From positions 1,959 through 65,958 of the forward strand of contig JADHWC010000003.1 in NCBI GenBank assembly GCA_016783665.1: a DNA stretch of 64,000 bases. The letters run 5' to 3'. The stretch is from Fidelibacterota bacterium. GTDB taxonomy: Bacteria > Fidelibacterota > UBA2242. Both the position numbers and the translations under genes were made by a program. Shown one piece after another: positions 1-64,000 of this stretch (positions are counted from its first letter, which is position 1; each line of letters begins with the position of its first letter). The notes under the pieces were generated by a model. It ran no database searches. It was not told the origin of the DNA and saw nothing but the letters and a program-made list of their open reading frames with translations.

Positions 1-540
1 AATTAAATTAATATTTTTGGATTTGAAGGTATTGATTTTAGTTGTAATAACGTGATTCTTTTTACTATAATACAGTGTTCGAAGTTCAAGAATTGCGAGT
101 TTATCATTATAGGTATGTTCCTTTAATGGTATCATATCTAAACGTTTAAGTTCGTCTATTTTTTTTATATCGTGTTTTAAAAGAAATTCATGACAGAGGG
201 GGCTGCATTTTATTGTGTCAGATAACAATATGGGCATATCTTTGAATTTTCCGACAAATAAACCGTCATACCATTTTCTTAAATAGAACAAAGCCTTTTT
301 ACCAACCCCCCTATATAACTCAAGTTCATAAAGTGATTTATTACTAATATTTCCAAGGGTTTTAAAATTTGAAATTAGTTTTTTATATGAAAAAAGTGGG
401 TTTGGATTTTCACTTTGTGAAAATAAAAATATTTTTGAAATTTCAATTTCATTTAACTCAGGGGGAATCAAAAAGACAATCTTTTTATTGTCAACTAATG
501 TCTCAGTCGATCTTCGTACTTTTTTTACTAATTGTGGCAT
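1..540 (-). CDS. Partial hypothetical protein; the 3' end runs beyond the window start and it is not in the supplied ORF track
   Basis: Hand translation of the minus strand from ATG at 540 (RBS-like AAGGGAG 7-12 nt upstream) to position 1 gives 180 codons with no stop in AT-rich DNA (MPQLVKKVRRSTETLVDNKKIVFLIPPELNEIEISK...). No recognisable family. Confidence 0.5.
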   Translation of the reverse strand, partial: MPQLVKKVRRSTETLVDNKKIVFLIPPELNEIEISKIFLFSQSENPNPLFSYKKLISNFKTLGNISNKSLYELELYRGVGKKALFYLRKWYDGLFVGKFKDMPILLSDTIKCSPLCHEFLLKHDIKKIDELKRLDMIPLKEHTYNDKLAILELRTLYYSKKNHVITTKINTFKSKNINLI

Positions 541-1102
541 GTTTTCTCCCTTTTTTAATCTATTTTCAACATTTCAAATTACTCGATAGTATTCAAAAAT
601 AAAACAGGATTTTTTATTTTTAAATGATACTTATACAGGCAATTGCAAGCATGAAATATCTTGATTGCGCGATAAAATGTTATTGATTTGTTTTGTAACC
701 GTTATACTCTCTATTTTTCCCTTTTGTTAATATAAGTCTCGTCACTGAATTTTAAAAACGTTCTGATAATATTAATTACCTGGAATCCGCCTAATAAGCC
801 TGCTATTGATTGAACTTTTAATAATGGATCCCAATCTTTACAAAATAAAAGTCCTACAATATTGAGGAGCTTTTATTTTTATAAATTTAAGTGATCAACT
901 ATTTAAAAATTGCATGAATCTATTCCTCCAAATAGCCGTGCCTTTTAAGACGTAAATTATAAATCACCCCACTAATCCAGGTTTTTACCATTGCTAAAAT
1001 GATAAATACTCAATTTTTATCCGGCGTAGATTTATCATTGACGGATGTTAATGGGCATAAGCGCCCCTCTCTCACCATTTCCGAATTCATTCGGAATATC
1101 CT

Positions 1103-2164
1103 TCAAGTACTCGAGATAAAATCGCAGATATAATCACCAATCTCTTCGGTTCCCATAATGCCGCCTATATCGATCGTGACCCAATGCTGTTCAAAATTAT
1201 TCTCGATAGCCCGATCTAACACTTCTGCTTCCGTAAATAATGATAATTCTTCCAGGATATATCGAAACGCTAAAATAGCGCCTAATGGATTTACGATATT
1301 ATGACCTGCTAATTTATGTGATGCGCTTTGCATTATCCGGTAAAGAGAAATGACATTTGGATTCACTTCAACAGACATTGCTAATCCAAACCCGCCGGTA
1401 ATTACAGTTGACAGTGTGGATAACAAATCTCCATACATACTTGTCGTTAAAATTACATCATATTTATCCGGATTATTTATTATCTCTTTAATTGCAGTGT
1501 TGATAAGTATATAATTAACCGAAATATCCGGATATTCCGACGCAATATCTTCTATAACGGATCCCCAAAGTTGATGACTGACGGGAAATAGCGTACCACG
1601 ATCGATGAAACTAATTTGCTTTCTTTCCTTCTTTTTTACAAACTCAAAGGAACCCCGAATAAACTGCTCAACATTTTTTCTTGTAAAAACAGAGGAATGC
1701 AGGACTAATTCAGTATCTTTATCTTTATTAATGTAATTTTCCAACGGTGCGGCATAACCTTCCGTATTTTCTTTGATTATCAGGAAATCTGTCTTTTTCA
1801 CTTCGGTATCTTTCACTGAAGAGAGCCAGTTTCTGTATAGTTTTACGGGCTGAATATTCAGAAACAAGTTCAACTGGTGTCTAAAGCCTAAAACAATTTC
1901 CTTAGCATTTTTCATATTGGGAATTCTCGGATCTCCCAGTGGTCCCAGCAGAATAACATCATAATTTTTTGAAAGCTGTTCGACAAATTCAGGCGGGAGC
2001 GATATTCCGGACTTCAGGTAATAATCAGCTCCATATGGAAATTTAGTTATCTCGATGCCGGAATTGTATTTAGAATTAAGCGAGTTCGCTATTTTATCAA
2101 CTTGTGCAATCAAATCAGGTCCGACGCCGTCCCCTTCAATGATCGCTATACGATTCGGCTTCAT
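1103..2164 (-). CDS. Isocitrate/isopropylmalate dehydrogenase family protein (LeuB/ICDH-like)
   Basis: 353 aa; N-terminal IAIIEGDGVGPD nucleotide-binding motif, NTEGYA and a C-terminal GD..S region typical of the beta-decarboxylating dehydrogenase family. Confidence 0.8.
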   Translation of the reverse strand: MKPNRIAIIEGDGVGPDLIAQVDKIANSLNSKYNSGIEITKFPYGADYYLKSGISLPPEFVEQLSKNYDVILLGPLGDPRIPNMKNAKEIVLGFRHQLNLFLNIQPVKLYRNWLSSVKDTEVKKTDFLIIKENTEGYAAPLENYINKDKDTELVLHSSVFTRKNVEQFIRGSFEFVKKKERKQISFIDRGTLFPVSHQLWGSVIEDIASEYPDISVNYILINTAIKEIINNPDKYDVILTTSMYGDLLSTLSTVITGGFGLAMSVEVNPNVISLYRIMQSASHKLAGHNIVNPLGAILAFRYILEELSLFTEAEVLDRAIENNFEQHWVTIDIGGIMGTEEIGDYICDFISST

Positions 2165-2281
2165 TGCTTTTCCTCTTCAACCCTACTATGTAATTTACAA
2201 ATTCACCACATAGTATGTTATGTATGTAAATTACTTTTGGGTTTATATATTGTTTAAAGTTCTTCAAATGACGTTATAAGG

Positions 2282-3556
2282 TTAATATCGGTCATAAATA
2301 TTTTCATAATAAGGCGTTAATAGCCTATAATCACCGAAACCGGTTTCATCAACAAAAACAAACGTTCGGTTAATTTCATAATAGTACCATATTTCGTAAG
2401 GTTTTGATTGGATTTCAAAAGGATGGCGTTCGATATCGTTTGGTGGACCGAACAATATAAATACCATTCCCATATCAGTCTTCCATCCATCCATAAAACC
2501 GGTGAAATGTTCGTTTGAATATTGAATGCGTTTATAATATTCGTTCATAATTTCATTTTCTGTCGTGGCAGGTGATGGATCACGCTGTTTCCAGAATTTA
2601 ATAAATTTCTCTTTCTTTTCTTTTGGTTTGGATTTTTGCAGGTCTTTGATAACTTTTGTGTTGGTGATATATTTCAGTTGTTCAATTGCATCGTCGAGGT
2701 TATCGATGAGTTTAGACATACCGAGCCAGCGTAATTGAAAGACCCGCTCGCTTGTGATCTGATCCTCTCCGATATTTATTGTGATGGAAATACGGTATTT
2801 GGCAAAACCCAATTTTGATTTGTTTATTACCAGCTGTTTTTTTGAGATTCCAGTTACAAAAGTATCTTTTTTAGTTGCAGATAATAGTACTTTTTTATCC
2901 ATATCAAAAATGGAATACTTAATGCTACCCAATCCACCTTCGGATAAGATGTCGAACGATACGGTAAATTCCGGTTTACGATCTGTTATAGTGCCTTCCA
3001 CCGATGTAATATCTTCAGTTTCACCAGCTTTATTTTTAATTTTTTGTTCGATAATATTGATATTACTCAGCGTGATTGCTTTTTCGTAAAAATGGCTGAC
3101 GTCAATTTTCTTTTTACGAAAACTGCTCTTTTTAGTGTCCAGGTCAAGTACGCCAATCGTAAGCAGAAATTTGTCAGGCAATACTTTAAATTCGACTTTA
3201 TTCACATCGAATACTTCCCGGGAGTTTGTTTCTTTATAAGATTCAGTGTTCAATTCCTGCCGCCAAATCCTTGACGCGACTTTGGCGTCGTCTTCACTTA
3301 AAAGTAATATGGAAATTTCGTAGCGACCGGTATATTTCCGACCTTTCTTAATAAACTGAATAGCGTCAAAAGGAACTTTAGTAATAACTTCAAGTCGTAT
3401 TGAATCCCTGCTTATCATTGGATAGGTAATAGCTTCATAATAGAAGAAAGGTATATCTGATTTCTCATTATTTTTTGGTTTGTGATCGTCTTTAGCAAAT
3501 CCAACTTCTAACATTGTTAAAATTATTACCGATAATGTGTAGATTTTAATTCGCAT
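2282..3556 (-). CDS. GWxTD domain-containing secreted protein (paralog 1)
   Basis: C-terminus has GWKTDMG...FILFGPP...YEIWYY. A signal peptide begins at an internal Met (MRIKIYTLSVIILTMLEVGFA), so the start is placed at 3556 rather than 3616. Confidence 0.7.
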   Translation of the reverse strand: MRIKIYTLSVIILTMLEVGFAKDDHKPKNNEKSDIPFFYYEAITYPMISRDSIRLEVITKVPFDAIQFIKKGRKYTGRYEISILLLSEDDAKVASRIWRQELNTESYKETNSREVFDVNKVEFKVLPDKFLLTIGVLDLDTKKSSFRKKKIDVSHFYEKAITLSNINIIEQKIKNKAGETEDITSVEGTITDRKPEFTVSFDILSEGGLGSIKYSIFDMDKKVLLSATKKDTFVTGISKKQLVINKSKLGFAKYRISITINIGEDQITSERVFQLRWLGMSKLIDNLDDAIEQLKYITNTKVIKDLQKSKPKEKKEKFIKFWKQRDPSPATTENEIMNEYYKRIQYSNEHFTGFMDGWKTDMGMVFILFGPPNDIERHPFEIQSKPYEIWYYYEINRTFVFVDETGFGDYRLLTPYYENIYDRY

Positions 3557-5213
3557 AGCGCCTCCATTGGTACTTGGTGAGTCCATTATCGGTTCCAAAC
3601 CATACTTGCTCACCATCTATTAAAACCTTATATATAAAATTACCTGCCAATCCATCTGACATTGTGTAATGTTCAGTATAAAAATCATCGATACGCACTA
3701 AAAATGCTCCATTATCCGTACCAACCCATAAATATTTTTTATCAACGGACATATCAAAAATATAAGAATTGGTCACAGGAATGACCTGGGGAATCGAAGT
3801 AAATATTTTTTTTGCATGATGATACATCAATAATCCGCCATACCGGGAAAAGATCGTTACCGAATCGTTTGATGCTATGGAATTCACATTCGACGCAACT
3901 GCTTCATCAATATCAATTCTTTCCCCAAACATATCGTAATGTTCGACATTATGAGTTAATTTGTCAATGGAATATAGACCATTATTTGTTCCTATCCAGA
4001 TAATATCCTTTGAACAAAGAACCTTATATATTTTCATTTTTTGTCTGTCGCGTGTCAGATAAACTCTTTTAATGGCGAAGGAAGGCAGCTTAATCTTATT
4101 AAGCCCAAGGGGCGTTCCTATCCAGGCAAGCGTGTCTTCCAGGGCGATTGTCCATACAATCTCATCCTGCAGCCCTTTTGTCATGGAATACCGTTTCCAA
4201 TAGTTCTTATGATAATTATAAATCGACAGTCCCTGATCAGTGCCAATCCACAGCCGCTTATCATTATATGCGATATCATTTACTATTTCAGATGCTAATT
4301 CGGGGATTAATTCAGTTTCTAAGTATTCCCAGCTGTCATTATCGAGATCATAGACAGAAATTCCGGATCGGTTAAATAGAGTTTGTAAATTTTTAGAACT
4401 ACTTCCCATCCAAAGTCTGTCATCGGAGAGAGTTAAGGCATTTATGGAATTTTGCATCGGACCTTTTGAATAGACGGTCATATTTTTTACATTCATATCA
4501 CCTTCAAATAGACCTAAACCCCAGGCGCCACCGTAAAGATCGAGATTGAAATCAGAATAAAAAACACTCACTGAATATTCACGGAAATCATCATCATAGA
4601 TCAAGCCATCGGCTTCAAACCGGTATGGCTGATTAATGGCAAATTTATGCAATGATGGTAACGGATCAATTCTGCTGGGAGCCCATTTGATTAGATCGGA
4701 CTGTCCGTTAGAAACACTGGAATAAAATCCCAGAGTTTTGCTGATTGATATTATATCACCTTTCGATGTCTGCAGCCATAGATAAGAATTATCCATTCCC
4801 AAGCGAATAATTGACTCAGTATCAGGAATATGGATTTGATCGTTGGAAATATTTTCCCACTTTTCCGCCGAAGGATTTAAATAACTCACACCTGAACTGT
4901 GAGCAGCCCAGATATAATTCGTTGATGGATCAAATAAAACGGCTGTCACAAAATCATCCGCCATTCCATCACTGCTAGTATAAGGTTCCTCCCAGTATCG
5001 TCCGTATTTATGATATGGAATCACGCCACCGCTTGTACCGTAATATATATACTCGTAACCTTCGCTCAGACTCGTTGGAAAATTACAATTTTTATAGCTG
5101 ATCCAATCATCCAGATTATATATTCTGACAGGCGCTGTAAATTCATCGTTAGCGAAGGTTTGTCCGCTAAAAACTAATAGAAGTGATATGATTATAGTGT
5201 ATAAGTTTCGCAT
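3546..5213 (-). CDS. Secreted beta-propeller protein with two-component-regulator-propeller-like repeats
   Basis: 555 aa with an N-terminal signal peptide and repeated W(I/V/F)GT(D)(N/Q)GL motifs (WIGTDQGL, WIGTNNGL, WVGTDNGA, WFGTDNGL). Confidence 0.65.
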   Translation of the reverse strand: MRNLYTIIISLLLVFSGQTFANDEFTAPVRIYNLDDWISYKNCNFPTSLSEGYEYIYYGTSGGVIPYHKYGRYWEEPYTSSDGMADDFVTAVLFDPSTNYIWAAHSSGVSYLNPSAEKWENISNDQIHIPDTESIIRLGMDNSYLWLQTSKGDIISISKTLGFYSSVSNGQSDLIKWAPSRIDPLPSLHKFAINQPYRFEADGLIYDDDFREYSVSVFYSDFNLDLYGGAWGLGLFEGDMNVKNMTVYSKGPMQNSINALTLSDDRLWMGSSSKNLQTLFNRSGISVYDLDNDSWEYLETELIPELASEIVNDIAYNDKRLWIGTDQGLSIYNYHKNYWKRYSMTKGLQDEIVWTIALEDTLAWIGTPLGLNKIKLPSFAIKRVYLTRDRQKMKIYKVLCSKDIIWIGTNNGLYSIDKLTHNVEHYDMFGERIDIDEAVASNVNSIASNDSVTIFSRYGGLLMYHHAKKIFTSIPQVIPVTNSYIFDMSVDKKYLWVGTDNGAFLVRIDDFYTEHYTMSDGLAGNFIYKVLIDGEQVWFGTDNGLTKYQWRRYAN

Positions 5214-5241
5214 ATAAATAAATCTTTTAAATTTAACAGAA

Positions 5242-5372
5242 CATCCCCCTTTTTATTCCCCCTTTACTAAGGGGGATTTTAATTTTCCCCTCTAATAAGA
5301 GGGGTGTCCGGCAGCTGCCGGACGGGGTGTGTTACTCCCTTCACCGAAGGAATGATCTCTTTCATAATCCTC
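5242..5372. repeat. Triple-hairpin repeat copy 1, overlapping the 3' end and stop of the DUF559 gene
   Basis: Three consecutive palindromes: ccccctttactaaggggg, cccctctaataagagggg and ccggcagctgccgg. They recur at 5767-5900 and partially at 5929-5966. Confidence 0.8.
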
Positions 5373-5714
5373 AATCCAATTTCTAATACCTTCTAATACT
5401 TCATCCATATTCTTTTTCACATCAATGTCCGAAAATCTTAAAAACTTAAGTCCAAGGGATTCAAGAAGCTTTCGACGTTTATAATCTACACCCCCTTTAA
5501 ATTCGTGACTCACTCCATCTATCTCAATTATTAAATTTAATTTTGGACAGAAGAAATCGACTATATAATTGTTAATCGGTTTTTGCCTGTGAAAATCATA
5601 GCCTTTCATTTTTTTACATTTTAGATAATTCCATAATAGAACTTCAGACAAGGTGCTATTATTACGGAGCTTTCTGGCAAGTAATTTGAGATGTGGATTG
5701 TAGTAGATTTTCAT
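5292..5714 (-). CDS. DUF559 / endonuclease-domain protein (Vsr-like fold)
   Basis: 140 aa with the typical DUF559 core (LWNYLK...FHRQKPI..YIVDFFCP...IEIDG..H). The last ~25 codons are encoded by the hairpin repeat. Confidence 0.75.
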   Translation of the reverse strand: MKIYYNPHLKLLARKLRNNSTLSEVLLWNYLKCKKMKGYDFHRQKPINNYIVDFFCPKLNLIIEIDGVSHEFKGGVDYKRRKLLESLGLKFLRFSDIDVKKNMDEVLEGIRNWIEDYERDHSFGEGSNTPRPAAAGHPSY

Positions 5715-5766
5715 TTTTGAAACTCGTTATACATTTTTAAAATAACAAGCGGTAAATAGGATATAA

Positions 5767-5966
5767 CATCCCCCTTTTTATTCCCCCTTTAATAAGGGGG
5801 ATTTTAATTTTCCCCTCTAATAAGAGGGGTGTCCGGCAGAGCTGCCGGGCGGGGTGTGTCGCTCTCTTCACCGAAAGAATGATCTCTTTCATAATCTTCG
5901 TTTTAGAAATTAGAATAAATACCAAATCACATCCCCCCTTTTATTCCCCCTTTACTAAGGGGGACT
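5767..5966. repeat. Triple-hairpin repeat copy 2 (5767-5900, including a ~40 bp duplicate of the DUF559 3' coding end) plus partial copy 3 (5929-5966)
   Basis: Near-identical to 5242-5372, ending ...caccgaaagaatgatctctttcataatc; a third truncated copy covers only the first hairpin. Confidence 0.8.
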
Positions 5967-6021
5967 TACAAAGGGTGTTACAATCAATTGTAAAAAATAT
6001 TTTCTCCATCACAAGATGTTA

Positions 6022-7110
6022 TCAATTACGAATAAACATTTTTCCTGCCAGCTGGCGCACGATGCCTTTCAATTCTAAATTGAGAAGTGCCGGAAGCACT
6101 TCGTAGGATGATTTGTGAAGAGTTTCTGCCAACGAATCAATATCTATAGGATCATTCGACAGAGCATCAAAAACTGCTTTTTCAAATCCTTCCAAATCAA
6201 ATTCGATATTCAGTTGTCGGGGCGTACTTGGAAATTTGCGAATGCGATCGATTTCTATCAGAATATCATCGATATTTGTGACAAGTTTTGCACCTTTTTG
6301 GATTAAACGATTAGTCCCTTTACTCTTGATATCATCTAATCTGCCAGGGATGGCAAACACCTCCCTGTTCTGATCAACAGCATAATAAGCAGTCAGGATT
6401 GCTCCGCTCTTTTCGCCTGCCTCAATGACCACAACTCCCAGACTCATACCGGAAATAATACGATTTCGCCGGGGAAAATTGACAGCATCCGGCTTTGTTC
6501 CGATTGGAAATTCCGTACAATATGCTCCGTTTTGAATTATCTGATTTTTTAGTTCACGATTTTCTTGCGGATATATCCTGTCGATCCCATTTCCCAAAAC
6601 TGCAATAGTGCGTCCTCCGTGAAGAAGCGCCGTTTTATGCGCGGCTGTATCAATTCCCCGCGCAAAACCACTGACAATCACGATCTGTTGTTCCACCAAT
6701 CCCTCGACTAAGTCTTCGACAACTTTCTTTCCATAGGAGCTTGGTTTTCGGGTGCCGACTACCGCGATCGCATCAACATCGATTTCAGTAAAGTCTCCCA
6801 TATAATATAGAACTATTGGCGGATCGTATATATTTTTTAATTGAGTTGGATAACTTTCATCGAAAATAGTCGTCAATTTGAATGGACTTTTCTGCAATTC
6901 TATTAACTGTGAATCAACAAAATCCGCTGTATCAGATTTTTTTATAGCTTTCGCCAGGCGATAATCAATTCCGGGAATCCGGCATAATTCATCAATGGAC
7001 GCACCGAAGAACTGCTCGATATTCTTAAAATGCCGCACGACACTCAAAATCCTTCTTGGTCCTAATCCGGGTATCGATAACAATTGCAGCGCTGTTCGTT
7101 GATTATCCAT
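6022..7110 (-). CDS. dprA: DNA processing protein DprA (Smf)
   Basis: 362 aa with the Rossmann-like DprA core GFARGIDTAAHKTAL...GNGID.IYP...SG.S.G.V..EA...SG; overlaps obg by 8 nt. Confidence 0.88.
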   Translation of the reverse strand: MDNQRTALQLLSIPGLGPRRILSVVRHFKNIEQFFGASIDELCRIPGIDYRLAKAIKKSDTADFVDSQLIELQKSPFKLTTIFDESYPTQLKNIYDPPIVLYYMGDFTEIDVDAIAVVGTRKPSSYGKKVVEDLVEGLVEQQIVIVSGFARGIDTAAHKTALLHGGRTIAVLGNGIDRIYPQENRELKNQIIQNGAYCTEFPIGTKPDAVNFPRRNRIISGMSLGVVVIEAGEKSGAILTAYYAVDQNREVFAIPGRLDDIKSKGTNRLIQKGAKLVTNIDDILIEIDRIRKFPSTPRQLNIEFDLEGFEKAVFDALSNDPIDIDSLAETLHKSSYEVLPALLNLELKGIVRQLAGKMFIRN

Positions 7111-8080
7111 TTTGCTCTAATAATTTAACAATTTTTTCGACTAAATTATTCAATCCGTCTCCGTTGATTGCCGAAATCGGAATTACATCAATCTTCGATA
7201 TTTGCGGTAAATTGATTTCAGAAATAATATCTGTTTTTGTTAATGCTATTAAGCGTGGTTTATCGGAAAATATATCAAGATATTTATCCAATTCGGCATT
7301 TAATATCTGATATTGACCGATGATATCTTCCTCGGTTGCTTCGATAAGAAAAACAAGTACCTTTGTACGTTCCAGATGCCGCAGGAACCGATGACCAAGT
7401 CCTTTCCCCTGATGCGCCCCTTCGATTAAACCGGGAATGTCAGCCATGACAAAACTTCGATATGTTCCATATTTAACAATACCTAAATTTGGCACCAAGG
7501 TTGTGAAGGGGTAGCTGGCGATCTTGGGACGAGCAGTGGTTAATTTTGAAATTAGAGTTGATTTTCCGGCGTTTGGAAAACCGACCAATCCCACATCGGA
7601 AATTACTTTCAATTCAATAACAAGGTTCTTCTCTTCTCCGGGTATTCCCTGTTCGGCATAACGAGGCGCTCGGTTAGTGGAAGTTGCAAAGTTTGCGTTT
7701 CCCCTGCCGCCTTTCCCGCCGGTCGCAACAATAAACGAATCATTCTTTTTTGTCAAATCTGCGAGAACAGCGCCGCTATCTTTATTGGATATTACCGTAC
7801 CGGGAGGAACATTTATTATCACCGGTTTTGCGTCCTGACCGGTTTTTCTACTACCCTGCCCCGCTCCTCCGTTTTTGGCTTTATAGCTTTTATGATACTT
7901 GATATCCTGAAGTGTGAACAGGTTATTATCAACGCGAATGATAATATCGCCTCCGCGACCGCCATCACCGCCACTGGGTCCTCCTTTCGGAACGTGCTTC
8001 TCCCGTCGAAATGCCACACATCCCTTACCGCCATCCCCTGATTTTACATATACTTTTGTCCAGTCAACAAACAATATCAT
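7103..8080 (-). CDS. obg: GTPase Obg
   Basis: The N-terminal Obg fold is glycine-rich (FVD...SGDGGKGCVAFRREK..PKGGPSGGDGGRGG), followed by GTPase G1 (GFPNAGKST) and DIPGLIEGA. Confidence 0.92.
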   Translation of the reverse strand: MILFVDWTKVYVKSGDGGKGCVAFRREKHVPKGGPSGGDGGRGGDIIIRVDNNLFTLQDIKYHKSYKAKNGGAGQGSRKTGQDAKPVIINVPPGTVISNKDSGAVLADLTKKNDSFIVATGGKGGRGNANFATSTNRAPRYAEQGIPGEEKNLVIELKVISDVGLVGFPNAGKSTLISKLTTARPKIASYPFTTLVPNLGIVKYGTYRSFVMADIPGLIEGAHQGKGLGHRFLRHLERTKVLVFLIEATEEDIIGQYQILNAELDKYLDIFSDKPRLIALTKTDIISEINLPQISKIDVIPISAINGDGLNNLVEKIVKLLEQNG

Positions 8081-8214
8081 TACTCCATTGGGTTTTAATC
8101 ATCCGTATTTAAACTAAATTTATTCAGTTAAGTTGCAAATATAATCTTCAAAAAAATACCTTCTATTCAATCAAGGTTAGAAGGTATTTAGAATAAAGCT
8201 AAATGGAAAGTGAA

Positions 8215-10089
8215 TTATTTTGTCGCTTCTTCCATTATTTCATTCAAGCGCTGGACGAATTCCGTCGGATTTGTCAAATTGCCATCAATTAACATCGCTG
8301 ATTCATATAGCTGCAGAATTGACTTTCTCAGAAGCGGATCCTTGCTGTCGCCTATATTCAACCGGGACAAATTTTTAATTAAATGATGGACTGGATTTAT
8401 TTCAAGAATCTTTTTCCGGGGTATAACTTCCTGATTCATGATTTTCATCATTCTTTCCATTTGCGGATCCAAGCCATCTTTCCCGACGACCAAAGTCACA
8501 GGTGAATTTACCAGGCGTTTTGAGACTGTCACATCCTCTACTTTATCGCCAAGAGTTTCCTTAAATACCGAAATCAGTGAGTTTGTCATTGTCTCGTTTA
8601 GCGAATCAGCTTCTTCACTGTCTTTATCCTTTTTCTCATCATCCAGCGTGATATCCGCTTTATCGATGGATTTTAAGGGTTTTTTATCATACTCGTTTAT
8701 TGATGGAGTGACAAAAACGTCCACCGGATCAGTCATTAACAATACTTCGATATCATTTTTCCTGAAATATTCAAGATTAGGATTTCTTTCCACAATATCC
8801 CGGTCCTCGCCTGAAAGATAATAAATCTCTCTCTGCTTTTTCTTCATTCGTGTGATATAATCGTCCAGTGATACCAATTCCCCTTTTGGTTTTGCCGTCG
8901 ATTCAAAACGAAGAAGTTTGATAATTTTATCACGGTTTCCAAAGTTACTATTAACACCTGTTTTGAATAGCATACCAAAATTCTTATAGAACTTTTCAAA
9001 TTTGCCGATATCATTTTTTGACCAATCTTCAAGCATATTGATAATTCTGGTGGTTAAAATTGTTTTGATTTTAGCCATAACCGGACTGTGCTGTGTGACT
9101 TCACGAGAGATATTTAATGGTAAATCTTCCGTATCAACAACACCACGAACAAATGTTAAATATTCCGGTAATAGATCTTTAGCATCGTCCTGAATAAAAA
9201 TACGATTTGAATAGAGATGAAGTCCTTTATCTTCAAGATCATAAAAAAGATTCATTGGAGCTTTTGGCGGTACAAACAATAAAGCCTTAAAGTTAACCGC
9301 GCCTTCGAGAGATAGATGCAGATGACCAAGCGGAGCTTCAAAATCATTAGCGACAAACTTATAAAACTCGATCAATTCATCCTCTTTTAATTCATCTTTT
9401 GACCGGCGCCATAAAGCATCAACAGTATTCGCTTTCTCTTTGCCTATTTCAATCGGGAAATCGACAAAGTTAGAATATTTTTTAATAGTCGATTTAACGC
9501 GATAATCTTCACTAAAATCTTTATGTTCATCCTTTAAACGGAAACTGATTGATGTACCCCGTTTCTTACGGTCAATTTCCTCTATTGTAAATGAACCTTG
9601 TCCGTTTGACGTCCAGCGATACCCTTTTGACCCGGGATTAGCGTGACGGGTTTCTATGACTACCTCGTCAGTTACCATAAAAACAGAATAAAATCCAACG
9701 CCAAATTGACCGATTAAATCTCCCTCAGGAACTTTCCCATTTTTCTGTATCTCTTCCAAAAACTTCAACGTACCGGAATTTGCCACCGTACCGATGTTCT
9801 TGATCAGATCTTCTTCGGTCATTCCAATACCCGAATCTTCTATCGAAAATAACTGCTTTTTAGTATCCAAATTTATCGATATTTTCAGATCAGCATCAGG
9901 ATCAGTGATTTCCTGATTCGTTATCTGTAAAAAACGTACTTTATTCAAGGCATCGGAGGCATTGGAGATTAATTCTCTTAGAAATACTTCCGGATGAGTA
10001 TAAAGGGAATGAACAATCAGATGAAGCAGTTGAGTTAATTCTGCTTTAAACTTATAGGTTTTTTTTGATTTAGTCGAATTTTTAGCCAT
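8215..10089 (-). CDS. htpG: Molecular chaperone HtpG (Hsp90)
   Basis: 624 aa with the GHKL ATPase motif LRELISNASDAL near the N-terminus and a typical Hsp90 middle and C-terminal domain. Confidence 0.95.
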   Translation of the reverse strand: MAKNSTKSKKTYKFKAELTQLLHLIVHSLYTHPEVFLRELISNASDALNKVRFLQITNQEITDPDADLKISINLDTKKQLFSIEDSGIGMTEEDLIKNIGTVANSGTLKFLEEIQKNGKVPEGDLIGQFGVGFYSVFMVTDEVVIETRHANPGSKGYRWTSNGQGSFTIEEIDRKKRGTSISFRLKDEHKDFSEDYRVKSTIKKYSNFVDFPIEIGKEKANTVDALWRRSKDELKEDELIEFYKFVANDFEAPLGHLHLSLEGAVNFKALLFVPPKAPMNLFYDLEDKGLHLYSNRIFIQDDAKDLLPEYLTFVRGVVDTEDLPLNISREVTQHSPVMAKIKTILTTRIINMLEDWSKNDIGKFEKFYKNFGMLFKTGVNSNFGNRDKIIKLLRFESTAKPKGELVSLDDYITRMKKKQREIYYLSGEDRDIVERNPNLEYFRKNDIEVLLMTDPVDVFVTPSINEYDKKPLKSIDKADITLDDEKKDKDSEEADSLNETMTNSLISVFKETLGDKVEDVTVSKRLVNSPVTLVVGKDGLDPQMERMMKIMNQEVIPRKKILEINPVHHLIKNLSRLNIGDSKDPLLRKSILQLYESAMLIDGNLTNPTEFVQRLNEIMEEATK

Positions 10090-10221
10090 TGGATAATTCC
10101 TTATATAATTTGCATAATTATTGAAAAGCGCATTGAGATGTTACGAATATCATGCCAAAATTTTTAAACGTCATATTGTCAGATATTATTTCCGGAATAC
10201 CATAAAACCTAACCTGGATAA

Positions 10222-10287
10222 ACCCCCGAAGGGGCAGGCCCGCCTGCTCCCGAACCGCTACGGCGGAGAGGGTGGGCAGGCAGAGCC
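10222..10287. repeat. GC-rich palindromic element E1 (REP-like)
   Basis: A ~65 bp segment of >65% GC in ~35% GC surroundings (cccccgaaggggcaggcccgcctgctcccgaaccgctacggcggagagggtgggcagg). It shares gctcccgaac...gagaggg(t/c)gggcagg with the element inside hsdS (19419-19497, opposite strand). Confidence 0.7.
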
Positions 10288-10340
10288 AAAAAGGAAAAGA
10301 GTTAAAAGTGAAAAATGAACAGGCTGTTCCAGTCCAGGCG

Positions 10341-10490
10341 ATTCTGGATACTGGATTCTGGATACTGGATTCTGGATTCTGGATACTGGATTCTAGATAC
10401 TGGATTCTGGATACTGGGTACTGGATTCTGGATACTGGGTACTGGATTCTGGATACTGGGTACTGGATTCTGGATACTGGGTACTGGATA
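10341..10490. repeat. Tandem heptanucleotide array (~21 x [a/t]ctgg[a/g]t) with a 21-bp higher-order unit actgggtactggattctggat x4
   Basis: Direct reading shows attctggatactggattctggat... ending in four perfect 21-mers, in the divergent region between htpG and the receiver/hydrogenase operon. The 79-aa ORF listed here is its translation. Confidence 0.9.
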
Positions 10491-10798
10491 AGAAAAAAAA
10501 CAAGAATATGATTAGTAAGGGACTAATTGTTCACGAAATACGCTATAAATTGTAAATCTTTTGGAGTTTTATGGCAAATATTGTATGCTCCTTTAGATTT
10601 CATTTATTATATTACGGCGCTTTGATGGTTTATTGAAAACACTATAGTACGTATCAGATATCTAACAGCTAAGCGTATATGATACAGTTGCAATAAATTC
10701 TCTGTAAATAAGCCCCTTTTATCAGGCTATTTTAAATAGTATGACCGGGGATAATCGTACATAAAAAATATTAGATCACATTTTAGGAGGACTGTTTA

Positions 10799-11170
10799 AT
10801 GGCGAAAATATTAATAGTCGATGATGACGAAGACTTTGTATCGGCTGTCAATCTCTTACTGAAAAGCAACGGTTTTGATGTTGCAATTGCAAATTCCCGC
10901 CAGGAAGGAATGGAAAAATTTGATGAAGATAATCCGGACCTGGTCTTATTGGACGTGATGATGGATGAACCGGATGACGGATTTGTAATGGCTCAATCGC
11001 TCAAGAAAAAAGCGAAGGACATCCCGGTTCTGATGTTAACAAATGTCGGACAGGTTACAGGTCTGGATTTTGACAAAGACAGTGAAATGGTTCCCGTCGA
11101 TGATTTTGAGCAAAAACCAATTATGCCAAATATATTACTTGATAAAATAAACCAACTTCTTGGCAAATAA
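10799..11170 (+). CDS. Stand-alone response-regulator receiver domain protein (CheY-like)
   Basis: 123 aa: ILIVDDDEDF...LVLLDVMMD (acidic pocket and phospho-acceptor Asp) with AGGAGG RBS; sits immediately upstream of the hydrogenase genes. Confidence 0.8.
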   Translation: MAKILIVDDDEDFVSAVNLLLKSNGFDVAIANSRQEGMEKFDEDNPDLVLLDVMMDEPDDGFVMAQSLKKKAKDIPVLMLTNVGQVTGLDFDKDSEMVPVDDFEQKPIMPNILLDKINQLLGK

Positions 11171-11182
11171 GGAGATAGGTCA

Positions 11183-12919
11183 ATGCAAATTATCGATAGA
11201 CAAAAAGTAAACAAACAAATTAAGGAACTGAAGAAAAAATATGGTGACGATCGCTCCGCTCTAATGCCGATACTTCAGGACCTTCAGGAAATTTACGAGT
11301 ATCTTCCGGATGTTGTAATGCAGGAGACGGCGCATTCTCTTGGAATTCACCCTGTGGAAGTTGAAGGTGTTGCCAGTTTTTACAGCTTCCTTCGCACGAA
11401 GGAAAAACAGGGCAAATATGTCATCCGGCTATGCCGGACAATTTCCTGTGATCTCGCCGGCAAATCAAATGTTGCCCGCCAGCTGGAAAATGAAATGGGC
11501 ATCAAATTCGGCGAAACAACAAAAGATGGAAAATTCACACTCGAATATACAAACTGCCTTGGAATGTGCGATCGAGGACCTGCCCTGATGATCAATGATC
11601 GTCTGTTTGCAAAGGTAGATCCTGAGAAAGCATCTCAAATCATAGCAGATTGTCGCAGGGATTTTTTAAAGAGCGACTTTCCGAAAGTTGTTCCCTCAGA
11701 TGTTAAGAAAGCCGGACCGATCCTGGATCATGGTTTAAAACCTGCTGAAGCAATAAAAAAAGCGCTTAGTATGTCACGCTCGGAAATCATTAATACTATC
11801 CGTGAATCCGATCTAAAAGGTCGCGGAGGCGCAGGTTTTCCTACTGCTGTTAAATGGCAGCTCGCCGGCGCCGCAAAAGGCGAAAACAAATATGTCGTCT
11901 GTAACGCCGATGAAGGTGAACCGGGAACTTTCAAAGATCGTATGCTGCTTTACGAACATACCGATTTTCTTCTTGATGGAATGACCATTGGCGCTTATGC
12001 AATCGGCGCTTCAAAAGGTTTCATCTACCTGCGTGGTGAATATCTCTATATGAAAAAATATCTTGAGGAAGCCCTGGAAAATCGCCGGTCGGAACATCTG
12101 CTTGGAAAAAATATCCTCGGGAAAGATGGTTTTCACTTTGATATTCGAATCCGAATGGGAGCCGGCGCTTATGTATGTGGTGAAGAGACTGCCTTAATTG
12201 AATCTCTTGAAGGCTATCGCGGTGAACCCCGCAACCGTCCGCCCTTCCCTGTCGACACAGGATTCCAGGGTAATCCGACAATCGTCAACAATGTCGAAAC
12301 TTTTATTGATTCAGCCTTGATAATTGTAAAAGGGTACGAGTGGTTCAATATTCATGGAACAGAAAAATCGAAGGGCATGAAGATCTTCAGCATCTCAGGC
12401 GATTGCGAACGTCCCGGTATTTACGAGTTTCCTTTCGGAATTAAGGTTTCCGAATTATTAAAAGAAGTTGGCGGTGAAGACGCAAAAGCAGTCCAGATTG
12501 GCGGCGCTTCCGGTCATTGTATATCACGAAAAGACTTTACCCGTACTATTGCTTTCGAAGATATCGGATCGGGCGGTTCAATTATTGTTTTCGGGCCTGA
12601 TACCGATATGCTGCAGGTAGCCAAGAACTTCCTTGAATTCTTCGTGGAAGAATCCTGCGGACAATGCACACCTTGCCGGGATGGCAATCCGAAGCTGCTC
12701 GAAGGTATCGAAATGCTCGAAAATGGACGTTGTTCCGTTACCTATCTCAATGAATTAAAAAAATTAGGCGAAACGATTCAGAATGCATCAAAATGCGGTC
12801 TTGGCCAATCAAGTCCTAACGCATTCTTATCTATTGTTGACAATTTTAAACCAGAAATCCTTGGCCCGGCAGCTGCCGGGAAGCTGACTAAGGAGGAGCG
12901 CTATGCAAGAAAAAGATAA
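11183..12919 (+). CDS. NuoE-NuoF-like fusion (HydC/HydB-like NADH-binding flavoprotein subunit of a multimeric [FeFe] hydrogenase)
   Basis: N-terminal thioredoxin-like [2Fe-2S] NuoE domain (CRTISCDLAG...CLGMCDRGPA); NuoF FMN/NADH motifs (RGRGGAGFPT, GAGAYVCGEETALIESLEG); 4Fe-4S motif ESCGQCTPCRDG. No extra C-terminal ferredoxin domains. Confidence 0.88.
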   Translation: MQIIDRQKVNKQIKELKKKYGDDRSALMPILQDLQEIYEYLPDVVMQETAHSLGIHPVEVEGVASFYSFLRTKEKQGKYVIRLCRTISCDLAGKSNVARQLENEMGIKFGETTKDGKFTLEYTNCLGMCDRGPALMINDRLFAKVDPEKASQIIADCRRDFLKSDFPKVVPSDVKKAGPILDHGLKPAEAIKKALSMSRSEIINTIRESDLKGRGGAGFPTAVKWQLAGAAKGENKYVVCNADEGEPGTFKDRMLLYEHTDFLLDGMTIGAYAIGASKGFIYLRGEYLYMKKYLEEALENRRSEHLLGKNILGKDGFHFDIRIRMGAGAYVCGEETALIESLEGYRGEPRNRPPFPVDTGFQGNPTIVNNVETFIDSALIIVKGYEWFNIHGTEKSKGMKIFSISGDCERPGIYEFPFGIKVSELLKEVGGEDAKAVQIGGASGHCISRKDFTRTIAFEDIGSGGSIIVFGPDTDMLQVAKNFLEFFVEESCGQCTPCRDGNPKLLEGIEMLENGRCSVTYLNELKKLGETIQNASKCGLGQSSPNAFLSIVDNFKPEILGPAAAGKLTKEERYARKR

Positions 12920-14831
12920 ATTATTTGAAGAAACAAACCGGTCCCCTAAAAGTACAAAAACGGCTTCCGTAAAAATACCGGTAAATACTGAGGCGATTGG
13001 TGCGCTTATTAAAGTCACTATCGACGATAAAGAGATCAGAGTTCCAATGGGAACCACAATTCTCGAAGCTGCCGGAAAGCTCGGGATAAACATTCCTACA
13101 TTATGCTATCATGAAGACCTGTGTATCAGCGGTGTCTGTCGTATATGTGTTGTAGAGATTGAAGGATATAGAACGCTTCAGGCATCTTGCGCTTTTACGA
13201 TCACTCAAGCGATTAATGTTCATACTCACACCCGTAAAGTCCGCCAGGCGCGCCGTCATATACTTGATCTTCTGCTTTCGAATCATTATGGCGAATGCTA
13301 CACTTGTGTTCGGAATAACAATTGCGAACTACAGAAATTAGCCAATGAATACGGCGTTGATTTTTACCGCTTCGGACATGTTGAAAAACCGACTTACGGT
13401 CGTGATGAATCTTCCTATGCAATTGTCCGCGATATGGATAAATGTATCATGTGCCGGCGTTGCGTACGCACCTGTATCGATCTGCAGGAAGTCGGCGTCT
13501 ATGAAGCTATGAATAAAGGCGCTGAAACCCATATCGGAACATTTATGGATAATCCCATGGCGCAGTTGATCTGCATCAATTGCGGTCAATGTATCAACCG
13601 CTGCCCAACCGGCGCATTACATGCTAACGATCCGTCAGACACAATCTGGGCGGCAATCGACGATCCGACAAAACATGTTGTAATCCAGACCGCTCCGGCC
13701 CCGCGTTCGGCGATTGGAGAATGCTTCGGACTGGAACCCGGCAAACCACTTACATTCGAAATGAATACAGCGATGCGCTATTGTGGCTTTGATAAGGTAT
13801 TTGACACAAACTTTACGGCAGACCTTACAATTATTGAAGAAGGCACTGAACTGATTCTGCGACTGTATAATGCGCTTGTGAAAAAGGAACAGCAAGCCCT
13901 GCCGCAGTTCACATCCTGTTCGCCGGGCTGGGTAAAATATATCGAACATTTTAATCCGGAAATGTTAGCACATGTCTCCTCTGTTAAAAGTCCGCAGCAG
14001 ATGTTCGGTGCGGTTATTAAAACCTATTATGCCGGACTCAATAATATCGATCCGGCTGATATTGTCACGGTGGCTTTAATGCCCTGCACGGCAAAGAAAT
14101 TCGAATGCAATCGTCCTGAAATGAACGATTCCGGTTTTAAGGATATTGATTACGGTTTAACCACACGCGAACTGGCGCAGATGTTTAAGGAAACCGGCAT
14201 AGACCTGGTAAATATGAAAAAATCGGATTTCGACGATCCTTTTGGAACTGCAACGGGTTCCGGCGTTATTTTTGGCGCAACCGGCGGTGTGATGGAATCC
14301 GCTCTCCGCTCGGTATATGAATTCATTTCCGGCGAAAAGATCGAGAATCTGTTCGATCATGCCAGGATTGTTCCGGTGCGTGGATTTGAAGGCGTTCGCT
14401 ATGTGGAATTGCCCATTGCCAAAGTCGGACCCGTGCCGGACATCCTCAAACATCTTGTTCCCGATTGGAACTGGCTGAAGGGCGTCACATTGAAAGTTGC
14501 GGTATGTCACGGTACTGCAAACGCCAAAAAAATTCTCGATGATATAAAAGCCGGCGGCAGAATGAGTGAATGCCATTTTATCGAATTCATGGCTTGCCCG
14601 GGCGGATGTCTCGGCGGCGGCGGTATGCCGATCCCGACCGATGAAAAGATCCGCGCTGCCCGCGCTAAAGCAATTTATGCCGAAGATGAATCCTCCGAAG
14701 TCCGGAAATCCTATGAGAATCCCGCTATTATAAGACTCTACTCTGAATTTCTCAGCGACGGACCATGTGGACATAAAAGCCATAAATTGCTGCATACCGG
14801 TTACACGCCGCGAGGGAAAAAACTGGTTTAA
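12903..14831 (+). CDS. hydA: [FeFe] hydrogenase catalytic subunit HydA (M3-type, with N-terminal [2Fe-2S] and accessory [4Fe-4S] domains)
   Basis: H-cluster motifs L2 MPCTAKKFE and L3 EFMACPGGCLGGGG are present; L1 reads TSCSPGW rather than the canonical TSCCPxW; N-terminal CYHEDLCISGVCRIC [2Fe-2S] and CxxCxxCxxxCP ferredoxin motifs; overlaps the upstream gene by 17 nt. Confidence 0.9.
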   Translation: MQEKDKLFEETNRSPKSTKTASVKIPVNTEAIGALIKVTIDDKEIRVPMGTTILEAAGKLGINIPTLCYHEDLCISGVCRICVVEIEGYRTLQASCAFTITQAINVHTHTRKVRQARRHILDLLLSNHYGECYTCVRNNNCELQKLANEYGVDFYRFGHVEKPTYGRDESSYAIVRDMDKCIMCRRCVRTCIDLQEVGVYEAMNKGAETHIGTFMDNPMAQLICINCGQCINRCPTGALHANDPSDTIWAAIDDPTKHVVIQTAPAPRSAIGECFGLEPGKPLTFEMNTAMRYCGFDKVFDTNFTADLTIIEEGTELILRLYNALVKKEQQALPQFTSCSPGWVKYIEHFNPEMLAHVSSVKSPQQMFGAVIKTYYAGLNNIDPADIVTVALMPCTAKKFECNRPEMNDSGFKDIDYGLTTRELAQMFKETGIDLVNMKKSDFDDPFGTATGSGVIFGATGGVMESALRSVYEFISGEKIENLFDHARIVPVRGFEGVRYVELPIAKVGPVPDILKHLVPDWNWLKGVTLKVAVCHGTANAKKILDDIKAGGRMSECHFIEFMACPGGCLGGGGMPIPTDEKIRAARAKAIYAEDESSEVRKSYENPAIIRLYSEFLSDGPCGHKSHKLLHTGYTPRGKKLV

Positions 14832-14855
14832 ATTATCTTTGCGATAAAATGAATA

Positions 14856-14883
14856 AGGCTATCCGATTGGGTAGCCTTTTTTC
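14856..14883 (+). terminator. Rho-independent terminator after hydA
   Basis: ggctatcc-gatt-gggtagcc hairpin followed by TTTTTT. Confidence 0.75.
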
Positions 14884-14939
14884 AATTTCATCTCATTCAC
14901 CTCGTTCCCAAATTTAATTTGGGAATGAGTCGAAATCCA

Positions 14940-17888
14940 TTACACTTTCTCTGAATAATCCTCAAACAACACTCTTTTCACATACTGATTCCGTTTGGGC
15001 TCAGTGAGCTTTTTGTAAAAACCCAAACTATCATCCACCAATCCTTGTAGTAATTTGTCAAATACCTTGTTGAACATAAATCTTTTATTGGATTCTGTGT
15101 TATCACCAAGATGAACTTTCCGTAGTTCCTTATCCTCATTCAACCGGGTTTGTATTTTTTCCAAATTCACTTTGTCATCGTCGTTCAAATCACTACCAAA
15201 GTTCTCATTTAGGACTTGTATGATATGGGATAGTAAATCTTTGAGTTCTTCGGGTGGAGATTCACCCACCCCGGTTGATATAGGTTGTAACTCCCCATCC
15301 TCATACATCAGGGAAATCGGATAGCTATGTTTCTTCTCAATCCTGAAATACTCCAAATCCACATAGGAAAAAACATCTGCCAATCTATCTCTTGTTCTCC
15401 TGGGGAGTTTCCTGTTCAGGAATCGCAGGAAGATATACAGTTTTTCAAGCTTTATATCTTTGAAAGTGATGATTTGAGAAATGTATCCGTACAGTCTAAT
15501 AAAACTCTGAATCTGATGACGGAAATCTTCCCTTTCTTCTTCCTCCAACCTCTTCCAATCTTCTACCACATAGTCCAAAATGGGTTGTAGTTCTTCATCG
15601 GGTATTCTGTCATCGTAGAACTTCTCTATCAACTCATTTACTGTTTCATCCCGGAATAGATTGTATTTCTTTATTTCTTGTTCAATGGAATACAGTTTGT
15701 TGGGGTCGGTTTCCTCTACAAGTAGAGTCCCTTGATAGTATGGTTGGAATGAATCCTGAATGATTTCCGGTTTATTCACAAAGTCCAATACAAGAGTGTC
15801 AGTCTTACCTGTCATCGTTCTGTTCAACCTGCTCAAAGTCTGAACGCACTGGAGTCCTTGAAGTCGTTTATCTACATACATTGTATGAAGTAACGGTTCG
15901 TCAAATCCTGTTTGAAACTTGTTACAAACAATCAGGATTCTATACTGCGGGTCTTTGAAGTTCTCCTGGGTCAATCTTTCAGGGAAACCGTTCAATGATG
16001 GCTCTGTATATTCCTTGTGAGTATCCTTATCATACACCGTTCCACTAAATCCAACCAGGACTTTGAATGGAAATTCCATTTCTTTTAACTGCTTATCAAA
16101 TTCAAGTTTGTATTTGACACAGTGAAGTCTTGAGCGGGTCACCACCATTCCGCGACTCTTGCCGCTTATTTTTAGGGAGCTATGGTTCAGGAAGTGTTCT
16201 AAAATGATTTTGGTTTTTTCAGAGATGGTATGCGGATGAATATCTACATATTTCACCAACATCTTTTTTACACGACTTTCGGGCAGTTCCTTATCCTCCT
16301 CAATCTTTTTATTTAGACGGAAATATCGCTCATAAGTGGTGTAATTCTGTAAAACATCAAGAGTAAAATTTTCTGAAATACTCTGTCTCATTGAATACAA
16401 ATCAAAAGAAACGAACTGTCCGTCCTCGTTCTTTCTGCCAAAGATTTCAAATGTTTTATTCTTCGGTGTTCCACTAAAACCGAAATAGGAAATATGAGCT
16501 TGTCTTCCCCTTGAAATAATTTCATCTAATATCAGTTTATCCACTTCGGTAAGGTCATCCCAATCCTCACCTTCCTGGAACTCATCCAATACAGATTTGG
16601 ACAGAGATTTTTTCAGGTGTTTGGATGTTTCTCCACTTTGAGATGAATGAACTTCATCGATGATAACGCCGAACTTCTTACTTTTCAGTCTGGATATGGA
16701 ATCTGATATAACAGGGAATTTCTGAACTGTGGTAATGATGATGGATTTCCCCAATTCAAGGTATTCTTTCAACTGTTGGGAATTGACATCCACAGGATTC
16801 ACTACACCTTTGGTTTGTTCTAACTGTTTAACGGTATTCCGTATTTGTTTGTCTAAAACCTTTCTGTCTGTAACTACAATTACAGAATCAAACATACCTT
16901 CCGTGTCTGCGGGAGTTCTGTAAAGAGAAGTCAATAGATGAGACAACCAACCAATAGATAAGGATTTACCACTTCCTGTGCTGTGTTGTATCAGATAATT
17001 ATTTCCAACACCTTCTTCAACTACAGATTTCTTCAAGCTCCTGATGACATTCAATTGATGGAATCGGGGGAAAATCAGAAGTTCTTTTTTCTTATCAACC
17101 ACTTTCCCAAGCTTTGAATCATACACCTTCTCTTTTTCTTCACGGATATGAACAAAGTTCTCTATCAAATCCAACATACTGTTGGGATGTAGAATATCCT
17201 CCCACAGATAATGGGTTTTATGTCCTTTAGGATTGACAGGATTTTCAATGTCTTTGTTGTAAGGAAGAAACCGTGTCTTACCACCCATCAACCGTGTCGT
17301 CATTGACACTTTTTCATTCCCTACAGAAAAATACACAAGATTCCGTTTGAATCTGAACAACGGTTCTTTGGGATCGCGGTCATACTTCCATTGTTTCTCA
17401 CCGTCGATATGGTTCTGTCCCGTGAGTGTGTTTTTCAGTTCCATCATCACGATTGGGATTCCATCGATGAAGATTCCCATATCAATAGAGTTCTCATTTT
17501 TCAGAGAGTATTTCAGTTGTCGGATGACGGTAAAACGATTCTGTTTGTATAAATCTTTATGTTCAGGATTCAGCCCGCTCCTGGGCTGGAAATATACCAG
17601 GTGAAAATCACAGCCCCTGTCCTTGACGCCATTCCGTAAGACATCGATAACCCCTCTGTTTTCAATTTCTGTGGATACTCGTTTTATCAGTTTGATTTCT
17701 GTTTCAGAACCATATTGTAATTCAAGTTTTTCAAGGGTTTTAGCCTGGGTTTCCTGAATGAATTCAATCAGTTGGGCAGGAATAAGACAGAGAGTTTTAT
17801 CATATATGGATGGGTCTGATGAAGAATAACCACTACTGACAAGATGTTCTTCAATGTGTTCTTCAAAGTCTTGTTCAAGGTAATTCAT
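14940..17888 (-). CDS. hsdR: Type I restriction enzyme R subunit HsdR
   Basis: 982 aa with an N-terminal PD-(D/E)xK nuclease motif (IDGIPIVMMELK), SF2 helicase motif I (HSTGSGKS) and motif II (DEVH); lies in an hsdM/hsdS context. Confidence 0.85.
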   Translation of the reverse strand: MNYLEQDFEEHIEEHLVSSGYSSSDPSIYDKTLCLIPAQLIEFIQETQAKTLEKLELQYGSETEIKLIKRVSTEIENRGVIDVLRNGVKDRGCDFHLVYFQPRSGLNPEHKDLYKQNRFTVIRQLKYSLKNENSIDMGIFIDGIPIVMMELKNTLTGQNHIDGEKQWKYDRDPKEPLFRFKRNLVYFSVGNEKVSMTTRLMGGKTRFLPYNKDIENPVNPKGHKTHYLWEDILHPNSMLDLIENFVHIREEKEKVYDSKLGKVVDKKKELLIFPRFHQLNVIRSLKKSVVEEGVGNNYLIQHSTGSGKSLSIGWLSHLLTSLYRTPADTEGMFDSVIVVTDRKVLDKQIRNTVKQLEQTKGVVNPVDVNSQQLKEYLELGKSIIITTVQKFPVISDSISRLKSKKFGVIIDEVHSSQSGETSKHLKKSLSKSVLDEFQEGEDWDDLTEVDKLILDEIISRGRQAHISYFGFSGTPKNKTFEIFGRKNEDGQFVSFDLYSMRQSISENFTLDVLQNYTTYERYFRLNKKIEEDKELPESRVKKMLVKYVDIHPHTISEKTKIILEHFLNHSSLKISGKSRGMVVTRSRLHCVKYKLEFDKQLKEMEFPFKVLVGFSGTVYDKDTHKEYTEPSLNGFPERLTQENFKDPQYRILIVCNKFQTGFDEPLLHTMYVDKRLQGLQCVQTLSRLNRTMTGKTDTLVLDFVNKPEIIQDSFQPYYQGTLLVEETDPNKLYSIEQEIKKYNLFRDETVNELIEKFYDDRIPDEELQPILDYVVEDWKRLEEEEREDFRHQIQSFIRLYGYISQIITFKDIKLEKLYIFLRFLNRKLPRRTRDRLADVFSYVDLEYFRIEKKHSYPISLMYEDGELQPISTGVGESPPEELKDLLSHIIQVLNENFGSDLNDDDKVNLEKIQTRLNEDKELRKVHLGDNTESNKRFMFNKVFDKLLQGLVDDSLGFYKKLTEPKRNQYVKRVLFEDYSEKV

Positions 17889-18089
17889 TTTTCCAATTCT
17901 TTTCTAAAGTTTGTCTAATTTAGTAAAGAAACTGCGTGATTCAAGTGATAATACATAATTCGAATAACTCCTTGTTATAGCGATAGATAGATGTATTCAT
18001 ATCCTGCATTTCAATCTTATTTGCTATCAATTCAACACCCTTCTTTACTAAAACTTTACTAATTCTTTACTAAAATCCATTTTCTACCA

Positions 18090-18665
18090 CGTAACCCACG
18101 AATTTATTCGTGGGTGATACAATAATGTCTAAACCAAACCGATTCATCGGTTTATCTCCAGATTATGCAACTTCATGAATTGTTCATATTCCTCTTTGAA
18201 GGTCATTTTACGATGATGCTCTTCTTGCGTTCGGATGTATCGTTCGACTTTTCCCACATCAGATTCACTAACAGAAAACGCTCCATAGCCAACCTGCCAA
18301 CTGAATTTTAATTGTACTAAATCCTCCTGATTAATCCAATGAGACGTTTCCCCTTTGATAGATTTCATTACTTGAGCAATTGAGACCTCTCTGGAAAGTA
18401 AAAATAATTGATGCACATGGTCACTTGTCCCATTGATAATTAGAACCTTACAATCCATTTCCTCCAATTTCTCGTATAAATGGGTATGTACATCTTTACG
18501 GATAGCATTAACAAGCAATGGTCTCCGATCTTTAGTTCCAAAGATGCCGTGTATCCATAATTTTGTTAGTGAGTGACTCATAACTTTCCTTTGTATAAAC
18601 CGTTAAAACGGTTTCCTTTTTGTTGTTGTTCATGCTCCCACGATTGAAATCGTGGGTTTCTAACA
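18090..18665 (-). mobile_element. IS200/IS605-family (possibly RAYT-like) element inserted between hsdR and hsdS
   Basis: A Y1/HuH tnpA gene is flanked on each side by a pair of hairpins in mirror arrangement. Left side: cccacgaatttattcgtggg then aaccgattcatcggtt; right side: aaccgttaaaacggtt then cccacgattgaaatcgtggg. Confidence 0.7.
18144..18581 (-). CDS. tnpA: IS200/IS605-family tyrosine (HuH, Y1) transposase TnpA
   Basis: 145 aa with HuH motif (SDHVHQLF) and a C-terminal catalytic Tyr region (ERYIRTQ); N-terminal WIHGIFGTKDRRPLL resembles IS200 TnpA and RAYT. Confidence 0.8.
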   Translation of the reverse strand: MSHSLTKLWIHGIFGTKDRRPLLVNAIRKDVHTHLYEKLEEMDCKVLIINGTSDHVHQLFLLSREVSIAQVMKSIKGETSHWINQEDLVQLKFSWQVGYGAFSVSESDVGKVERYIRTQEEHHRKMTFKEEYEQFMKLHNLEINR

Positions 18666-18721
18666 ATTGTTTATCATTCAGTCCTCGATTGTGATTGTGG
18701 ATTGCTTCGTATGGTTCGCAT

Positions 18722-20158
18722 TCATCTTGATTGTGTCTCTCCTTCAACCAAGACGGTTGAGTTATACCCCCTCACATCAATTTTCCCCGTCACCACTTCG
18801 GAAATAAGTGATTGACGGTATTCTTTTAAAAGTTCAATTCGTTGGGTTTCTTTTTCAATGGTAGTGTCAATCTTTTGGGTTTGTTCATCAAGATATTCAA
18901 CGATTTGGTGTTGTTCAGTATTGGTTGGTTTTGGATAAACCATATTTGAATATTTTTCACCATTCACATTTTCAATAGTTGAAGTGATTGTGTTTAGACG
19001 AATCCAATATAAATAAAAATCAGTTTTCGTTGTGTAAAAGACAAATTTTGAAGAAAAATAATCCCCAAAATTGAATCTTACTAAATAACCACCTGAAGAA
19101 TACATACCATCTTGAAGATGTAAATATGATTTGCCTACAGTATGTCCACTTCTACATAACAACAAATCATATTTATCCAATAGAAACTCTACATCCACAT
19201 CTGATTCAATTAAATATTTTCCATTATCGGGATTCAATTCTCCACAATCATCAAGGTCTGTAATCCTTATAAACCTTACACCATTTTCAGTATATCTGTC
19301 ACTACTAATATTGAGACCATAACGAACTGGTATTAGTGTATCGTATTTAAGTTTTGAAATAGTCCAACCACTCGGAATCTCCCCAATCCACTTAACACCA
19401 CTATCTTTCATCTCCACATTCCTGCCCGCCCTCTCGTCCGTTCGGGAGCCAGCCTGCTCACGGAGTGCTGGCAGGCAGGCGGGGGGGTTCAGCCCTTTGG
19501 TCACACAATGATTGATAAGGGCAGTTCGTTTTTCTTTCAGGAGTTCGATCTTCTTTTCTGTTTTTTCAATCAGTTCGTCAATCTTTTGGGTTTTGTGGTC
19601 AAGGAAGGAGACGATTTGTATTTGTTCTCTTTTTGGAGGAATCAAGAATTGAAAAGTAGAAATCTCTTCTTGACTCAACATTGGGATTGTTGTAATTGAA
19701 CCAATCAAATTAATTTGAGTAAAAATGTGATTTGATTGTAAATAGTACCAAAGAAATATTGGATTTTCTTTTATTTGATTAACCAAAACAAGACTCGGAT
19801 TGATTGTCATTTCACCATAATCTTCATCAATGAATACTACTTTCCCTAAACTTCCCCTTTGACTAATAATCATATCACCTTTTTTCACCATAATCTCGGG
19901 GGACTCATAATATTTATCCCAACTCAAAAAGTCAGGATTTGATAGGTCTATTTTTTGGGATGAGTTGATATGTTTCCCTCCAAGAACTAAACATCCTTCC
20001 CCTTCATCTACAAAATCAGTTTTCTTATATCCTTTGTATCCAATCCTACCCTGTAAATTTACAATATATCCAAGTTTTTTTCTTGCCCACCCACTCGGTA
20101 TCTCTCCAATCCACTCAACTTCACTATCTTTATATGACGGATACGGTCTCATTATCAA
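18722..20158 (-). CDS. hsdS: Type I restriction-modification specificity subunit HsdS (two target-recognition domains)
   Basis: 478 aa with duplicated EVEWIGEIPSGW / GVKWIGEIPSGW TRD starts, a central coiled-coil conserved region, and C-terminal ...LISEVVTGKIDVR. Confidence 0.85.
   Translation of the reverse strand: MIMRPYPSYKDSEVEWIGEIPSGWARKKLGYIVNLQGRIGYKGYKKTDFVDEGEGCLVLGGKHINSSQKIDLSNPDFLSWDKYYESPEIMVKKGDMIISQRGSLGKVVFIDEDYGEMTINPSLVLVNQIKENPIFLWYYLQSNHIFTQINLIGSITTIPMLSQEEISTFQFLIPPKREQIQIVSFLDHKTQKIDELIEKTEKKIELLKEKRTALINHCVTKGLNPPACLPALREQAGSRTDERAGRNVEMKDSGVKWIGEIPSGWTISKLKYDTLIPVRYGLNISSDRYTENGVRFIRITDLDDCGELNPDNGKYLIESDVDVEFLLDKYDLLLCRSGHTVGKSYLHLQDGMYSSGGYLVRFNFGDYFSSKFVFYTTKTDFYLYWIRLNTITSTIENVNGEKYSNMVYPKPTNTEQHQIVEYLDEQTQKIDTTIEKETQRIELLKEYRQSLISEVVTGKIDVRGYNSTVLVEGETQSR
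19419..19497. repeat. GC-rich palindromic element E2 inserted in-frame in the hsdS inter-TRD linker
   Basis: A ~78 bp stretch of ~70% GC inside a ~33% GC gene. It translates to ...PPACLPALREQAGSRTDERAGRNV... exactly between the central conserved helix (TKGLNP) and TRD2 (EMKDSGVKWIGEIPSGW). Its reverse complement is similar to E1 at 10222-10287. Confidence 0.7.
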
Positions 20159-20239
20159 TTCTTTTTACATAGGTTAATAACGCAAAAAATTACACATACT
20201 TTTATATCTATAGGTAAATAATCCAATTTTCTACCCATA

Positions 20240-21304
20240 CTATTCTTCGCCTGCAAATAGTGTAAATAATGGTAAGTTGACATAATAGTTACTATTTTTG
20301 ATTTTCATTTTTTTTACAAAGCCATCTTCTGATAACTGATTGAGATAACCGGATGCCGTTTTTCTTGACACCCTTAATTCATGTTCAACAAACTCTATTT
20401 TTGTATAAGGATGTTTAAACAAGTTGTTTATCAAATCCTGGCTATAAAATTTATATTGATTTCTTATTCGATGTTTATAATCCATCATCAACCGCTTAAT
20501 CTCAGAAATAATTATGACGGTGTGTTGCGATGTTTCTGCAATGCCATTTAACATCCAGATAATCCATGATTCCCAATCATTCTCCGTGCGAACACCTTGC
20601 AACAATTGATAATAATCCGTTTTGTTCTCAATAATGTATTTGCTGAGATAAAGAACCGGAATATCAAGTAGTTTTTTTTGTAGTAGATACAGAATATTGA
20701 TAATTCGCCCGGTCCTGCCATTACCATCATAAAAAGGATGAATACTTTCAAACTGATAGTGAATGATTGCCATTTTAATCAACGGATCAATATCGTGCAG
20801 TGAATCTTCATTGATATAATTTTCAAGATTGCTCATTAACGCAACAATTTCATTTGCATCCTGTGGCGGTTTGTAGATGGTTTCTCCAGCGCTGTTTTGC
20901 AATACCGTGCCAGGTATTCTTCGAAAACCTTGCTTTATCGGCTCAATTATTTTTTGAATTTCCAAAATATAATTATTTGTCAAAAGATGGTGCTTTTTGA
21001 CCAGTTTAAATCCTTTTTTCAAAGCATTTGCATAATTTTTCACCTCTTTTGCCGCTAGATTATTGAAACTATCGTCCGCATCCGCACGGTAAAGATCATC
21101 TTGAGTAGTTATTATATTTTCAATTGCAGAACTATCTTTTGCTTCTTGTAAAGCAAGTGTATTTATAAGAATTTCTTCATTAGGAATTGTTTTGGATTCT
21201 CCTTTCAACTCCCCCAACGCCCGACTGGCTTTGTTTAAATTTTCATAAATATCCGATGTTTTGACATTTATATCCAGAGGCAACTTTTGCAATGATATAT
21301 TCAT
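20240..21304 (-). CDS. fic: Fic/DOC family protein (adenylyltransferase-type Fic)
   Basis: 354 aa with Fic motif HPFYDGNGRTGR; overlaps the hsdM stop by 4 nt and lies between hsdM and hsdS. Confidence 0.85.
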   Translation of the reverse strand: MNISLQKLPLDINVKTSDIYENLNKASRALGELKGESKTIPNEEILINTLALQEAKDSSAIENIITTQDDLYRADADDSFNNLAAKEVKNYANALKKGFKLVKKHHLLTNNYILEIQKIIEPIKQGFRRIPGTVLQNSAGETIYKPPQDANEIVALMSNLENYINEDSLHDIDPLIKMAIIHYQFESIHPFYDGNGRTGRIINILYLLQKKLLDIPVLYLSKYIIENKTDYYQLLQGVRTENDWESWIIWMLNGIAETSQHTVIIISEIKRLMMDYKHRIRNQYKFYSQDLINNLFKHPYTKIEFVEHELRVSRKTASGYLNQLSEDGFVKKMKIKNSNYYVNLPLFTLFAGEE

Positions 21305-23007
21305 AATATCTCCTTCATCAATCCTTCTGTTTCCTCCTCCAATTTCAACAAATCCCGGGTGATTTCTTCCAATGACCGAAGTGGTTTATATTTGTAAAAA
21401 TACTTGGTGAAGTTGATTTCGTAGCCCACTTTGTCTTTGTCTCTATCCATCCAGGAACCCTTCAAATGGGGTATAACTTCCCGTTGGTAGTATTCCTCAA
21501 TATCATCCAACAAGGGAACACGTTCATAATCTCTTTTTGATGTGTCAGGTTTCGGATTTCCCTGCTTATCCGTTACTATTTCACCGTTTTCCATCATCGG
21601 TTGTTCTATGGTGACTTTGGTATAACCGAAAAACTCATTGGGATAAATTTTACTGTATTCACTCTCCGCAAAGTTCAGATAGTGTTCCAATAAGGTATTT
21701 CGGTTTTCCTCGGTGATTTCTTTCCGTTTATTCCCCAGTGATTTCTTCATCTGTTTGAAGAAAGCAGAACCGTTGATGAGTTGGACTTTACCTTTTCGTC
21801 TTTCTGATTTCCTGTTATTTACAATCCATATATAAGTGGAAATACCTGTGTTGAAGAACAGTTGGTCGGGAAGTGATACAATACACTCCAGCCAATCATT
21901 TTCAATAATCCATTTACGGATTTCAGATTCACCGCTGCCACTGTCCCCCGTGAATAATGGAGAACCGTTAAACACTATCCCAATCCGGCTTCTTTTTGAT
22001 TCCATCTTGGAAATCATATGTTGAAGGAATAACAAAGAACCATCAGAAGTTCGTGGTGTTCCGACGGAGAATCTTCCATAGGGATTCTGTCCCTCATTTT
22101 CAATGAACTCTTTTTCAGATTTCCAGCTAACACCAAATGGGGGATTTGTAATCATATAGTCATATTTTTTTCCTTGAAAATTGTCCTCTGATAGAGATGA
22201 ACCCAATCGGATGTTGTCAGGGTCTTCATCGGTAATCAACATATCGGACTTACAGATTGAATAGGTTTGGGGATTCAGTTCTTGTCCTAACAGACGAAGT
22301 TTCACTTTGTCGTTGATATTCTGATGGATATATTCTTTTCCGATAGTCAACATTCCGCCAGTTCCACAACAAGGGTCAAAAATGCTTCTGACTTTGCCTT
22401 CACCTTGTAAATCATCTTTATCCTCTGAAAAGACAAGGGAAACCAACAGACGAACTACATCTCTTGGGGTATAGTGTTCTCCACTTGTTTCATTGGACAT
22501 TTCAGAGAACTTCCGTAACAATTCTTCAAAGATAAGTCCCATATCACGGTTGGAAATCTTATCAGGGTGTAAATCTATTTCGGTGAGTTTGTCTATAAGA
22601 ATAAACAGACGGTTATTCTTGTTCAGTTTCTCAACCGGTTTCTCCAACTGAAAATTCTCAATAATCTCGACAACATTGTCACTGAATCCACCCAGGTAAT
22701 TCTGAAAGTTCATATATACATTCTGTGGGTCGGATTTCAGTCTTTTCAAATCATACTTGGAATGATTGAAAAAGCTGGTGTTGATTCGGTTTAGAATGAT
22801 TGGGGTGGGGTCATCTACTTTGGTTCTGTATTCTTCGTAGATGTTGAACACATCGTCTTTGTGAGGTTCTAAAACACAATCCAATCTCCGTAGAACGGTG
22901 AACGGTAGAATCACATCGCCGTATTCGTGTGGTTTGAATAATCCCCGAAGGACATCATCACAGACATTCCAGATGAAGGATGATATTTGGTTATAGTTAT
23001 TTGACAT
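21301..23007 (-). CDS. hsdM: Type I restriction-modification N6-adenine DNA methyltransferase HsdM
   Basis: 568 aa with SAM-binding FDPCCGTGGML and catalytic NPPFG (ITNPPFGVSW). Confidence 0.9.
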   Translation of the reverse strand: MSNNYNQISSFIWNVCDDVLRGLFKPHEYGDVILPFTVLRRLDCVLEPHKDDVFNIYEEYRTKVDDPTPIILNRINTSFFNHSKYDLKRLKSDPQNVYMNFQNYLGGFSDNVVEIIENFQLEKPVEKLNKNNRLFILIDKLTEIDLHPDKISNRDMGLIFEELLRKFSEMSNETSGEHYTPRDVVRLLVSLVFSEDKDDLQGEGKVRSIFDPCCGTGGMLTIGKEYIHQNINDKVKLRLLGQELNPQTYSICKSDMLITDEDPDNIRLGSSLSEDNFQGKKYDYMITNPPFGVSWKSEKEFIENEGQNPYGRFSVGTPRTSDGSLLFLQHMISKMESKRSRIGIVFNGSPLFTGDSGSGESEIRKWIIENDWLECIVSLPDQLFFNTGISTYIWIVNNRKSERRKGKVQLINGSAFFKQMKKSLGNKRKEITEENRNTLLEHYLNFAESEYSKIYPNEFFGYTKVTIEQPMMENGEIVTDKQGNPKPDTSKRDYERVPLLDDIEEYYQREVIPHLKGSWMDRDKDKVGYEINFTKYFYKYKPLRSLEEITRDLLKLEEETEGLMKEIL

Positions 23008-23090
23008 ATTTTATTTCCCTTTTTATCGGCTGTATCAAGTCGGCGTTGAAGCGCTTGTTATGTGTTTTCTCACTTAATTATTTATCAATC

Positions 23091-24752
23091 TTAAATTTCT
23101 TCTATTCTATCTTTATTTATCCATTGTAAAAATGTTGGATATTTTTGCACTGATGAAATTAGGTATACTTTTTTCTTTGTTCTAGTTAGTGCAACAAGAA
23201 AATTACATATATCTCGATCAGTATTTTTAGTTTTGTCATTATCTTTTATAAAATAACGATCATCGAAATGAGTAATAAATACTAGATCTCCTGAAAGACC
23301 TTTTGAGCTTTGTATTGTTGTAGTTTTAATCGGTATTTTTCTGATAGCAGGAATACCTACGGGTTGAAAAACATTATTTATTTTTTCACGTGCGAATTCA
23401 TTTAATATGGCATAAGGATCTATGTTAATTTTTTTCATAATGTCAATAAATTCATCATTATCAATAGGCTTTTTATCTTTTATCTTTTTTAGTATTTTTA
23501 AAATACTTTTTACTTCTTTTTTAAAATCCTTATCAACTATTTCATAAATCATTTTACTAGAATTTGAATATGTAGCACTTAATAAAGTACTAAAATCATC
23601 ATTCGATAATAGATATTTTGAAACTATACGCCAACCGAGGTTATCATTGATATTGTTAAGTAGAAGTTTAAAACCATCTAAAAGGGATACTTCTTTTTCA
23701 TCCTTTATCTTACACTCAATATTTTGCATCCCTTTTTTCTTCAATGCCTCGGCAATAAAATTAGATTGTTTTCTATAAGGAGAAATAATTAATACTGAAA
23801 ATTTATTTCTTAAATCTTTTGCCATTTCGCTTATCTTTTTTTCAATAAACCAAGGTATTTGACTTGCGAATATCTGTTTGTATCCAATAGTTGAATATTT
23901 TTCACTTTCTTTATCTTTTTCTTTTTCGTGAAAATATTGAAATGGTTTATTAATACGTTGATCAAGAAAATCAAATTTTTTAGCAGCAATTATAATGTCA
24001 TTTGTTGCATCGACGATAACTTGTGTACACCGAGCACAAAATGGTAATTTGAATGATTCATAATCGGGTACATCATCTCCAAACCTTTCTCGTATATGTC
24101 GAGTACTAGCATTTTTAAATTCATAAAGCGCCTGATCATCATCACCTGCTAATAATATCGAACTTTTTTCAGATAGTAAATCGATAAGGGATACTTCAAG
24201 TTTATTAAAATCCTGAAATTCATCTATTAAAATTTGATCATATGATGGTATTCTTTCTCTATATTTTTCAAAATACTTTACTAATGCATAGATAATACTT
24301 GAATAACCATAGTAATTATAATAATCGACTCGCTTTTTATAAAACTGAAGTAATTCATCATTATCTTTTCTATTATGAAATAGATATTCGAAATCAACTT
24401 CTTTTCTAAGAATATATTGGGTATCCTCTTTTATAACATTTGTAAGTTTCGGAAAAATATTAATACTTCTACTCTTGACAGCACTAAGCGTACTTCGGGC
24501 GAAACTGTGAAGTGTTTTGACGTCTGACATACCATATAATTCTAAGGATAAATCTTCAACAAGAGAATTAATAAAGGTTAGTGTCAATGAATTTTTTTTA
24601 CCCTCAAGTATTTTTCTAAATAGAAAGGTCTTCCCTGTACCTGGTCCGGCAACAACAACCTTTTTGAATGATTTTGAATTTAATATCGCATCAACATGTT
24701 TTTTCCTATCATTTATTGCTTTGGAATAAACTGATCCGTCTAGCTCTGACAT
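23091..24752 (-). CDS. UvrD/Rep-like superfamily-1 DNA helicase (stand-alone, very AT-rich gene)
   Basis: 553 aa with Walker A (AGPGTGKTF), motif II-like (LIDEFQDFN), GDDDQALYEF, and C-terminal motif VI-like (VALTRTKKKVYL). Confidence 0.75.
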   Translation of the reverse strand: MSELDGSVYSKAINDRKKHVDAILNSKSFKKVVVAGPGTGKTFLFRKILEGKKNSLTLTFINSLVEDLSLELYGMSDVKTLHSFARSTLSAVKSRSINIFPKLTNVIKEDTQYILRKEVDFEYLFHNRKDNDELLQFYKKRVDYYNYYGYSSIIYALVKYFEKYRERIPSYDQILIDEFQDFNKLEVSLIDLLSEKSSILLAGDDDQALYEFKNASTRHIRERFGDDVPDYESFKLPFCARCTQVIVDATNDIIIAAKKFDFLDQRINKPFQYFHEKEKDKESEKYSTIGYKQIFASQIPWFIEKKISEMAKDLRNKFSVLIISPYRKQSNFIAEALKKKGMQNIECKIKDEKEVSLLDGFKLLLNNINDNLGWRIVSKYLLSNDDFSTLLSATYSNSSKMIYEIVDKDFKKEVKSILKILKKIKDKKPIDNDEFIDIMKKINIDPYAILNEFAREKINNVFQPVGIPAIRKIPIKTTTIQSSKGLSGDLVFITHFDDRYFIKDNDKTKNTDRDICNFLVALTRTKKKVYLISSVQKYPTFLQWINKDRIEEI

Positions 24753-24797
24753 ATTATTTCCTTTGATTAGTTATTATACACAAAACATATGATTAGC

Positions 24798-25079
24798 CTA
24801 TATATTTATGCACTTTTGAGTTTTCTGCATGTAGAAAAATATTGCTACCTGTCGTATTGTTAAGCGGTATTGTCCTTCGAATTGAACTCCGGTTATGCCG
24901 GTTTCTTCCTGAATGACTTCTAAGGCATAACGGTTGTTTAAAATATTCTGACGGTCAATAACCGAAGTTGTTAAGCTTTTCTTATTTGGGAATTGAGAAT
25001 TGACAGTTGATAATTTTTTATTTTTTTTGTTCATTTTTTTCTCTTTGGACTTTTTTATGATAGAAATTAAAAGTTTCAA
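24798..25079 (-). CDS. Hypothetical small protein
   Basis: 93-aa ORF with a lysine-rich N-terminus; no recognisable motif. Confidence 0.3.
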   Translation of the reverse strand: MKLLISIIKKSKEKKMNKKNKKLSTVNSQFPNKKSLTTSVIDRQNILNNRYALEVIQEETGITGVQFEGQYRLTIRQVAIFFYMQKTQKCINI

Positions 25080-25118
25080 TAGTTCTTCAATATCCGCTTA
25101 CTGTTTTCAATTCAATGA

Positions 25119-25565
25119 TCACAAAGAATCACCATGGTTGAACCCAATTTCCCATTGTTTATTAATTAAGCCCCAGATGAGATATCCGATTCCCGGCGCC
25201 ATGCCAACGATAAAACTGCCATGTGTCAAATGTTCGGTTTTATACATCATCAACAAATAAGTACTGAATCCGGCAATAACAGCAACGGCAATCACCATGT
25301 ACCAATATTTTAAAACCAGATGTTCGAATGTCATAAACAGACCGACGGATATTCCGGTTGTGATCAGATACAGATAAAATCCGACGCTGTCGATCGCAGA
25401 CAGCCTGTGCAGGATGAGACCGGTTAATAAAGCAAACAACAGGTTTATAAAAAGTAATTTTATTGTCTTTCGCCGGATTTGTTTTGGATCAGTCTGGTAT
25501 CGAAACTGAATCCTGGCAATAAAAACACCGATTAATGCGGATAATAAAAATATTTTGGTTATCAT
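25119..25565 (-). CDS. Hypothetical integral membrane protein (about 4 TM helices)
   Basis: 148 aa, hydrophobic throughout; overlaps the next gene by 4 nt. Confidence 0.5.
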   Translation of the reverse strand: MITKIFLLSALIGVFIARIQFRYQTDPKQIRRKTIKLLFINLLFALLTGLILHRLSAIDSVGFYLYLITTGISVGLFMTFEHLVLKYWYMVIAVAVIAGFSTYLLMMYKTEHLTHGSFIVGMAPGIGYLIWGLINKQWEIGFNHGDSL

Positions 25566-26182
25566 GGTGATTTCTTATCATTCCATTTTTCACTTTCCCA
25601 TACTTTTCGGGAAACAACTCGATAAGATGGGGAATACTTTTCAATATAATCTCTCGAATGATGGATAACGGGATAATTGTTTTCAATAATGTATTGATTG
25701 AATTTGGCGAATGCACCCTGATCAATTGACAGCTTGCCGCTTTCGACCCGTTTCGCAATTCCGATCCAGATATCTCTAAAAGGCTCTATATTTTCGGGCG
25801 AATTCCGGGCTGATTTAGTGATGATCGCAGCCAATTTATCCGAAGATAAACCGTCATATTTAAAGCGTTTCAGGTTTATTCGAATATAGGAAGAATCAGG
25901 CGCAATATTTTCAACCAGTTTTATCTGTTGGGTGGCTTCTGTCTGAGACATTTCTCGGTTCAGATAATTCAATATTTTCTGAAAATCAGTCCCAAGATGC
26001 CCGGGTCCCAGCACTCCCTGATAGACCAATTTATAAATATCATCCACCTGCATGTCCGGGTAATGCATCAGATGCATTTTGATCAACGATTCCCATGCGC
26101 GAATGGTCTCGTCAACTTTCATGGAATTACAGGAAAATAAAATCATCGCCGACATCGTGGTTATAATTAAGATATTTTTCAT
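25562..26182 (-). CDS. Hypothetical lipoprotein
   Basis: 206 aa with a signal peptide and lipobox-like LFSCNS. Confidence 0.5.
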   Translation of the reverse strand: MKNILIITTMSAMILFSCNSMKVDETIRAWESLIKMHLMHYPDMQVDDIYKLVYQGVLGPGHLGTDFQKILNYLNREMSQTEATQQIKLVENIAPDSSYIRINLKRFKYDGLSSDKLAAIITKSARNSPENIEPFRDIWIGIAKRVESGKLSIDQGAFAKFNQYIIENNYPVIHHSRDYIEKYSPSYRVVSRKVWESEKWNDKKSP

Positions 26183-26203
26183 CCTGGGGCAATAATGAAA
26201 TCG

Positions 26204-26392
26204 CTAAGACTTGTCCTGATCGTCAATGTCTTTAAACTTGGCGTCTTCAATTTTATCAGGATCGATATGAAGGTTTTTTTGAGTCCTCTTTCCTTTTACA
26301 TCAAATTTATCAGTAGAAGATTTCTTCAAATATGGCTCAATTATTTTCCAAATTATGTATGCAACGAACAGAATTAATAAAAACCGGAACAT
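26204..26392 (-). CDS. Small membrane-anchored hypothetical protein
   Basis: 62 aa with a single N-terminal TM helix and charged tail; fills the gap exactly between flanking genes. Confidence 0.35.
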   Translation of the reverse strand: MFRFLLILFVAYIIWKIIEPYLKKSSTDKFDVKGKRTQKNLHIDPDKIEDAKFKDIDDQDKS

Positions 26393-27036
26393 TATATTGC
26401 CTTTCGTTCCGGATTATAATATACGGTTCCGGATATCGGCTTTTTCAATAATGATAACAGATCGTTTAAATCATCTTCATTCTGAACGAAATCAATTTCA
26501 TTCGTGTTTATTATCAGCAGCGGACTGGCTTTATATCGGAAGAAATGTTCATTATATATCTGGTTCAGGGATTCTATGTATTCCCTTGATATTTCCCTTT
26601 CGTAGCTTCTACCCCGCTTTTTGATATTCGCCATCAATCTGTCAGTGCTTGCCTGGAGAAATACAACCAGGTCAGGTTTGGGAATTTCCTTTTCCAACAA
26701 CCGGGCGATTAAATTGTACAGCACAAGTTCTTTTTCGTTCAGGTTAAGATGAGCAAAAAGTTTATCTTTATCGAACATATAATCGCTGATGAGCAAACTA
26801 TGGAATAAATCCACCTGCTTTAATTCAAGTTGCTGACGATAGCGGCTAAGTACAAAATACAGCTGTGTTTGAAAAGCATAGCGTTCCGGATCAACGTAAA
26901 AATCTTCCAGAAACGGATTTTCTTCGAATTTCTCTGTGACCAGTCTGGCAGACATCCGTTCTGATAAGATTTTTGCGAAACTGGTTTTTCCCACTCCAAT
27001 CGCACCTTCTATGGCAATATAGTATAAATGCTTCAT
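26392..27036 (-). CDS. Deoxynucleoside kinase
   Basis: 214 aa with P-loop IEGAIGVGKTS, the dNK-family ERS-like segment and LID-region arginines. Confidence 0.85.
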   Translation of the reverse strand: MKHLYYIAIEGAIGVGKTSFAKILSERMSARLVTEKFEENPFLEDFYVDPERYAFQTQLYFVLSRYRQQLELKQVDLFHSLLISDYMFDKDKLFAHLNLNEKELVLYNLIARLLEKEIPKPDLVVFLQASTDRLMANIKKRGRSYEREISREYIESLNQIYNEHFFRYKASPLLIINTNEIDFVQNEDDLNDLLSLLKKPISGTVYYNPERKAI

Positions 27037-27062
27037 AAATACTGTAATTCCTCACTCATAAT

Positions 27063-27614
27063 TTAATGACTTATCCAGGATTTAATATCTTTAATTTTTT
27101 CAACTTGGTCGGTATCGCTGCAGTTATTAAGCAATTCCTGCATTGTTCTATTTTTAACCGGATGGATATAATCCGGAGCAATATCCGTTATCGGCTGTAA
27201 GACAAATCGTCTTTCTTCTATTTTTGGATGCGGAATCGTCAACAGCGCAGATGATATCACCTGGTCCGAAAAAAATAGTATATCGATATCTATTTTTCTG
27301 GGACCATTTCGCTTCTGTTGAAAATCTCTTCCTGATTGTGCTTCGATATGTTTGTTAAAATCTAAAAGATCATCGGCGGTCAATTCAGAGACACCTTCTA
27401 ATACAAGATTATAGAACCGGGCTTGTTCTCTGAGATATTTAGGTTCCGTTTCATAGAGACAGGAAATATTGCTGACCTGAAAGTTATCTGAAGTATTGAG
27501 ACTCTGCACTGCTTCTTTTAAAAATTGTTCCCTGTCGCCAATATTTGATCCAAGCCCGAGAAATATGGGGTAATAGCTCAAAGTAGTTCCTCGATCTCGT
27601 CGCGCGTTCTGCAA
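27063..27614 (-). CDS. folK: 2-amino-4-hydroxy-6-hydroxymethyldihydropteridine pyrophosphokinase (HPPK)
   Basis: Typical HPPK N-terminus YYPIFLGLGSNIGDR and DIDILFF; adjacent to folB. Confidence 0.88.
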   Translation of the reverse strand: MQNARRDRGTTLSYYPIFLGLGSNIGDREQFLKEAVQSLNTSDNFQVSNISCLYETEPKYLREQARFYNLVLEGVSELTADDLLDFNKHIEAQSGRDFQQKRNGPRKIDIDILFFSDQVISSALLTIPHPKIEERRFVLQPITDIAPDYIHPVKNRTMQELLNNCSDTDQVEKIKDIKSWISH

Positions 27615-27955
27615 ATCTCAACTTCAACCGTATCCAAAACGCCTTTTACCGGAGCGTTGGGTTTGCGAATTCTGATCAACACTTTTTCGGGCGAAAACTT
27701 TAAAAACACTTCTTTAATAATTTTTCCCGCAAGCGCTTCAAGCAGGTAATATTTGGAATCTGTAACAACATTATGAACGAGTTTATACAAATCTTCATAA
27801 CTGATCGTATCTTTAAGGTGATCTGATTTAATGGCGGGTGTCATATCGAAAACCAGGCTGAGGTCAACCTCAAATCTGCCGCCCAATATTTTTTCCTGCT
27901 CGGCAACTCCGTGATAACCGTAAAACACCATATTTTTTAAACTGACTCTGCCCAT
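27578..27955 (-). CDS. folB: Dihydroneopterin aldolase
   Basis: 125 aa with GYHGV.E.E...GQ.F.VD core; overlaps folK by 37 nt. Confidence 0.85.
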   Translation of the reverse strand: MGRVSLKNMVFYGYHGVAEQEKILGGRFEVDLSLVFDMTPAIKSDHLKDTISYEDLYKLVHNVVTDSKYYLLEALAGKIIKEVFLKFSPEKVLIRIRKPNAPVKGVLDTVEVEICRTRDEIEELL

Positions 27956-28227
27956 TTAACTACTCTCCCGAATACTGACATGAAATTTACCGAACCAGCT
28001 TTTGATTGTCAAGAACGCCCGGTATGCATAATTGACGAATCGGCAAACACTATGACAATGATGCATGACAAAATAGTATAAACGGACATGGCGGCACTGT
28101 TATGACGACAGAATTTCTTTTCCATATGACAAAATTATTACTATCAAACTCCGGCACAGCTATTGTCACTTTAATAAGCGGTTTTTGAAGAAAATGAAAA
28201 ATAACGAACAAAAAAGGAGGTGTTATT

Positions 28228-28668
28228 ATGACACTCGTAAGATGGACCCCCAGAAGTATGCTGGGATTTCGAAATGAAATCGATCAACTATTCAACTCAT
28301 GCTTCAACACGCCTGTTAAAGAAGAGACAACCATTGCCACCTTTGCTCCTGCGGTAGATATTGAGGAAAAAGATAAAGAATTCCGGATCACTATCGAATT
28401 GCCAGGTATTAAAAAGGAAGAAGTATCAATCAAAATTAAAGATAACCTGCTCACGATTACCGGCGACAAGAAAAAGGGAAAGAAAACCGAAGATGAAAAT
28501 TATCATCGTACAGAACGAATTTATGGATCCTTTCAGAGAACCTTCAGATTACCGGAATATGCCGACCAGGACAATATCGCTGCAGAATATAAAGATGGTA
28601 TTTTAATTGTCTCGATTCCAAAATTGAAAGAATCTATCTCAAAAAATGTTGAGATTAAGATTAAGTGA
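28228..28668 (+). CDS. Small heat-shock protein (Hsp20 / alpha-crystallin family)
   Basis: 146 aa with an alpha-crystallin domain (FRITIELPGIKKEEVSIKI...LLTITG...GILIVSIPK); RBS AAGGAGG. Confidence 0.92.
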   Translation: MTLVRWTPRSMLGFRNEIDQLFNSCFNTPVKEETTIATFAPAVDIEEKDKEFRITIELPGIKKEEVSIKIKDNLLTITGDKKKGKKTEDENYHRTERIYGSFQRTFRLPEYADQDNIAAEYKDGILIVSIPKLKESISKNVEIKIK

Positions 28669-28685
28669 CGAAATCTTCAGCATAC

Positions 28686-28718
28686 TAAAAAGCCGGTTGA
28701 CAACCGGCTTTTTTATTG
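28686..28718. terminator. Bidirectional rho-independent terminator between hsp20 (+) and the EF-G gene (-)
   Basis: AAAAA-gccggtt-gaca-aaccggc-TTTTTTATT: a perfect 7-bp stem flanked by A and T runs. Confidence 0.8.
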
Positions 28719-28728
28719 TCAAAATATA

Positions 28729-30837
28729 TCAGTTCTTCCCAGCCTTTTTTGCTCTCACTTCGGCAATGACTTCTTCCTCGATGGTCTTTGGCAAAGCGGC
28801 ATAATTAAGAAATTCCATCGAAAATGCAGCTCTACCACTGGATATTGTTCGCAATGCCGAAGCGTAACCGAACATTTCCATTAATGGCACGGTTCCGGTA
28901 AGTTTCTGAGATCCTTTTCGATGTCGACGCATATTATCAATTTTACCGCGACGCCGGTTTATATCTCCGATGACGTCCCCCATATAATTGTCGGGAGTAT
29001 TTACCTCAATTTTCATAATCGGTTCCAACAACTGAGGCGCCGCTTTATGGATGACTTCTCTCAGAGCCTGTTTCGTACAGGTCCGAAATGCCATTTCACT
29101 GGAGTCCACAGGATGGTAGTTTCCATCAATTAATACAAACCTTACATCCACCATTGGATAATCTGCGTAAAGACCTCGCTCAGCACTTTCACGAAACGCC
29201 TTTTCGACTGACGGTATATATTCCCTTGGGATATTGCCACCTTTGATCAGATTGGTAAATTCCAAGCCATTTTTCTTATTAGGTTCTAAGCGAAAGATAA
29301 TATGAGCATATTGTCCCCTGCCGCCGGTTTGTTTTTTTAACTTGTAGTTATATTCCACTTCCTTCGTGATCGATTCACGAAAAGCGACGGCGGGCTTTCC
29401 AACATTTACGACCATTTTATGCTCTGATTCTAAGCGATCAACGATCACTTCAAGATGAAGTTCACCCATCCCGGATATTACTGTTTCTTCGGTTTCGTCA
29501 TTAAAACGAACCTTGAAGGAAGGATCTTCCAATGCCATTTTACCTAATGCTATTGACAGTCGATCCCGGTCTTTTTTTATTTCCGGCTCAATTTTCATAT
29601 CAAGTACTGTTTCCGGATATTTGATACTTTCCAATAAAATCGGATCCCGGTCATCACAAAGCGTATCGCCTGTCGTTGTAAATTTGACGCCGATTAGCGC
29701 GCCAATATCACCGGCTCGCAATGTTTTTACTTCCTGCCGGTTATTCGCATGAATTCTTAAAATCCTTCCAATGCGTTCCTTCTTACCTTTTGTAGAATTT
29801 AAAATGTAACTGCCGGACTCCAGCTCACCTGAATAAACCCTGACAAATGTTTGCTGCCCGACAAATGCATCGTTTGTAATTTTAAACGCTAATGCGGAAA
29901 ATGGGCGTTTATATGAAGGTTTTCTCGACAATGTAATTTCCGGGTCTCGTGTATCTAGTCCGGTTATAATTCCACGATCAATTGGAGAAGGAAGATAATC
30001 AACAACTGCGTCCAGCAATAATCGAACACCTTTATTTTTAAATGCGGCGCCGCAAAAAACAGGCGTTATACAAAGGCTCAAAACAGCATGGCGCGCAGCG
30101 GCTTTAATGTCATTAACTGTGACTTCATCTTCTGCAAGATATTTTTCCATCAGGGGCTTGTCAAAATCAGCCAGTTTTTCGATCATGATTTCCCGGAATT
30201 TTTCTGCCCGTTGTTGAAGATTCGTTGGAATATCCGATATAATCATATCCAGATCATCGTATGTAACGGCTTTCATCGTGATCAGATCGATAACGCCCTT
30301 AAAATCCGCCTCTTTACCAATTGGCAGTTGAAACAATACGGCATTGGCGCCCAGCATTTCATTCATCTGTTCCATGGTATGGAAAACGTCTGCTCCCTGC
30401 CGGTCCATTTTATTAATAAATGCAATCCTGGGAACTTTATAACGGTCAGCCTGGTGCCACACGGTTTCACTCTGAGGTTCGACTCCACCAACAGCACAAA
30501 ATACCATGACAATGCCGTCCAATACCCGCAAGGATCGTTCAACTTCAAGAGTAAAGTCGATATGTCCGGGAGTATCGATAAGATTTATCTGGTGATTTTT
30601 CCACTCCGTCGTAATCGCAGCCGACGTGATTGTAATGCCTCGCTCCTGCTCCTGTTTCATAAAGTCCATGACAGCCTGACCATCATGCACTTCACCTAAC
30701 TTGTGCGTTATTCCCGTAAAAAACAGGATGCGTTCACTGGTCGTGGTTTTACCAGCATCAATGTGGGCAACAATTCCAATATTACGTATTCGTTGTATTT
30801 CTGCATTTTCCATAAATAAATAATTCCTTAAGTTCAT
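28729..30837 (-). CDS. fusA: Elongation factor G family GTPase (EF-G / EF-G2-like)
   Basis: G1 [17 protein letters not shown] and NKMD motifs plus full EF-G domains II-V; the likely true start is the internal Met ([14 protein letters not shown]) at about 30813. Confidence 0.9.
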
Positions 30838-31954
30838 TCGGACGGCGAATTTAAGATTTTAATCCATAAAAGCAAACTCATTTTCGAGGACTTTTACTTC
30901 ATATATCGTGCAAATATTGCGTTTATCGTTCCGGGAAGATCTCCCTTGTACCAGAACCATCCCCTTTCTCGTCTCAATGACCCTGCGTTGATACGGAGCT
31001 TTTTTCAGTGTCTCCTACTGGAACGAAGACACGAGTGGTGTAACACAAACACTCTTGTTTGTGAGCAATTATTTTACCGCGACCAATCTGCTGAGTAATA
31101 TCGTTCCGAAGCACCTGCCCGACCTGTCAGGCGGGGAACCCCGGAACGAGAAATGCGAGAATCCTCACTAATCTGGCTACGGGGTTGTACTCCGTAGCCT
31201 TCATACGTTCCGTAGCAAAGCCACGGAACGAGATTCAACGAGACGCGCTCCCAATCTCTGGCTACAGTGCCCCCCCCCGCCTGAAGGTCGGACAGGCTGC
31301 TCTTTAGCCTATTTAACCGCCCGGAGCGATGCGCTCCGCATACTGTCATTCCTACATTATTTTGTACTTTATCATTGCATCTGACATGAATTTGTCCTGT
31401 TATATTTCATCATGGCTGGGAACCTCGAAAAACGTCACCGCACAACTCTCTGGGAAATGCTCAGAGATTTGCCGAATCTGGCAAAAGTGAACGGTTCCAG
31501 TCATTGGCACGTTTTTCCGAACCATCAGAAAAGACGGCTGAGAATAAAGCAAAACACTAATCATCCGGTCATTGTAAATACCCGTGGACCGCCTGTGATC
31601 GAAGCATCCTTCCGAAGGTTCGGAACCTTCGGAAGGTTTAAAGCAACGTAACGAGATGTATTATTTTACTCTGGCTGCGGGATTGTACTCCGCAGCCATT
31701 TTACACTCTTGTTTGTGAGCGGTAATCTGGCTACAGGGTAGCCAGGTAATAACGCAAACCCGTCTTCTATGAAACGAAGTGGAATCAAACGGGTTTCGCG
31801 GATTTATGGGGAAACATTCTGAGTTTATGACGATGTGCTTTAGTTTTGCTTCGGGGGCGCTGAAACCCATACCGAAAGTTTCTTCGGATTACGCGAAAGA
31901 TTCAAGTAATATCGTGAAGTATGTTAGATAACTTTTGCAAAGTTATCCTTAAAC
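30838..31954. repeat. ~1.1 kb non-coding region dense in GC-rich palindromic/REP-like repeats (possible structured ncRNA locus)
   Basis: Repeated units aatctggctac (x4) and the hairpin ggctacggggttgtactccgtagcc (31178; variant at 31671) occur with stems cgttccgt...acggaacg, two copies of acactcttgtttgtgagc, and a 29-nt near-perfect palindrome ccttccgaaggttcggaaccttcggaagg (31598-31626). The only ORFs are short and GC-skewed. Confidence 0.6.
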
Positions 31955-32503
31955 TTACACCTCGAAATATCGCCGGATTGTATCCAGCTCTTTACGTTTC
32001 TTGGGTTTTGGAGAGGGATATGATTTCTCAGGGTATCCCAGACTGATCAATATATCAATTTGGGTTAATCGGGGAAGATTCAATACTTTTTTTACCTGTT
32101 TTGCATTAAACCAGCCCAGCCAGCAGGTTCCGAGTCCAAGTTCCTCCGCCTGCAATATCAGATGCTCACAGGCGATCCCGATATCGATCAGGCTGTATTT
32201 TACGTTACGGATTTGAGTCCCAAGCCTGGTAATATAGTCCACTTTTTCAGTTATAACGACGATCAGCACCGGCGCTTTTCCGGCGAAACTTGTACTTGCA
32301 TAAATTCCTCTAAAGGCATTTTTCGCCAGTTTTTGTATCATGTTATGATCATCAATCACGATAAATGACCAGGGCTGGGAATTACGCGCAGACGGAGCCA
32401 GGCGGGCCGCTTCTATGCATTGATCAATTAATTTCCTGCTAACCGGTCTGGAAGAGTATTTCCGGGTTGATTGTCGTTTTTGAACCAGTTCAGTGAAATT
32501 CAT
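31955..32503 (-). CDS. Nitroreductase family protein
   Basis: 182 aa with the FMN-binding N-terminus (RQSTRKYS...P) and nitroreductase fold motif PSARNSQPW. Confidence 0.8.
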   Translation of the reverse strand: MNFTELVQKRQSTRKYSSRPVSRKLIDQCIEAARLAPSARNSQPWSFIVIDDHNMIQKLAKNAFRGIYASTSFAGKAPVLIVVITEKVDYITRLGTQIRNVKYSLIDIGIACEHLILQAEELGLGTCWLGWFNAKQVKKVLNLPRLTQIDILISLGYPEKSYPSPKPKKRKELDTIRRYFEV

Positions 32504-32511
32504 AGCAATAT

Positions 32512-34236
32512 TTACCCCGACATTAATAATTCACGCGCTTGCCGCAAAGCCGTATCGGTAATCGATGCGCCGCCAATCAGCGCTGCAATCTCCTCCACTC
32601 TTTGCATCTCATTCAATTTAATAATTTTAGTATAACTGCGACCATCTTCTGAAACTTTATATACTCTATAATGGTGATCACCCAGACCGGCAATCTGGGG
32701 AAGGTGCGTTATGCAGACCACCTGATGGGTGTCTGCAAGAGACTTGAGTTCTTTACCAACAACCCGGGCTACTTTACCGGATATTCCCGTATCAATCTCA
32801 TCAAAAATAACAACGGGAATATGATCTTTTCCGGCAAGAATCGATTTCATTGCTAACATAATCCGCGATACTTCGCCACCGGATACAATACTGGCAAGAG
32901 GACGAAGTGGTTCCCCCGGGTTTGTGCTGATTTCAAAGACGATATTGTCAATACCGTCACTTTCGCCTTTTACCTTCCTGCCGTCCAAATCAACCCAGCC
33001 ATCAGCGGCGTCGATATATCGTATAGATACTTTGAATTTACTGCCGGAAATCCCAAGTCTTGATAAGGTCTGGTCAACTTGTTTTTCAAACGATTCTGCA
33101 AATTTCTTGCGCTGACGGGATAATTCCACAGCCACTGTTGCGTATCCCTTCCGAACAGAATCGATCTCCCTTTCAACTTTGGCTATTTCTGCATCAAGTC
33201 CATCATCTTCATTGAGGTAATGCTTTACTTTTTCTCTATACTCAATGACTTCTGCAACGGTTTTTCCATACTTCTTCATCAGTTGTTGAAGATGATAAAG
33301 TCGTTGGTTTACAGCTTCCATTCTCGCTGAATCGAATTGGATATTATCGGTATATTTGGAAAGATGATTGGATAGGTCCTGAATAAAAAACTGTGTTTCC
33401 TCTAATTTATTTAATTCCCCGGAAAATTCAGGATCTATTCCATTTAATATTGATAATTTTTTAATTATCGTCAGTACTTGCCGGTAGAGAGTATCATCTT
33501 CGGCTTCATATAATTGCTCAGTCAACTCATCGGCAATTTGATGGATCTTCTCAAAATTTTCCAGGACAGTTTTTTCCTTTATCAGTTGTTCATATTCATT
33601 TTCTTTAGGGTCAATTTTTTCAATCTCATTCAACTGAAATTCCCACAGTTCTCGTTTTTCCAGGTTAAGGTTCCGCTTCTCTTTCATAAATTTATGCCGT
33701 TCCGATAAATTACTTAATTTCAAAAAAGAATCATGAACTTCTATCAATAAATCCCGATAGCCGCCATATGCATCGAGAAACTGAATATGGCTTTCTTCCC
33801 GAAGTAAAGATTGGTGATCGTGTTGTCCATGAAGATCAACCAGAAGGTCTCCGGCAGATTTCAGCAGATTAATTGTACAAGGCGAGTCGTTTATCCACGC
33901 TTTTGATCTGCCGTTTACATACAGCTGCCGCCTCAGCTTCAATCGTTCCGGCACAAACTGGAGCTGATTATCTTTTATAAACTGAATTACCGGATGCGAC
34001 TTATCAATACCCGTAAATATACATTCGATATAAGCACTTTCTGAGCCGGATCGTATCATCGTCGGTGACGCCTTTTCACCTAATGCCAGATTTAACGCAT
34101 CAATGATTATCGATTTCCCGGCGCCGGTCTCACCGGTGATCGTAGTAAAACCGGACCCAAAATAGACCGTAATATTGTCAATTATCGCAAAACTATCTAT
34201 TTTTAATGTATGCAGAACCATAGAACCTTTATACAA
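32512..34236 (-). CDS. recN: DNA repair protein RecN
   Basis: SMC-like protein with Walker A GETGAGKSIIIDAL, a coiled-coil middle, and C-terminal signature/Walker B (VVIFDEIDTGISG); the true start is probably MVLHTLKI at about 34221. Confidence 0.9.
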   Translation of the reverse strand: MYKGSMVLHTLKIDSFAIIDNITVYFGSGFTTITGETGAGKSIIIDALNLALGEKASPTMIRSGSESAYIECIFTGIDKSHPVIQFIKDNQLQFVPERLKLRRQLYVNGRSKAWINDSPCTINLLKSAGDLLVDLHGQHDHQSLLREESHIQFLDAYGGYRDLLIEVHDSFLKLSNLSERHKFMKEKRNLNLEKRELWEFQLNEIEKIDPKENEYEQLIKEKTVLENFEKIHQIADELTEQLYEAEDDTLYRQVLTIIKKLSILNGIDPEFSGELNKLEETQFFIQDLSNHLSKYTDNIQFDSARMEAVNQRLYHLQQLMKKYGKTVAEVIEYREKVKHYLNEDDGLDAEIAKVEREIDSVRKGYATVAVELSRQRKKFAESFEKQVDQTLSRLGISGSKFKVSIRYIDAADGWVDLDGRKVKGESDGIDNIVFEISTNPGEPLRPLASIVSGGEVSRIMLAMKSILAGKDHIPVVIFDEIDTGISGKVARVVGKELKSLADTHQVVCITHLPQIAGLGDHHYRVYKVSEDGRSYTKIIKLNEMQRVEEIAALIGGASITDTALRQARELLMSG

Positions 34237-34239
34237 ATT

Positions 34240-34644
34240 TTACTTATGAGTTGTACTCTGATAGATTAATTCTTCAGGATCGGTTTTATGCTTTATTATT
34301 TTAGTGAACAAATATACCCCTAAAAAAACTCCTGCTGCATCTGCGGCGAAGTCAAATATACTAAAATCTCTGCCAGGAACGTACAGTTGGTGAATCTCAT
34401 CAGTTGCCGCATAAATAATTCCCGTTATCAGGCTTAATTTAAACGCATTATTAATAATTTTATCGGAAGTTGAGCGTGAGAATGCCAGCATTAATGTCAT
34501 ACCATATAATAAATATTCGATTAAATGAGCGATTTTATCAAAACTAATCAAGCGCACCGGTGGTAATTTACTCTGTGGTATAGACGATAGAAAAAATATC
34601 AATATGCTATAGAGTATTGCAGGAATTTTATATTTTATATTCAC
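34240..34644 (-). CDS. VanZ-like small membrane protein (tentative)
   Basis: 134 aa with about 4 TM helices and a DKIAH motif; family assignment from memory only. Confidence 0.4.
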   Translation of the reverse strand: MNIKYKIPAILYSILIFFLSSIPQSKLPPVRLISFDKIAHLIEYLLYGMTLMLAFSRSTSDKIINNAFKLSLITGIIYAATDEIHQLYVPGRDFSIFDFAADAAGVFLGVYLFTKIIKHKTDPEELIYQSTTHK

Positions 34645-34646
34645 AA

Positions 34647-36203
34647 TTACACAACCCGTTCATAGTCTTTCATTATTCCGGGAATCATATCCAGCAGATC
34701 ACCGGCTATTAAGCCCCTGACGCCAAATTTTTCCTTTCCTAAATCGCCAGCCAGCCCGTGAAAATAAACGGCAATCATACTTGCATCAAATGAGTCTATT
34801 TTCTGGGCTCGTAGTCCTGCAATCAGGCCCGTCAGGACATCCCCGGTTCCGCCGGTCGCCAGTGCCGGATTTCCGGTACTGTTCACAGCAACTTTTCCAT
34901 CACGGCTTACCACCACAGTAGGCGCTCCTTTTAGAACAAGAGTACAGGGATGTTTTTCCACAAACTCACGGCAAACGTCAATAACATTCTCTTTTATAGC
35001 ACTAACATTCATCCCGGTCATTTGTGAAAATTCACCAATATGGGGCGTTATTATCAAATCGTCAATTGAATTTATCAGATCGAGATTTTCATGGAATACA
35101 CGTAATCCATCGGCATCGATAATCATAGGTTTTTTCAGGGATTCTATCAGTTTTTTTCCGAAAGCTTCTACTTCCGCACTATCTGAGACACCCGGACCAA
35201 AAACAATGACGTCACTCCAGTCAATGCGTTCCTTTGCAGAATTTAATGATTCCTTGCAAAATGTGTGGTTCAATGACTCCGTTAATGGTAGCGAAAGTGT
35301 TTCAGTCGATTTTATTTCAATTATAGAATTAAGACTTTCCGGTATGGCATTGATTACCAGTCCGGCTCCGCTTCTCAGGGCGGCTTTTGACGTCAATATA
35401 GCAGCGCCGGTCATTCCGGGTGAACCGGCAAATATCAGCACCTTACCCTGTTTATGCTTATAAGTATCATCAAAAATTGACGGAAATAATTGTTTGATAA
35501 TTTGCTTATCAATTAAAAACGTTTCGTTATGGAGAACTTTATATGCCTTTGCAGGATATTTCAGGTCAACAAGCACCACATCTCCAGCCTTGCGCTTACC
35601 GGGCTGAAACATTAATCCCCGTTTTAAAAATCCCATTGTAACTGTTCGTGTCGCCTGAATTGCCACTCCTCCTATCTGAGCAGTATCTCCATTAATCCCC
35701 GATGGAATATCTACGGATAAAACAGGTCTTTTGGATGAATTAATTAATTCTATCAATTTTTTTATTACGCCACGAACTTCGCCGCTGAAACCGGTGCCAA
35801 GTAGTGCATCTATAATCAAATCACTTTGACAAATCTGTTTATGCGTTGGAATAGTGTCTGAATTCTCAACTATCGTTATTTTTATCCGTTTTGTATTACA
35901 CCGTTCAAAATAATGTCGGGCGTCGCCTTTGATTTTATTCGGTTTTCCGGCAAGCCAGATAAATACATTTGCTCCCCAATCAGAAAGATCCCTGGCCGTG
36001 ACAAAACCATCTCCACCATTATTCCCTGTTCCGCAGAATATATCAACATGACTGCCAGGCACATCTTTCAGGAATTTTTTCGCTTTTAATGAAACAAATG
36101 AACCGGCTCGTTTCATTAAATCAATACCCGATATTCCCAATGTATCAATTGTATAACGATCTACAAGCCGGGCTTCAAGATTGGTTAGAATATATTCTTT
36201 CAT
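34647..36203 (-). CDS. nnr: Bifunctional NAD(P)H-hydrate repair enzyme Nnr (YjeF_N epimerase + YjeF_C ADP-dependent dehydratase)
   Basis: N-terminal GTGNNGGDGFV and a C-terminal ribokinase-like domain with GGTGDVLTGLIAGL. Confidence 0.88.
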   Translation of the reverse strand: MKEYILTNLEARLVDRYTIDTLGISGIDLMKRAGSFVSLKAKKFLKDVPGSHVDIFCGTGNNGGDGFVTARDLSDWGANVFIWLAGKPNKIKGDARHYFERCNTKRIKITIVENSDTIPTHKQICQSDLIIDALLGTGFSGEVRGVIKKLIELINSSKRPVLSVDIPSGINGDTAQIGGVAIQATRTVTMGFLKRGLMFQPGKRKAGDVVLVDLKYPAKAYKVLHNETFLIDKQIIKQLFPSIFDDTYKHKQGKVLIFAGSPGMTGAAILTSKAALRSGAGLVINAIPESLNSIIEIKSTETLSLPLTESLNHTFCKESLNSAKERIDWSDVIVFGPGVSDSAEVEAFGKKLIESLKKPMIIDADGLRVFHENLDLINSIDDLIITPHIGEFSQMTGMNVSAIKENVIDVCREFVEKHPCTLVLKGAPTVVVSRDGKVAVNSTGNPALATGGTGDVLTGLIAGLRAQKIDSFDASMIAVYFHGLAGDLGKEKFGVRGLIAGDLLDMIPGIMKDYERVV

Positions 36204-36354
36204 CTTATCATCTTCTTATTTTCTATTTTACTTCGTTTCATGCAGTCACAAATATTTCATATTAAAATAATAAGAATTTTCAATTCATGCAATGTCGATT
36301 CTAAATAAAAAAGGGCGAGAGTATTCTCACCCTTTTTTAAATATGAAAGAGATT

Positions 36355-37668
36355 TTACTGAACAGTTTTCAATTCGTATTCAGCAGCGGCTTTCCATTTG
36401 GGATCGCGTGCAGCCATCTGAAATGCCTGGCGAGCTGCCGTACGATTGCCCATGCATCTCTCGGCAGTACCCAGTTCGAAAAGAACAGGCGCCCAATTTG
36501 GTTTTAACTTTAAGGCTTTTTGAGCAGTCTCTTTAGCTTTATCACATTTCCCCGTTTTGTTATATGCCTGTGATAAACGGTATAAGCTGTTATTATCTCT
36601 GGGATTTAATTCAGTGGCTTTACTCAAACTTGGGATAGCAGTACTAAATTTTTCCTGTTGGATATAGATAGCTCCCATATTGGCATACGCTGATGCATAT
36701 TGGGGCTGTAATTTAGTAACTTCTTTGTAAGCCGGGATTGCTTCGTCATATTTTTTTGTTTTATAATAAATGTAGCCAATATTTTTCCATGCATCTACAT
36801 ATTCGGCGTCAAGCTCGATTGCCTTTTTAAATGCTTCTACTGCGCCATTTACATTATTCATACCGGAAAATATTTTCCCTTTTACTAAATGTGCTTTGGG
36901 ATACTCAGGATCTAACTGAATACTTTTATTAATAGCATCAAGCGCATCCTGTGATTTTTTCTCTTCCAGATATACTACAGCGCTGTAATAGTACGCCAAT
37001 GGATTATCCGGGTTCAAACTGATAGCCTGTTTAAATTTTTCTAATGCTGCGCCATAGCTCTTGCGCTGCATCAATTGCGAACCCTCATGAATATAACGAC
37101 GAGTAATTCCTTCAAACTCCTTTTTATAGCTTTCATTTTCAGGATCTTTCTCGATGGCTTTACGGAAATTTACGGCAGCCTGTTCCAGATCATTTAAACG
37201 TACCAAAACCCGACCGAGATTCACATAGGCATCAACAAAGTTTGGATTTTCATTGATGACATCCAGATATATTTTCTTCGCATTTTCATAATCAGCGTTT
37301 GTGGATAGGCGAGATGCCTCTGTTAGCTTACTGGCAAAAGCTGCCATTTCGTTGCGAACCTCCCGGTAATCCGGATTACTCAGATCAAGTTCAATGGCTT
37401 TATCAATGAGTTCCTTTGCTTTATCAAGATCGCCAAGTTTATAATATACACGACCAAGCAGGAAAACGGCGCCAGCATATTCCGGATCATTTTCAACAAT
37501 TGGTTCAACAACTGTTTTAGCTTCTGAGTATTTCCCGGCAAGATACAATTCATTAGCCTCAATCAGGGAGTCTGAAGCCTGTGCCCAAACCAGAGTTGAG
37601 AAGAGCAAAAAAGCAGCCGTTATCTTTAGGATGTTCTTTCTGTTCAACAAGTTCATATTTTTCCTCAT
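36355..37668 (-). CDS. Secreted tetratricopeptide-repeat protein
   Basis: 437 aa with a signal peptide and many ~34-aa TPR units (A..Y..G......A...Y..A..L.P). Confidence 0.7.
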   Translation of the reverse strand: MRKNMNLLNRKNILKITAAFLLFSTLVWAQASDSLIEANELYLAGKYSEAKTVVEPIVENDPEYAGAVFLLGRVYYKLGDLDKAKELIDKAIELDLSNPDYREVRNEMAAFASKLTEASRLSTNADYENAKKIYLDVINENPNFVDAYVNLGRVLVRLNDLEQAAVNFRKAIEKDPENESYKKEFEGITRRYIHEGSQLMQRKSYGAALEKFKQAISLNPDNPLAYYYSAVVYLEEKKSQDALDAINKSIQLDPEYPKAHLVKGKIFSGMNNVNGAVEAFKKAIELDAEYVDAWKNIGYIYYKTKKYDEAIPAYKEVTKLQPQYASAYANMGAIYIQQEKFSTAIPSLSKATELNPRDNNSLYRLSQAYNKTGKCDKAKETAQKALKLKPNWAPVLFELGTAERCMGNRTAARQAFQMAARDPKWKAAAEYELKTVQ

Positions 37669-37689
37669 TCTTTTTCAATAAAACAATAG

Positions 37690-37773
37690 TGCCGAAGACG
37701 GGACTCGAACCCGTACAGGCTAACGCCCACATGGCCCTCAACCATGCGTGTCTACCAGTTCCACCACCTCGGC
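37690..37773 (-). tRNA. tRNA-Leu (anticodon GAG)
   Basis: Minus-strand RNA GCCGAGGUGGUGGAACUGGUAGACACGCAUGGUUGAGGGCCAUG...ACGGGUUCGAGUCCCGUCUUCGGCA: 7-bp acceptor, T-loop UUCGAGU, long variable arm, anticodon loop UUGAGGG. Confidence 0.9.
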
Positions 37774-37818
37774 AATGTAGGATCAGTCAAAAAGCGCTAA
37801 AATAATTTACTGATTGGT

Positions 37819-38169
37819 CTATTCAGTTATCGGTAATTCAGAAGAACCTTCTTCGAAACTTCCTTCCGGCACCGGCAGATTTGCCGACGGGACAACCCGC
37901 TTATTAGCCTCCCGTTTGATAATACTGGTTGGTTCGCCACGCGGCGCCGACATCAAACCGATTAAGATTGAGATAACCATAAACGCAACCGCTAAACCAG
38001 TGGTCATTTTAGAAAGAAACGTGGCAGCACCACGACCGCCAAAGATAGCGCTACCTCCACCACCTCCAAAAGTACCGGATAGACCACCACCTTTGCTGGA
38101 TTGCATTAATATCGTCAATGTTAATAAAGCTGCAACTAATACATGAATGACAATAAAAAATGTATACAC
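37819..38169 (-). CDS. secG: Preprotein translocase subunit SecG
   Basis: 116 aa with two TM helices and a glycine-rich loop (LMQSSKGGGLSGTFGGGGGS); conserved position next to tpiA. Confidence 0.85.
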   Translation of the reverse strand: MYTFFIVIHVLVAALLTLTILMQSSKGGGLSGTFGGGGGSAIFGGRGAATFLSKMTTGLAVAFMVISILIGLMSAPRGEPTSIIKREANKRVVPSANLPVPEGSFEEGSSELPITE

Positions 38170-38948
38170 TATTTCTCCTGTTTTGCTAAGTAATCTTCAA
38201 CAGTGTCTGCAATTGATACGAATTGTTCTTCTACCAGGCTTGCACCACCGATCAAAAATCCATCGATATCATCTGTCGCGATTAATTCCGCCGCATTTTC
38301 CGGTTTCACACTGCCACCATATAAAATCGCCATCTCAGTAGCCATTTTATAACTGAACTGACTGGCAACGAGGGATCTGATTTCCTTATGTGCTTCAGAT
38401 GCCTGCTCCGGAGTCGCCACAATCCCGGTTCCGATTGCCCAGACCGGTTCGTAGGCGATAATACAGTTTCGCATTTGTGATTCCGATAAGTTTCTGAACG
38501 CAGCAACATACTGTTTTTTTAAAATATTGACTGTGCGTCCACTCTGCCGTTCCTCAAGCGTTTCTCCGATACACAAGATTGGTTTTAGTCCGGTCTCTAG
38601 CGCTGCTGCCAATTTTTTATGAATCAGGTCATCCGATTCATTAAAAATATGCCTTCTCTCCGAATGTCCAAGGATAACATATTGGCAGGATGTAGATTTC
38701 AGCATATCAGCGGATATCTCGCCGGTATAGGCTCCGGAAGCCTCAAAATACATATTCTGGGCGCCCAAATAAATATCTGTTTTATTTAAAATTTCACCAA
38801 TGTTAAAAAGCGACGTATAAGGCGGGCATAATATAATGTCGGTTCGTCTGAGATTCAACAGATTTTTCGATAAACGCTCAGTGAAAACGATGGATTCGGG
38901 AACATTCTTATTCATTTTCCAGTTTGCGGCAACAATTAAACGTTTCAT
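38169..38948 (-). CDS. tpiA: Triosephosphate isomerase
   Basis: VAANWKMN N-terminus, active-site GHSERR, and YEPVWAIGTG; start set at internal Met MKRLIV (the ORF track extends to 38999). Confidence 0.93.
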   Translation of the reverse strand: MKRLIVAANWKMNKNVPESIVFTERLSKNLLNLRRTDIILCPPYTSLFNIGEILNKTDIYLGAQNMYFEASGAYTGEISADMLKSTSCQYVILGHSERRHIFNESDDLIHKKLAAALETGLKPILCIGETLEERQSGRTVNILKKQYVAAFRNLSESQMRNCIIAYEPVWAIGTGIVATPEQASEAHKEIRSLVASQFSYKMATEMAILYGGSVKPENAAELIATDDIDGFLIGGASLVEEQFVSIADTVEDYLAKQEK

Positions 38949-38955
38949 AATGCCT

Positions 38956-40152
38956 CTATTTTGTTGAAATAAGGTTAACGGGCAATAATTCGAGACCACT
39001 TAACAGCTCCAGCGATGCGCCACCGCCGGTCGATACGTGAGTAACCTTATCCATCAATTTGAATTTTTTCATAGCGGATGCCGAATCTCCTCCGCCAACA
39101 ACCGTTACGGCATCTCTAGAAGTAATATCTGCTAATTTTCTGGCGATAGATTCAGTTCCCGTCGAAAACTGCTGGATCTCAAATACTCCCATTGGTCCGT
39201 TCCAAAGTACGGTTTTACTTTCATCGATAATATTGGTAAAAATCATCGTCGTTTCAGGTCCGATATCAACACCCATTTTATCTTCAGGTATCTGATCAGC
39301 TCCAACAATTGTCATTTCAGCATCTTCGGAAATTTCCGTAACGGTAACGACATCGGTTGGCAAATAGATATTACAACCATGCTGTTTGGCGTTTTCAAGC
39401 GTTTCACAGGCAAGCTCGATCTTATCTTCTTCAAGCAGCGATTTTCCAATCTGGTAGCCTTTGGCTTTTAGAAAGGTATAAGCCAATCCACCGCCAATTA
39501 AAATATTATCAACCTTTCCGAATAATTTCTCAATAATTTCGATTTTACCTGTTACTTTTGCTCCACCGAGAATAGCGGTGTAGGGCTTTTCCGGTTTATC
39601 AAGATAATCCCGCAGATAATGCAGTTCTTTTTCAAGTAAATATCCGGCTGCGCGTTGTTTAAAATATTCAGCGACCCCAGCCATTGAAGCGTGAGTGCGA
39701 TGGCTGGTTCCAAAAGCGTCGTTAACGTAAATATCAGCTAATTCAGCCAATTGAGCTGAAAATTCAGGATCATTTTTTGTTTCTGCTGCATGAAACCTTA
39801 AATTTTCGAGTAACAGCACTTCACCATCTTTTAACAACCCGACCATTTTTTTCACTTCTTCGCCAATACAATCAGGAGCAAAATACACTTTATTATTAAT
39901 CAGATCGCCAAGTTTGTCAGCAACCGGTTTTAAACTGTACTTCGGATCCTTTTTCCCTTTTGGTCGTCCAAGATGGGACATTAATATAACTCTACCGCCA
40001 TCATTTAACAATTTAATGATTGTTGGAAGAGCAGCCCGAATTCGAAAATCATCAGTAACATTTTGTTTTTCATCCAGTGGCACATTAAAATCCACGCGTA
40101 CCAATATTTTTTTACCATTCACTTGTAAATCATCGATTGTTAGCCGTGCCAT
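38956..40152 (-). CDS. pgk: Phosphoglycerate kinase
   Basis: 398 aa with RVDFNVP near the N-terminus and a C-terminal GGGA..LE.L.G motif; canonical pgk-tpiA-secG order. Confidence 0.95.
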   Translation of the reverse strand: MARLTIDDLQVNGKKILVRVDFNVPLDEKQNVTDDFRIRAALPTIIKLLNDGGRVILMSHLGRPKGKKDPKYSLKPVADKLGDLINNKVYFAPDCIGEEVKKMVGLLKDGEVLLLENLRFHAAETKNDPEFSAQLAELADIYVNDAFGTSHRTHASMAGVAEYFKQRAAGYLLEKELHYLRDYLDKPEKPYTAILGGAKVTGKIEIIEKLFGKVDNILIGGGLAYTFLKAKGYQIGKSLLEEDKIELACETLENAKQHGCNIYLPTDVVTVTEISEDAEMTIVGADQIPEDKMGVDIGPETTMIFTNIIDESKTVLWNGPMGVFEIQQFSTGTESIARKLADITSRDAVTVVGGGDSASAMKKFKLMDKVTHVSTGGGASLELLSGLELLPVNLISTK

Positions 40153-40232
40153 ATTTCACCTTTAATTAGAATTTTAAACAACCGGAATTTTACCTTATTC
40201 AACGATATTATTCAAGAAAAATATGGAGAATT

Positions 40233-40982
40233 TTATACCGGAGCTGCAACTGTTACACCAATCACTTTTTTTACGCCGCGTTTCTTCAGGACGCCTGCAG
40301 CGGAATTTAATGTCGATCCGGTCGTGAATACATCATCGATAAGAACAGCGCAGTGTATCCCTGATAAATCAACCCCATCGGCAATTTCAAACGCATCCTG
40401 CATGTTTTTTTGTCTTTCAGTCGCCGATAATTGGGTTTGGGTTTCAGTGTTTTTAATACGCTTGAGCAAGCGCCTATGAATAGTTAAACCAAGGATTTCA
40501 GCAATTCCAATTGCAATGTAATTGGATTGATTATATCCGCGTTCGCGGTATTTAACCGGATGTAACGGAACCGGTATCAATACAGTTTCATTAGAAACAG
40601 GAATCTGGTTTTTCACTTTTGTTGAGACCTTTTTACCAAGTTCGATACCAAGTGATTTGAAACCATTATACTTTAAAAAATGAATAATTGTTTGAACTAA
40701 TTCATCAAATACAAATACCGGAATCATCATATCTATATTATCCGGGACAGGCTTGCTTTTAATGATATCGGGACTAAGGTATGATATATTACGCCAGCAT
40801 GATTCGCAAACTAAAGATTGTGTTTCGTTCATTCTGCGCTTGCATACAATACACGCTACCGGAAATAATAACGAAGAAATACCCCGAAAAATGTCATTGA
40901 TAAATCTGATTTTCATATTCCCGGTCAATTTTAACAGGAGTAAAGAATTTACATCTGTTCTGTGAATACCTGGTAATTCCAT
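40233..40982 (-). CDS. comF: ComF family protein (phosphoribosyltransferase domain, competence-related)
   Basis: N-terminal CxxC...CxxC zinc finger (CIVCKRR...CESCW) and C-terminal PRTase motif VLIDDVFTTGSTL; the start is likely at the internal Met (MKIRF). Confidence 0.75.
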   Translation of the reverse strand: MELPGIHRTDVNSLLLLKLTGNMKIRFINDIFRGISSLLFPVACIVCKRRMNETQSLVCESCWRNISYLSPDIIKSKPVPDNIDMMIPVFVFDELVQTIIHFLKYNGFKSLGIELGKKVSTKVKNQIPVSNETVLIPVPLHPVKYRERGYNQSNYIAIGIAEILGLTIHRRLLKRIKNTETQTQLSATERQKNMQDAFEIADGVDLSGIHCAVLIDDVFTTGSTLNSAAGVLKKRGVKKVIGVTVAAPV

Positions 40983-41039
40983 TTATTTAGTGTCTACGGC
41001 TGTTACCCGTCGTATCTCAGTCAATTCTTAATGACAGTG

Positions 41040-42419
41040 TTAATAACCATATTGATCCATAGAACTTGATGTCGGAGAAACCCAGCGTTGCCATTGATAA
41101 TCCTGCAGCTCATTACGGGCAGTAGAATGAACTAATTCCATTTGTCCAAATCCGCTTTTATCTACAAAAATAAATTGAACGCCACCTTCAATCTCATAGT
41201 AATGCCAGATCTGGTATGGTTTGGATTCGATTGAGCTCGGATATCGTTCAATTTCGGAGGGCGCCCCATAGATCAAGAAGACGCGTCCCAGGTCCGTCTT
41301 CCAGCCTTTTTGACGGTGAGTTGAAAATTGTCCGTCAACATATTGAAGACGTTGCTGAAATTCAGCCTGTGCTTCGTTAATTGGAGTGGAAGGATTCGGA
41401 TCCCGCTTAATCCAGAATTTTGCAATGATATTGCGTTTCCCTTCAATATCGGATTTTCGATACTGTCTAATCTCTTTATCGATGGCATAATATTTCATCG
41501 GTCCAAACATCTCATCCAACTGTTTTTCTGTTAATGTTGACAGGTTTGCCTCTTCAAGAGTCTTTGTGAACAATTCTTCACGATCATCTTTCATTATATA
41601 GAAACGCTTCACGGACTCGGATTGTTGATTTACGGATTCATCAATAACAGTTATTTTAAAATCATAAAGACCGGAACTCAGGTCTTGAATGTCTATCGAA
41701 TTCAACTCAACAGCGGATGTGCCAGGTTTTTTCTTTGGCATCCAATCGAGCGAAGTAACAACATTACCATTCAAATCCGTAATGGAATACTGCACTTTAT
41801 ATTTACTATCACTGGATTTATCATAATCTAAATTGTACACCTCGCAGAATCCATAGATCTTTTTGTTTTGTGATCCATATATATTACTTGCATTTGGAAT
41901 AATATCATATCCGAAGTATTTGCTGAATTTATTTTGTTTCGCTGTTTTTGAAACCTGAGCGCTTAATTGGATATCACTTATTTGTAATTCTGAATGGGAA
42001 TATTTTTTCAGATCGATAAGTTTTTTCTTCCTGTATATTTTCTTCGAGGTTAGATCCATCACTATCGCAATTATTTGATATTGCCCTTCCGGTATCGACA
42101 CTGTTATCATTTCGGGAATTTTCTGAGCATCGGAAATATTTGTTAATTCATTTGTTTGATCAACAATACTCCATTCCTTCATATCTCTGACGGTATCGTT
42201 TTGGGCAAATGCTATCCTGATATGTCCATTAGATCGATAAGTGTTTTCAACTTTGGAAAATTCAAACAAGGTCCTCGGAATCATCAAATATACTTCAACG
42301 ATATCATTATTATCGGATCCGCGAAATATCGCGTAATCAAGATCAAAATCAACGGCAAATACCGGCGTTATAATCGATACAAACATTATCATAGCAATTA
42401 GGCAGGTTTTTGTTTTCAT
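41040..42419 (-). CDS. GWxTD domain-containing secreted protein (paralog 2)
   Basis: 459 aa with a signal peptide and C-terminal KGWKTDLGRVFLIYGAPSE...YQIWHYY, paralogous to 2282-3556. Confidence 0.75.
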   Translation of the reverse strand: MKTKTCLIAMIMFVSIITPVFAVDFDLDYAIFRGSDNNDIVEVYLMIPRTLFEFSKVENTYRSNGHIRIAFAQNDTVRDMKEWSIVDQTNELTNISDAQKIPEMITVSIPEGQYQIIAIVMDLTSKKIYRKKKLIDLKKYSHSELQISDIQLSAQVSKTAKQNKFSKYFGYDIIPNASNIYGSQNKKIYGFCEVYNLDYDKSSDSKYKVQYSITDLNGNVVTSLDWMPKKKPGTSAVELNSIDIQDLSSGLYDFKITVIDESVNQQSESVKRFYIMKDDREELFTKTLEEANLSTLTEKQLDEMFGPMKYYAIDKEIRQYRKSDIEGKRNIIAKFWIKRDPNPSTPINEAQAEFQQRLQYVDGQFSTHRQKGWKTDLGRVFLIYGAPSEIERYPSSIESKPYQIWHYYEIEGGVQFIFVDKSGFGQMELVHSTARNELQDYQWQRWVSPTSSSMDQYGY

Positions 42420-42421
42420 AA

Positions 42422-45400
42422 CTACTCCAATTTTACGGATACAATCTGAGAAATCCCACTTTCCGCCATTGTAACGCCATAAAGGGAATCGGCAATACTC
42501 ATTGTTGATTTATTATGGGTGACAATGATAAACTGGGTTTTTTCAGAAAACGTTTTTATAACATTCGTAAACCGCTGGGTATTCTGATCATCCAGCGGCG
42601 CATCTACTTCATCAAGAATACAAAAGGGGCTGGGTTTTACCTGATAGATACCAAACAGCAGCGCAATCGCCGTTAATGCTTTTTCACCACCGGATAACAT
42701 TTTCAACGACCGCATCTTTTTTCCGCTGGGACATGCCCATATTTCAATCTGAGCTTCCAGTGGATCGCTGTCACCGATTATTTTCAGGTCAGCTTCTCCC
42801 CCATCAAAAAATATAGAAAATGTTGATTTGAAATTTTGTCTGATTTTCTCAAAGGTTTCAAGGAACTGTTCCCGGGCAATTTTATCAATTTGAAGAATAA
42901 CTTCGTTGAGTCCTTTTTCCGACTTGATCAAATCGTCACGTTGTTCTATCAGAAACTTGAGACGTGAATTTTCTTCCTCGTATTCATCTTTAACCGCCAT
43001 GTTGACCATTCCGATCAATTCGAGATTCCGTTTATGACGGTCAACAGCGCGCTGGATTTCTTCAACAGAAGAAAGTTCTTCCGGAAGCTGCTCCGGAATT
43101 TGTTGATTGTATTTCTCAAAAAGTACCGATTGAATCTCATTAATTGTCGCATTAAATCCTGATTTTTTTAATTCCTGCTGACTGATTGAATCGGTCAGTA
43201 TCTCCTTGTTGCGACGTAACTGGTACAACTGTTCATTTAATTCTTGAATACTCGATCTAATTCCCTGAAAGGCATTACGAAACTCTTCAATATGTTTTTC
43301 CGTAGCAGTCACCTTTTCCTGAAACTCATTCAGCTGTAGTTGATTCGTCTGGATTTTAGATTGAATATCAACTGCAATCTTTTCATTCTTCTCTTTTTCG
43401 ATTAACGAAATTTCTTTATTTTCTATCGCCTTCCGGATAGATCTTCCTGCAATTTCCTGGCTATCGGCAACATTTCTGAATTTATTCTCAAGATTAATCA
43501 GTTCGATTCTCCGATTTTGTCGCTCGGAAACAACTTGATCCAATTCAGTCTTGACAGATGATGCAGCCTCTCTCTTTTCCGCGATTTTTCCTTCGATTGC
43601 CTTTATGTCCGTATCAAGACTTGATTTCTCCGGATCTTCTCTCGTCATTCTCTCTTTGAAATTTTCAATCAGCACTTTCAGAGAGATGTGATTATCCTCA
43701 AGGGTTTTTTGAATGCTTTTGGTTTCCAGATATTTGGATTCATTCTGACGTGATTGCTCCTGAAGATCACGAAGTTTTTGTTCCTGCTCTTTTATATTCT
43801 GTGATAGCATCTTCTTTTCATTCAATGTTTTCGCAATATCGCGCTGAACGCTTTCTAATTGGGCTTGAATTCCCCGCAACTCATTTCCAACCGAATCTGC
43901 TTCTCGCTCAAACCGGTACAATTTTTCTGAACGCCCGATCAGCATACCGGATTCCGAAGATTCCGAACCTCCTGAGAAGAAGCCGTTGGCATCCCGGAAT
44001 CGTCCTTTATCAGAGACAAGAGAAACGTCTTGTAGCGCCGGATCTTCGATCAATTGATCAAATTTGCCATCTTCACAACAAAATATTTGCTGGAATAAAA
44101 ATTCTTTCAGTGAATTAAGTGAGTTATCACATTTTATATATGATGTCAGCGGAGTCAGATTCTTAACTGACGCGCTTGACTCTACCTGAAATTTTACATC
44201 AAGTGGAATTATAGAAACCCGACCCTTTCCGGTCAGCGTCAGTTTTTCGAGTGTTTCGAGCGCCGCTTTCTTATGATCGGCTACCAGTAATCGTGAAATA
44301 TCCTTGATAACGGCTTCGACAGCCAGGTAATATTTTGGATCGACCGACAAGAGATCCGATAACGCGCCTCTGATTCCTGAAAAATCGCTCAGATTATCGA
44401 GCACATATTGTAATCCGGGACTAAACCCTTCTTTTGTTTGGATAATACCGCTGTAAAACTGAATTTGATTATTTAAACGGTCTAATTTTGATTCTACCTG
44501 GCGTCGTTCATTCTGCAAATCACGTTCGGAATCTAGGAGTTGACTATACCGTATTTCAAATTTATCGAAATTTTCTCGATAATTATCAAGGTCATTCGTA
44601 AGGACTTCAATGGATTTTCGTACCTGATCGAGTATAACGGAAAAATTTTGCTCATTATCCTTCTCAACGTTGAGCTGTTTTTCTACCGACGTCAGCTCAT
44701 TTTCCCGTTGGGTAATATTATCCTGAAGACTGCCGTGACGGGCGCTGTATTCAGCCTGTTGCTTTAATAAGCCAAAACGTTTTTCCTGCAAAACCTGGAT
44801 TTCAGAATTTATTACGGAATATTGTTGCTCAATTTCCTCACTTTTTCCTTCTGTTATTTCAAACGATTCACGTTTGTATTCCAGCGTTTTCTTAATCTCT
44901 ATATATTGTTCTTTCAGCTGAGCTTCTCTCTGCCGGTTATCTGATACTGTTTTTTCAGATTGCCGAATGTCATTTTGAAGACGGGATATGGTTTGGTGAA
45001 TGTTACGAAGTTGTTCTTTTAAAACCAGTTCACTGGACAGATATTTATTATGTTCCTCCCTGATTTCAGCCAGTTCACTGTTTTTCTCGTCCAGGATATT
45101 TTCCTGTTCTTCAAATTCTTTCTGCCTGGTGTTCCAGATTTCTTCTTTGCTGCTCAGATCGGTTATTATCTGATTAAATTTCTGCCGTTCATTTTTCAGG
45201 TGTTCCTCAATGGGATCCAGGGAAGTCTTGATATTAGCGACTTTCCGGCTTGCCAGCTGCACTTCGGATTCAATCAATTTCTGAGTAATTTCCTGATGTT
45301 TTTCATATCGCTTAAGTTGTCGTCGTAAATTTTTGACTTTTGAATCAACTTCGGAGATGATATCATATAAGCGGGTTAAATCGTCTTTGGTCGCTTCCAG

Positions 45401-45940
45401 CTTACGCAAGGCAGATTTACGCTGGATACGGTATTTATTGACGCCGGCGGCTTCTTCAAAGAGACGTTTCCGTTCCTCCGGGTTTTCACTGAGGATATCT
45501 TCGATCATCTTTAATTCGATGATGGAATAAGCATTTGCCCCCATGCCGGTATCAATAAACAGATCGGTTATATCTTTCAGGCGGCAGAGATTGTTATTGA
45601 TAAAATATTCGCTTTCACCATTGCGATAGACACGACGTGAAATAACGATATCCGAATAAGGCAGAGAAAGTTTACCGCTGACGTTATGAATGGTCAGCGA
45701 AACTTCCGCCAGATTCAGCTGGCGGCGGGTAGCAGTCCCGTTAAAAATTATATCGGTATTCCGGTCAGCCCTGAGAACACTCGATTTCTGTTCGCCGATT
45801 ACCCAGCGTATGGCATCGACGATATTGGTTTTACCGCAACCATTCGGTCCAACAACTGTTGTTATTCCTTTACCGAAATGGATTTCCGATTTTCTGGAAA
45901 ACGATTTGAAGCCGTAAAGAGAAAGTTTTGAAATATACAT
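42422..45940 (-). CDS. smc: Chromosome segregation protein SMC
   Basis: 1172 aa with N-terminal Walker A (GPNGCGKTN), long coiled coils with a central hinge, and C-terminal signature (LSGGEKALTAIALLF) and Walker B (FCILDEVDAPLD). Confidence 0.93.
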   Translation of the reverse strand: MYISKLSLYGFKSFSRKSEIHFGKGITTVVGPNGCGKTNIVDAIRWVIGEQKSSVLRADRNTDIIFNGTATRRQLNLAEVSLTIHNVSGKLSLPYSDIVISRRVYRNGESEYFINNNLCRLKDITDLFIDTGMGANAYSIIELKMIEDILSENPEERKRLFEEAAGVNKYRIQRKSALRKLEATKDDLTRLYDIISEVDSKVKNLRRQLKRYEKHQEITQKLIESEVQLASRKVANIKTSLDPIEEHLKNERQKFNQIITDLSSKEEIWNTRQKEFEEQENILDEKNSELAEIREEHNKYLSSELVLKEQLRNIHQTISRLQNDIRQSEKTVSDNRQREAQLKEQYIEIKKTLEYKRESFEITEGKSEEIEQQYSVINSEIQVLQEKRFGLLKQQAEYSARHGSLQDNITQRENELTSVEKQLNVEKDNEQNFSVILDQVRKSIEVLTNDLDNYRENFDKFEIRYSQLLDSERDLQNERRQVESKLDRLNNQIQFYSGIIQTKEGFSPGLQYVLDNLSDFSGIRGALSDLLSVDPKYYLAVEAVIKDISRLLVADHKKAALETLEKLTLTGKGRVSIIPLDVKFQVESSASVKNLTPLTSYIKCDNSLNSLKEFLFQQIFCCEDGKFDQLIEDPALQDVSLVSDKGRFRDANGFFSGGSESSESGMLIGRSEKLYRFEREADSVGNELRGIQAQLESVQRDIAKTLNEKKMLSQNIKEQEQKLRDLQEQSRQNESKYLETKSIQKTLEDNHISLKVLIENFKERMTREDPEKSSLDTDIKAIEGKIAEKREAASSVKTELDQVVSERQNRRIELINLENKFRNVADSQEIAGRSIRKAIENKEISLIEKEKNEKIAVDIQSKIQTNQLQLNEFQEKVTATEKHIEEFRNAFQGIRSSIQELNEQLYQLRRNKEILTDSISQQELKKSGFNATINEIQSVLFEKYNQQIPEQLPEELSSVEEIQRAVDRHKRNLELIGMVNMAVKDEYEEENSRLKFLIEQRDDLIKSEKGLNEVILQIDKIAREQFLETFEKIRQNFKSTFSIFFDGGEADLKIIGDSDPLEAQIEIWACPSGKKMRSLKMLSGGEKALTAIALLFGIYQVKPSPFCILDEVDAPLDDQNTQRFTNVIKTFSEKTQFIIVTHNKSTMSIADSLYGVTMAESGISQIVSVKLE

Positions 45941-46075
45941 TAGCGAATTATTCAGTATTATGTGTTTACAAAGAACGCACGATTAATATATTCAATTTTA
46001 CTCTTATATGTAACGTGAAATTTGATAAACGGACAGAATCACAGACAAGCGGTCTCTATCATCTTCAAACATTCA

Positions 46076-46423
46076 TTAGCCCGGCGGCCAGGTCATTTTC
46101 CGTCCGCCAAACAGATGCAGGTGAATGTGATCGACTTCCTGTCCCCCGTCAGGACCACAATTAAACACTAAGCGGTATCCGTTTTTCGATATATTTTCCT
46201 GTTTAGCTATAGCATTCGCAGCCAAAACCATTCTTCCCGCCAGCTCACTATTCGAATCAGTCAGTTGATCGATCCTGGCAATATGCTCTCTCGGAATAAT
46301 CAGGATGTGGGTTGGCGCTTGCGGATTGATATCACGAATTGCCACGAGTTCATCGCTTTCAAAGATAAACCGGGTGTTCAACTCTCCCCGGGCAATTTTA
46401 CAAAAGATGCAACTGTCTTCCAC
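46076..46423 (-). CDS. HIT-family (histidine triad) nucleotide-binding protein
   Basis: 115 aa with CIFCKI and the triad HIHLHLFGG. Confidence 0.85.
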   Translation of the reverse strand: MEDSCIFCKIARGELNTRFIFESDELVAIRDINPQAPTHILIIPREHIARIDQLTDSNSELAGRMVLAANAIAKQENISKNGYRLVFNCGPDGGQEVDHIHLHLFGGRKMTWPPG

Positions 46424-46437
46424 TCTTACCTCTTTCT

Positions 46438-47154
46438 CTAATTTATATAAGCGTAAATACCTGTTATTGCTACAATGGCAGCCAGTTCCGTCCGCAACCT
46501 GTACGGATGAATACTGACCGGCGTGAACCCTTTTATAACAGCGGATTCAATCTCATCCGAATGTAAACCACCTTCAGGTCCGATAAGGATAGCGACTGTT
46601 TTATGATCGATTTGTTTTGTCAGAGCCGTTTGTAACGATATAGAATGATCTTGTTCAGCGACAAGTTTTACCGGAACGTTCGCTGCCATATCCAACCAGT
46701 CAGGCAATTCAACCGGCTCATGAATTTCCGGTAAATAGAAGCTGCCGCTCTGTTTTAACGACTCTATTGCGATCTTTTGCATCCGGTCAGAATTAAATCC
46801 CTGTTTGACAGAATGCTGAGTAAGTAACGGAACGAATTGACTGACGCCAAGGGCTGATGCTTCACGAATTAACAGATCCAGCGCTTTACTTTTAATCAGT
46901 CCAAATGCCAGAACGATATCAGTTGATATTGGTTTGTTAATTTTTTCGGTGGAAATGATACGGCACTCACAATATTTTTTTGATATCCGATCTATAACAG
47001 CCGTGAATACTTCTCCCCTGCCGTTGAAAAGCGAAACCTCATCACCTGTTTTTTGCCTCAGAACGTAAATGCAATGCCTGAATTCATCGCCTTCCAAGAT
47101 TGCGGTATCATTCTGTATTTTACCGGGAGAAACGTAAAAGAAATATCGATGCAT
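46438..47154 (-). CDS. rsmE: 16S rRNA (uracil1498-N3)-methyltransferase RsmE
   Basis: 238 aa with an N-terminal PUA-like domain and C-terminal SPOUT motifs (ILIGPEGGL...E....GF....LG..ILR.ETA) typical of RsmE. Confidence 0.8.
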   Translation of the reverse strand: MHRYFFYVSPGKIQNDTAILEGDEFRHCIYVLRQKTGDEVSLFNGRGEVFTAVIDRISKKYCECRIISTEKINKPISTDIVLAFGLIKSKALDLLIREASALGVSQFVPLLTQHSVKQGFNSDRMQKIAIESLKQSGSFYLPEIHEPVELPDWLDMAANVPVKLVAEQDHSISLQTALTKQIDHKTVAILIGPEGGLHSDEIESAVIKGFTPVSIHPYRLRTELAAIVAITGIYAYIN

Positions 47155-47825
47155 TAAAACTTTTTCCCGATACTCACCTTTATCGTAATTCCGTTGAAAT
47201 CCTTCCTGCCGGTATAATATTTATCCGGTTCCTCAGGAAACTCATAAGGCAGGTCTATTTTATTAGCGAATTTCAAATACTCATATCCGACAAAAACCGA
47301 TATTAATGTTCGGGGTGTTGTCGCGAAATCCATCCCGGCGCCGAATCTGAAGATACCTGTAAAATACACTTCCATATTTTTCATCCTGTCTGAGAAATCA
47401 GGTACATTCGCCGGGTCAAGAGCAGTGACAAATCCACCATCAAGATGCAAATAGGGACGAAAGTTATTTGAAAGTTTATCAACGAATAGAATGCGTTTAT
47501 AGCCTACAAGAACCGGAATAAAGCTCAACCGGGTTTTATCAGATCGTTCATACGTATAACCATACGGGTCATAGGGATTGTATATGGGATAATCATTTTT
47601 CCCGCGTACGATCAACAGATGAATATTAGCCGTCAGTCTGTTCGAAGCGTTGATTGCATATTCATAAAATCCGCCAAATCCGGCGCCGTTGTTTGACTGA
47701 ATGATCGAAAAACCGCCGTATTTTGCATCGGGATCATCGATTCCTTTATTTGTCTGCCCAATAACCGGTTTAAAACACAATAAACCAGCCATTAAACCAA
47801 GCGCAATATAATATTTGTATTTCAT
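47154..47825 (-). CDS. Outer-membrane beta-barrel protein (hypothetical)
   Basis: 223 aa with a signal peptide, alternating amphipathic strands rich in Y/G, and a C-terminal Phe. Confidence 0.5.
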   Translation of the reverse strand: MKYKYYIALGLMAGLLCFKPVIGQTNKGIDDPDAKYGGFSIIQSNNGAGFGGFYEYAINASNRLTANIHLLIVRGKNDYPIYNPYDPYGYTYERSDKTRLSFIPVLVGYKRILFVDKLSNNFRPYLHLDGGFVTALDPANVPDFSDRMKNMEVYFTGIFRFGAGMDFATTPRTLISVFVGYEYLKFANKIDLPYEFPEEPDKYYTGRKDFNGITIKVSIGKKF

Positions 47826-47992
47826 AATGTCTCACTATTTTCTTACTGAAATTTACATTTCTATTCGTGAAAGCAAAAGTATTTTACTGTATTTTCAGAT
47901 GAATGTTTCGTGTTTTTTCTATTATGTTCATTCCTGATATTGAATTTTAGTAATTTTAAAGTATATTCCGGGAGATAATTACATAGGAATTT

Positions 47993-49069
47993 ATGAAAAA
48001 CACCATCTACTTAATGCGATTTCATCATACTGATCGGGTTGATCAAACCAAAAACCGGCTGAAAAAATTATTCAAAACCGCCGGATTTGATAAAATAGTC
48101 GCAGCCAATGATATCACCGCCGTGAAAGTTCATTTCGGCGAACCGGGAAACACGACTTATCTCTCACCTCATTATGTCGAACCAATCGTACGGATGATCA
48201 AAAGTTGCGGCGCAAAACCTTTTGTTACCGATACAAATGTCCTATATAAAAGCCGTCGTGATAATGCCATCGATCATCTTTCCGTCGCAACTGAACATGG
48301 ATTTACTTCCAAAAAATTGGGCGCTCCGGTCATCATCGCGGACGGAATTATGGGCAGGAATGAGACGGAGATCGAGATTGCGGCGCCGCTCAATAAAACC
48401 ATTTCGCTGGCAACGGAAATTGTCTCTGCAAATTCAGCGATTGTCATTTCTCACGCCACCGGTCATCTGGCAACCGGGTTGGCGGCAACCATCAAAAATC
48501 TGGGCATGGGGATGTCCAGCCGCAAAGGCAAACTAACCCAGCATTCCGTCTCCAAGCCGATAATCAGCGAAAGAAAGTGTACAGCCTGCGGTATCTGCGC
48601 CAATTGGTGCCCTGTCGATGCTATTATTGTCGGAGATGAGTTTGCGGTGATCAACGAAGATATCTGTATCGGCTGCGGTGAATGCCTGGCGGTTTGCCGG
48701 TTCAATGCCGTGAAGTTCAAATGGGACAGTTCATCGGAATTGCTACAGAAACAGGTTGCCGAACACGCCCTCGGGATCGTAAAGCAGAAAAATGGCAAAA
48801 TAGCGTACATGACTTTCATGATCAAAATGACTAAAGATTGCGACTGCCTGGCGCAGAAACCTGAAATTGTACTGGACGACATTGGCGTCCTGGCGGGAAC
48901 CGATCCGGTGGCAATCGACCAGGCGGTTTACGATCTGACAAAACAACGATCTGATAAATCTCTCTCAGAACTTTCCTACCCTTCACTGGATGCCAATGTG
49001 CAATTAGAATATGGCGAAAAGATTGGGTTGGGGAGCCGGGAATATCGGCTGGTGGAAACGGAGTTTTGA
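47993..49069 (+). CDS. DUF362-domain protein fused to a 2x[4Fe-4S] ferredoxin domain
   Basis: 358 aa with two CxxCxxCxxxCP motifs (CTACGICANWCP; CIGCGECLAVCR) embedded in a DUF362-like scaffold. Confidence 0.65.
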   Translation: MKNTIYLMRFHHTDRVDQTKNRLKKLFKTAGFDKIVAANDITAVKVHFGEPGNTTYLSPHYVEPIVRMIKSCGAKPFVTDTNVLYKSRRDNAIDHLSVATEHGFTSKKLGAPVIIADGIMGRNETEIEIAAPLNKTISLATEIVSANSAIVISHATGHLATGLAATIKNLGMGMSSRKGKLTQHSVSKPIISERKCTACGICANWCPVDAIIVGDEFAVINEDICIGCGECLAVCRFNAVKFKWDSSSELLQKQVAEHALGIVKQKNGKIAYMTFMIKMTKDCDCLAQKPEIVLDDIGVLAGTDPVAIDQAVYDLTKQRSDKSLSELSYPSLDANVQLEYGEKIGLGSREYRLVETEF

Positions 49070-49092
49070 TTACAATTCCAGATTTCCCACAG

Positions 49093-49160
49093 AACACCTG
49101 TCAGGTTTAGTCGATTAATCTTTTTCAGACGCGACCATTCTCATAAACCTGACAGGTGTT
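49093..49160. terminator. Perfect 17-bp inverted repeat (aacacctgtcaggttta ... taaacctgacaggtgtt) with ~34-nt loop between convergent genes
   Basis: Read directly; followed by TTTT on the plus strand, so it is a possible terminator for the DUF362 gene, though the loop is unusually long. Confidence 0.45.
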
Positions 49161-49326
49161 TTAACAACCCTTTTTACATCTCTTTCCTCATACCATTAAA
49201 GGTTTTTTCGCCGTATTTATTGCCATGATTACCTCTATTATTGCTTAACTATTCATTCAGCCCTATTCATATCCGTCAGGTCTGAGGACCTTACGGAACT
49301 GAAAATATTCAGTCGGCAGAATCACT

Positions 49327-51720
49327 TCATTTTCTAAATTTATAGGAAATCGAAATAAACCCATTCCGCGTCGCTCCGGGCCAATAATAGGCATAATAAC
49401 CGCCCCATTCATAGCCATACCCGTATGTTGAATACAATTTATTCAGGATATTATTCACCTTACAATTAACTTCAATATTCTTAAATACATACCGGATGCC
49501 GCCGTCCAGCAGCCAAAAAGCGTCATTGGTTCCGAGGTTTTGTTTGTCGAGATACTGTTTCCCCACATAGCGCATCGCAATGAAAAACGTCAGCTGATCA
49601 ATCGGATTCAATCGCAGACTGCCGTTAAATAATATCGATGGAACATTGGGAATGACCTTATCCTTACAGCTACCGCTCTGAAAAATATGCCGGCTTATGC
49701 TGCTGTTCAGGTTCACTGCCCAGAATGATGACGGCTGATAATTCAGTTCCAGTTCAATTCCCTGGTGCAATGTCGCGTCGGAATGATAATAGATGTACTC
49801 TCCCTCCTGTTCAACATCGATGTTTTTCAACTGCTCGTTTTTATAATTAATCCTATACAGGTTCAGGTCGAACTCGAATTGGCGGCTTCGATAACTGCCG
49901 CCTAATTCATAATCGTTTATCAATTCAGCTGACGCCTTCCGGGGAGTGCTCCATACATCGTCGGCTTCGATGATCTGATCGTCTGCCGGTTCGCGCTGGG
50001 CTTTCCCGTAATTCGCAAAGACGGATAACTCATCGGTAAATGAATATATCGCTCCAAAGCGTGGATTCACGAATCTCCACACCGCATCCAATTGATACCC
50101 GACGGCATGTCCGATCTTCTTCTGATCCATATTCCAGTGAATGTATTGATACTGCAGATCGGCAATCAGTTTCAATTTTTCAAGCGGTTCAAAAGCAAAG
50201 TGAGCGAAACCTGTTGTGATCAATTTTTCACCAATATAGTTATAATACCGATACCAGTCTTCGGAAATTAGAGACGATAAATCAGGATCGGAGAAATCAG
50301 CGATTTCACCGTAGTGATCACCGGTATAGAAACGAATCTCACCGCCGATATCCAGTCGATATTTATTACGAATATATGTCAGTGTCGGAATCATCCCGAA
50401 ATAGTTATTGACGATCCATTTCCTACGAGTAAAGCCCAATTCGCGGCTACTATATAAATCCCACGGGTAATCCGGATAATAATTATCAAGATTATAGGAA
50501 AACAGGAAATCTCTGAAATCGTCCCGGTCATCAGTTCCAATGTCATTGGTAAGATCATAACCGGATGACTTTTCGGTCTCGTAATACCCCTCGCCCATCA
50601 CAAGGTAAGCGACATTACTGAAGTGAAGACGATCGCTGATCCGCCAGAAGCTGTTCAAAGAATAGACCTGTTGTAAAAAGTCATCGATATAAGATTGATA
50701 ACCAGCGCGCCGCTTTTTACGGTCATTGATATCATCAGCAGAAACGCCGTCCCACATCAGATGACTTCGTTCATAGCCTATCAATGCCCTGAATTGATGA
50801 GTGAATTTAACACCGTCGTATTCAATCCCGACAGATCCGGCTTTCTGATCGGTATCATGAAAATCACGATAGCCTTCGGATTTAATCTGTGAAAGCCTTG
50901 CCGATAGTTTTACTCTTTTATTGAAAAGCGCTCCACTAGCGGCTTTTAGATGGATTTTCGACGTATTATACGAACCCGCGCCCACATTCAGTGACAATTC
51001 CGGTTTATCGGATCCAATCGATGTAATCACATTTATCGATCCTCCAAAAGCCGAAGCGCCGTAAAGGCTGTTGCCAATCCCGCGCTGTATCTGAACATCT
51101 TCGGCATCACTGAGAACATCGCCATGATCTACCCAATAGACCTGATGACTTTCATTATCGTTCAATGGCACATTATTCATCATCACGGCGATGCGGCTCT
51201 GATCGAATCCCCTAATCTGGACATAGGAATAACCGGTTCCGTTGCCGCTTTCACTGTAGGAATAAACACCCGGTTCCATAGCAAGTATCATCGGTAAATC
51301 TTCGACAGTGTAGCGGTTTTGAATTTCCTCAGCAGTAAGTTCCGAAAAGGCGACCGGTGTTTTTCCTTTCACGGCTCGTGTGGCAGTCACAAAGACATCT
51401 TTGCCCGTTAATACTTCCGGAACAAGATATATATCGCCGACAGTACTTTTTTTTACTAAAAATGTCGTATCCCTGAACGCAATGTGGGAAACGGTTATTT
51501 TACAGGGCAATATTGTGTAATTCAGCACAAAATCGCCGGACTCATTGGAGTAAGTTCCCTCACCGGTTTCAAGAAATATATTGGCATAATCAATCGGTTT
51601 TCCCGTTGACCGGGATACTATTTTACCGGTTATGAGATTTTCATTGCTGAATCCCACACTTGTGAAAAAAAGCGTAATTAGAATAAAAATGAAAAATGCG
51701 GAGAATGTTTTTTGGGTCAT
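49327..51720 (-). CDS. TonB-dependent outer-membrane receptor with N-terminal carboxypeptidase-regulatory-like domain
   Basis: 797 aa with a signal peptide, a CarboxypepD_reg-like beta-sandwich (GKIVSRSTGKPIDYANIF...SGDFVL), plug domain and a long beta-barrel. Confidence 0.8.
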   Translation of the reverse strand: MTQKTFSAFFIFILITLFFTSVGFSNENLITGKIVSRSTGKPIDYANIFLETGEGTYSNESGDFVLNYTILPCKITVSHIAFRDTTFLVKKSTVGDIYLVPEVLTGKDVFVTATRAVKGKTPVAFSELTAEEIQNRYTVEDLPMILAMEPGVYSYSESGNGTGYSYVQIRGFDQSRIAVMMNNVPLNDNESHQVYWVDHGDVLSDAEDVQIQRGIGNSLYGASAFGGSINVITSIGSDKPELSLNVGAGSYNTSKIHLKAASGALFNKRVKLSARLSQIKSEGYRDFHDTDQKAGSVGIEYDGVKFTHQFRALIGYERSHLMWDGVSADDINDRKKRRAGYQSYIDDFLQQVYSLNSFWRISDRLHFSNVAYLVMGEGYYETEKSSGYDLTNDIGTDDRDDFRDFLFSYNLDNYYPDYPWDLYSSRELGFTRRKWIVNNYFGMIPTLTYIRNKYRLDIGGEIRFYTGDHYGEIADFSDPDLSSLISEDWYRYYNYIGEKLITTGFAHFAFEPLEKLKLIADLQYQYIHWNMDQKKIGHAVGYQLDAVWRFVNPRFGAIYSFTDELSVFANYGKAQREPADDQIIEADDVWSTPRKASAELINDYELGGSYRSRQFEFDLNLYRINYKNEQLKNIDVEQEGEYIYYHSDATLHQGIELELNYQPSSFWAVNLNSSISRHIFQSGSCKDKVIPNVPSILFNGSLRLNPIDQLTFFIAMRYVGKQYLDKQNLGTNDAFWLLDGGIRYVFKNIEVNCKVNNILNKLYSTYGYGYEWGGYYAYYWPGATRNGFISISYKFRK

Positions 51721-51886
51721 GATAAGCTCCCTTCGCTGGTATTATCCAGATCAGGTTCAAAGGGTATTTTCTCAGCCGTTCACGTGTTAGTGAAAAGCAC
51801 CCCCAGAACTTCAGTTTTTAAATATCACAATTACAATTTAATAACTATTTATTACTAAAATCAAATAGTTTTCATAACAATATTAG

Positions 51887-51979
51887 CGGGAACGCCTGGG
51901 AGTCGAACCCAGCTCCCCGATTGTATCGGGGACAGCGATTTTGAAGACCGCGACACCCACCGGGGTTGCATTCATTCCC
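51887..51979 (-). tRNA. selC: Probable selenocysteine tRNA (tRNA-Sec, anticodon UCA)
   Basis: Minus-strand RNA GGGAAUGAAUGCAACCCCGGUGGGUGUCGCGGUCUUCAAAAUCGCUGUCCCCGAUACAAUCGGGGAGCUGGGUUCGACUCCCAGGCGUUCCCG, ~93 nt. It has a long variable arm (CCCCGAU-ACA-AUCGGGG), T-loop UUCGACU, anticodon loop CUUCAAA, discriminator G, and an extended acceptor stem with one G.U pair. Confidence 0.72.
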
Positions 51980-52796
51980 ATTGATTCCTTTGAATAACGA
52001 TATAATCAATATTATGCAATGCTTTGAGACGATTCCCCGCTTCTACGGCGTCTGCACGGGAATCATATCTTCCCACTCTGACGGATAACAGGTCCTGGCG
52101 ACCACCTTTGATTTTCTGAACGTAGGAATCATATCCGTAGGACTTCAACCTGTTTTTCAATATCAACGCATTCTGGGAATTTCCAAATGCTCCGACCTGA
52201 AGAGCATATTTTGGTTTGGAAACTTGTCGTTCAGGCGGTTTCACTCGTTCGACTTGTTTTACTTTTGTCGCGAATTGGTCTCCGGTAACATATGATGGCA
52301 CAGATTGATAATCATAAAACTGCAGGTCAAGATCGGGATATTTTTCCAGATAATGAGCATAATAATAATCAACGGAATCCTTTTTATTCATTACGTTGAA
52401 ACTGCACATTAACATATACACACAATTCCCGACATTTTCGCTGTCCGGATATTTCGAAATTAACTGTTTAGAGTATGTAATTGTCTTTTTGTATAAGCCT
52501 TTTGTATAAAGATACTCAATAATTTTTGTCAGGGCGTTATCGGCTTTTTTACTGTTCGGATACTGACTTAAGACATCTTTATAAATTAACAAAGCCTTAT
52601 CGCCTTCCGGTTCCACTAGAGCAGAAAGATACAAAACATCCGGATTATTGGGATAGTTGCTAATCAGCTGTGGTATCGCCAGTTTGACCAAATCAGCCTT
52701 ATCCTGATTTACATAATCATAATACTTCGTCAAATCCTGAGAAACCAGAATAAATGGAATAAGCAAGCAGATAATTATTGCGATTACATTTTTCAT
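51972..52796 (-). CDS. SPOR-domain protein with TPR-like N-terminal region
   Basis: C-terminal SPOR peptidoglycan-binding domain (YALQVGAFGNSQNA..L..RLK..GY.....K......RV..G...A); start set at internal Met MKNVIAII (TM/signal). Confidence 0.7.
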   Translation of the reverse strand: MKNVIAIIICLLIPFILVSQDLTKYYDYVNQDKADLVKLAIPQLISNYPNNPDVLYLSALVEPEGDKALLIYKDVLSQYPNSKKADNALTKIIEYLYTKGLYKKTITYSKQLISKYPDSENVGNCVYMLMCSFNVMNKKDSVDYYYAHYLEKYPDLDLQFYDYQSVPSYVTGDQFATKVKQVERVKPPERQVSKPKYALQVGAFGNSQNALILKNRLKSYGYDSYVQKIKGGRQDLLSVRVGRYDSRADAVEAGNRLKALHNIDYIVIQRNQWE

Positions 52797-53938
52797 AATT
52801 GATCTAAAATGGGGTCCTCTTTTCCACAAACCGGGCAAATCCAGAGAATGTCTTTGACCACATGTCCGCAATTCGTGCAGCGAACCTGGTTGATCGTACC
52901 AAATTTATATAAAATATCATTCAGCACATCACTGACTTCTTGTTCACGTTTCTGTGCAACTAATAATTTACAATATGCAATTTTGGCAATTACGGAAGTC
53001 GGGTTTGTTTCGATAAGATCTTCAACAAGTTCCGACGCTTTTTGTAGATCACCTTTTCTCTCATAAAAATTCGCCAGAGCAGTAATTGTCCGAACATCTC
53101 CCGGCTTACGTTTCAGGATATTCAGGTAAAAATTTTCGATATTGCCAAAATTTCCCAAGTTAAACAGAACTTTCTGAAGTGGATCAAATATCAGCCAGGC
53201 TTTGTCCGGCGCAACTTCCGCAAATTTCACCCACCATTCGACGGCATCCACTTCACGTCGATCTTTTACATAAGATTCCGCCATATAATAGTACGGCGCT
53301 TCACAAGCAGGATCAATCTTTATGGCTTTACGGAAAACCAATCTCGCATCGTGGTTTGCGCCACTTTCAAATTTCTCCAAACCTTCCTGAACTTTATAAA
53401 TCGCCATCAGACGTTTATTGGATTCTTTGCGAAAACGCAGAACCATTTCCATATATTCGGATGCTTTAGTCCATTTTCTGAGATCCCGGTATAAATGCCA
53501 GATTCTTTCCAGCGCCCACATATTTTTCTTTTCCACATCCAAAATAGTTAAGGCAACCGATAAAGCAATCCCTTTTTCGTCCAGTTCTACATAATCATCA
53601 ACGAGATTCCGCATAATATCCAGTTTTTGGGTTTTATCGATGTCCTGCCGGTAGAGCAAACCCTGATGCACTTTTACAGCGGCTTTTAATTTTCCGGTTA
53701 TACGAAGCAGATTTCCCAATTTGATATAGGCATCGATGTGGCTGGTGTCCTTATTTATGATTGCCTTCAATTCTTTAATGGCGGGTTCATATTCACCCTG
53801 AAGAATGTGGTTTAATGCCTGAGTATATAGGGAGGATTTCGGTTTTGTTACTGTTTTTCTACGACCAAAGATCATTCCAAATATTATCACCAGAAAAAAC
53901 AGTAATCCGACTGCAAAAACAATTTCAATGGTAGCCAT
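52793..53938 (-). CDS. LapB(YciM)-like protein: N-terminal TM helix, TPR repeats, C-terminal rubredoxin-like zinc ribbon
   Basis: 381 aa with TM, multiple TPRs, and terminal CTNCGH...CPVCGK, matching LapB domain order; lies downstream of a LapA-like gene. Confidence 0.6.
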   Translation of the reverse strand: MATIEIVFAVGLLFFLVIIFGMIFGRRKTVTKPKSSLYTQALNHILQGEYEPAIKELKAIINKDTSHIDAYIKLGNLLRITGKLKAAVKVHQGLLYRQDIDKTQKLDIMRNLVDDYVELDEKGIALSVALTILDVEKKNMWALERIWHLYRDLRKWTKASEYMEMVLRFRKESNKRLMAIYKVQEGLEKFESGANHDARLVFRKAIKIDPACEAPYYYMAESYVKDRREVDAVEWWVKFAEVAPDKAWLIFDPLQKVLFNLGNFGNIENFYLNILKRKPGDVRTITALANFYERKGDLQKASELVEDLIETNPTSVIAKIAYCKLLVAQKREQEVSDVLNDILYKFGTINQVRCTNCGHVVKDILWICPVCGKEDPILDQL

Positions 53939-53961
53939 AAATAGTACCTTTTATCCTTAGA

Positions 53962-54270
53962 TTATTCGTTTTCCTCGACGTCTTCAAGTTCCTTGTTTCT
54001 GAGTAAATCGACTTCTTTTTTTAATTTTTTATATTCCGAGTTTAACACGCGCTGTTTGTTTTTTTGTTCCAGAATTTGAACACCGGCAAGTAAATATCCA
54101 ATTAAAAATCCAATGACAAGCGATATCAGCAACACAATAATCATTTCTGTCGAAAATGAGTAGGAGTCAGTGAAAAATTTCAACGTAATTTTCTGACCAA
54201 CGTTTTGAACGACAAAAACCAAAAGAATTAAAATAACAAGGATTAGCGCCAAGAGTTTTAAATATTTCAT
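53962..54270 (-). CDS. LapA-like (DUF1049) small inner-membrane protein
   Basis: 102 aa with two TM helices and a C-terminal coiled-coil charged tail; immediately upstream of the LapB-like gene. Confidence 0.5.
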   Translation of the reverse strand: MKYLKLLALILVILILLVFVVQNVGQKITLKFFTDSYSFSTEMIIVLLISLVIGFLIGYLLAGVQILEQKNKQRVLNSEYKKLKKEVDLLRNKELEDVEENE

Positions 54271-54284
54271 ATCTCCCTCATGAA

Positions 54285-55583
54285 TTATTGAATTTTGCCA
54301 AATAAACTTACGCCTGCTGCATCGATAATTTGTACATTGACAATATTCCCAATGTCGGCGTTTCCTCCCTTTAAAATTACCAGTTTATTTGTATCAGTTC
54401 TACCAATTTTTTCATTACTATCTTTTTTACTGATGCCATCAACCAGGACAGATTGAACGGTTCCGATCAAGGCTCTGTTCTTTTGAAGAGTATGAACTTT
54501 CTGTTTTTCAATAACGGTATTAAGCCGCTCTGATTTCTCTTTTCCCGGAATGTCGTCTGGTAATTTAACGGCTTGTGTATTTGGTCTTGGTGAGTATTTA
54601 AACATATAAGCATTGTCAAATACCACCTGATCCATAACATAAAGCGTATCATTAAAATCATCCTGCGTTTCTCCGGGAAAACCGACAATGATATCAGTCG
54701 TAATACCACAACCCGGCATATATTTCCTGATTTTATCAACGACATTGAGATATTTTTCCTGTGTATATGTCCGGTTCATCGATTTTAATATTTTCGTTGA
54801 TCCGGCTTGAAGTGGAAGATGGACGTGTTTACAGATATTTTCATGTTCCCGCATGACTTCCAGCATCGCATCATCGATATCTTCAGGATGAGGTGATGTA
54901 AATCGTATCCGTTTAACACCGGGGATTTCAGCAACAGTAAGAAGCAAGTCCGGAAACCGGTTTTCTTCATAACAGTACGAATTAACATTTTGACCTAAAA
55001 GAGTGACTTCAACGTATCCGTCATTAACTGCCTGCCTCACTTCTTCAACAATACTTTTAACAGAGCGGCTTCTTTCTCTTCCCCGAGTGAAAGGGACAAT
55101 ACAATAGGAACAGAATTTATCACAACCCCGCATTATCGATATCCAGGCATTTACCCGGGTGTTCCTAAACGGCGTTAATCCATCGTAAACTTCCTGTTTT
55201 GATAAATGGACGTCAACAAACGGTAATTCATGTTTGTTTAGTAATTCCGGAATCTGTCTGTATGTGTCAGGCCCAAGAACCAGATCGATGAAAGGTTTCT
55301 CTTCTAATATTTTTCCTTTATCACGCTGGGCTACACAACCTACCAGTCCGAGTAATAAATCCGGATTTTGTTTTTTTAAATGTTTAAACTGTGATAGACG
55401 TGCTATCGCACGATTATCGGCGCCATGGCGTACACTACAAGTATTAACGAGAATAATATCGGCTTCTTCCGGTAAATATGTTGAAGTGTAATTCACTCTT
55501 TCCAGCAGACCTGCCATAATTTCCGAATCTGCTTCATTCATCTGACAACCATAGGTTTCTATATAATACTTCTTAGAATTCAT
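54285..55583 (-). CDS. miaB: tRNA-2-methylthio-N6-dimethylallyladenosine synthase MiaB (radical-SAM methylthiotransferase)
   Basis: N-terminal YIETYGCQMNEADSE, radical-SAM CDKFCSYC, and a C-terminal TRAM domain. Confidence 0.9.
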   Translation of the reverse strand: MNSKKYYIETYGCQMNEADSEIMAGLLERVNYTSTYLPEEADIILVNTCSVRHGADNRAIARLSQFKHLKKQNPDLLLGLVGCVAQRDKGKILEEKPFIDLVLGPDTYRQIPELLNKHELPFVDVHLSKQEVYDGLTPFRNTRVNAWISIMRGCDKFCSYCIVPFTRGRERSRSVKSIVEEVRQAVNDGYVEVTLLGQNVNSYCYEENRFPDLLLTVAEIPGVKRIRFTSPHPEDIDDAMLEVMREHENICKHVHLPLQAGSTKILKSMNRTYTQEKYLNVVDKIRKYMPGCGITTDIIVGFPGETQDDFNDTLYVMDQVVFDNAYMFKYSPRPNTQAVKLPDDIPGKEKSERLNTVIEKQKVHTLQKNRALIGTVQSVLVDGISKKDSNEKIGRTDTNKLVILKGGNADIGNIVNVQIIDAAGVSLFGKIQ

Positions 55584-55659
55584 ACACTGCGAAAATTAAG
55601 CAAATACAACTTATTATTAAAGCTGAATTAAATAATGAATAAAATTTGGATGAAGCTAT

Positions 55660-56580
55660 TTAGCGAATATAACCGGTAAAATAATAATCCAGAGGATTTT
55701 TATTTATATCATATTGACGAATCTCATAATGTAAATGGGAAGCTGTGCTTCGCCCGGTGCAACCGACTTCGGCGATTTTCTGACCACGTTTGACAACATC
55801 ACCCGGCTTTACTACTATTTTAGATAAATGCGCATAGAAGGTTGAATAACCATATCCATGGTCAATTTTAACAATTTTTCCGTATGTCCCGCCGCGGTTA
55901 GAACTTCTAACAACACCATCGGCAGTGGCATACACGGGGGTACCTGTTGGCGATGAAATATCAATACCATAATGAAATTGACGTGTTCCGGAGATGGGAT
56001 CTCTTCTGTAACCATAACCATCTGAAATGTACCCGGTATTTACCGGTCGGATCGACGGCGTCGACTTTATTTGAGGAGAACGATGCTTGACCGCATTGTA
56101 TATCTCCTCATAACTGATCCGTTCTAACTTGATTTCACGCGTCAAACGGTCAAGATCATTTGCTAAGTCAGATACTTTTATATTACCATCAGGTAAAAGG
56201 TTATCAATCTCATCACCTTGAAAAGTATATTTACCACCAATACCTAGTTTGCGAATATCTTTATCAATAACGGGGAGATCAGCGTAGGTGCGTAGAGCCT
56301 GGTCTTTTTCGGCAAGTATCTGAATTTCCGATTCAATTTGTTGGATTCTGTTTTTCAAATCATACAAAGTACCAACCAACTTACTATTATTCCTTTGTAA
56401 CCGGACAACTTTCGTTTTATAGATGATATCGGAAAATACATTGATACTAATTATAACGACAATGCTGAATAAAATAACAGAAACAACCCCAAATCCAATT
56501 AATTGACGATGGCTTAAGCTAACGGACTTTGGAGTTCTTTTTGTGTTCCAGATTAGAACAAACCGTGACTGTTTCTTCAT
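55660..56580 (-). CDS. M23-family peptidoglycan DD-metalloendopeptidase
   Basis: 306 aa with an N-terminal TM/coiled coil and C-terminal HxxxD...H.H LytM motifs (HYGIDI...HLHYEI). Confidence 0.8.
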   Translation of the reverse strand: MKKQSRFVLIWNTKRTPKSVSLSHRQLIGFGVVSVILFSIVVIISINVFSDIIYKTKVVRLQRNNSKLVGTLYDLKNRIQQIESEIQILAEKDQALRTYADLPVIDKDIRKLGIGGKYTFQGDEIDNLLPDGNIKVSDLANDLDRLTREIKLERISYEEIYNAVKHRSPQIKSTPSIRPVNTGYISDGYGYRRDPISGTRQFHYGIDISSPTGTPVYATADGVVRSSNRGGTYGKIVKIDHGYGYSTFYAHLSKIVVKPGDVVKRGQKIAEVGCTGRSTASHLHYEIRQYDINKNPLDYYFTGYIR

Positions 56581-56670
56581 TCTCCTGCTACAATTAAATT
56601 TATCTTTGACCTCGTGTTTTTTTTCAACACCTCATTTTAACAATTCAAAAACACATTGTCAATATTTTTA

Positions 56671-57534
56671 TTAACCTAAATATCCTTTTAATAATAGCGC
56701 TCGGGAAGCATGACGCAATTTTCTTAATGCTTTTTCCTTTATTTGCCGAACTCTTTCGCGAGTCAAATGCTGATGATTTCCAATCTCCTCCAACGTCATC
56801 GGAAGTTCTTGTCCGATACCGAAATACAAACGTATCACCGTTGCTTCTCGATCATCAAGACTTCGGAGCGCCCTTTCTATCTCCAGATGAAACGACTCTT
56901 CTTGCAATAATCTGCCCGGATCATTTTCATCCATACCGCTTAGGATATCCTGCAGAGTTCCGCTCCCGTCATGACCGATGGGCGTATTTATACTCATAAT
57001 CCCTTCGTTTAATTGTCTTGCAACCTCTAAATCAATATTCTCCTTTTCCAGGATCTCTTCAATCTCTTCTGCTGTCGGCTCTCGTTCATATTCCTGTTCA
57101 AATTCGTACGTGATTTTTGAAATCTTGTTTAAATTACCCACTACATTAAGCGGAAGACGTACTAATCGAGAATATTCAGATATCGATTGTAAAATTGTCT
57201 GACGTATCCACCACACTGCATATGATATAAATTTGAACCCACGGGTTTCATCAAACCTTTGAGCGGCTTTTATCAGACCGATATTTCCTTCATTGATCAG
57301 ATCTTCCAGTGAAAGCCCCTGATTTTGGTATTTCTTCGCGACAGATACAACAAACCGTAAGTTAGCGCGTAATAATTTATCAAGAGCCTGAGAGTCCCCC
57401 TGTCGAACTTTTGCCGCCAGTTCAATTTCTTCCTCGGGTGTCAACGGTTCTTCATGACTTATTTCTTCGAAATATTTCTGAAGAATGTGACTATATAAAT
57501 GAGGAAGGCTTTTTGATGACCTGCTCTTTACCAT
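56671..57534 (-). CDS. Sigma-70 family RNA polymerase sigma factor (compact RpoD-like, no region 1.1 or non-conserved region)
   Basis: 287 aa with region 2 (...YAVWWIRQTI...), region 3, and the region 4 helix-turn-helix (LTLEEIGNHQHLTRERVRQIKEKALRKLR). Confidence 0.85.
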   Translation of the reverse strand: MVKSRSSKSLPHLYSHILQKYFEEISHEEPLTPEEEIELAAKVRQGDSQALDKLLRANLRFVVSVAKKYQNQGLSLEDLINEGNIGLIKAAQRFDETRGFKFISYAVWWIRQTILQSISEYSRLVRLPLNVVGNLNKISKITYEFEQEYEREPTAEEIEEILEKENIDLEVARQLNEGIMSINTPIGHDGSGTLQDILSGMDENDPGRLLQEESFHLEIERALRSLDDREATVIRLYFGIGQELPMTLEEIGNHQHLTRERVRQIKEKALRKLRHASRALLLKGYLG

Positions 57535-57554
57535 TAAAATTGTTTTTTAGGGAA

Positions 57555-57941
57555 TTATTCTTTTTTGTCTTTGACATCAGTTTCGGTTGACTGCTCTTTT
57601 TTAGCCTGACTGGTTTTTTGAATGGTCTTATACAGTTTTTCTTTTTCCTTGAGTTTTTTTTCAAGATCTTGAATTACGGTCAAACAGGATTTAACAGTTT
57701 CATTTTTCTCGAAGTCTTTGGTTTTCTTATCAAGTATCAATTGATAAACCATACCACCGAGCTCAGCGAATTGTTTTTCAATATCTCTTTTAATCTGGAA
57801 GATGTCCAATTTTACTTTTCCTAATTTCGTGACTTCTTCGGCTTTATCGGCTGCTTCCCGAGTCAATTCACCGGCTTTATCGGCTGCTTTGCTAGCCCAT
57901 TCACCAAGACTTTTTTTTATGTCACCCCATAAATCAGTCAT
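57555..57941 (-). CDS. Hypothetical coiled-coil protein
   Basis: 128 aa, highly charged K/E-rich alpha-helical; upstream of the sigma factor gene. Confidence 0.4.
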   Translation of the reverse strand: MTDLWGDIKKSLGEWASKAADKAGELTREAADKAEEVTKLGKVKLDIFQIKRDIEKQFAELGGMVYQLILDKKTKDFEKNETVKSCLTVIQDLEKKLKEKEKLYKTIQKTSQAKKEQSTETDVKDKKE

Positions 57942-58027
57942 TTTTCCTCCTTTTTATTTTCCATTCGCAATATATCTTTAAAGATGATTTAAATCAAGTA
58001 TTTCATTGAATATTAAATATGTCGGAA

Positions 58028-58068
58028 CCAAATAAAAATGGGCTACCCCATATTTGGAATAGCCCATT
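58028..58068 (-). terminator. Rho-independent terminator after groEL
   Basis: On the minus strand: atgggcta...tagcccat hairpin followed by TTTTTATTTGG. Confidence 0.7.
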
Positions 58069-58085
58069 ATCTGATTATCTACCAA

Positions 58086-60025
<1,940 letters not shown>

Positions 60026-60047
60026 ATCATTTCTCCTTTCAAATTTT

Positions 60048-60074
60048 TTAGCACTCTAATATTTAAACTGCTAA
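60048..60074. promoter_or_regulatory. CIRCE-like inverted repeat (putative HrcA operator) upstream of groES
   Basis: TTAGCACTC-N9-AACTGCTAA matches the CIRCE consensus TTAGCACTC-N9-GAGTGCTAA at 15/18 positions (right arm AACTGCTAA 6/9); lies 23-50 bp upstream of the groES start. Confidence 0.55.
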
Positions 60075-60350
60075 AGTTACTTCTATTATTAACGTCAAGT
60101 CAACTGTTTTTCTCAGTATCTATTTTAATAATTAAAACGATTATTCTTGTGTATTATTTCAAAAAAGCGCTGTGTTACATACAAAGGTTGTGCCATTAAT
60201 TGTGCGGGACATTTAGTCATGCCGCTTTTAATATTTCATCAAGCAATGTGACAATTGGGCATCATAGACCTATAGATAATCCAACTAATATCGATTCATT
60301 CAGGACAGCGATATTCAACATTTTAATGAAAGTTATCATATGAAGGTTTG

Positions 60351-60423
60351 TACCCCCAACAGGACTCGAACCTGTGCTTCCGGCTCCGGAGGCCGGCGCT
60401 CTATCCAACTGAGCTATGGGGGC
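60351..60423 (-). tRNA. tRNA-Arg (anticodon CCG)
   Basis: Minus-strand RNA GCCCCCAUAGCUCAGUUGGAUAGAGCGCCGGCCUCCGGAGCCGGAAGCACAGGUUCGAGUCCUGUUGGGGGUA: canonical D-arm, anticodon loop CUCCGGA, T-loop UUCGAGU. Confidence 0.88.
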
Positions 60424-60595
60424 GTCAAATATCGAGCTAAAATTAATTGTTATTATTAAAACTCCCAAAAGAATTCCAGAATCAAAATTATAGCTAAATG
60501 AAAAACTCCAATTCAAAATCTCGAAAATCGCTATGAATTTTAACGATTTTTCTCTATCTTAAGCTGATTTTAGATAGTTAAATAAGGAGTTTACA

Positions 60596-61612
60596 ATGAA
60601 AAAGTTTTTAGTTTTGCTTTCACTATTATTAATAATTATTTCTTCCTGTACTAAAAAGGAACCGAGTTTAATCCTTGAAAAGGATACTCCTGCTTTTTTA
60701 CTGGCTCAGGAAATTACCCAAAAAATTCCCTATCTTGACCCTGTAAAGAATAATGCTCTCATTAAGACCAAACATTTCAATATCGCCACTGGCGATGTTT
60801 TTAATGCAATTCATAATAATTTTGGTAACCGCGCCAGACAATTATCCTCATTTGACGAAACACGAATAAAATCAATTGTCTCACAACATGCCAAACAACT
60901 TACCGAAATAAAATTACTGCTTAACGCCGCGGAACGCTTCCAAATTGAGGTTACAGAAGAAGAAGTTGATAGTCTCATCGATGCGCGCTACATCAGAAAT
61001 GGTGGTAAAGACCGATTTTTAGGTTGGTTACAAAGTAATGAAATTAAATATGAAACGGTTCATAATGATTCAAAAAACGGATTAATCATACAAAAATACA
61101 TCGAGAAATCCTTAGCGAAAGATCTTGCCGTAACCGAAGAAGAATTACTGGAAATGTACAACCAGGATAAGTATGCATCTGTCCGCCATATTTTACTAAA
61201 AACTCAGGGAGTCAGCGATTCGACGAAAAATGAGATATATAAAAAAATGGATTCGCTATTAGTACGTGCAAAAAAAGGTGAAGATTTTACTGCGCTTGCA
61301 AATGAGTACTCCGAAGATCCCGGATCCAGTAATAAAGGCGGGCTGTACGAAAACATCACCCGCGGACAAATGGTTAAACCATTTGAAGACGCTTCATTTA
61401 ACATACCAGTTGGTGAAATAAGCGATATCGTCGAAACCACTTATGGATATCATATAATTAAAGTTATTGACCGAAAAAGAGACGAGCGTTCTTTTGAAGA
61501 GGTTAAAAACGGAATAGAAACAAAATTGAAAAACAAGAAACGCAATGAAGCTTACGAAAACCATATTAAAAAGTTAAAATCAAAAGCAAAGTATAAAGAA
61601 ATCGAATATTAG
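60596..61612 (+). CDS. Parvulin-type peptidyl-prolyl cis-trans isomerase (SurA/PrsA-like lipoprotein)
   Basis: 338 aa with signal/lipobox (IISSCTK), SurA-like N-terminal domain, and C-terminal parvulin domain (VRHILLK...GGLYENITRGQMVKPFEDA...GYHIIKV). Confidence 0.85.
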   Translation: MKKFLVLLSLLLIIISSCTKKEPSLILEKDTPAFLLAQEITQKIPYLDPVKNNALIKTKHFNIATGDVFNAIHNNFGNRARQLSSFDETRIKSIVSQHAKQLTEIKLLLNAAERFQIEVTEEEVDSLIDARYIRNGGKDRFLGWLQSNEIKYETVHNDSKNGLIIQKYIEKSLAKDLAVTEEELLEMYNQDKYASVRHILLKTQGVSDSTKNEIYKKMDSLLVRAKKGEDFTALANEYSEDPGSSNKGGLYENITRGQMVKPFEDASFNIPVGEISDIVETTYGYHIIKVIDRKRDERSFEEVKNGIETKLKNKKRNEAYENHIKKLKSKAKYKEIEY

Positions 61613-61688
61613 AGTATTACTTTTTTTTATAAATAAGCCGTCCATTCAGTTGAGTGGGCGGCTTTTCCATTGTAAGCGATTATAAACT

Positions 61689-62681
61689 TTAAAAATCAGC
61701 AGTACCAAAGAACTTCCCATCATACCGAACGATCAGCCCGTCACAGCCAGGTAAGGAATTTAAAATCTCAAGTCCTTTTGATACACCCGCAACAAAAATA
61801 CCGGTCGCTAATGCATCTGCCATTTCTGCGGTAGGCGCCAGAATTGTCACAGACTGACAGGAGTCAGCCGGTAAACCTGTTTTTGGATTGATAAGATGGT
61901 GATAGCGTTTGCCCTTATAAATAAAGTATTTCTGGTAATCACCTGAAGTAATAACTGCGCCGCTGTCAACTTCAATAATTTTCAGCATTTTTTTCAAATC
62001 CCTGGGATCCTGGATACCAACTCTCCATTTCTTACCATCGCCCCTTGGAAGCGCCCTGAGATCGCCGCCGGCATTCACCAATGCGCCTTTTATACCTTTG
62101 TCTTTTAGAATTTCAATCGCCTGGTCAACACCATATCCTTTTGCAATTCCACCTGTCGTCAACATCGTTTTGGGAGAGGCTGACATTAATACTCCACACT
62201 CCAAATCCACGGTTAGTGACCGGTAATCAACATAAGGAAGTAATGCATTTATTTCCCCTAATGCCGGTGGCACTGGTGATTCAGTCTTAAAATTATACAG
62301 TGGTAAAATAATCCCAACCGTCATATCGAAACAACCATCTGTCAATTCTGAGATTTTCAAGCCTCTCTGTATTAACCGAAGAACTTCATTCGGCATCGGC
62401 ACATTATTCGAAGTCCTGTGGCTAAACTCATACAGCGGACTTTCCGGGTTGCCTTCATAGAACAACGTTCCAATGCGGCTAATCTCTTCAAAAGCAGCAT
62501 CTATCGATTCATAAGCATGTTTTTCAGAGTAGTCCAATATAGTAATTTCAATCACCGTGCCCATTGCAAACCGGATTACCTGATAGGATTGTAACTTCGA
62601 CTTCGGAGAGCAGACGGAAAAAAGAACAAGAATCAGGAGTAAAATGAAAATCAGTGATTGAATAACATAATGTTTTTTCAT
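61689..62681 (-). CDS. apbE: FAD:protein FMN transferase ApbE
   Basis: 330 aa with signal peptide, IAKGYGVD and TSGDY motifs typical of ApbE flavin transferases; next to Rnf genes. Confidence 0.88.
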   Translation of the reverse strand: MKKHYVIQSLIFILLLILVLFSVCSPKSKLQSYQVIRFAMGTVIEITILDYSEKHAYESIDAAFEEISRIGTLFYEGNPESPLYEFSHRTSNNVPMPNEVLRLIQRGLKISELTDGCFDMTVGIILPLYNFKTESPVPPALGEINALLPYVDYRSLTVDLECGVLMSASPKTMLTTGGIAKGYGVDQAIEILKDKGIKGALVNAGGDLRALPRGDGKKWRVGIQDPRDLKKMLKIIEVDSGAVITSGDYQKYFIYKGKRYHHLINPKTGLPADSCQSVTILAPTAEMADALATGIFVAGVSKGLEILNSLPGCDGLIVRYDGKFFGTADF

Positions 62682-62727
62682 AATACTACATCTTAAATAT
62701 CTTTTATGTATTTATAAAATATATCAC

Positions 62728-63168
62728 TTATTTACAGATTTCTTTCATCGAAAAGACTGAGAAACCACCGGCGGCTTTTCTTTTAGCCCAATAGCGGGAT
62801 ATTAATCCGGCAATTGCAAGAACAGCTAATCCAATGCCGAACTGAAGAATATCAGATGGAATGCCAAGAAAAGAATCAGAAATCAGGTTATTGGCTACGA
62901 CCACAGCAAGCAGGAAACTCAATAGCGGTAATCCGTATTGCATAAATGCCAGCTTTAGTTGGTTTTTATCTGATTGTTCAATCAGTATCCGGTCTCCGAT
63001 CTGTGTATTAAGTGTATTGTTAAGGTATAATATTCGTTTACCCGAATCGCCGGGTCGGCAGACCATACGGGCGCCACAGCTGTGGCAATTATCGCTCTCC
63101 GCTAGTTCAATGCTGGCTCTATCACCTTTAATTTCGACTACTTTACCGATTTCAAAATCCTGATCCAA
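62728..63168 (-). CDS. rseC: RseC/MucC-family protein (SoxR-reducing-system component, common Rnf-operon accessory)
   Basis: 146 aa with an N-terminal Cys cluster (CHSCGARMVC) and two C-terminal TM helices. Confidence 0.7.
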   Translation of the reverse strand: MDQDFEIGKVVEIKGDRASIELAESDNCHSCGARMVCRPGDSGKRILYLNNTLNTQIGDRILIEQSDKNQLKLAFMQYGLPLLSFLLAVVVANNLISDSFLGIPSDILQFGIGLAVLAIAGLISRYWAKRKAAGGFSVFSMKEICK

Positions 63169-63987
63169 TTATGCCTCGTCCGCCTCTCCAACAATTACGA
63201 TGCATTTCGTTGGACATTTTTCTGTCGGTAATACAAGTTCTTTAGTGTATCTATCGTGATCAACGATTACCAAATTATTTTCAACTGTAAAACCGACGCC
63301 GTCAACCGCCTTTTCACAGATTTTACAGGCGATACAAGCAGCTTTACAAACCGCCCTGGAGTTTTTTCCGGAATCTTCATTTCGGCAAAGAACAAAAACA
63401 TGATGGCTTATTGGATGCATCTCGATAACATTTCGGGGACAGGCTTCGACACAATTGCCACAGCCTGTACATTTAACACGATCCACTACGGGAATGCCCT
63501 TGTCATTCATATAAATAGCGTCAAAAGGACATACAGCCACACAGTCACCATAACCAATACAACCGTAATTACAGGCTCGTTCACCACCACTCACGAAAGT
63601 TGCACCAATGCAGGATTGAATACCCTCATAATCCGCTTTTTTCTTTACGACGCCGTCGCCACCCTGGCACATCACAATTGCAACTTTTCTTTCACCTGTT
63701 TCAACATCCACTCCGAGAATTTGGGCTATTTTTTCTGCCGCTTCCGCACCACAAACAGGACAATCACTCAGTTGAGATTTTTCACCGGCGAGATTCTCTG
63801 CAAAATTAGCGCAGCCTCCATATCCGCAACTCCCGCAATTTGCTCCCGGTAATAAATCATTGATCAGTTCTATACGAGGATCCTCCTCAACATGCAATTT
63901 TTTATTGGCTAAAGTAATTAATATTGAGAAAAACAGACCAATTCCGCCCATACTTAAAACCGCATATACAAGGAATGTATAATTCAT
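63169..63987 (-). CDS. rnfB: Rnf electron-transport complex subunit B (RnfB)
   Basis: 272 aa with an N-terminal TM helix, a CGSCGYGGC...CPVCG cluster, and several CxxCxxCxxxCP 4Fe-4S ferredoxin motifs. Confidence 0.85.
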   Translation of the reverse strand: MNYTFLVYAVLSMGGIGLFFSILITLANKKLHVEEDPRIELINDLLPGANCGSCGYGGCANFAENLAGEKSQLSDCPVCGAEAAEKIAQILGVDVETGERKVAIVMCQGGDGVVKKKADYEGIQSCIGATFVSGGERACNYGCIGYGDCVAVCPFDAIYMNDKGIPVVDRVKCTGCGNCVEACPRNVIEMHPISHHVFVLCRNEDSGKNSRAVCKAACIACKICEKAVDGVGFTVENNLVIVDHDRYTKELVLPTEKCPTKCIVIVGEADEA

Positions 63988-64000
63988 TCCGATACTCCTT

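Follow-up and report, generated by a model that had tools for sequence, protein, structure and literature searches.

A lineage-conserved serine at a cubane-ligand position of a predicted NADH-linked [FeFe] hydrogenase

We describe here an [FeFe] hydrogenase subunit, HydA, from a Marinimicrobia/Fidelibacterota genome, in which the cubane-ligating Cys of the L1 motif is replaced by Ser (S340). In our assessment it is likely, with a probability of about 0.8, that HydA provides the catalytic subunit for a functional cytoplasmic [FeFe] hydrogenase of the NADH-linked, two-subunit HydAB type, in which the cubane is held by C395, C565 and C569 together with S340. Judged from the sequences compared, S340 is a lineage-conserved natural variant and neither a sequencing error nor, in all likelihood, the mark of a dead enzyme. 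Ser ligation of the cubane is already known, and HydA takes an unremarkable place in a Ser-type lineage described before.

The in-frame translation bears out the original prediction that L1 of HydA reads TSCSPGW and not TSCCPxW, as the codons aca tcc tgt tcg ccg ggc tgg encode T337-S-C339-S340-P-G-W343 in the frame of the 642-aa open reading frame (Table 1). The roles that it gave to the two L1 Cys, proton relay and then cubane ligand, are correct according to alignment to structures and the literature, and this alignment places the replacement at the cubane ligand C300 of CpI (C. pasteurianum) rather than at a non-conserved position. In HMMER alignments to solved structures, C339 corresponds to the proton-relay residue C299 of CpI and S340 to C300, with no gaps inside L1 and with identical flanking residues, and S340 pairs with Ser301 in Acetobacterium woodii HydA1 and with Cys299 in the T. 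kivui enzyme. A misaligned L1 motif could be excluded, as the alignment counts match the literature numbering (CpI C299, C300, C355, M497, C499 and C503; A. woodii Ser301; T. kivui Cys299).

L2 and L3 are intact, as had also been predicted, and match the consensus patterns MPCxxKxxE and ExMxCxxGCxxGGG. By alignment, M393, C395 and K398 of L2 correspond to M353, the ligand C355 and K358 of CpI, while M563, C565 and C569 of L3 correspond to M497, the ligand C499 and C503, which forms the bridge to the [2Fe] subsite. The canonical proton pathway, the roles of whose residues are taken from the literature (CpI C299, E279, S319, E282 and R286), is kept in HydA together with M353, M497 and K358. HydA therefore resembles CpI and the HydA1 proteins of T. 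kivui and T. maritima in fold, L2, L3, proton pathway and these three residues, but differs from them at the CpI-300 position, where they have Cys (TSCCP). It departs from the strict L1 motif TSCCPxW with its four Cys ligands and keeps the remaining three, C395, C565 and C569. Since the active HydA1 of A. woodii departs from it as well, strict TSCCPxW can evidently not be demanded of members of [FeFe] hydrogenase group A.

Table 1. Features of the hydrogenase operon (positions in the window, i.e. the whole 64-kb stretch of DNA analysed)
Feature	Position	Strand	Basis
CheY-like response regulator consisting of a receiver domain alone, 123 aa; opens the operon	10799..11170	+	Pfam Response_reg 5.4e-18
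HydB-like diaphorase subunit, 578 aa	11183..12919	+	Pfam, alignment to T. maritima HydB, motifs
HydA catalytic subunit, 642 aa	12903..14831	+	Pfam, NCBIfam, PDB matches
IIEEGTELILR, proton-transfer-pathway residues E313, E316, R320 (= CpI E279, E282, R286)	13830..13862	+	Alignment
L1 motif TSCSPGW	13911..13931	+	Translation, HMMER alignment; invariant in 119/119 aligned family members
C339, proton-relay Cys	13917-13919	+	
S340 (tcg), in place of cubane-ligating Cys	13920-13922	+	
S359 (= CpI S319), in HVSSVK	13971-14000	+	Alignment
L2 motif MPCTAKKFE	14079..14105	+	Alignment; Cys 100% conserved
L3 motif EFMACPGGCLGGGG	14583..14624	+	Alignment; both Cys 100% conserved
Intrinsic-terminator-like hairpin, 10-bp stem, 5 GC pairs, then TTTTTCAATTT	14855..14888	+	Consensus match only

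HydA is built, in this order, from a NuoG-like F-domain with [2Fe-2S] and [4Fe-4S] clusters, the H-domain and a fused small-subunit domain, and matches the Pfam families Fer2_4, NADH-G_4Fe-4S_3, Fer4_Nqo3, Fe_hyd_lg_C (1.8e-84; PF02906, 283.7 bits) and Fe_hyd_SSU (PF02256, 79.5 bits). It scores above the cut-offs of TIGR02512 (465.9 bits against 405.95) and of NCBIfam NF040763 (781.4 bits against 765, a full-length match to model positions 1-571), the latter named 'NADH-dependent [FeFe] hydrogenase, group A6', which is also the name that close homologues of HydA bear at NCBI. Its top PDB match is 7q4v_A (E=5e-167), and the protein is 100% identical to that of a public Candidatus Marinimicrobia MAG. 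The gene overlaps hydB by 17 nt. In HydB, a NuoE-like [2Fe-2S] domain at the N-terminus is joined in one chain to a NuoF-like FMN/NADH/[4Fe-4S] module (Pfam 2Fe-2S_thioredx, residues 13-157; Complex1_51K, 206-375; SLBB; NADH_4Fe-4S, 479-559), and the motifs CRTISC/CLGMC, GRGGAGFPT, GEPGTFKD, GAGAYVCGEE, GGASG and CGQCTPC...SKCGLG were all located in it; this NuoE plus NuoF arrangement lies upstream of hydA in 70/70 loci with room for it. The receiver protein at the head of the operon has the residues D8/D9, D52, T81 and K106 and lacks an output domain, and in 55 of the 68 related loci with room for it a homologous gene immediately precedes hydB. The terminator-like hairpin, which starts 24 nt past the hydA stop codon, putatively marks the end of the operon. 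No HydE/F/G maturase genes were found within the window, and the maturation of HydAB would presumably depend on HydE/F/G genes in other parts of the genome.

The HydAB of Syntrophus aciditrophicus has been described as a dimeric, non-bifurcating NADH-dependent [FeFe] hydrogenase with a gamma-beta fusion, and the passages of that study used here give as signatures of a non-bifurcating HydB a Thr or Ser at T. maritima HydB position 232, a Lys, Ser or Ala at 234, a Tyr for Phe near the FMN and the lack of GGPSG (Losey et al. 2020, PMC7311640). When aligned with T. maritima HydB, the HydB studied here has GEPGTFKD against GDPGAFMN, that is Thr at 232 and Lys at 234, and GGASG against GGPSG. It also has GAGAYVCGEE against GAGAFVCGEE, a signature that we matched by motif and by its description as 'near the FMN binding site', the published number 367 being off from the T. 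maritima HydB residue count. At the level of its sequence, HydB thus carries the published signatures of the non-bifurcating, Syntrophus-type HydAB, signatures that were derived from few characterised enzymes. The likeness to the S. aciditrophicus enzyme, as read from HydB, extends to the two-gene system and to the NuoE-NuoF fused beta subunit of about 580 aa, whereas the conserved upstream receiver gene is a difference in so far as those passages make no mention of it (PMC7311640). From the electron-bifurcating HydABC (group A3) our system departs in the fusion of NuoE, in GGASG for GGPSG and in the lack of a C-terminal 2x[4Fe-4S] ferredoxin domain, no Fer4 domain being detected by Pfam in HydB, which ends 19 aa past its NADH_4Fe-4S domain. 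HydAB would accordingly be expected to use NADH alone, without ferredoxin.

The closest structural precedent for S340 is HydA1 of A. woodii, part of the electron-bifurcating HydABC(D) complex (PDB 7Q4V, 7Q4W and 8A5E), in which Ser301 was modelled as a ligand of the H-cluster [4Fe-4S] from cryo-EM data of moderate resolution and in which the Ser-containing H-cluster is assembled, active and of normal FTIR signature (Katsyv et al. 2023). The two proteins share an identical L1 within an ungapped stretch (ITSCSPGWIK against FTSCSPGWVK) as well as the M3-type architecture of NuoG-like F-domain, H-domain and fused small-subunit domain. They differ in that the A. woodii complex is bifurcating and has separate HydB and HydC subunits, while the partner here is a NuoE-NuoF fusion, and in that the C-terminal FeS domains of A. 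woodii HydB, the ferredoxin site according to Katsyv et al. (2023), are missing from our HydB. Compared with A. woodii HydA1, the HydA described here is also extended by about 35 aa at the N-terminus, contains about 25 inserted aa at roughly residues 495-530 and carries five additional invariant Cys. Going by this homologue of about 50% identity, an assembled and active H-cluster would be compatible with Ser at the S340 position, and by the same analogy we infer that the O-gamma of Ser340 may bind iron in HydA.

The survey of close homologues found the same Ser throughout: it occupies the position of the second L1 Cys in 120/120 of the closest protein homologues (74-100% identity) and in 80/80 genome loci from at least 10 phyla, where it is encoded by TCG, TCA, TCT, TCC or AGC. 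The sampled family includes Marinimicrobia, Planctomycetota, Hydrogenedentota, Acidobacteriota, Kiritimatiellia, Ignavibacteriota and others, and all other catalytic residues and FeS ligands are invariant across it. The sole exception seen in the sampled group A6-type family is one more distant, Cys-type relative with 63% identity. Because P0124, a family member with TSCCPSW, retains the other family features, Cys and Ser appear to be interchangeable at the CpI-300 position. Outside the bacteria, a eukaryotic transcript representative of the Nyctotherus-type HydA-NuoE-NuoF fusion (P0156, 1192 aa) likewise reads TSCSPGW and is among the closer relatives of the HydA H-domain, although its domains lie on one chain and in reverse order, starting with HydA. 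With respect to the history of the exchange, Fitch parsimony of the Ser/Cys state on NJ trees required 9-14 changes over 100 bootstraps, where shuffled labels had a median of 19. These 9-14 changes, to be read with the poor deep resolution of the NJ trees at 0.6-0.9 substitutions per site, speak against one common origin of the Ser type, and several evolutionary switches between Ser and Cys are no more than suggested by the pattern.

If S340 made no bond to iron, the fourth [4Fe-4S] ligand would have to be another residue or a water or hydroxide. As a ligand of FeS clusters Ser is inferior to Cys, which counts for such a shift, and candidates are at hand in five extra H-domain Cys (C274, C294, C402, C557 and C622) that are at least 99% conserved in the family and missing from A. 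woodii HydA1 and most other HydA. We nevertheless regard the shift as improbable. None of the five occurs in every Ser-type protein: A. woodii HydA1, P0122 and others have the Ser yet lack these Cys, and column statistics over 104 H-domains revealed no compensating Cys common to all Ser-type proteins. Conversely, the Cys-type P0124 retains four of the five, so that they do not co-vary with Ser. Moreover, in the linear alignment the five Cys sit 7-60 residues from any ligand, and the A. woodii model puts Ser301 itself at the ligand site.

It is more improbable still that HydA is a catalytically inactive or a sensory/regulatory homologue, with the lost cubane ligand and the co-transcribed receiver protein as marks of an H2 sensor or of a protein with a non-catalytic function. 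The operon does begin with a conserved response regulator that has a receiver and nothing else, and copies with TSCSPGW were treated by Di Rienzi et al. (2013) as lying off the motifs required for function. However, the deviating Melainabacteria copies of that study also lack an L3 Cys that is intact in HydA, and the Ser-type enzyme of A. woodii is a highly active bidirectional hydrogenase. The parallel with sensory groups drawn in the original prediction proved wrong in kind: sensory [FeFe] hydrogenases of group C/D (e.g. TmHydS and TamHydS) share a non-canonical L1 with HydA, but they keep the four Cys ligands and have C299 replaced by Ala, Pro or Ser along with changes in M353 and M497, all three non-coordinating, and in the proton pathway, whereas HydA alters the cubane ligand and keeps the equivalents of all of these. 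Nor does HydA have the other hallmarks of that group, PAS or C-terminal cluster domains, as Pfam detected no PAS or other signalling domain in it, and its partner is a complete NADH-oxidising module. An error of sequencing or assembly in the contig (tcg for tgc), in favour of which a two-base transposition would give back Cys, is negligible as an explanation, since the Ser recurs in 200 sequences that were assembled independently and stem from various samples and phyla, since TCA, TCT, TCC and AGC cannot arise from a tcg/tgc swap, and since the same motif is found in the solved enzyme of a cultured organism, A. woodii. Among the readings that the original prediction had offered, the Ser-ligated H-cluster variant is thus the one supported, with Ser301 of A. 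woodii as its precedent, while the ligand shift, the inactivated enzyme and the two-nucleotide swap are not.

With HydAB taken as a working NADH-linked hydrogenase with a Ser/Cys3-ligated cubane, NADH would hand its electrons to the FMN of the NuoE-NuoF fusion, from where the FeS chain of HydA would carry them to the cubane and the di-iron subsite. Protons would reach this subsite by the canonical pathway of R320, E316, S359, E313 and C339 and would there be reduced to H2, or the reaction would run in reverse. Here we speculate, though we consider it unlikely, that Ser ligation may be a recurrently selected tuning, in which oxygen ligation shifts the potential of [4Fe-4S]H or the catalytic bias to suit NAD(P)H-linked electron input. 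If true, this would explain the fixation of Ser in the multi-phylum HydAB family and in the NuoE/NuoF-fused eukaryotic enzymes as well as the repeated switching between Ser and Cys. The Ser could then act together with the five extra invariant Cys, and the co-transcribed receiver protein might regulate the enzyme post-translationally.

Di Rienzi et al. (2013) had already noted TSCSPGW in genomes from metagenomes, and the Ser-for-Cys ligand of A. woodii HydA1 has been documented since 2023 (Katsyv et al. 2023). What the present analysis adds is the scope, namely the presence of Ser in every sampled member, bar the one Cys-type relative, of a widespread group A6 HydAB-type family. Screening of HytA/HydA with strict TSCCPxW, as described in Poudel et al. 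(2018), will systematically lose enzymes that probably evolve H2 and form a large class of wide ecological distribution, and the same loss will follow from calling TSCSPGW copies non-functional. In addition, the family offers natural Ser/Cys pairs, such as P0124 and its relatives, with which the tuning of the H-cluster by its fourth cubane ligand could be studied.

The original prediction that L1 of HydA reads TSCSPGW rather than TSCCPxW at 13911-13931, with L2 and L3 intact, proved accurate on translation of the window. A search of HydA against all PDB sequences yielded full-length alignments to [FeFe] hydrogenases, with A. woodii HydA1 (7q4v_A, E=5e-167) as the top structural relative and further matches to T. 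kivui HydA1 (8a6t_A, 9e-152), CpI (4xdc and others, about 5e-117) and T. maritima HydA (7p5h_A). The L1 region aligns with the solved enzymes without gaps and with identical flanks, and a residue count along the alignment, which also recovers the literature CpI numbers C355, M497, C499 and C503, equates C339 with CpI C299 and S340 with CpI C300. According to the literature, C299 is the proton-relay cysteine beside the azadithiolate amine, which leaves C300 as the cubane ligand; S340 replaces this residue, as predicted. The proton pathway (E313/E316/R320/S359, equivalent to CpI E279/E282/R286/S319) and the second sphere (M393/M563/K398, equivalent to CpI M353/M497/K358) are canonical in the alignment.

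Coordinates of the hydrogenase operon, HydA motifs and cysteines, and neighbouring genes
Feature	Position	Strand	Remark
htpG	8215-10089	-	divergent from receiver-hydB-hydA operon
Receiver-only response regulator, 123 aa	10799-11170	+	first gene of hydB-hydA operon
hydB, 578 aa	11183-12919	+	directly 5' of hydA, 17-nt overlap
hydA, 642 aa	12903-14831	+	ORF
C274	13722-13724	+	extra H-domain Cys
C294	13782-13784	+	extra H-domain Cys
L1 motif TSCSPGW	13911-13931	+	translation
C339 codon tgt	13917-13919	+	in L1
S340 codon tcg	13920-13922	+	in L1
L2 motif MPCTAKKFE	14079-14105	+	intact; translation
C402	14106-14108	+	extra H-domain Cys
C557	14571-14573	+	extra H-domain Cys
L3 motif EFMACPGGCLGGGG	14583-14624	+	intact; translation
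C622	14766-14768	+	extra H-domain Cys
Terminator-like hairpin	14855-14878		3' of hydA; consensus match
HsdR	14940-17888	-	
IS200/Y1-transposase-like gene	18144-18581		interrupts restriction-modification system
HsdS	18722-20158	-	
Fic-domain gene	20240-21304		interrupts restriction-modification system
HsdM	21301-23007	-	

The substitution is real and its explanation is mundane, namely an unusual ligand with published precedent. Opposite HydA L1, A. woodii HydA1 has ITSCSPGWIK, and our residue count places Ser301 of A. woodii and Cys299 of T. kivui at the S340 position, in agreement with Katsyv et al. A ligand of the S340 type already occurs in A. woodii HydA1, which is active and for which structural and spectroscopic precedent has been published, and TSCSPGW was noted in Melainabacteria hydrogenase genes already in 2013 (PMC3787301).

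A ligand-shifted H-cluster, one of the options initially raised, would differ from this reading, and no compensating cysteine common to Ser-type proteins was found: the only Cys columns universal across Ser- and Cys-type proteins are C339, C395, C565 and C569, and column statistics on the H-domain alignment gave no column that is Cys in all Ser-type yet not in Cys-type proteins. HydA does carry five extra H-domain cysteines (C274, C294, C402, C557, C622), at least 99% invariant in its family and absent from A. woodii HydA1, CpI, most other HydA and other Ser-type proteins, with T. kivui sharing only the C622 equivalent. Since they are missing in other Ser-type proteins and mostly kept in the Cys-type protein P0124, they do not track the serine; an extra metal site or disulfides are possible roles. 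The family also has an H-domain insertion of about 25 residues (…LPIAKVGPVPDILKHLVPDWNWLKGVT…; HydA about 495-530, window about 14385-14490), kept in P0122 and P0124, where A. woodii, T. kivui and CpI show a gap.

The suggested parallel with sensory hydrogenases is not apt. TmHydS-type sensors conserve the Cys ligands and alter C299, M353, M497 and the proton pathway (PMC10055695), whereas HydA shows the reverse pattern, and a Pfam domain search found no PAS or other signalling domain in it. Least tenable is a tcg/tgc swap from sequencing, which is excluded by the serine in all homologues and loci listed and by its varied codons.

HydA matches a public Candidatus Marinimicrobia MAG protein at 100% identity, and the homologue survey that had been proposed found TSCSP(G/A)W in 120/120 homologues listed (74-100% identity; NCBI, JGI, ENA and Logan assemblies). 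Across 119 aligned sequences, T337 to P341 and W343 never vary, and Gly occupies position 342 in 118 of them. A scan limited to a single genome for each species gave more than 580 relatives; the best 80 loci all read TSCSP(G/A)W in the correct frame, encoding Ser by TCG, TCA, TCT, TCC or AGC; they span Marinimicrobia/Fidelibacterota, Planctomycetota, Hydrogenedentota, Acidobacteriota, Kiritimatiellia, Armatimonadota, Thermoleophilia, Fibrobacteraceae, Melioribacter and others. Together these results show that Ser is a lineage trait under purifying selection.

Beyond the family, the 150 top-ranking representatives of 50%-identity clusters comprise about 24 with [TS]SCSP and intact L2 and L3 versus about 95 with [TS]SCCP. 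The Ser-type set includes A. woodii-sized proteins (575-595 aa), a Natronincola (Clostridia) protein named group A6, a bacterial 1104-aa fusion of an N-terminal NAD-dependent epimerase/dehydratase-like domain to HydA (P0127), and a single-chain HydA-NuoE-NuoF fusion of 1192 aa from an MMETSP eukaryotic transcript (P0156). On NJ trees of 104 H-domains (Ser/Cys column left out, 100 bootstraps) the character requires 9-14 changes versus a median of 19 with shuffled labels, which suggests, NJ being weak at these distances, that Ser-type proteins are partly clustered and form no single clean clade. More clear-cut is P0124: this metagenomic fragment of 457 aa has 69% H-domain identity to HydA, closer than Ser-type P0122, and reads TSCCPSW while keeping the family insertion and four of the five special cysteines; the L1 site has thus switched between Cys and Ser within or next to this family. 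Such switching is in keeping with the single mutation that separates Cys (TGY) from Ser (TCY or AGY) and with functional tolerance of both residues, and P0124 and its Ser-type relatives offer a natural Cys/Ser pair for experiments. The top match of the representative search, P0121 (4122 aa), is unusual and unrelated to the Ser finding: it has seven tandem H-domain-like repeats, with L2-like MPCTVKKTE and L3-like MMCEGGCMNG each seven times and no canonical L1 by the pattern used.

HydA has the M3 architecture (Fer2_4, NADH-G_4Fe-4S_3, Fer4_Nqo3, Fe_hyd_lg_C, Fe_hyd_SSU) and scores 781.4 bits against the curated cut-off of 765 for NCBIfam NF040763, 'NADH-dependent [FeFe] hydrogenase, group A6'. 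HydB fuses a NuoE-like [2Fe-2S] domain to a NuoF-like FMN/NADH/[4Fe-4S] module; domain search and alignment to T. maritima HydB revealed no C-terminal ferredoxin-like domain, the ferredoxin-reduction site according to Katsyv et al. The same architecture is given in Losey et al. 2020 (PMC7311640) for the Syntrophus aciditrophicus HydAB, described there as non-bifurcating and ferredoxin-independent, and alignment and motif location recovered the diagnostic HydB residues reported there: Thr and Lys at T. maritima positions 232/234 (GEPGTFKD, where T. maritima has GDPGAFMN), Tyr in GAGAYVCGEE where T. maritima has Phe, and GGASG replacing GGPSG. Losey et al. place the Phe/Tyr discriminator at T. 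maritima position 367, which is Val by our count along 7p5h_B, the Phe of GAGAFVCGEE being residue 312; positions 232, 234 and 427-431 agree exactly, and the slip at this one site lies either in the paper or in our count.

A NuoE-NuoF gene lies 5' of hydA in 70/70 related loci with room. The receiver protein lacks an output domain and has canonical D8/D9, D52, T81 and K106; its gene directly precedes hydB in 55 of 68 related loci with room, from many phyla, about 1.7-2.1 kb 5' of hydA in loci L001-L080, and no cognate histidine kinase adjoins it in the window. The 709-bp non-coding gap between htpG and this gene (10090-10798), long for a bacterial intergenic region, yielded only weak promoter-like matches. 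The neighbours are those of an ordinary chromosome (htpG, obg, dprA, a type I restriction-modification system, fusA, pgk, smc, groL), with no hydE, hydF or hydG in the 64-kb window; the restriction-modification system (14940-23007, minus strand) adjoins the operon downstream.

HydA belongs to a widespread Ser-type, NADH-linked HydAB family with putative S340-Fe ligation and putative NADH-only use. Its residual interest is modest and lies in the fixation of Ser throughout the family, in what appears to be repeated Cys/Ser switching, and in the five extra invariant cysteines and the conserved receiver gene; screens based on strict motifs would miss all such Ser-type enzymes.

Follow-up and report, generated by a model that had tools for sequence, protein, structure and literature searches.

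Type I restriction-modification (RM) loci with an embedded Fic gene (PADLOC-DB, NF046030) are the described systems closest to much of the locus considered here, a block within a 64,000-nt stretch of a Marinimicrobia chromosome (hereafter the window). They share with it matches to the Type I hsdM, hsdS and hsdR models, the SoFic architecture and an intact HxFx(D/E)GNGRxxR motif. The helicase gene of the block resembles several known groups. GajB of the Gabija system, also an SF1A UvrD-like helicase, likewise occurs in defence islands, and its HMMs match the window protein weakly and partially. The housekeeping helicases UvrD, PcrA and Rep have the same 1A/1B/2A/2B architecture and all SF1A motifs, and the AddA, RecB and AdnB end processors contain a UvrD-like motor (Foldseek ranks 24-34). 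Further parallels are integron defence cassettes, for the helicase family, and the PADLOC candidate system PDC-M59, for a small ORF beside the helicase.

The first-pass annotation of the window described a composite defence island; that the region is one, horizontally acquired, is supported by comparison with a syntenic relative, L173 (~92% nucleotide identity), in which window 14883-25118 is replaced by ~2 kb of unrelated sequence. By blastn, L173 7462-11064 aligns to window 28717-25119 and L173 13036-17389 to window 14882-10525; since L173 carries 2 kb at the same place, the interval is a true variable island. Between the two flanks, a single 59-bp match is all that L173 and the island have in common; in the alignment, homology to L173 12621-12679 stops after TAATCATATGTT, and the helicase and RM block starts right there. 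The right-hand junctions are covered by an independent contig, L174, with 100% identity over 24377-25902. All ORFs proposed for the block were recovered at their annotated positions on the minus strand, in the order 93-aa ORF, SF1 helicase, hsdM, SoFic, hsdS, IS200-type tnpA and hsdR (Table 1). We consider it on balance probable that a recombination hot spot of the Marinimicrobia chromosome here carries a variable defence island (14883-25118) built from three layers of different age: a Type I RM unit, a PDC-M59A-type scar and a separately acquired helicase module. The original observation was thus confirmed, and its interpretation was partly supported.

Table 1. Features of the variable island, in window coordinates
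Feature	Coordinates	Strand	Basis and remarks
Variable island	14883..25118	-	blastn vs L173
hsdR, 982 aa, intact	14940..17888	-	HSDR_N, ResIII, SWI2_SNF2, T1R_D3; PADLOC REase_I 4.9e-45
IS200-type element	18059..18776	-	tnpA 18144-18581; left end truncated, fused to hsdS 3' end
hsdS, 478 aa, two TRDs	18722..20158	-	full-length PADLOC Specificity_I 3.4e-104, residues 3-466
SoFic-type Fic AMPylase gene	20240..21304	-	PADLOC SoFic 2.3e-120; Pfam Fic_N/Fic/SoFic-like_C
hsdM, 568 aa	21301..23007	-	PADLOC MTase_I 1.4e-244; Pfam HsdM_N, N6_Mtase
hsdM leader	23008..23072	-	aligns upstream of hsdM in helicase-free L172
AT-rich helicase module	23073..24783	-	31-nt leader, ORF 23091-24752 (553 aa), 18-nt tail
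Shared 59-bp segment	24784..24842	-	blastn 78% identity to L173 12621-12679, intergenic
93-aa ORF	24798-25079	-	PDC-M59A-type truncated remnant 24843..25079, most of ORF

The RM unit (about 23072 to 14940) is a mobile Type I unit, and homologous units occur in differing genomic flanks, two of them (L170 and L171) with both the SoFic gene and the IS element and one (L172) without either. Profile matches confirmed the annotated identities of hsdM, the Fic gene, the two-TRD hsdS, the IS and hsdR, and the block is ordinary and intact and looks functional. HsdM shares 93-94% amino acid identity with its Marinimicrobia relatives (dN/dS 0.04-0.06). HsdR retains a Walker A motif (GSGKS) and a nuclease motif (D..ELK) and is 95% identical to the 985-aa HsdR of L172, with hsdR dN/dS values of 0.06-0.11. 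HsdS is 45-46% identical to the L170 and L172 proteins, with matches confined to the conserved spacer segments. The short leader at 23008-23072 belongs to the RM unit rather than to the helicase module. In such a unit, M2S would methylate the bipartite site specified by HsdS, and R2M2S would translocate from unmethylated sites and then cut the DNA.

The SoFic gene lies between hsdM and hsdS, overlaps hsdM by 4 bp and encodes an intact Fic motif, HPFYDGNGRTGR, at residue 189; the hsdM-SoFic-hsdS order is common to the window and other Marinimicrobia RM units. Against the NCBIfam NF046030 equivalog the protein scores 359.6 bits, below the cut-off of 550, which places it in the same family as the Shewanella protein but not as its orthologue. 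It may act as an embedded AMPylating effector of the RM unit.

Unlike the described Type I loci with embedded Fic, the window has an IS200-type element between hsdS and hsdR, so that the spacer measures 892 bp, versus 62 bp at the empty site in L172. Its tnpA encodes a Y1 transposase (PF01797, 2.4e-26; NCBIfam IS200 67.6 bits, cut-off 55) with intact HUH (HVH) and YIRTQ catalytic motifs. A right-end hairpin is present at 18094-18115, and the left-end hairpin known from the L170 IS was not found in the window copy. According to the first-pass annotation, this insertion might uncouple restriction from modification and leave a methylase-only system. The IS does sit between the two genes, its junction changes the C-terminal tail of HsdS (the last ~12 residues), and a sigma-70 scan, in which sites were no more numerous than in shuffled sequence, identified no clear promoter for hsdR. 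However, the same element (87.8% identity over 727 bp) occupies the hsdS-hsdR spacer of L170 and L171 and is therefore not a private disruptive insertion; these IS-carrying lineages keep an intact hsdR under strong purifying selection (dN/dS 0.11 at dS 0.80 versus the window). The near-identity of HsdR to that of IS-free L172 likewise argues against uncoupling, and no minus-strand terminator-like site occurs anywhere in the block, so that read-through into hsdR is possible. We regard uncoupling as improbable and the IS as old, probably immobile and tolerated by hsdR.

The 93-aa ORF had been described as an orphan that follows the helicase and perhaps forms a recurring pair with it. Its residues 34-85 match positions 2-53 of the 338-residue PADLOC PDC-M59A (3.2e-13), hence most of the ORF is what truncation has left of the 5' part of an earlier PDC-M59A-type gene for a DNA-binding protein. 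The one full-length homologue found, by tblastn, is a 339-aa 'DNA-binding protein' on Ilyobacter plasmid pILYOP01, whose gene precedes a Doc toxin gene, beside a type III RM system. Unlike PDC-M59, the window keeps ~50 of ~338 residues and has no Doc gene; what remains is a scar, not a system. Moreover, by the direction of transcription the ORF precedes the helicase, which in turn precedes hsdM, and as the remnant of an upstream gene unrelated to the helicase family it does not bear out the idea of a pair.

The limits of the helicase module were set where homology to L172 and to L173 ends. Homology of the RM unit to L172 stops 18 nt past the helicase stop codon, and the annotated AT richness was borne out, with a GC content of 27.6% for the helicase versus 33-39% for the RM genes and 39.1% for the window on average; on these grounds, the helicase is a compact 1.7-kb single-gene module that did not arrive together with the RM unit. 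An attC-like stretch near hsdM, considered as an attC remnant, was rejected as the hsdM leader, which aligns with helicase-free L172, and a covariance model built from the attC sites of the relatives L007, L011 and L012 found none in the window. The 553-aa protein matches the Pfam families UvrD-helicase and AAA_19, and motifs I, II, III, IV, V and VI are invariant across the family alignment. An AF2 model (pLDDT 86.8) has a UvrD-like four-domain (1A/1B/2A/2B) fold, for which Foldseek returns UvrD/PcrA/Rep first and AdnB/AddA/RecB next. The protein is thus predicted to be an SF1A helicase of the UvrD-like kind, its ATPase and translocation motifs all intact.

This overall fold and these motifs would also suit a housekeeping repair or replication helicase orthologous to UvrD, PcrA or Rep, the finding that the first-pass annotation had named as fatal to a defence role. 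Yet the protein scores 63, 55 and 39 bits against the NCBIfam uvrD, pcrA and rep models, with cut-offs of 1144, 911 and 951, is 15-18% identical to UvrD/PcrA/Rep, with a value of about 16% for the UvrD structures, and measures 553 aa versus 620-720 aa for the aligned chains. Furthermore, it is missing at the corresponding site of L173 (that site alone was examined), is strongly AT-skewed relative to the host genome, and has a distribution patchy across phyla, yet with 50-68% identity. In contrast to the housekeeping helicases, it is therefore a shorter, sporadic, AT-rich and horizontally moving protein, and the housekeeping reading, extremely improbable on these numbers, is effectively refuted.

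Similarly, the gene could be an orphan GajB, left over from a Gabija system after loss of GajA, in line with the GajB-like affinity proposed earlier. GajB models are the sole PADLOC defence models matched (best 1.6e-21, 74.6 bits, residues 131-444), but these matches are partial and cover the generic UvrD core alone, and the fold is nearer to UvrD/PcrA/Rep (Foldseek TM-score 0.66-0.70) than to GajB (8SM3, 8JQB and 8IUD; 0.34-0.36). The window holds no OLD/AAA_15-TOPRIM gene, and among the 144 ORFs flanking ~43 close relatives no OLD/AAA_15 family occurred as many as two times. The solo state is kept throughout the family tree, and where a nuclease accompanies the helicase it is of the PD-(D/E)xK type, not the TOPRIM nuclease of Gabija. 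As no GajA gene is present, the helicase is not filed as GajB, and an orphan GajB seems highly unlikely.

The helicase family comprises 1624 hits of ~550 aa, 50-68% identical across many phyla (Ignavibacteria, Patescibacteria (CPR), Acidobacteria, Planctomycetes, Verrucomicrobia and Deltaproteobacteria), with at least 471 relatives in 185,579 species, each represented by one genome. Its distribution is sporadic and almost confined to uncultivated lineages, and the literature searched held no characterised homologue. Among 72,556 plasmids there was no match at E<=1e-20, and the best match among 2.9 million viral contigs, 29% identical, is no close relative. Three Ignavibacteria copies (L007, L011 and L012) are single integron cassettes with attC on both sides or upstream, in arrays that also hold AbiJ-, SNIPE/T5orf172-, FRG- and caspase-like cassettes, whereas the window copy lies outside any integron. 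Other defence neighbours include Shedu, AbiJ, GmrSD, an Hhe-like gene and HTH+Fic. The family is highly mobile and has no obligatory partner gene; no universal partner emerged among the flanking ORFs of the ~43 close relatives, where no neighbour family exceeded 6/144.

The absence of a partner nuclease gene, noted in the first pass, holds for the window but not for several relatives. In six of these, a Cas4/RecB-family PD-(D/E)xK nuclease gene lies in the vicinity of the helicase, as the next gene downstream in L014, L016, L025, L085 and L018 and two genes downstream in L176, resembling a split helicase and nuclease pair of the AddA/RecB/AdnB kind. Unlike those end processors, the helicase protein is much smaller, the nuclease is a separate gene in relatives and missing in the window, no second subunit or Chi-like regulation was seen for the family, and the setting is mobile and accessory rather than core genome.

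Adjacency of helicase and RM genes does recur. Gene neighbourhoods were compared for 83 loci, mostly from metagenome-assembled genomes (MAGs), by means of a crude ORF caller; in 19 of them, an ORF within ±4 of the helicase encodes an RM-type methyltransferase. RM-type N6-MTase-like ORFs make up 20/555 at offsets 1-4 versus 2/649 at offsets of 5 or more, a 12-fold local enrichment (odds ratio 12, p=1.3e-5). The two genes are co-oriented in 17 of the 19 RM-linked loci (p=7e-4), and several are separated by gaps of <30 bp. Type I and Type IIG neighbour examples were checked by Pfam, and RM-linked members are dispersed over the family tree, a neighbour-joining tree without support values. The linkage is nevertheless facultative, as ~77% of loci (64/83) are without an RM methyltransferase in the ±4-ORF interval and some copies (L034, L038 and L042) lie among housekeeping genes; insertion into the same hot spots, rather than a functional tie, could account for it.

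Accordingly, the helicase might by itself provide defence, or act against MGEs, as a single gene functionally independent of RM; its adjacency to RM genes would then simply follow from the accumulation of both in shared hot spots, in defence islands and in integron arrays. Most loci have no RM methyltransferase nearby, copies occur alone between housekeeping genes or as a single cassette, the neighbours include the unrelated defence genes Shedu, AbiJ, Hhe-like and HTH+Fic, and the window copy arrived separately from the RM unit. On the other hand, methyltransferase genes cluster at offsets 1-4 and are nearly missing at 5-12 of the same loci, the co-orientation and short gaps look tighter than generic island co-occurrence, and a helicase without an effector domain needs a partner activity. 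We hold full autonomy to be a possible but doubtful account. The missing effector domain, the extreme mobility with integron-cassette status in Ignavibacteria, and the large serine recombinases among the neighbours (4/144 flanking ORFs) would also fit cargo of a selfish or mobile element that serves element maintenance, through replication or recombination, rather than defence. This is rather unlikely, given that the adjacent genes do not consistently include a replication initiator, a relaxase or an integrase, that plasmids and viruses lack close relatives, and that the recurring neighbours are RM and defence genes.

We retain the window helicase as a candidate defence gene. Its product would use ATP to translocate along ssDNA after loading at ends or nicks in invading DNA, for example those left by restriction, and would then unwind or strip that DNA in the manner of the motor component of an AddA/RecB-type end processor. 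In some relatives, the matching nuclease would be encoded in cis; in the window, the host or the RM system would provide it. In this way the helicase may strengthen restriction, or it may serve as a small defence gene in its own right.

The region between positions 14883 and 25118 of the window is a true variable island, in keeping with the first-pass annotation, which had described a composite of Type I restriction-modification (RM) genes, a Fic gene, an insertion sequence (IS), an AT-rich UvrD-like helicase and a small open reading frame (ORF). L173, a metagenomic contig with approximately 92% nucleotide identity, is collinear with the window on the two sides of the island (L173 7462-11064 corresponds to window 28717-25119, and L173 13036-17389 to window 14882-10525), and the limits of the window-specific region are set by these flanks. 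Between them, L173 carries just 1.97 kb with two small genes unrelated to those of the window; because different genes occupy the same site, the cargo of this hot spot differs from genome to genome. Furthermore, the independent contig L174 is 100% identical over window 24377-25902, right-hand junctions included, arguing against an assembly artefact there. Searches with Pfam, PADLOC and NCBIfam bore out the gene assignments of the RM block, Fic gene, transposase, helicase and small ORF, while scans of 14000-26500 and 10000-30000 found no tRNA and no Rfam family in or beside the island. The version of the hot spot in L173 (11124-12365) encodes a putative lipoprotein of 216 aa and a protein of 179 aa; PADLOC matched neither, and Pfam did not match the 179-aa protein.

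Genes of the variable island, listed in order of transcription
Feature	Coordinates	Strand	Length and remarks
Small ORF	24798-25079	minus	93 aa; first in transcription order
SF1 helicase	23091-24752	minus	553 aa; second in transcription order
hsdM	21301-23007	minus	568 aa
Fic gene (SoFic-type)	20240-21304	minus	354 aa; 4-bp overlap with hsdM
hsdS	18722-20158	minus	478 aa
Y1 transposase gene	18144-18581	minus	145 aa
hsdR	14940-17888	minus	982 aa; last in transcription order

One 59-bp stretch within the L173 spacer matches window 24842-24784, and the helicase plus RM block (14883-24783) begins directly past the shared ‘...TAATCATATGTT’. This 59-bp segment lies between two slots of the hot spot that vary independently, and it contains a short hairpin, ATGCA..TGCAT in the window and CTATG..CATAG in L173, the two sequences compared. 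The small ORF had been thought an orphan paired with the helicase; it is instead the truncated remnant of a PDC-M59A-type gene. Over residues 34-85 it aligns to positions 2-53 of the PADLOC model PDC-M59A, which has 338 positions (3.2e-13), and the homology ends where the shared 59-bp segment starts. The closest annotated homologue found by tblastn is a 339-aa ‘DNA-binding protein’ on the Ilyobacter plasmid pILYOP01, with a Doc toxin gene following it and a type III RM system adjoining. Neither a full-length PDC-M59A (~338 aa) nor a Doc gene was found in the window, which therefore holds no PDC-M59 system, and Pfam searches at E<=10 with the small ORF and two right-flank ORFs gave nothing useful. 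The 93-aa ORF is thus the 5' scar of a gene that previously occupied the hot spot, and not a partner of the helicase.

The RM block itself is an ordinary, mobile and, judging from its sequence, apparently functional unit. HsdM is a gamma-class N6-adenine methyltransferase with an HsdM_N domain (PF02384, 7.2e-63; PF12161, 2.4e-22; PADLOC MTase_I, 1.4e-244), HsdS carries two target-recognition domains (TRDs; PADLOC Specificity_I, 3.4e-104, residues 3-466, with half-length Specificity models matching residues 8-226 and 247-466 separately), and HsdR is full length, combining a PD-(D/E)xK nuclease at its N-terminus with an SF2 motor (HSDR_N, ResIII/SWI2_SNF2 and T1R_D3 matches). All three subunits thus have the sequence features of a Type I RM system, which would restrict in the classical Type I manner known for this family. 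HsdM relatives in other Marinimicrobia are 93-94% identical. The homologous loci L170 and L171 share the order hsdM-SoFic-hsdS-Y1_Tnp-hsdR within wholly different genomic flanks, and a third, L172, has a plain hsdM-hsdS-hsdR arrangement. Nucleotide homology between the window and these three loci spans from the hsdR stop codon to the hsdM start, extending with L172 approximately 65 nt further into the hsdM leader. HsdR measures 982 aa in the window versus 985 aa in L172 (95% identity, dN/dS 0.06), and dN/dS lies at 0.06-0.11 for hsdR and 0.04-0.06 for hsdM, values that include the window-L170 pair, in which both units carry the IS (dS 0.80). HsdS proteins are 45-46% identical between units, with matches limited to the conserved inter-TRD segments, the usual pattern of specificity swapping.

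The embedded Fic gene encodes a protein with Fic_N, Fic and SoFic-like C-terminal domains (Pfam; PADLOC SoFic, 2.3e-120) and an intact catalytic HxFx(D/E)GNGRxxR motif, HPFYDGNGRTGR at residue 189, scoring 359.6 versus the NCBIfam equivalog cut-off of 550; on established family knowledge, it would be an AMPylating effector embedded in the RM unit. Where the window has the helicase, upstream of hsdM, L170 and L171 carry genes for a 221-aa and a 536-aa protein (L170 7617-9944, L171 7656-9983), with a BrnT toxin gene just upstream. The 221-aa protein has a weak HEPN_RiboL-PSP match (2.4e-4) and the 536-aa protein no Pfam or PADLOC match; the two may form another uncharacterised defence pair.

The transposase is a Y1 HUH enzyme with its catalytic tyrosine (PF01797, 2.4e-26; HVH and YIRTQ motifs present) that passes the NCBIfam IS200 model NF033573 (67.6 bits versus a cut-off of 55). 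The hsdS-hsdR spacer measures 62 bp at the empty site of L172 versus 892 bp in the window, where the homologous IS core spans about 705 bp (18763-18059). The right-end subterminal hairpin is kept (18094-18115), and the left-end hairpin (L170 14509-14530) is missing from the window copy, which thus has just one of the two end hairpins expected of IS200. Moreover, the IS end is fused to the 3' end of hsdS, altering the last ~12 HsdS residues. In IS608-type elements, a copy deprived of one subterminal hairpin should be immobile. Because the left-end hairpin is missing and the IS end abuts hsdS coding sequence, the window IS is probably a truncated copy and, by analogy with IS608-type elements, immobile. 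Between the window and L170, dS is 0.22 for tnpA (L170 14731-15177) versus 0.76-0.80 for the flanking hsdM and hsdR, and the nearest RM relative of the window, L172, is IS-free. Together, these observations suggest either that the IS has entered the hsdS-hsdR spacer site-specifically more than once or that it was precisely excised in L172, the low tnpA dS relative to ~0.8 for the flanking genes hinting at repeated insertion. The empty site of L172 holds a CCTGTC..GACAGG hairpin. Under either history, hsdR survived long coexistence with the IS, and the earlier idea that the insertion uncouples restriction from modification therefore lacks support: the dN/dS of 0.06-0.11 for the gene covers comparisons that include the IS-bearing pair. 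A promoter and terminator scan says nothing decisive on hsdR transcription; its sites were no commoner than in shuffled sequence, and it found no terminators on the minus strand. The RM, SoFic and IS200 parts are all of kinds already known; this block is textbook material of little import beyond annotation.

The helicase was acquired independently of the RM unit. Its module (23073-24783) amounts to little more than a bare ORF, since RM-unit homology starts 18 nt past the stop codon and L173 homology stops 31 nt ahead of the ATG; by eye, no target-site duplication was seen at the module junctions. As initially noted, the gene is more AT-rich than its surroundings, with 27.6% GC versus 33-39% in the RM genes and a window mean of 39.1%. 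The protein is identical to the database entry ‘MAG: AAA family ATPase [Candidatus Marinimicrobia bacterium]’ and is an SF1A UvrD-like superfamily member whose ATPase and translocase core is intact: motifs I, Ia, II, III, IV, V and VI are all present and invariant across a 33-member family alignment, including GPGTGKT, DEFQD, GDDDQALY, R241, SKGL and VA..R. An AlphaFold (AF2) model (pLDDT 86.8) shows a four-domain (1A/1B/2A/2B) UvrD-like helicase with no added domain, for which the top Foldseek matches are UvrD, PcrA and Rep (TM 0.66-0.70, 15-18% identity), followed by AdnB, AddA and RecB.

Such a fold might befit a housekeeping helicase, an identity that is scarcely credible here. Scores against the NCBIfam uvrD, pcrA and rep equivalogs are 63, 55 and 39 bits versus cut-offs of 1144, 911 and 951 (about 5-6% of each), and the gene is missing from the corresponding site in the syntenic L173. 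A GajB-like identity had also been hinted at, and PADLOC does return partial GajB matches (best 74.6 bits over residues 131-444). The fold is nearer to UvrD, PcrA and Rep than to GajB, which appears in Foldseek from rank 35 onward at TM 0.34-0.36. Additionally, no GajA, AAA_15 or Toprim match was found among the ORFs at 23091-26182, and none of these families accounted for as many as 2 of the 144 ORFs flanking the helicase in close relatives. We accordingly reject membership in Gabija, and an orphan GajB is a very improbable explanation. On the contig of the Ignavibacteria relative L012, a single array (L008 2097-4540) holds a 72-aa AAA_15/SMC_N ATPase fragment and a 223-aa fragment from another UvrD-type helicase, which may be what is left of a decayed Gabija-like pair.

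The helicase had 1624 database matches, the best 120 of which measure ~540-610 aa, are 54-68% identical to the window protein, and come from Ignavibacteria, Patescibacteria, Deltaproteobacteria and others. Scanning 185,579 species (one representative genome each) returned at least 471 relatives. High conservation combined with this patchy spread over phyla indicates that the gene is often transferred horizontally and is held under purifying selection. No NCBIfam model matched above its cut-off, PADLOC-DB 2.0 gave just generic GajB core matches, and no paper on the family was found in the literature searched (UvrD-like helicases with RM or defence islands, integron cassettes, COG3972, PDC-M59).

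Transfer by integron is evident in some lineages. A chromosomal integron array counts the helicase among its cassettes in three Ignavibacteria loci (L007, L011 and L012), and this cassette clade is sister to the window helicase clade in the family tree. We looked for an attC downstream of the ORF and, upstream, for the R' core belonging to the attC before it; L007 and L011 have both, and in L012 and a further locus, L067, the upstream site was found, these four being the integron contexts counted. All 15 aligned L007 spacers share an attC-like pattern, starting with TAACCCGC..TCAGCCCGACCGC and ending with GGGCGGCGGGCTAA.CGCAACGCCGTTA. The arrays (e.g., L007 1-17653, Melioribacteraceae GCA_019638015.1) have unusually long attC sites of ~160-220 nt and carry cassettes for AbiJ_NTD4, SNIPE/T5orf172, FRG, Peptidase_C14 (caspase-like), DUF5677 and acetyltransferase proteins, looking like a defence-rich cassette bank.

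The window helicase itself bears no sign of integron origin in attC profile and covariance-model searches. An nhmmer profile built on the 5' arm of the Ignavibacteria attC sites found its best window match at 23043-23062 (E=0.055), 28 nt past the helicase stop. This candidate cassette remnant was rejected: the stretch lines up with the leader of hsdM in L172, which has no helicase, and the full attC covariance model gives no window match with E<2, so the site belongs to the RM unit. An energy-based attC finder, which performs well on low-GC arrays and yields many false positives in GC-rich loci, also pointed to an intergenic cluster of short G/C-clamped hairpins at window 5760-5980 (CCCCCTTTAATAAGGGGG, CCCCTCTAATAAGAGGGG and CCCCCTTTACTAAGGGGG); the cluster is REP-like or terminator-like and not related to the IS hairpin. 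The helicase could alternatively be mere cargo of mobile elements, a reading to which its integron mobility would lend itself and which we regard as unlikely. The family is near-absent from viruses and plasmids: 2.9 million viral contigs contained no close relative, distant ones alone appearing at <=29% identity, and 72,556 plasmids contained no homologue at E<=1e-20.

Helicase-RM adjacency recurs well beyond the window. Across 83 non-redundant helicase loci, an RM-type methyltransferase-like ORF lies within ±4 ORFs in 19, and in 17 of these 19 it runs in the same direction as the helicase (binomial p=7e-4), several gaps being shorter than 30 bp. Within this set of loci, such ORFs account for 20/555 at offsets 1-4 versus 2/649 at offsets >=5 (odds ratio 12, Fisher p=1.3e-5). 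Pfam-checked identities include HsdM-type neighbours in L010, L014, L025, L026 and others, and Eco57I/MmeI Type IIG neighbours in L009, L018, L041, L061, L085 and others. The proximity of the family to RM methyltransferases is therefore non-random and co-oriented, and the association, statistically clear, is facultative. RM-linked members are dispersed over the neighbour-joining tree, and the three closest sequences (window, L009 and L010) adjoin three different RM arrangements. All-against-all clustering of the 555 neighbouring ORFs found no universal partner gene, and the 144 flanking ORFs of close relatives match 113 Pfam families, the commonest being N6_Mtase with 6/144.

A RecB/Cas4-type nuclease is a second facultative partner. 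In L014, L016, L025 and L085, a gene for a ~250-aa Cas4-like PD-(D/E)xK nuclease starts 2-16 bp after the helicase. L018 and L176 encode a PDDEXK_1+RNase_H_2 protein of 502-504 aa, immediately after the helicase in L018 and two genes further down in L176. The window has no partner nuclease gene of either type, so that its reported absence stands, though the helicases of several relatives do have one. In L085 (3308-13000), a co-oriented string encodes a PLD+SNF2 helicase (1094 aa), a Type IIG Eco57I/MmeI-like methyltransferase (1137 aa), the SF1 helicase, the Cas4-like nuclease, and ORFs of 425 and 242 aa with gaps of <=11 bp, looking like a multi-gene DISARM-like or Type ISP-like system. Other neighbours in the family include Shedu, AbiJ, GmrSD, an Hhe-like gene, HTH+Fic and large serine recombinases, and some helicase loci are flanked instead by plain housekeeping genes.

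The family is best described as belonging among the UvrD-like helicases of defence islands: solo, RM-linked, sometimes nuclease-paired and sometimes an integron cassette. On balance, we lean towards the window helicase being a defence-associated accessory or stand-alone helicase. It would be a portable UvrD-like motor that engages foreign DNA at ends or nicks, supplying the motor half for a processor of the AddA/RecB kind, and might bolster restriction or act alone, though any specific end-processing mechanism is doubtful at best. A broader proposal, that these ~550-aa proteins form a widespread defence-associated SF1A family of uncultivated bacteria and some archaea, serving as a ‘motor module’ for Type I/IIG RM or a Cas4-like nuclease in processing or destroying restricted foreign DNA and spreading across phyla as a single gene, integron cassettes included, is put forward tentatively. 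Equally tentative is the view of an autonomous defence gene merely co-located with RM; loci with no RM methyltransferase nearby would suit it, and the co-oriented proximity to methyltransferases in others tells against it.

The locus offers a clean natural case of layered turnover at a defence hot spot, in which the scar of one gene, an RM unit and a single gene added later can be told apart. Its useful part is the helicase family, which is compact, strongly conserved and promiscuously transferred. If the helicase is a defence gene or restriction accessory, the defence repertoire would gain a minimal helicase-only, or helicase plus nuclease, module. If true, this would bear on how restricted DNA gets finished off in lineages such as the CPR bacteria, in which the helicase-nuclease pairs occur.

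Follow-up and report, generated by a model that had tools for sequence, protein, structure and literature searches.

The hsd operon and its specificity gene

The window (the whole 64,000-nt stretch of Fidelibacterota DNA that was analysed) carries a Type I restriction-modification (R-M) operon in which every reading frame is full length:

14940-23007, minus strand: hsd operon, in the order hsdM, fic, hsdS, IS200-like tnpA, hsdR
21301-23007, minus strand: hsdM
20240-21304, minus strand: fic
18722-20158, minus strand: hsdS, Type I R-M specificity subunit, intact, TRD1-CR1-TRD2-CR2 (Pfam PF01420)
14940-17888, minus strand: hsdR

The hsdS open reading frame encodes 478 aa (476 aa from the database start, an ATG at 20152), matches Pfam Methylase_S with an E-value of 1.8e-15 and is a 100% match to P0001, 'restriction endonuclease subunit S [Candidatus Marinimicrobia bacterium]'. 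Its best solved relative, 1YF2, matches both halves, and the other features of a specificity subunit are present as well, namely a structure model with two globular TRDs and two long antiparallel helices, and adjacent hsdM and hsdR genes. The gene is a mosaic: its TRD1 half is 93% identical to that of a sister R-M locus (L007, where the hsdS 5' half, hsdM and hsdR are 93%, 91% and 90% identical to the window) and 72% identical to a further locus, L016, while its TRD2 half is 89% identical to L016 at the nucleotide level and about 70% identical to L007.

An in-frame insertion between CR1 and TRD2

Within hsdS lies a segment whose exact borders were set by the uninterrupted site of L016 together with the protein alignment:

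19421-19483, plus strand (antisense to the gene): GC-rich insert, CCTGCCCG...CAGGCGGG

The insert is exactly 63 bp long and has a GC content of 74.6% against 33.8% for the rest of hsdS (in 80-nt windows 0.61-0.63 at the insert and about 0.3 around it), so the GC-rich segment that the initial annotation had seen inside the gene is real, although the interval then given, 19419-19497, runs 2 nt past the left border of the insert and 14 nt past the right one. It is translated as PACLPALREQAGSRTDERAGR, rich in Pro, Ala, Gly, Arg and Glu, which makes up residues 226-246 of the ORF; extra residues had rightly been noticed but number 21 instead of the estimated 23 or so, as 'KGLNP' in front and 'NV' at the end are native HsdS. 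The insert sits at the junction of the central conserved helix (CR1) and TRD2 and the frame is kept, exactly as had been proposed and as both the homologue alignment and the uninterrupted site confirm. With a length of 63 nt and no stop codon in five of its six reading frames, the composite leaves the frame intact, and its translation accordingly yields a loop of 21 residues.

When the protein was aligned with 24 homologues, the residues between KGLNP and NVEMKDSGV were found in the window protein only. Among the 120 best hits the linker could be located in 112 homologues and has canonical spacing in 110 of them, the exceptions being the window protein (+21) and P0002 (+11); this comparison, which had been suggested as a check on whether the linker segment is unique, thus bears out an insertion. 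At the nucleotide level L016 has the uninterrupted site AACCCC^AATG (context ...TTGAACCCC^AATGGAGAG...), and L007 is also uninterrupted at the position of the window insert (...CTGAATCCT^GATGTAGAG...). No target-site duplication is seen when the empty L016 site is compared with the filled window site, there is no duplicated flank at the elements of L007 and of a third locus, L008, by their arm-defined borders, and the flanks of seven insertion sites have no convincing motif in common. An assembly artefact is excluded because the same protein with the same element is present in contigs from five ENA and JGI samples. The samples show no presence/absence polymorphism, all assemblies being identical at both the hsdS copy and a related copy at 10239-10280 (see below), and recent mobility is therefore without support here.

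A family of small GC-rich hairpin repeats

Sequence comparison confirmed the insert as a member of a small family of non-autonomous, GC-rich hairpin repeats with the ends CCTGCCCG...CAGGCGGG, which form imperfect inverted repeats. Beside the hsdS copy the window contains:

10239-10280, minus strand: intergenic 42-nt copy, CCTGCCCACCCTCTC-CGCCGTAGCG-GTTCGGGAGCAGGCGGG (nhmmer E 5e-6)
19449-19476, minus strand: internal 27-nt segment nested in the hsdS copy (one-substitution-per-arm pattern search; alignment gap against three other copies; canonical unit restored on removal)
31114-31135, plus strand: 22-nt mini-copy CCTGCCCGACCTGTCAGGCGGG, a weak member with the family ends only (pattern search, alignment)
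31276-31296, minus strand: 21-nt mini-copy CCTGTCCGACCTTCAGGCGGG, a weak member inverted relative to 31114-31135 (pattern search, alignment)

The copy at 10239-10280 is flanked by htpG (8215-10089, minus strand) on one side and by a response-regulator gene (10799-11170, plus strand) on the other, and is identical in two other assemblies. It shares exact 15-mer, 10-mer and 9-mer blocks, in the same order, with the hsdS insert; the 15-mer GAGAGGGYGGGCAGG occurs without mismatch only at 10266-10280 (plus) and 19421-19435 (minus) within the window, where 0.74 matches would be expected by chance with three mismatches allowed. Alignment and profile thus uphold the relationship to the GC-rich palindromic repeat near 10.2 kb on which the initial annotation had relied; the true limits of that copy are 10239-10280 and not 10222-10287. 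A profile built from four copies recovers those copies at E-values of 2e-9 to 3e-4. The terminal motif CCCGCCTG (8-9 nt) occurs six times in the window against 0.61 expected. It also accounts for a match to ccccccccgcctg that had been pointed out at 31268-31281, of which the terminal motif stands and belongs to the mini-copy 31276-31296, whereas the C run is flank. Both mini-copies score poorly with the family profile (not significant for the one at 31114, E about 25) and are the weakest members. The approximately 66 kb of this genome that were covered hold two good and two weak copies; the roughly 2.5 kb of contig beyond the window contain no additional ones.

Copies range from 21 to 63 nt and, as in the definition of REP sequences, are short G+C-rich imperfect palindromes. 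The canonical unit is a 36-nt hairpin, and the hsdS copy consists of this unit plus the nested 27-nt piece, whose phase is ambiguous by 1 nt (19449-19475 or 19450-19476). On the minus strand the nested piece reads CCTGCCAG-CACTCCGTGAG-CAGGCTGG with one mismatch per end, and it is an inverted, degenerate mini-copy of the same family. Once the internal 27 nt are removed from the hsdS copy, a canonical 36-mer remains whose sole difference from the L008 copy is in the 4-nt loop. All six copies begin with the tetranucleotide CCTG, which in DNA folds of five of the six is unpaired ahead of the stem, so that a single strand has an unpaired CCTG followed by an imperfect stem of the form CCCGCC.../...GGCGGG. 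In the secondary-structure check that had been proposed, the 36-63-nt copies fold as hairpins, whereas folding of the two mini-copies is weak or absent. The fold energies of the 63-nt copy are unexceptional against shuffled sequences of the same composition (z -1.1 to -1.6). The corresponding values are z -2.9 for the canonical unit of L008 and z -2.8 and -3.1 on the two strands for RNA folds of the 81-nt stretch 10215-10295.

Copies in other loci and searches for further carriers

The L007 hsdS gene has a family member of its own, the 33-nt CCTGCCCGCGCTGAACAAAGAGAAGCAGGCGGG, which lies eight codons (24 nt) downstream of the window insertion point and in the opposite orientation to the gene. 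The L007 element is a second, independent insertion. A Nomurabacteria (CPR) genome (L008/L022/L023) has a canonical 36-nt copy in the leader of a prepilin; this copy reads CCTGCCCGCCCTCTC-GAAT-GTTCGGGAGCAGGCGGG in L008, with arms matching at 15/15 and 17/17 positions. In-frame insertion into otherwise intact genes was accordingly found for the window hsdS (63 nt), the L007 hsdS (33 nt) and the prepilin leader (36 nt), and three of the four well-defined copies are intragenic. The family profiles of the CPR prepilin start at residue 20, and the protein has been called as both 168 aa and 147 aa; the 147-aa form was considered as an empty site and rejected, as it is another start call on identical DNA. 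A 25-residue extension of a CPR PGK was likewise rejected as an insertion, being an upstream start call only.

Wider searches added little. A scan of one genome per species (185,579 genomes) with TCCCGAAC-N(2-14)-GAGAGGGYGGGCAGG gave a chance hit only, in a 71% GC Streptomyces contig, and did not recover the source species. A slightly looser two-block pattern found eight loci in JGI metagenomes, of which L008 alone is real; the other seven were rejected as chance matches in GC-rich or unrelated DNA, so that the two scans together yielded one true extra locus. Viral contigs gave no hits with the element. The 30-residue peptide LNPPACLPALREQAGSRTDERAGRNVEMKD had no hit among 1.84 billion representative proteins, which indicates that there is no recurring peptide family, within the limited sensitivity of so short a query. 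A literature search for the arm sequences returned irrelevant matches only.

Consequences for the HsdS protein

The structure model of HsdS has a mean pLDDT of 84 and is confident for the two TRDs and the two long helices. These helices (176-221 and 413-456) are 46 and 44 residues long, so the coiled-coil lengths are still matched. The insert begins past the end of the central helix, in the modelled loop 225-258 which, with the C-terminal tail, is the only part with pLDDT below 50; the equivalent linker in 1YF2 has eight residues. Since the insert is covered by no other row of the alignment, part of its low pLDDT is to be expected, so that the model is suggestive of a disordered loop but not proof of one. 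It is the helical conserved regions that measure TRD spacing (PMC12707154), and as the model places the insert beyond the coiled coil, in a loop of low confidence, an effect on spacing is unlikely. The earlier suggestion that the insert could affect TRD spacing or target recognition therefore finds no support in the model. The insert most likely has no effect, or a slight one, on the enzyme, and we infer that the loop is tolerated or neutral. The junction of the HsdS half-repeats is known to be dispensable, since half-subunits and circular permutations of HsdS work.

The contrary view, that a longer CR1-TRD2 connection alters the spacing or orientation of the TRDs and hence the recognition sequence, is in our estimation very unlikely. 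It draws on the position of the insert between the two TRDs, on its counterpart in the same linker of the sister gene and on Type IC enzymes, where an altered spacer goes with four additional residues in the central conserved region (PMC12707154). The variation between EcoR124I and EcoR124II resembles the present case in placing extra residues between the TRDs of a Type I subunit (PMC12707154), but there they lie inside the spacer helix and change the target spacer, whereas here they lie beyond the helix end, in the TRD2 linker, as an unstructured excursion in the model. Moreover, the two inserts are unlike in length, sequence frame, orientation and exact position, which would not be expected under selection for a particular spacing. 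It could nevertheless be that two insertions no more than 24 nt apart in sister genes reflect targeting or function instead of mere tolerance.

Mobilisation and alternative explanations

A candidate source of mobility lies close by, in a unit that does not belong to the repeat family:

18090-18660, minus strand: IS200-like unit between hsdS and hsdR (Pfam Y1_Tnp 2.4e-26)
18144-18581, minus strand: tnpA of this unit (NCBIfam IS200/IS605, 67.6 bits, cut-off 55)
18093-18115, 18131-18155, 18595-18619 and 18637-18658: nested AT-rich hairpins flanking tnpA, the first two on one side and the last two on the other (inverted repeats I1 and I2)

IS200/IS605 transposases of the Y1/HUH class insert hairpin-bearing single strands without target duplication. 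The absence of duplication at the element, and its position only 840 bp from tnpA, would accordingly fit mobilisation by this TnpA, the element being a cut-down IS derivative of the PATE type. We consider this quite improbable, as the hairpins flanking tnpA (of the ACCCACGAATTTATTCGTGGGT and AAACCGATTCATCGGTTT types) have nothing in common in sequence with CCTGCCCG...CAGGCGGG, the 13 kb covered at L007 include a family element and lack a Y1 gene, and the CPR loci have the canonical copy with no Y1 gene in 18 kb. The tnpA product, which is the only Y1 gene product of the window, scores 21.2 bits against the REP-associated tyrosine transposase (RAYT) model (cut-off 80), and on hairpin sequences and NCBIfam scores it was rejected both as a RAYT and as the mobiliser. 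No insertion sequence with ends like those of the family, and no mobilising enzyme for it, was found in any of the loci examined, which represent a small part of each genome. Since the repeats have a hairpin form, keep a tetranucleotide unpaired and leave no duplication, we tentatively suggest by analogy that the family might move as single-stranded hairpin DNA by means of an enzyme of HUH/Y1 type acting in trans, as do REPs with RAYTs or elements derived from IS200/IS605, although we hold this to be the less probable side of the question.

Other explanations do without a mobile repeat or give it a further role. That the hairpin marks or promotes recombination at the hsdS seam, as a site of TRD-cassette shuffling, could be argued from the mosaic structure of the gene (TRD1 half L007-like, TRD2 half L016-like), from the switch just upstream of the insert from L007-like (GGGCTG) to L016-like (AACCCC) bases and from the presence of family elements at the HsdS seam in two loci, with attC hairpins or the inverted repeats of phase-variable hsdS loci as loose parallels. 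Yet the switch amounts to about four informative sites in a region that is conserved across all HsdS and where homologous recombination occurs anyway, the operon has no second hsdS copy, silent half-gene, recombinase or integrase, the 110 homologues of 112 without the element include many with shuffled TRDs, and further members of the family lie at unrelated sites (an intergenic region, a pilin leader), all of which makes such a role highly improbable. A role at the RNA level, through a stable hairpin affecting mRNA stability, ribosome pausing or the coupling of the two halves, has similarly little to recommend it and seems very doubtful. The 96-nt stretch around the insert does fold to -38 kcal/mol within an AT-rich mRNA, and effects on transcript stability are known for REP and SMAG hairpins (PMC3184786), but this fold has a z of only -1.1 against composition-matched shuffles, the oppositely oriented L007 element would give a different RNA, and the two hsdS halves are not separated by a stop codon. 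Scans of both good copies for intrinsic terminators and promoters found no terminator-like site on either strand, Rfam 15 has nothing at the element at gathering scores, and a permissive Rfam scan of 19300-19620 gave chance-level hits only (E 1-3.4). Finally, the few known copies and the lack of polymorphism might suggest that the GC-rich stretch arose by chance or by local duplication or is an assembly artefact, but this is effectively refuted already by identical, precise ends at unrelated loci and in two phyla, by the existence of uninterrupted orthologous sites, by a chance expectation well below one and by the agreement of independent assemblies.

The reading that we consider probable is that a family repeat inserted in frame in hsdS and is tolerated there as a loop. 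A canonical unit carrying the nested inverted 27-nt mini-copy inserted precisely, and without duplication, into the DNA of the CR1-TRD2 linker, and the insertion would persist because this is the seam of the HsdS half-repeats, outside the spacing coiled coil and among the few permissive places in the gene.

Relation to known small repeats

The family belongs with REP/SMR-like repeats translated in frame, which is a known kind of element. REPs, of the GTAG type including SMAG, are G+C-rich imperfect palindromes of about 35 bp (range 21-65; PMC3184786). The family is like RAYT-mobilised REPs in size, G+C-richness, imperfect stem-loop, lack of target duplication and nesting or clustering of copies (PMC3184786). 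The conserved tetranucleotide directly 5' of the stem is GTAG in classical REPs and CCTG here. However, the majority of well-defined copies are here in coding sequence, and no RAYT flanked by the element was found, the nearby Y1 gene being of IS200 type with other hairpins. For these last two reasons the label 'REP' in the initial annotation is not supported. The same goes for 'MITE-like', given the lack of target-site duplication and of any insertion sequence with such ends in the loci examined; a typical MITE has 100-400 bp, IS-related terminal inverted repeats and target-site duplications, whereas the unit here has 36 nt. REP families are also usually lineage-specific, whereas here the same sequence occurs in two phyla. 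High copy number is a hallmark of both REP and MITE families (for REPs, tens to hundreds per genome, most of them extragenic), and the four copies in about 66 kb and very few elsewhere do not show it.

Rickettsia palindromic elements (RPEs) are palindromic selfish DNA found in frame in functional genes and translated as a peptide segment that fits the protein fold (PMC10969869). The resemblance is one of shared behaviour, palindromic DNA inserted in frame and translated, and not of membership, since RPEs are about 100-150 bp with a conserved peptide family and come from an unrelated lineage with unrelated sequence, whereas the copies here are 36-63 bp and the peptide has no other carrier in the protein search above. 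SMRs of Haloquadratum walsbyi have inverted ends unlike any known transposon, insert into other mobile elements and are mobilised in an unknown way, and both they and the PATEs of the same organism, which can be as short as 52 bp, are transposase-free and produce no target duplication (PMC3119063). Inverted ends, lack of duplication, lack of a matching transposon and nested insertion are all found here too, but SMRs and PATEs are archaeal, are described mainly in non-coding DNA and share no sequence with the present family, and PATEs are characterised by palindromes that match the subterminal hairpins of a resident IS200/IS605 element, a match that the adjacent IS200-like unit does not provide. 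ERIC, BOX, QMITE (QMITE1/2 of Coxiella), Anabaena MITE and Correia elements are similar in being non-autonomous repeats that sometimes lie in ORFs and lengthen the protein (PMC10969869, PMC5896051). Cases of a small repeat entering a gene in frame are on record for ERIC, BOX, the Coxiella QMITEs and the Anabaena MITEs (PMC10969869, PMC5896051), so that such insertions are not as rare outside Rickettsia as had been claimed.

A more far-reaching interpretation would make the family an undescribed ultra-small (21-63 nt) single-strand transposable element that crosses phyla (Marinimicrobia, CPR/Nomurabacteria), inserts without duplication by means of an unidentified enzyme, ends up preferentially in the seams between protein domains, and generally supplies new peptide loops, perhaps also a point of breakage for TRD shuffling in Type I systems. 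We regard this as unlikely. The seam preference it includes is based on the HsdS half-subunit junction having been hit twice independently and on the prepilin leader.

Significance

The hsdS insert is a real but modest example of translated selfish DNA, and it provides a base-resolved case in which a very small hairpin repeat can enter a working gene and survive in a structural seam. What takes it beyond the routine is the independent hit in the sister locus, 24 nt away and in opposite orientation, and the near-identical 36-mer in a CPR genome. There is also a warning for annotation, as gene callers differ on whether such elements are translated (the CPR prepilin of 168 or 147 aa). If the family should prove abundant in whole genomes, it would extend the 'selfish DNA in proteins' of Rickettsia to uncultivated free-living lineages and would point to a new mobilising enzyme.

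Insertion of a GC-rich element in hsdS

The hsdS gene lies on the minus strand of the window, in a Type I restriction-modification operon whose reading frames are all full length:

hsdM, 21301-23007, minus, first in operon order
fic gene, 20240-21304, minus, between hsdM and hsdS
hsdS, 18722-20158, minus, after fic
IS200-like tnpA, 18144-18581, minus, between hsdS and hsdR
hsdR, 14940-17888, minus, last in operon order

The hsdS product is identical to P0001 (MBL7066350.1, 'restriction endonuclease subunit S [Candidatus Marinimicrobia bacterium]'). The GC-rich block noted in this gene by the initial annotation is real (about 75% GC inside a 34% GC gene), and alignment with 24 homologues, all of which read ...TKGLNP-(N/D)VEMKDSGVEWIGEIP..., confirmed that the extra linker segment is unique: 21 residues (PACLPALREQAGSRTDERAGR) lie between KGLNP and NVEMKDSGV in the window protein only. 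Linker spacing is canonical in 110 of the 112 homologues with a locatable linker among the 120 best matches, the exceptions being the window protein (+21) and P0002 (+11). The locus encoding P0003 (L016), whose TRD2 half is 89% identical to the window hsdS at the nucleotide level, provides an empty site, TTGAACCCC^AATGGAGAGATG, for comparison with the filled site, CTGAACCCC[63 nt]AATGTGGAGATG. As the final inserted base differs from the final left-flank base, the borders are unambiguous and the insert is 19421-19483, encoding residues 226-246, with no target-site duplication in the filled window site relative to the empty L016 site. The location first proposed was thus correct but the size slightly large (78 bp and about 23 residues, against an actual 63 nt and 21 residues). 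Identical protein and DNA are present in contigs from five separate ENA and JGI samples, which excludes an assembly artefact, and no presence/absence polymorphism of the element was seen among samples.

A family of hairpin repeats

Copies of the repeat family, each on the strand beginning with CCTG:

window 19421-19483(+), 63 nt, CCTGCCCGCCCTCTC-GTCC-GTTCGGGAGC[27 nt]AGGCGGG
window 10239-10280(-), 42 nt, CCTGCCCACCCTCTC-CGCCGTAGCG-GTTCGGGAGCAGGCGGG
L008 (canonical copy) 4036-4071(+), 36 nt, CCTGCCCGCCCTCTC-GAAT-GTTCGGGAGCAGGCGGG
L007 (sister locus) 6697-6729(+), 33 nt, CCTGCCCGCGCTG-AACAAAGAGAA-GCAGGCGGG
window 31114-31135(+), mini-copy, 22 nt, CCTGCCCGACCTGTCAGGCGGG
window 31276-31296(-), mini-copy, 21 nt, CCTGTCCGACCTTCAGGCGGG

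The 15-mer GAGAGGGYGGGCAGG is matched exactly only in the 19421-19483 and 10239-10280 copies, the chance expectation being 0.74 matches even with three mismatches permitted, and CCCGCCTG has six occurrences in the window where 0.61 would be expected. When four copies are combined in a profile, it finds all four again (E 2e-9 to 3e-4) but gives no significant match to the mini-copies at 31114-31135 and 31276-31296, which are therefore the weakest members. If 27 internal nucleotides are taken out of the hsdS copy, what remains is a perfect 36-mer, distinguished from the L008 copy by its 4-nt loop alone. The removed piece, read on the opposite strand (CCTGCCAG-CACTCCGTGAG-CAGGCTGG), is a degenerate inverted mini-copy, so the insert in hsdS consists of a canonical unit and, nested in it, a second member of the family. 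Chance or artefact as the origin is excluded by the 15-mer statistics, the agreement of the five samples, the empty L016 site and the profile.

When the copies are folded as single-stranded DNA the first four bases (CCTG) are unpaired in five of six, and are followed by an imperfect stem (CCCGCC.../...GGCGGG) with a variable loop or interior. The same stem mismatches recur across different copies, which argues for a common copied source and against independent convergence on hairpin form. Against composition-matched shuffles the fold energy of the short canonical unit stands out (z -2.9 for the L008 copy as DNA; z -2.8 and -3.1 for the 81-nt stretch around the 10239 copy as RNA), the 63-nt composite giving z -1.1 to -1.6.

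Copies in a sister hsdS and in CPR genomes

The sister restriction-modification locus L007 (assembly GCA_030631535.1) shares 91% nucleotide identity with the window in hsdM, 93% in the 5' half of hsdS and 90% in hsdR, and has a different TRD2. It is empty at the position matching the window's insertion point. A 33-nt family member of its own, which adds 11 residues, lies 24 nt (eight codons) further downstream, flanked by GGT(A/G)TG and GAGTGG and in the opposite orientation with respect to the gene. Both genes keep the conserved NVEMKDSG coding stretch between the two positions unbroken, so the simplest reading of the sequences is that the two copies represent independent insertions.

The sole true match of a metagenome scan was L008, of which L022 and L023 are relatives. 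These loci come from another phylum: proteins named Candidatus Nomurabacteria or Paceibacterota share 75-85% identity with their PGK and PilB. In these CPR loci the canonical 36-mer lies in the 5'-terminal part of a gene for a prepilin-like protein, in the frame MKNTFYNR[ACPPSRMFGSRR]G|MTVIEI..., with pseudopilin and pilin profiles starting at residue 20; without the 36 nt the leader reads MKNTFYNRG, resembling the MKTERELNRG of the neighbouring gene. Gene callers differ over identical DNA, giving a product of 168 aa when the element is translated and of 147 aa when the start is placed behind it. In this region (L022 7890-7960 = L008 4000-4075) the 147-aa start would remove the leader peptide and the Gly at -1, and the first ATG is preceded, at a distance of about 20 nt, by a TATAAT box. 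A separate palindrome, CCCGCCCGAACGACCATTCGGGCGGG (L022 4394-4423 = L008 511-540), sits within the acidic linker of PilB in the CPR genome, where it keeps the frame and is translated TRPNDHSGGR. A few PilB orthologues of 82-83% identity (P0257, P0268, P0277) have TRPND..GR-like segments, and most orthologues have EKSGEKS at this position. The palindrome has the appearance of a related GC-rich hairpin taken up into a protein linker.

Accessory genes and other repeats

The fic gene (Fic_N / Fic / SoFic-like_C) overlaps hsdM by 4 nt, and L007 has in its slot an unrelated 558-aa gene with no recorded Pfam match, so accessory genes in the hsdM-hsdS slot are exchangeable. The compact IS200-like unit (18090-18660; TnpA of 145 aa) has two nested AT-rich hairpin pairs flanking tnpA (ACCCACGAATTTATTCGTGGGT / CCCACGATTGAAATCGTGGGT and AAACCGATTCATCGGTTT / AAACCGTTAAAACGGTTT); L007 has an SLFN_AlbA_2 gene in its place. 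Elsewhere in the window, a GC-rich double hairpin is present twice, about 520 bp apart (5287-5346 and 5810-5886; CCCCTCTAATAAGAGGGGTGTCCGGCAG(A)CTGCCGG(A/G)CGGGGTGTGT), on either side of a small DUF559 (endonuclease-like) gene, with which the two copies may form a small mobile cassette. A tandem array of units of about 14-15 nt (TGGATTCTGGATAC-like; 10330-10500) adjoins the intergenic element copy and varies in length, or is unresolved (N run), between assemblies L018 and L019. About 1.1 kb of non-coding DNA (30840-31950) is dense with other hairpin repeats, including TAATCTGGCTACGGGGTTGTACTCCGTAGCC three times, ACACTCTTGTTTGTGAGC twice and a perfect 29-nt palindrome, CCTTCCGAAGGTTCGGAACCTTCGGAAGG (31608-31636), and has no Rfam match at E<=1. 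A TPP riboswitch (51709-51814, minus) and a tRNA-Sec gene (51888-51979, minus) are immediate neighbours.

Consequences for HsdS

In an AlphaFold2 model of HsdS built on the homologue alignment (mean pLDDT 84), the two TRDs and a pair of long helices (176-221 and 413-456) are predicted with confidence, pLDDT falling below 50 only at residues 225-258 and the C-terminal tail; the insert (226-246) accordingly starts beyond the end of the central helix. A solved relative, 1YF2, has eight residues at this position. The insertion point is the junction of the HsdS half-repeats, the following (M)KDSGVKWIGEIPSGW mirroring the N-terminal KDSEVEWIGEIPSGW. Half-length and circularly permuted forms of HsdS work, implying that the covalent linker is permissive. 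Most likely the element forms a surface loop that the protein tolerates, its low pLDDT being partly expected as no other alignment row spans it. It is the helical conserved regions that measure the distance between TRDs, the order being TRD1-CR1-TRD2-CR2 (PMC12707154). Since the insert comes after the central helix, the altered TRD spacing raised in the initial annotation is unlikely, and we think it improbable that specificity is functionally changed. The insert might also be a recombination seam for TRD shuffling, as hsdS is a mosaic whose parental type switches just upstream of it, but the evidence for that switch is about four informative sites, which fall where the sequence is conserved universally, and we give this explanation little credence.

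As to how a surface loop of this kind would be retained, the 63-nt composite is stop-free in five of six frames, and any frame-keeping copy reaching a permissive linker would persist. The lengths of the intragenic copies (63, 33 and 36 nt) agree with what such selection would demand, and the canonical 36 nt and nested 27 nt are each divisible by three.

Mobilization and relationship to known elements

Precise ends, no duplication, an unpaired conserved tetranucleotide followed by a hairpin and a copy nested in a copy characterize REP-like, PATE-like or 'small mobile repeat' elements, not classical MITEs (PMC3184786, PMC3119063). In place of the GTAG of classical REPs the family has CCTG. From these features the element may move by single-strand, hairpin-guided transposition via an HUH/Y1 enzyme. 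The tnpA lying 840 bp away scores 67.6 bits as IS200/IS605 (cut-off 55) and, below threshold, 21.2 bits as a REP-associated transposase (cut-off 80), and its nested hairpins have no sequence in common with the element; this neighbour is an improbable agent of mobilization. Action at the RNA level is likewise doubtful: there is no T run after the stem or terminator-like site on either strand of the two good copies (19421, 10239), and the element has no Rfam match.

About 66 kb of genome sequence was read for copies, and large scans of species genomes, metagenomes and viral contigs yielded almost no others. The element differs from MITEs in lacking a target-site duplication, from RAYT-associated REPs in flanking no RAYT in the sequence read, and from Rickettsia RPEs in size and in the absence of a peptide family: those elements carry a recurring peptide, whereas a query with the peptide of 30 residues against 1.84 billion representative proteins found no further carrier here. 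It is alike in form to REPs and Haloquadratum SMRs. Rickettsia RPEs, ERIC, BOX, Coxiella QMITEs and other small palindromic repeats are on record as inserting in frame (PMC10969869, PMC5896051), so the kind is already known; a full-text literature search with the arm sequences returned nothing relevant, and the hairpin family in hsdS appears to be undescribed so far. What takes it beyond the routine is the second insertion, apparently independent, in a sister hsdS, together with a near-identical copy in a CPR genome.

Follow-up and report, generated by a model that had tools for sequence, protein, structure and literature searches.

A probable BIME-like mosaic of REP-type hairpin repeats between the genes for nitroreductase and EF-G in a Fidelibacterota bacterium

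Described REP systems and the present locus

To our knowledge, work on REP/RAYT systems has been confined almost entirely to Proteobacteria. The locus considered here, a block of about 1.1 kb between the genes for EF-G and a nitroreductase in a 64 kb stretch of DNA from a Fidelibacterota bacterium (hereafter the window), can be set beside several described groups of elements. With the E. coli REP/BIME elements and their enzyme TnpA-REP (RAYT group 2, the 'REPtron'; Ton-Hoang et al. 2012, PMC3333891; Corneloup et al. 2021, PMC8266576) the block and its counterparts in related genomes share two related unit classes (compare y and z), REP/inverted-REP pairs, variable linkers and intergenic clusters, a cognate HUH Y1 transposase gene bordered by units, and a conserved irregularity of the stem, which in the present family is a G·T that never varies. 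Binding by E. coli TnpA-REP requires a stem mismatch, and the enzyme cuts at CT (PMC3333891, PMC8266576); in both systems a CT adjoins the hairpin, and some strains have the transposase gene while close relatives lack it. The two differ in that 1) there is no unpaired GTAG 5' of the stem here, the tag being N-C-T-(G/C); 2) the copies seen are far fewer; 3) the A units to either side of the RAYT gene point the same way as the gene; and 4) the host belongs to a different phylum, where the system is known from sequence alone.

The Pseudomonas REPIN-RAYT system (RAYT group 3; Bertels & Rainey 2011, PMC3116915) offers a second parallel, with inverted doublets as the likely mobile unit, co-evolution of hairpin and RAYT, and an extragenic location. 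Unlike in REPINs, the two halves of a doublet here are distinct sequence classes, the linkers are very short (4-28 nt), populations appear small, and extra modules (C, V, Z and P) travel along. According to Di Nocera et al. (2013, PMC3733652), GTAG/CGTC palindromic repeat families have been described in 8 phyla, and the tagged superfamilies and 'TIRtrons' covered there resemble the present elements in their stems of 6-13 bp, loops of 2-3 nt and stem G·T, and also in their subfamilies defined by complementary changes, long-loop variants with self-complementary loops, dimers and clusters. The terminal tag here, however, fits neither superfamily, and in the available part of that source the phylum is not among the named examples. 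Lastly, the IS200/IS605 elements (e.g. IS608, and the gene at 18144-18581 of the window) have a HUH single-tyrosine transposase, subterminal hairpins on one strand and presumed ssDNA chemistry in common with the present system, whereas the block is without a transposase, the enzyme of its relatives is of the RAYT type by NCBIfam, and most of the hairpins are transposase-less.

Hairpin classes A and B in the block

As in the first-pass annotation, the block lies between the EF-G and nitroreductase genes; both are on the minus strand, and it is bounded by the start of the former and the stop of the latter. With 1117 nt it exceeds every other gap between long ORFs in the window (median 80 nt), and its GC content is 46.3%, rising to 54% over 31006-31330, against 39.1% for the window, which agrees with its earlier description as a GC-rich block in compact, AT-rich surroundings. 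The EF-G gene call in L001 is 694 aa long, the EF-G homology of the related locus L114 stops at 30818, and EF-G probably starts at the ATG at 30813, which would make the spacer ~1141 nt long rather than 1117 nt. The block is 100% identical in one independent assembly (L001) and 99.9% identical in another (L002), which excludes an assembly artefact. The features recognized in it are collected in Table 1.

Table 1. Features of the spacer, with positions in the window
Feature	Positions	Strand	Remarks
EF-G-proximal upstream region	30814..31007	-	presumed promoter and leader; 30838 to ~30905 94% identical in L131
Module V: hairpin GTGTCTCC…AGACAC, then GAG	31008..31035	+	
Module Z, copy 1: 18-nt direct repeat ACACTCTTGTTTGTGAGC and small hairpin CACAAACA-CTCT-TGTTTGTG	31044..31066	+	
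Class-B REP, long-loop variant	31102..31150	-	outer stem CGTTCCG/CGGAACG; internal hairpin within the loop
Class-A REP, copy 1: TCTG-GCTACGGGG-TGT-CTCCGTAGCC	31172..31199	+	11-bp stem, G·T wobble; covariance model 52 bits, E 3.6e-12
Class-B REP, short form	31206..31234	-	class-A covariance model on the minus strand, 25.1 bits, E 1.2e-4
Half-site TCTGGCTACAG, C9 run, inverted partial copy of the long class-B interior (31275-31296)	31257..31296		
79-aa ORF	31412..31651	+	first ~62 codons are a small conserved family, MAGNxEK…W..LR.LPN..NG.G.WHVFP..KK…RGPP
Module P: perfect 14+1+14 palindrome CCTTCCGAAGGTTC-G-GAACCTTCGGAAGG	31608..31636		z -6.5
Degenerate class-B tail copy AAAGCAACGTAACGAGAT	31640..31657	+	89% identical to 31217-31234
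Class-A REP, copy 2: TCTGGCTGCGGGATTGTACTCCGCAGCC	31670..31697	+	covariance model 46.7 bits, E 1.1e-10
Module Z, copy 2: 18-nt direct repeat ACACTCTTGTTTGTGAGC again	31703..31720	+	
Truncated A-type unit, perfect hairpin TCTGGCTAC-AGG-GTAGCCAGG	31726..31746		z -4.7; 19.3/17.8 bits on the two strands
Module C: conserved non-coding, ~120 nt, one 13-bp hairpin	31749..31872		
Nitroreductase 3' tail	31873..31954	-	86.7% identical in L131
Hairpin GATAACTTTTGCAAAGTTATC in the nitroreductase tail	31927-31947		possible terminator

The core of the block is made of two sister classes of 11-bp hairpins, A on the plus strand, of the form NCTG-GCTACGGGG-TGT-CTCCGTAGCC, and B, which presents the same architecture on the minus strand as CTCG-TTCCGGGG…CTCCGGAACG. 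In both, a CT tag lies 5' of an 11-bp stem in which one G·T wobble is invariant, and the loop has 3 nt; the units measure 28-29 nt, with a DNA folding energy of ~-10 kcal/mol (z -5 to -6.6), and single hairpins of the block in general fold far better than shuffled sequences (z -4.7 to -6.6). They are thus palindromic stem-loop units in the 20-50 nt range of REPs. The first A hairpin has identical copies in L018, L036, L067 and L098, and the long-loop B variant, whose tail reads …ACGAG and hence 5'-CTCG on the minus strand, has homologues in L018, L052, L067 and L131.

The hairpins are laid out as B(-) at 31102-31150, a 21-nt linker, A(+) at 31172-31199, a 6-nt linker (TTCATA) and B(-) at 31206-31234, the last two forming an inverted pair. 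A is more stable on the plus strand and B on the minus strand (for the short B form, -10.6 against -8.8 kcal/mol), as expected for a REP/iREP pair. This association of a REP with an inverted REP of a related class across a short linker, among mixed motifs, is what defines a BIME. The first-pass annotation had picked out a REP-like hairpin, GGCTACGG-N9-CCGTAGCC, and a variant near 31671; these are recovered at 31175-31199 and, as GGCTGCGG-N9-CCGCAGCC, at 31673-31697, the variant differing by a compensatory change of A:T to G:C, and none of 100 shuffles gave such a match. The cgttccgt…acggaacg stem that it listed is present at 31206-31230, and its tandem units of ~90 bp correspond to a degenerate repeat of ~82-85 nt (31135-31182 against 31217-31267). 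The motif AATCTGGCTAC, on the other hand, had been counted four times and occurs exactly twice; its core TCTGGCTAC is found three times in the block, or five times if one mismatch and the reverse arm are admitted. The half-site region contains a segment (31275-31296) that could pair with 31114-31136 into a hairpin spanning ~185 nt. No DnaA-box or regular spacer pattern, as in a replication origin or a CRISPR array, was apparent by sequence inspection.

An alignment of 18 distinct variants, comprising A and reverse-complemented B hairpins from many loci, was 99% paired, a percentage inflated by the gathering of the hairpin sets with structure-aware patterns and models; 7 of the 11 stem pairs had changed on both sides, and the observed values were reached in 0 of 500 shuffles. 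What does not vary is the CT at columns 3-4 and the G·U (G·T) at pair 13/21. An unpaired GTAG in front of the palindrome, as in typical REPs, is absent: the 5' flank consists of CT followed by G or C, while the GTAG/CTAC of class A is base-paired inside the stem, where class B has GGAAC/GTTCC. In place of an unpaired GTAG, the invariant wobble and the CT tag are therefore candidate recognition determinants.

RAYT genes, dispersal and the spacers of relatives

A scan of genome contigs recovered 15 hairpins with the family loop, at 13 loci in 6 MAGs, 4 of them labelled Neomarinimicrobiota; the other 96 matches of this A-hairpin scan had unrelated loops and came mostly from high-GC loci (median 65%). 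In the richest MAG, CSMAG_1237, at least 7 exact copies of A are spread over 6 contigs. When the hairpins of 11 Neomarinimicrobiota loci were mapped against long ORFs, they were found to lie in the gaps between these, as in the window, with the exception of L086, whose site is overlapped by ORFs on both strands. A comparison of loci shows no constant orientation of the hairpins towards the neighbouring genes, and A/B pairing recurs in L047 (as a tandem 105-nt A+B unit), L064, L079, L086, L098, L115 and L120. The window itself has 2 A and 2 clear B hairpins, with a B-like one at 14901, nearly all of them in the block; a covariance-model scan of the 64 kb with filters off found no A hairpin outside the block at E<1. 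The motif, which the earlier annotation allowed might prove unique to this locus, is accordingly scattered through intergenic regions of Neomarinimicrobiota MAGs, although within the window its class-A form is confined to the block. The numbers seen (2 A and 2-3 B per 64 kb, at least 7 A in the best MAG) are far below the hundreds of classical REPs.

Several relatives encode a transposase beside these hairpins. The product of L018:6137-6673 scores 94.6 bits on the NCBIfam model NF047646, 'REP-associated tyrosine transposase' (cut-off 80), and in the PDB it matches E. coli TnpArep (4ER8) and nothing else. The L018 and L114 proteins both contain the motifs HNHLH and DYIHLNPV, so that by family cut-off and by HUH and catalytic-tyrosine motifs the genes of the relatives belong with RAYT/TnpA-REP. 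B and A hairpins lie to either side of the L018 gene, and its homologues of 52-74% identity in L114, L115, L119, L120, L123 and L125 each stand between covarying versions of the A and B types. In these seven loci, therefore, repeats border a RAYT gene as in a REPtron, which is not the case in the window, and all the RAYT genes of this protein clade that were examined have lineage-specific versions of the hairpin at their flanks.

In the window, a tblastn search of the 64 kb with the L018 protein gave nothing above noise for a RAYT gene or remnant. The first-pass annotation had proposed that the cluster is serviced by a RAYT-like transposase at 18144. We reject this assignment: the Y1 gene at 18144-18581 scores 67.6 bits on the IS200/IS605 model NF033573 (cut-off 55) against 21.2 on the RAYT model, its protein has no similarity to the L018 RAYT, and it is bracketed by hairpins of its own, CCCACGA-N6-TCGTGGG, unrelated to those of the block. 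As there is no RAYT gene at the locus or elsewhere in the window, the cluster is either what remains of a REPtron, now RAYT-less, or a target that is serviced in trans.

The same data bear on whether the A…RAYT…A arrangements are autonomous IS200/IS605-like elements, with the block as the debris of insertion and excision at a hotspot, rather than domesticated REPs. The A hairpins that flank RAYT genes all have the orientation of the gene, resembling in this the two ends, left and right, of IS200/IS605, hairpin copy numbers are low, L119 has two tandem RAYT copies, RAYT loci differ between genomes, and the presence of a RAYT gene in the spacer differs among three close relatives (see below). 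We nonetheless regard this as unlikely, since the L018 protein reaches only 20.8 bits on the IS200 model, family-type A hairpins occur at 13 loci, of which 12 have no adjacent RAYT gene (10 of the 12 examined directly), and the A and B hairpins form inverted REP/iREP pairs as in BIMEs, unlike IS ends.

The spacer between the EF-G and nitroreductase genes is 102 nt in L129 and 145 nt in L130, both more distant relatives, against 1117-1141 nt in the window, 664 nt in L131 and ~1280 nt in L114. The last is syntenic with the window (93.6% nucleotide identity in EF-G, 91.6% in nitroreductase plus RecN), and its spacer consists of C, A, B, A, a RAYT gene and then B. The three long spacers are different mosaics, with module order and content differing between flanking genes that are ~87-94% identical in DNA. 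The short spacer that had been envisaged for relatives is thus found in the distant ones, whereas the close ones have long spacers, each of another composition (664 and ~1280 nt).

This comparison also weighs on the notion that the 1.1 kb as a whole forms a single large structured ncRNA of a new or known class, as the first-pass annotation had offered for consideration. The folding energies predicted for the two strands are indeed very low (-382 and -370 kcal/mol) and the GC content is above that of the surroundings. However, many independent local hairpins explain the low energy, the middle of the block is protein-coding by its codon pattern (see below), length, module order and content vary among the window, L131 and L114, hairpin orientation towards neighbouring genes changes between loci, and the distant spacers have only 102-145 nt. 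A scan of the block against Rfam 15 gave nothing at gathering thresholds, and at E<=10 three matches of 14-18 bits (E 3-6); the window as a whole had none at the gathering threshold and seven related loci none at E<=0.1. With no Rfam model explaining the block or its relatives and no conserved module order, a single large ncRNA is unsupported, and we consider it extremely improbable.

We conclude that REP-type DNA hairpin repeats are likely to have accumulated here, between the nitroreductase and EF-G genes, as a BIME-like mosaic, in what is probably a Neomarinimicrobiota (Marinimicrobia) genome. The BIME-like REP cluster suggested at first pass is upheld by the two sister classes, their inverted pairs, their dispersal through MAGs, their position around RAYT genes in relatives, and the RAYT gene in the syntenic spacer of L114. 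By analogy with E. coli TnpA-REP, a RAYT would bind the folded, single-stranded hairpin, reading the stem irregularity and the adjacent tag, and would cleave at the nearby CT and rejoin the strands. Such cleavage and rejoining could copy and reshuffle REP units and their linkers, giving rise to mosaics like those of the window, L131 and L114.

Other modules of the mosaic and implications for the phylum

Besides the A and B hairpins the mosaic includes further modules, and the REP model itself leaves C, V, Z, P and the 79-aa ORF unexplained. Relatives of module V lie 5' of module C in L114 and occur also in L072, L098 and L131. Module Z is likewise present in L098 and L131, and its two copies, with the repeat at 31049 and at 31703, account for the direct repeat that the earlier annotation had reported. 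The 29-nt palindrome, there called near-perfect, is in fact perfect (module P); relatives of it adjoin an A hairpin in L015 and L013, and the Logan contigs L003 and L004 terminate exactly at it. Module C has copies in the window, L114, L079 and L098 (nhmmer), each at most ~130 nt from an A hairpin, while a metagenome scan returned one locus, the syntenic L114, and viral contigs scanned for the A hairpin and module C gave no match. Indels of 2 and 15 nt between the copies, not all multiples of three, speak against a coding function. Nor did module C behave as a stable RNA: it has no Rfam match, its fold z is +0.05 to -1.5, and four copies give no power to detect covariation.

Could the hairpins nevertheless act chiefly as RNA, stabilising or terminating the mRNAs for nitroreductase and EF-G, with module C as a small RNA gene? 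Two features of the hairpins are in keeping with this, the G·T (G·U) wobble that never varies and a stability that depends on the strand; G·T pairing is read as a hint of RNA function in the REP catalogue of PMC3733652. Module C is, moreover, ~90% conserved over the four loci, with a nearly invariant loop sequence, and its sole stem substitution preserves pairing on the minus strand only. Yet hairpin orientation is inconsistent with respect to the flanking genes, within a pair A is most stable on one strand and B on the other, the hairpins are not followed by the U-runs of intrinsic terminators, Rfam families and the fold of module C lend no support, and the tight linkage to RAYT points to a substrate at the DNA level. 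A principal role as RNA thus seems to us quite unlikely; secondary RNA roles are known for REPs and would be compatible with the DNA-level reading. In the nitroreductase tail the hairpin GATAACTTTTGCAAAGTTATC is a possible terminator, though it is without a U-run and was unreported by a terminator scan.

The first-pass annotation had seen no credible ORF in the interval. This does not hold for 31412-31651, which in a phmmer search of a library of 1.84 billion proteins has 8 homologues (E 3.6e-10 to 5.7e-4), and in which differences by codon position follow the order pos3 > pos1 > pos2, a coding pattern of substitution. Four longer homologues extend into predicted secreted-type domains, and a hydrophobic stretch follows the module in 4 of the 5 homologues read; a Pfam search with the small ORFs of the block, this one included, found no match even at E<=10. 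As it runs into palindrome P, the ORF is probably a truncated gene. REP-type hairpins adjoin the same ORF module on 2 of 3 unrelated contigs (L126, L128).

In three close relatives this one spacer differs in content: L114 has a RAYT gene, the window has the N-terminal module of a small family of membrane proteins, and L131 has nothing. It is conceivable, if improbable, that REP pairs bound a fixed chromosomal hotspot which exchanges cargo, with module C as a travelling small RNA or protein-binding site. If true, this would represent REP-mediated shuffling of cassettes outside Proteobacteria, beyond the passive accumulation of repeats.

On the reading that we prefer, a BIME-like mosaic of REP-type repeats, the element is of a type already known and not a new kind of biology; it is the host phylum that extends the reach of REP/RAYT systems. 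There are also practical consequences. Such clusters interrupt metagenome assemblies, as in the two contigs that stop at the 29-nt palindrome, and hypervariable spacers beside conserved genes could serve for strain typing. An insert of 1 kb directly 5' of EF-G might alter EF-G expression. A two-class BIME-like family together with its cognate RAYT clade is found in the Neomarinimicrobiota, an abundant uncultured lineage, with hairpin and enzyme co-evolving as they do elsewhere.

Position and composition of the repeat block

The spacer between the EF-G and nitroreductase genes, with RecN on the far side of the latter, is, at 1117 nt, the longest interval separating long ORFs in the window (median 80), and becomes about 1141 nt if EF-G starts, as is likely, at the ATG at 30813. 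The first-pass annotation had described a GC-rich, structured block here, and we confirm this: its GC content is 46.3% (54% in 31006-31330) against 39.1% for the window, and its single hairpins give z from -4.7 to -6.6 each. It is real sequence, since among other assemblies of the species the independent L001 carries it at 100% identity and L002 at 99.9%, and the contigs of two independent Logan assemblies (L003 and L004) end exactly at its 29-nt perfect palindrome (31608), so these repeats break short-read assemblies. Another gap, of 709 nt between divergent genes (10090-10798), holds about 21 tandem GATACTG heptamers (10340-10490), which amount to a 21-nt unit repeated 7 times.

Most of the motifs listed earlier are present, namely the hairpin and its variant, the duplicated 18-mer, a cgttccgt/acggaacg stem, the palindrome and a degenerate repeat of ~85 nt, but the supposed four copies of AATCTGGCTAC reduce to two exact matches. 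Predicted folding energies are very low on either strand, which reflects many independent local hairpins. A large structured non-coding RNA had been offered as one reading; the recommended Rfam 15 search of the block recovered no known family, with 0 matches at gathering thresholds and only 14-18-bit noise at E<=10, and seven related loci gave nothing at E<=0.1.

Features of the window and copies of module C in related loci
Feature	Position	Strand	Remarks
EF-G gene	28729-30837	-	bounds block (30838-31954) via its start
Nitroreductase gene	31955-32503	-	bounds block via its stop
B, long-loop form	31102-31150	-	21-nt linker to A
A	31172-31199	+	6-nt linker to short B
Hairpin GGCTACGG-N9-CCGTAGCC	31175-31199		compensated variant at 31673-31697
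B, short form	31206-31234	-	
18-mer ACACTCTTGTTTGTGAGC	in block		two copies
ORF-79	31412-31651	+	79 aa; conserved N-terminal module of ~62 aa (MAGNxEK…WHVFP…RGPP)
Perfect palindrome P	31608-31636		14+1+14
Module C	31749-31872		~120 nt, copies ~90% identical
Module C, L079	5544-5648		
Module C, L098	4382-4490		
Module C, L114	2493-2614		
B-like hairpin CATTCCCAAATTAAATTTGGGAACGAG	14901-14927	-	isolated; downstream of gene 14940-17888
Y1 transposase gene, IS200/IS605-type	18144-18581	-	NF033573 67.6 bits; RAYT model 21 bits
TPP riboswitch	51709-51814	-	
Selenocysteine tRNA	51888-51979	-	directly adjoins TPP riboswitch, same strand

Inverted hairpin pairs, covariation and dispersal

The class B hairpin, CGTTCCGG…CCGGAACG-AG, accompanies A almost everywhere. 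When A hairpins alone were used to build a covariance model, it also matched B on the opposite strand, where B reads NNCTCGTTCCGGGG-loop-CTCCGGAACG, the same architecture as the NNCTGGCTACGGGG-loop-CTCCGTAGCC of A; the + strand gives the better fold for A, the - strand for B. The B-A-B array of the window is the REP/inverted-REP layout that defines a BIME (Ton-Hoang et al. 2012, PMC3333891; Corneloup et al. 2021, PMC8266576). Comparison of 18 distinct variants of A and reverse-complemented B showed that: 1) 99% of positions are paired, a percentage inflated by the structure-aware patterns used to collect the sequences. 2) Both sides change in 7 of 11 pairs, and such compensation across genomes stays informative despite that inflation. 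3) None of 500 shuffles reaches the observed values, and slid controls collapse. 4) Two features never vary, namely a CT located two bases 5' of the stem and, at the ninth pair, a G·T wobble. Units of the form TTCCCAAA…TTTGGGAACGA, resembling the isolated B-like hairpin of the window, occur in another locus, L036.

The hairpin proposed for a census recurs in other MAGs; within the 64 kb window a pattern search and a covariance-model scan with filters off found A only in the block. Applied to a single genome of each prokaryotic species, the pattern TCTGGCTRCGG-N9-CCGYAGCC found 108 loci. We treat 96 matches as chance, since their loops are unrelated and they sit mostly in loci of high GC (median 65%). 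The loop GG(T/C)T(G/A)(T/C)(A/G)CT is common to 15 matches at 13 loci in six low-GC MAGs, four of which carry the label Candidatus Neomarinimicrobiota; at least seven A copies, on six contigs, are in a single MAG, CSMAG_1237. The nearest named homologues of the window's nitroreductase are from Marinimicrobia (80-81% identity); the window itself probably derives from that phylum. At 11 mapped Neomarinimicrobiota loci the A copies lie between long ORFs, except in L086, where ORFs overlap the site, and their orientation relative to neighboring genes is not fixed.

Linkage to RAYT genes and turnover of the spacer

In one family locus, L018, the two A copies lie on either side of a 178-aa ORF that scores 94.6 bits (cut-off 80) on NF047646, the NCBIfam model 'REP-associated tyrosine transposase', has E. 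coli TnpArep (4ER8) as its sole PDB relative, and has homologues named RayT or REP-associated tyrosine transposase in their sources. We fetched four further RAYT homologues (52-69% identity), and lineage-specific versions of both hairpin types flank every RAYT gene examined, with GGGC/GTCC in A and B alike in L120 and GTTAC…GTAAC stems in L119 and L123. In the closest lineages (L018, L114 and L115) an A unit ends ~45 nt upstream of the RAYT ATG with a TTGACA box in between, and in L119 a hairpin lies ~44 nt upstream. The RAYT-flanking hairpins show the co-evolution with their enzyme that has been reported for REPtrons. L119 also has two tandem RAYT copies (2501-3814), each with GTTACATCGCTCCGCGGTGTAAC before and CGTCGCAACGCGGAGCGTTGCGACGAG after, which suggests that a whole REPtron unit was duplicated locally.

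No RAYT gene or remnant was found in the window. The transposase at 18144, earlier proposed to service the cluster, has to be discarded as the cognate enzyme: it scores as IS200/IS605 and not as RAYT, has no relation to the RAYT that is linked to the A and B hairpins, and lies between CCCACGA-N6-TCGTGGG hairpins of its own (18095-18656), CCCACGAATTTATTCGTGGG and CCCACGATTGAAATCGTGGG, the only two of this kind in the window.

The spacer of the window (1117-1141 nt) reads V, Z, B, A, B, ORF-79, P, A, Z, C. That of L114, a syntenic locus and the single metagenome match to module C (EF-G 93.6% and nitroreductase plus RecN 91.6% nucleotide identity), spans ~1280 nt and reads C, an A variant (GGTTACGG…CCGTAACC), B, A, a RAYT gene, B and an A half-site. 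The L114 RAYT keeps its HUH and Tyr motifs intact and shares 74% identity with the L018 protein; a conserved Trp ~20 codons from its end is replaced by an in-frame TAG (reverse-complement coordinates ~2025), which may mark a decaying gene or a sequence variant. In three further loci (aa identity of the nitroreductase to the window's in brackets) the spacer is shorter: L131 (90%) has 664 nt with the EF-G leader, a V-Z-long-B segment (88.6%), the nitroreductase tail (86.7%), a 27-nt piece of C and a degenerate A, and the spacers of L129 (81%; 102 nt) and L130 (71%; 145 nt) are short, the former with none of the block's modules and the latter with only a weak P-like hairpin. Hence the cluster arrived after these lineages split and has been reshuffled since, a history that favors mobile DNA and speaks against one conserved RNA.

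Enclosed modules and nature of the locus

The view that the block holds no credible ORF does not stand. ORF-79 has eight homologues among 1.84 billion representatives (E 3.6e-10 to 5.7e-4), sharing the first ~62 residues, and its nucleotide differences (position 3 > 1 > 2, with many synonymous codons) indicate coding. This small family has no Pfam model; four longer homologues run on into predicted secreted-type domains, and a hydrophobic stretch follows the module in four of the five read. Since ORF-79 runs straight into P and lacks the hydrophobic part, we read it as a probable truncated gene. Of three unrelated contigs with the module (L126, L127 and L128), two, L126 and L128, have REP-type hairpins adjoining it. 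Module C has only four known copies, in differing gene contexts, each no more than ~130 nt from an A hairpin. Its indels mark it as non-coding, no Rfam family matches it, and its fold, with one 13-bp hairpin, is not unusually stable. V, Z and P likewise recur in relatives.

The E. coli TnpA-REP binds folded single-stranded REPs, needing a stem irregularity and an adjacent tag, recombines BIMEs and cleaves at CT on the 5' or 3' side of a REP (PMC3333891, PMC8266576). Our data establish the architecture, dispersal, covariation, RAYT linkage and turnover at the locus; by analogy with the E. coli enzyme, a Neomarinimicrobiota RAYT would recognize the G·T stem with its CT tag, on one strand in A and on the opposite one in B, and would generate the observed mosaics. 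Unlike classical REPs, the hairpins of this family lack an unpaired GTAG tag and their apparent copy number is low, nearer RAYT groups 1 and 4, for which modest 16-mer counts are reported, than groups 2 and 3. The A units flanking the RAYT gene on either side share its orientation, recalling IS200/IS605 ends. With its B-A-B inverted pairs, dispersal in relatives and RAYT linkage, the block is, as first suggested, a REP/BIME-like repeat cluster, enclosing a gene fragment and the conserved module C; in this genome the locus is probably a REPtron without its RAYT.
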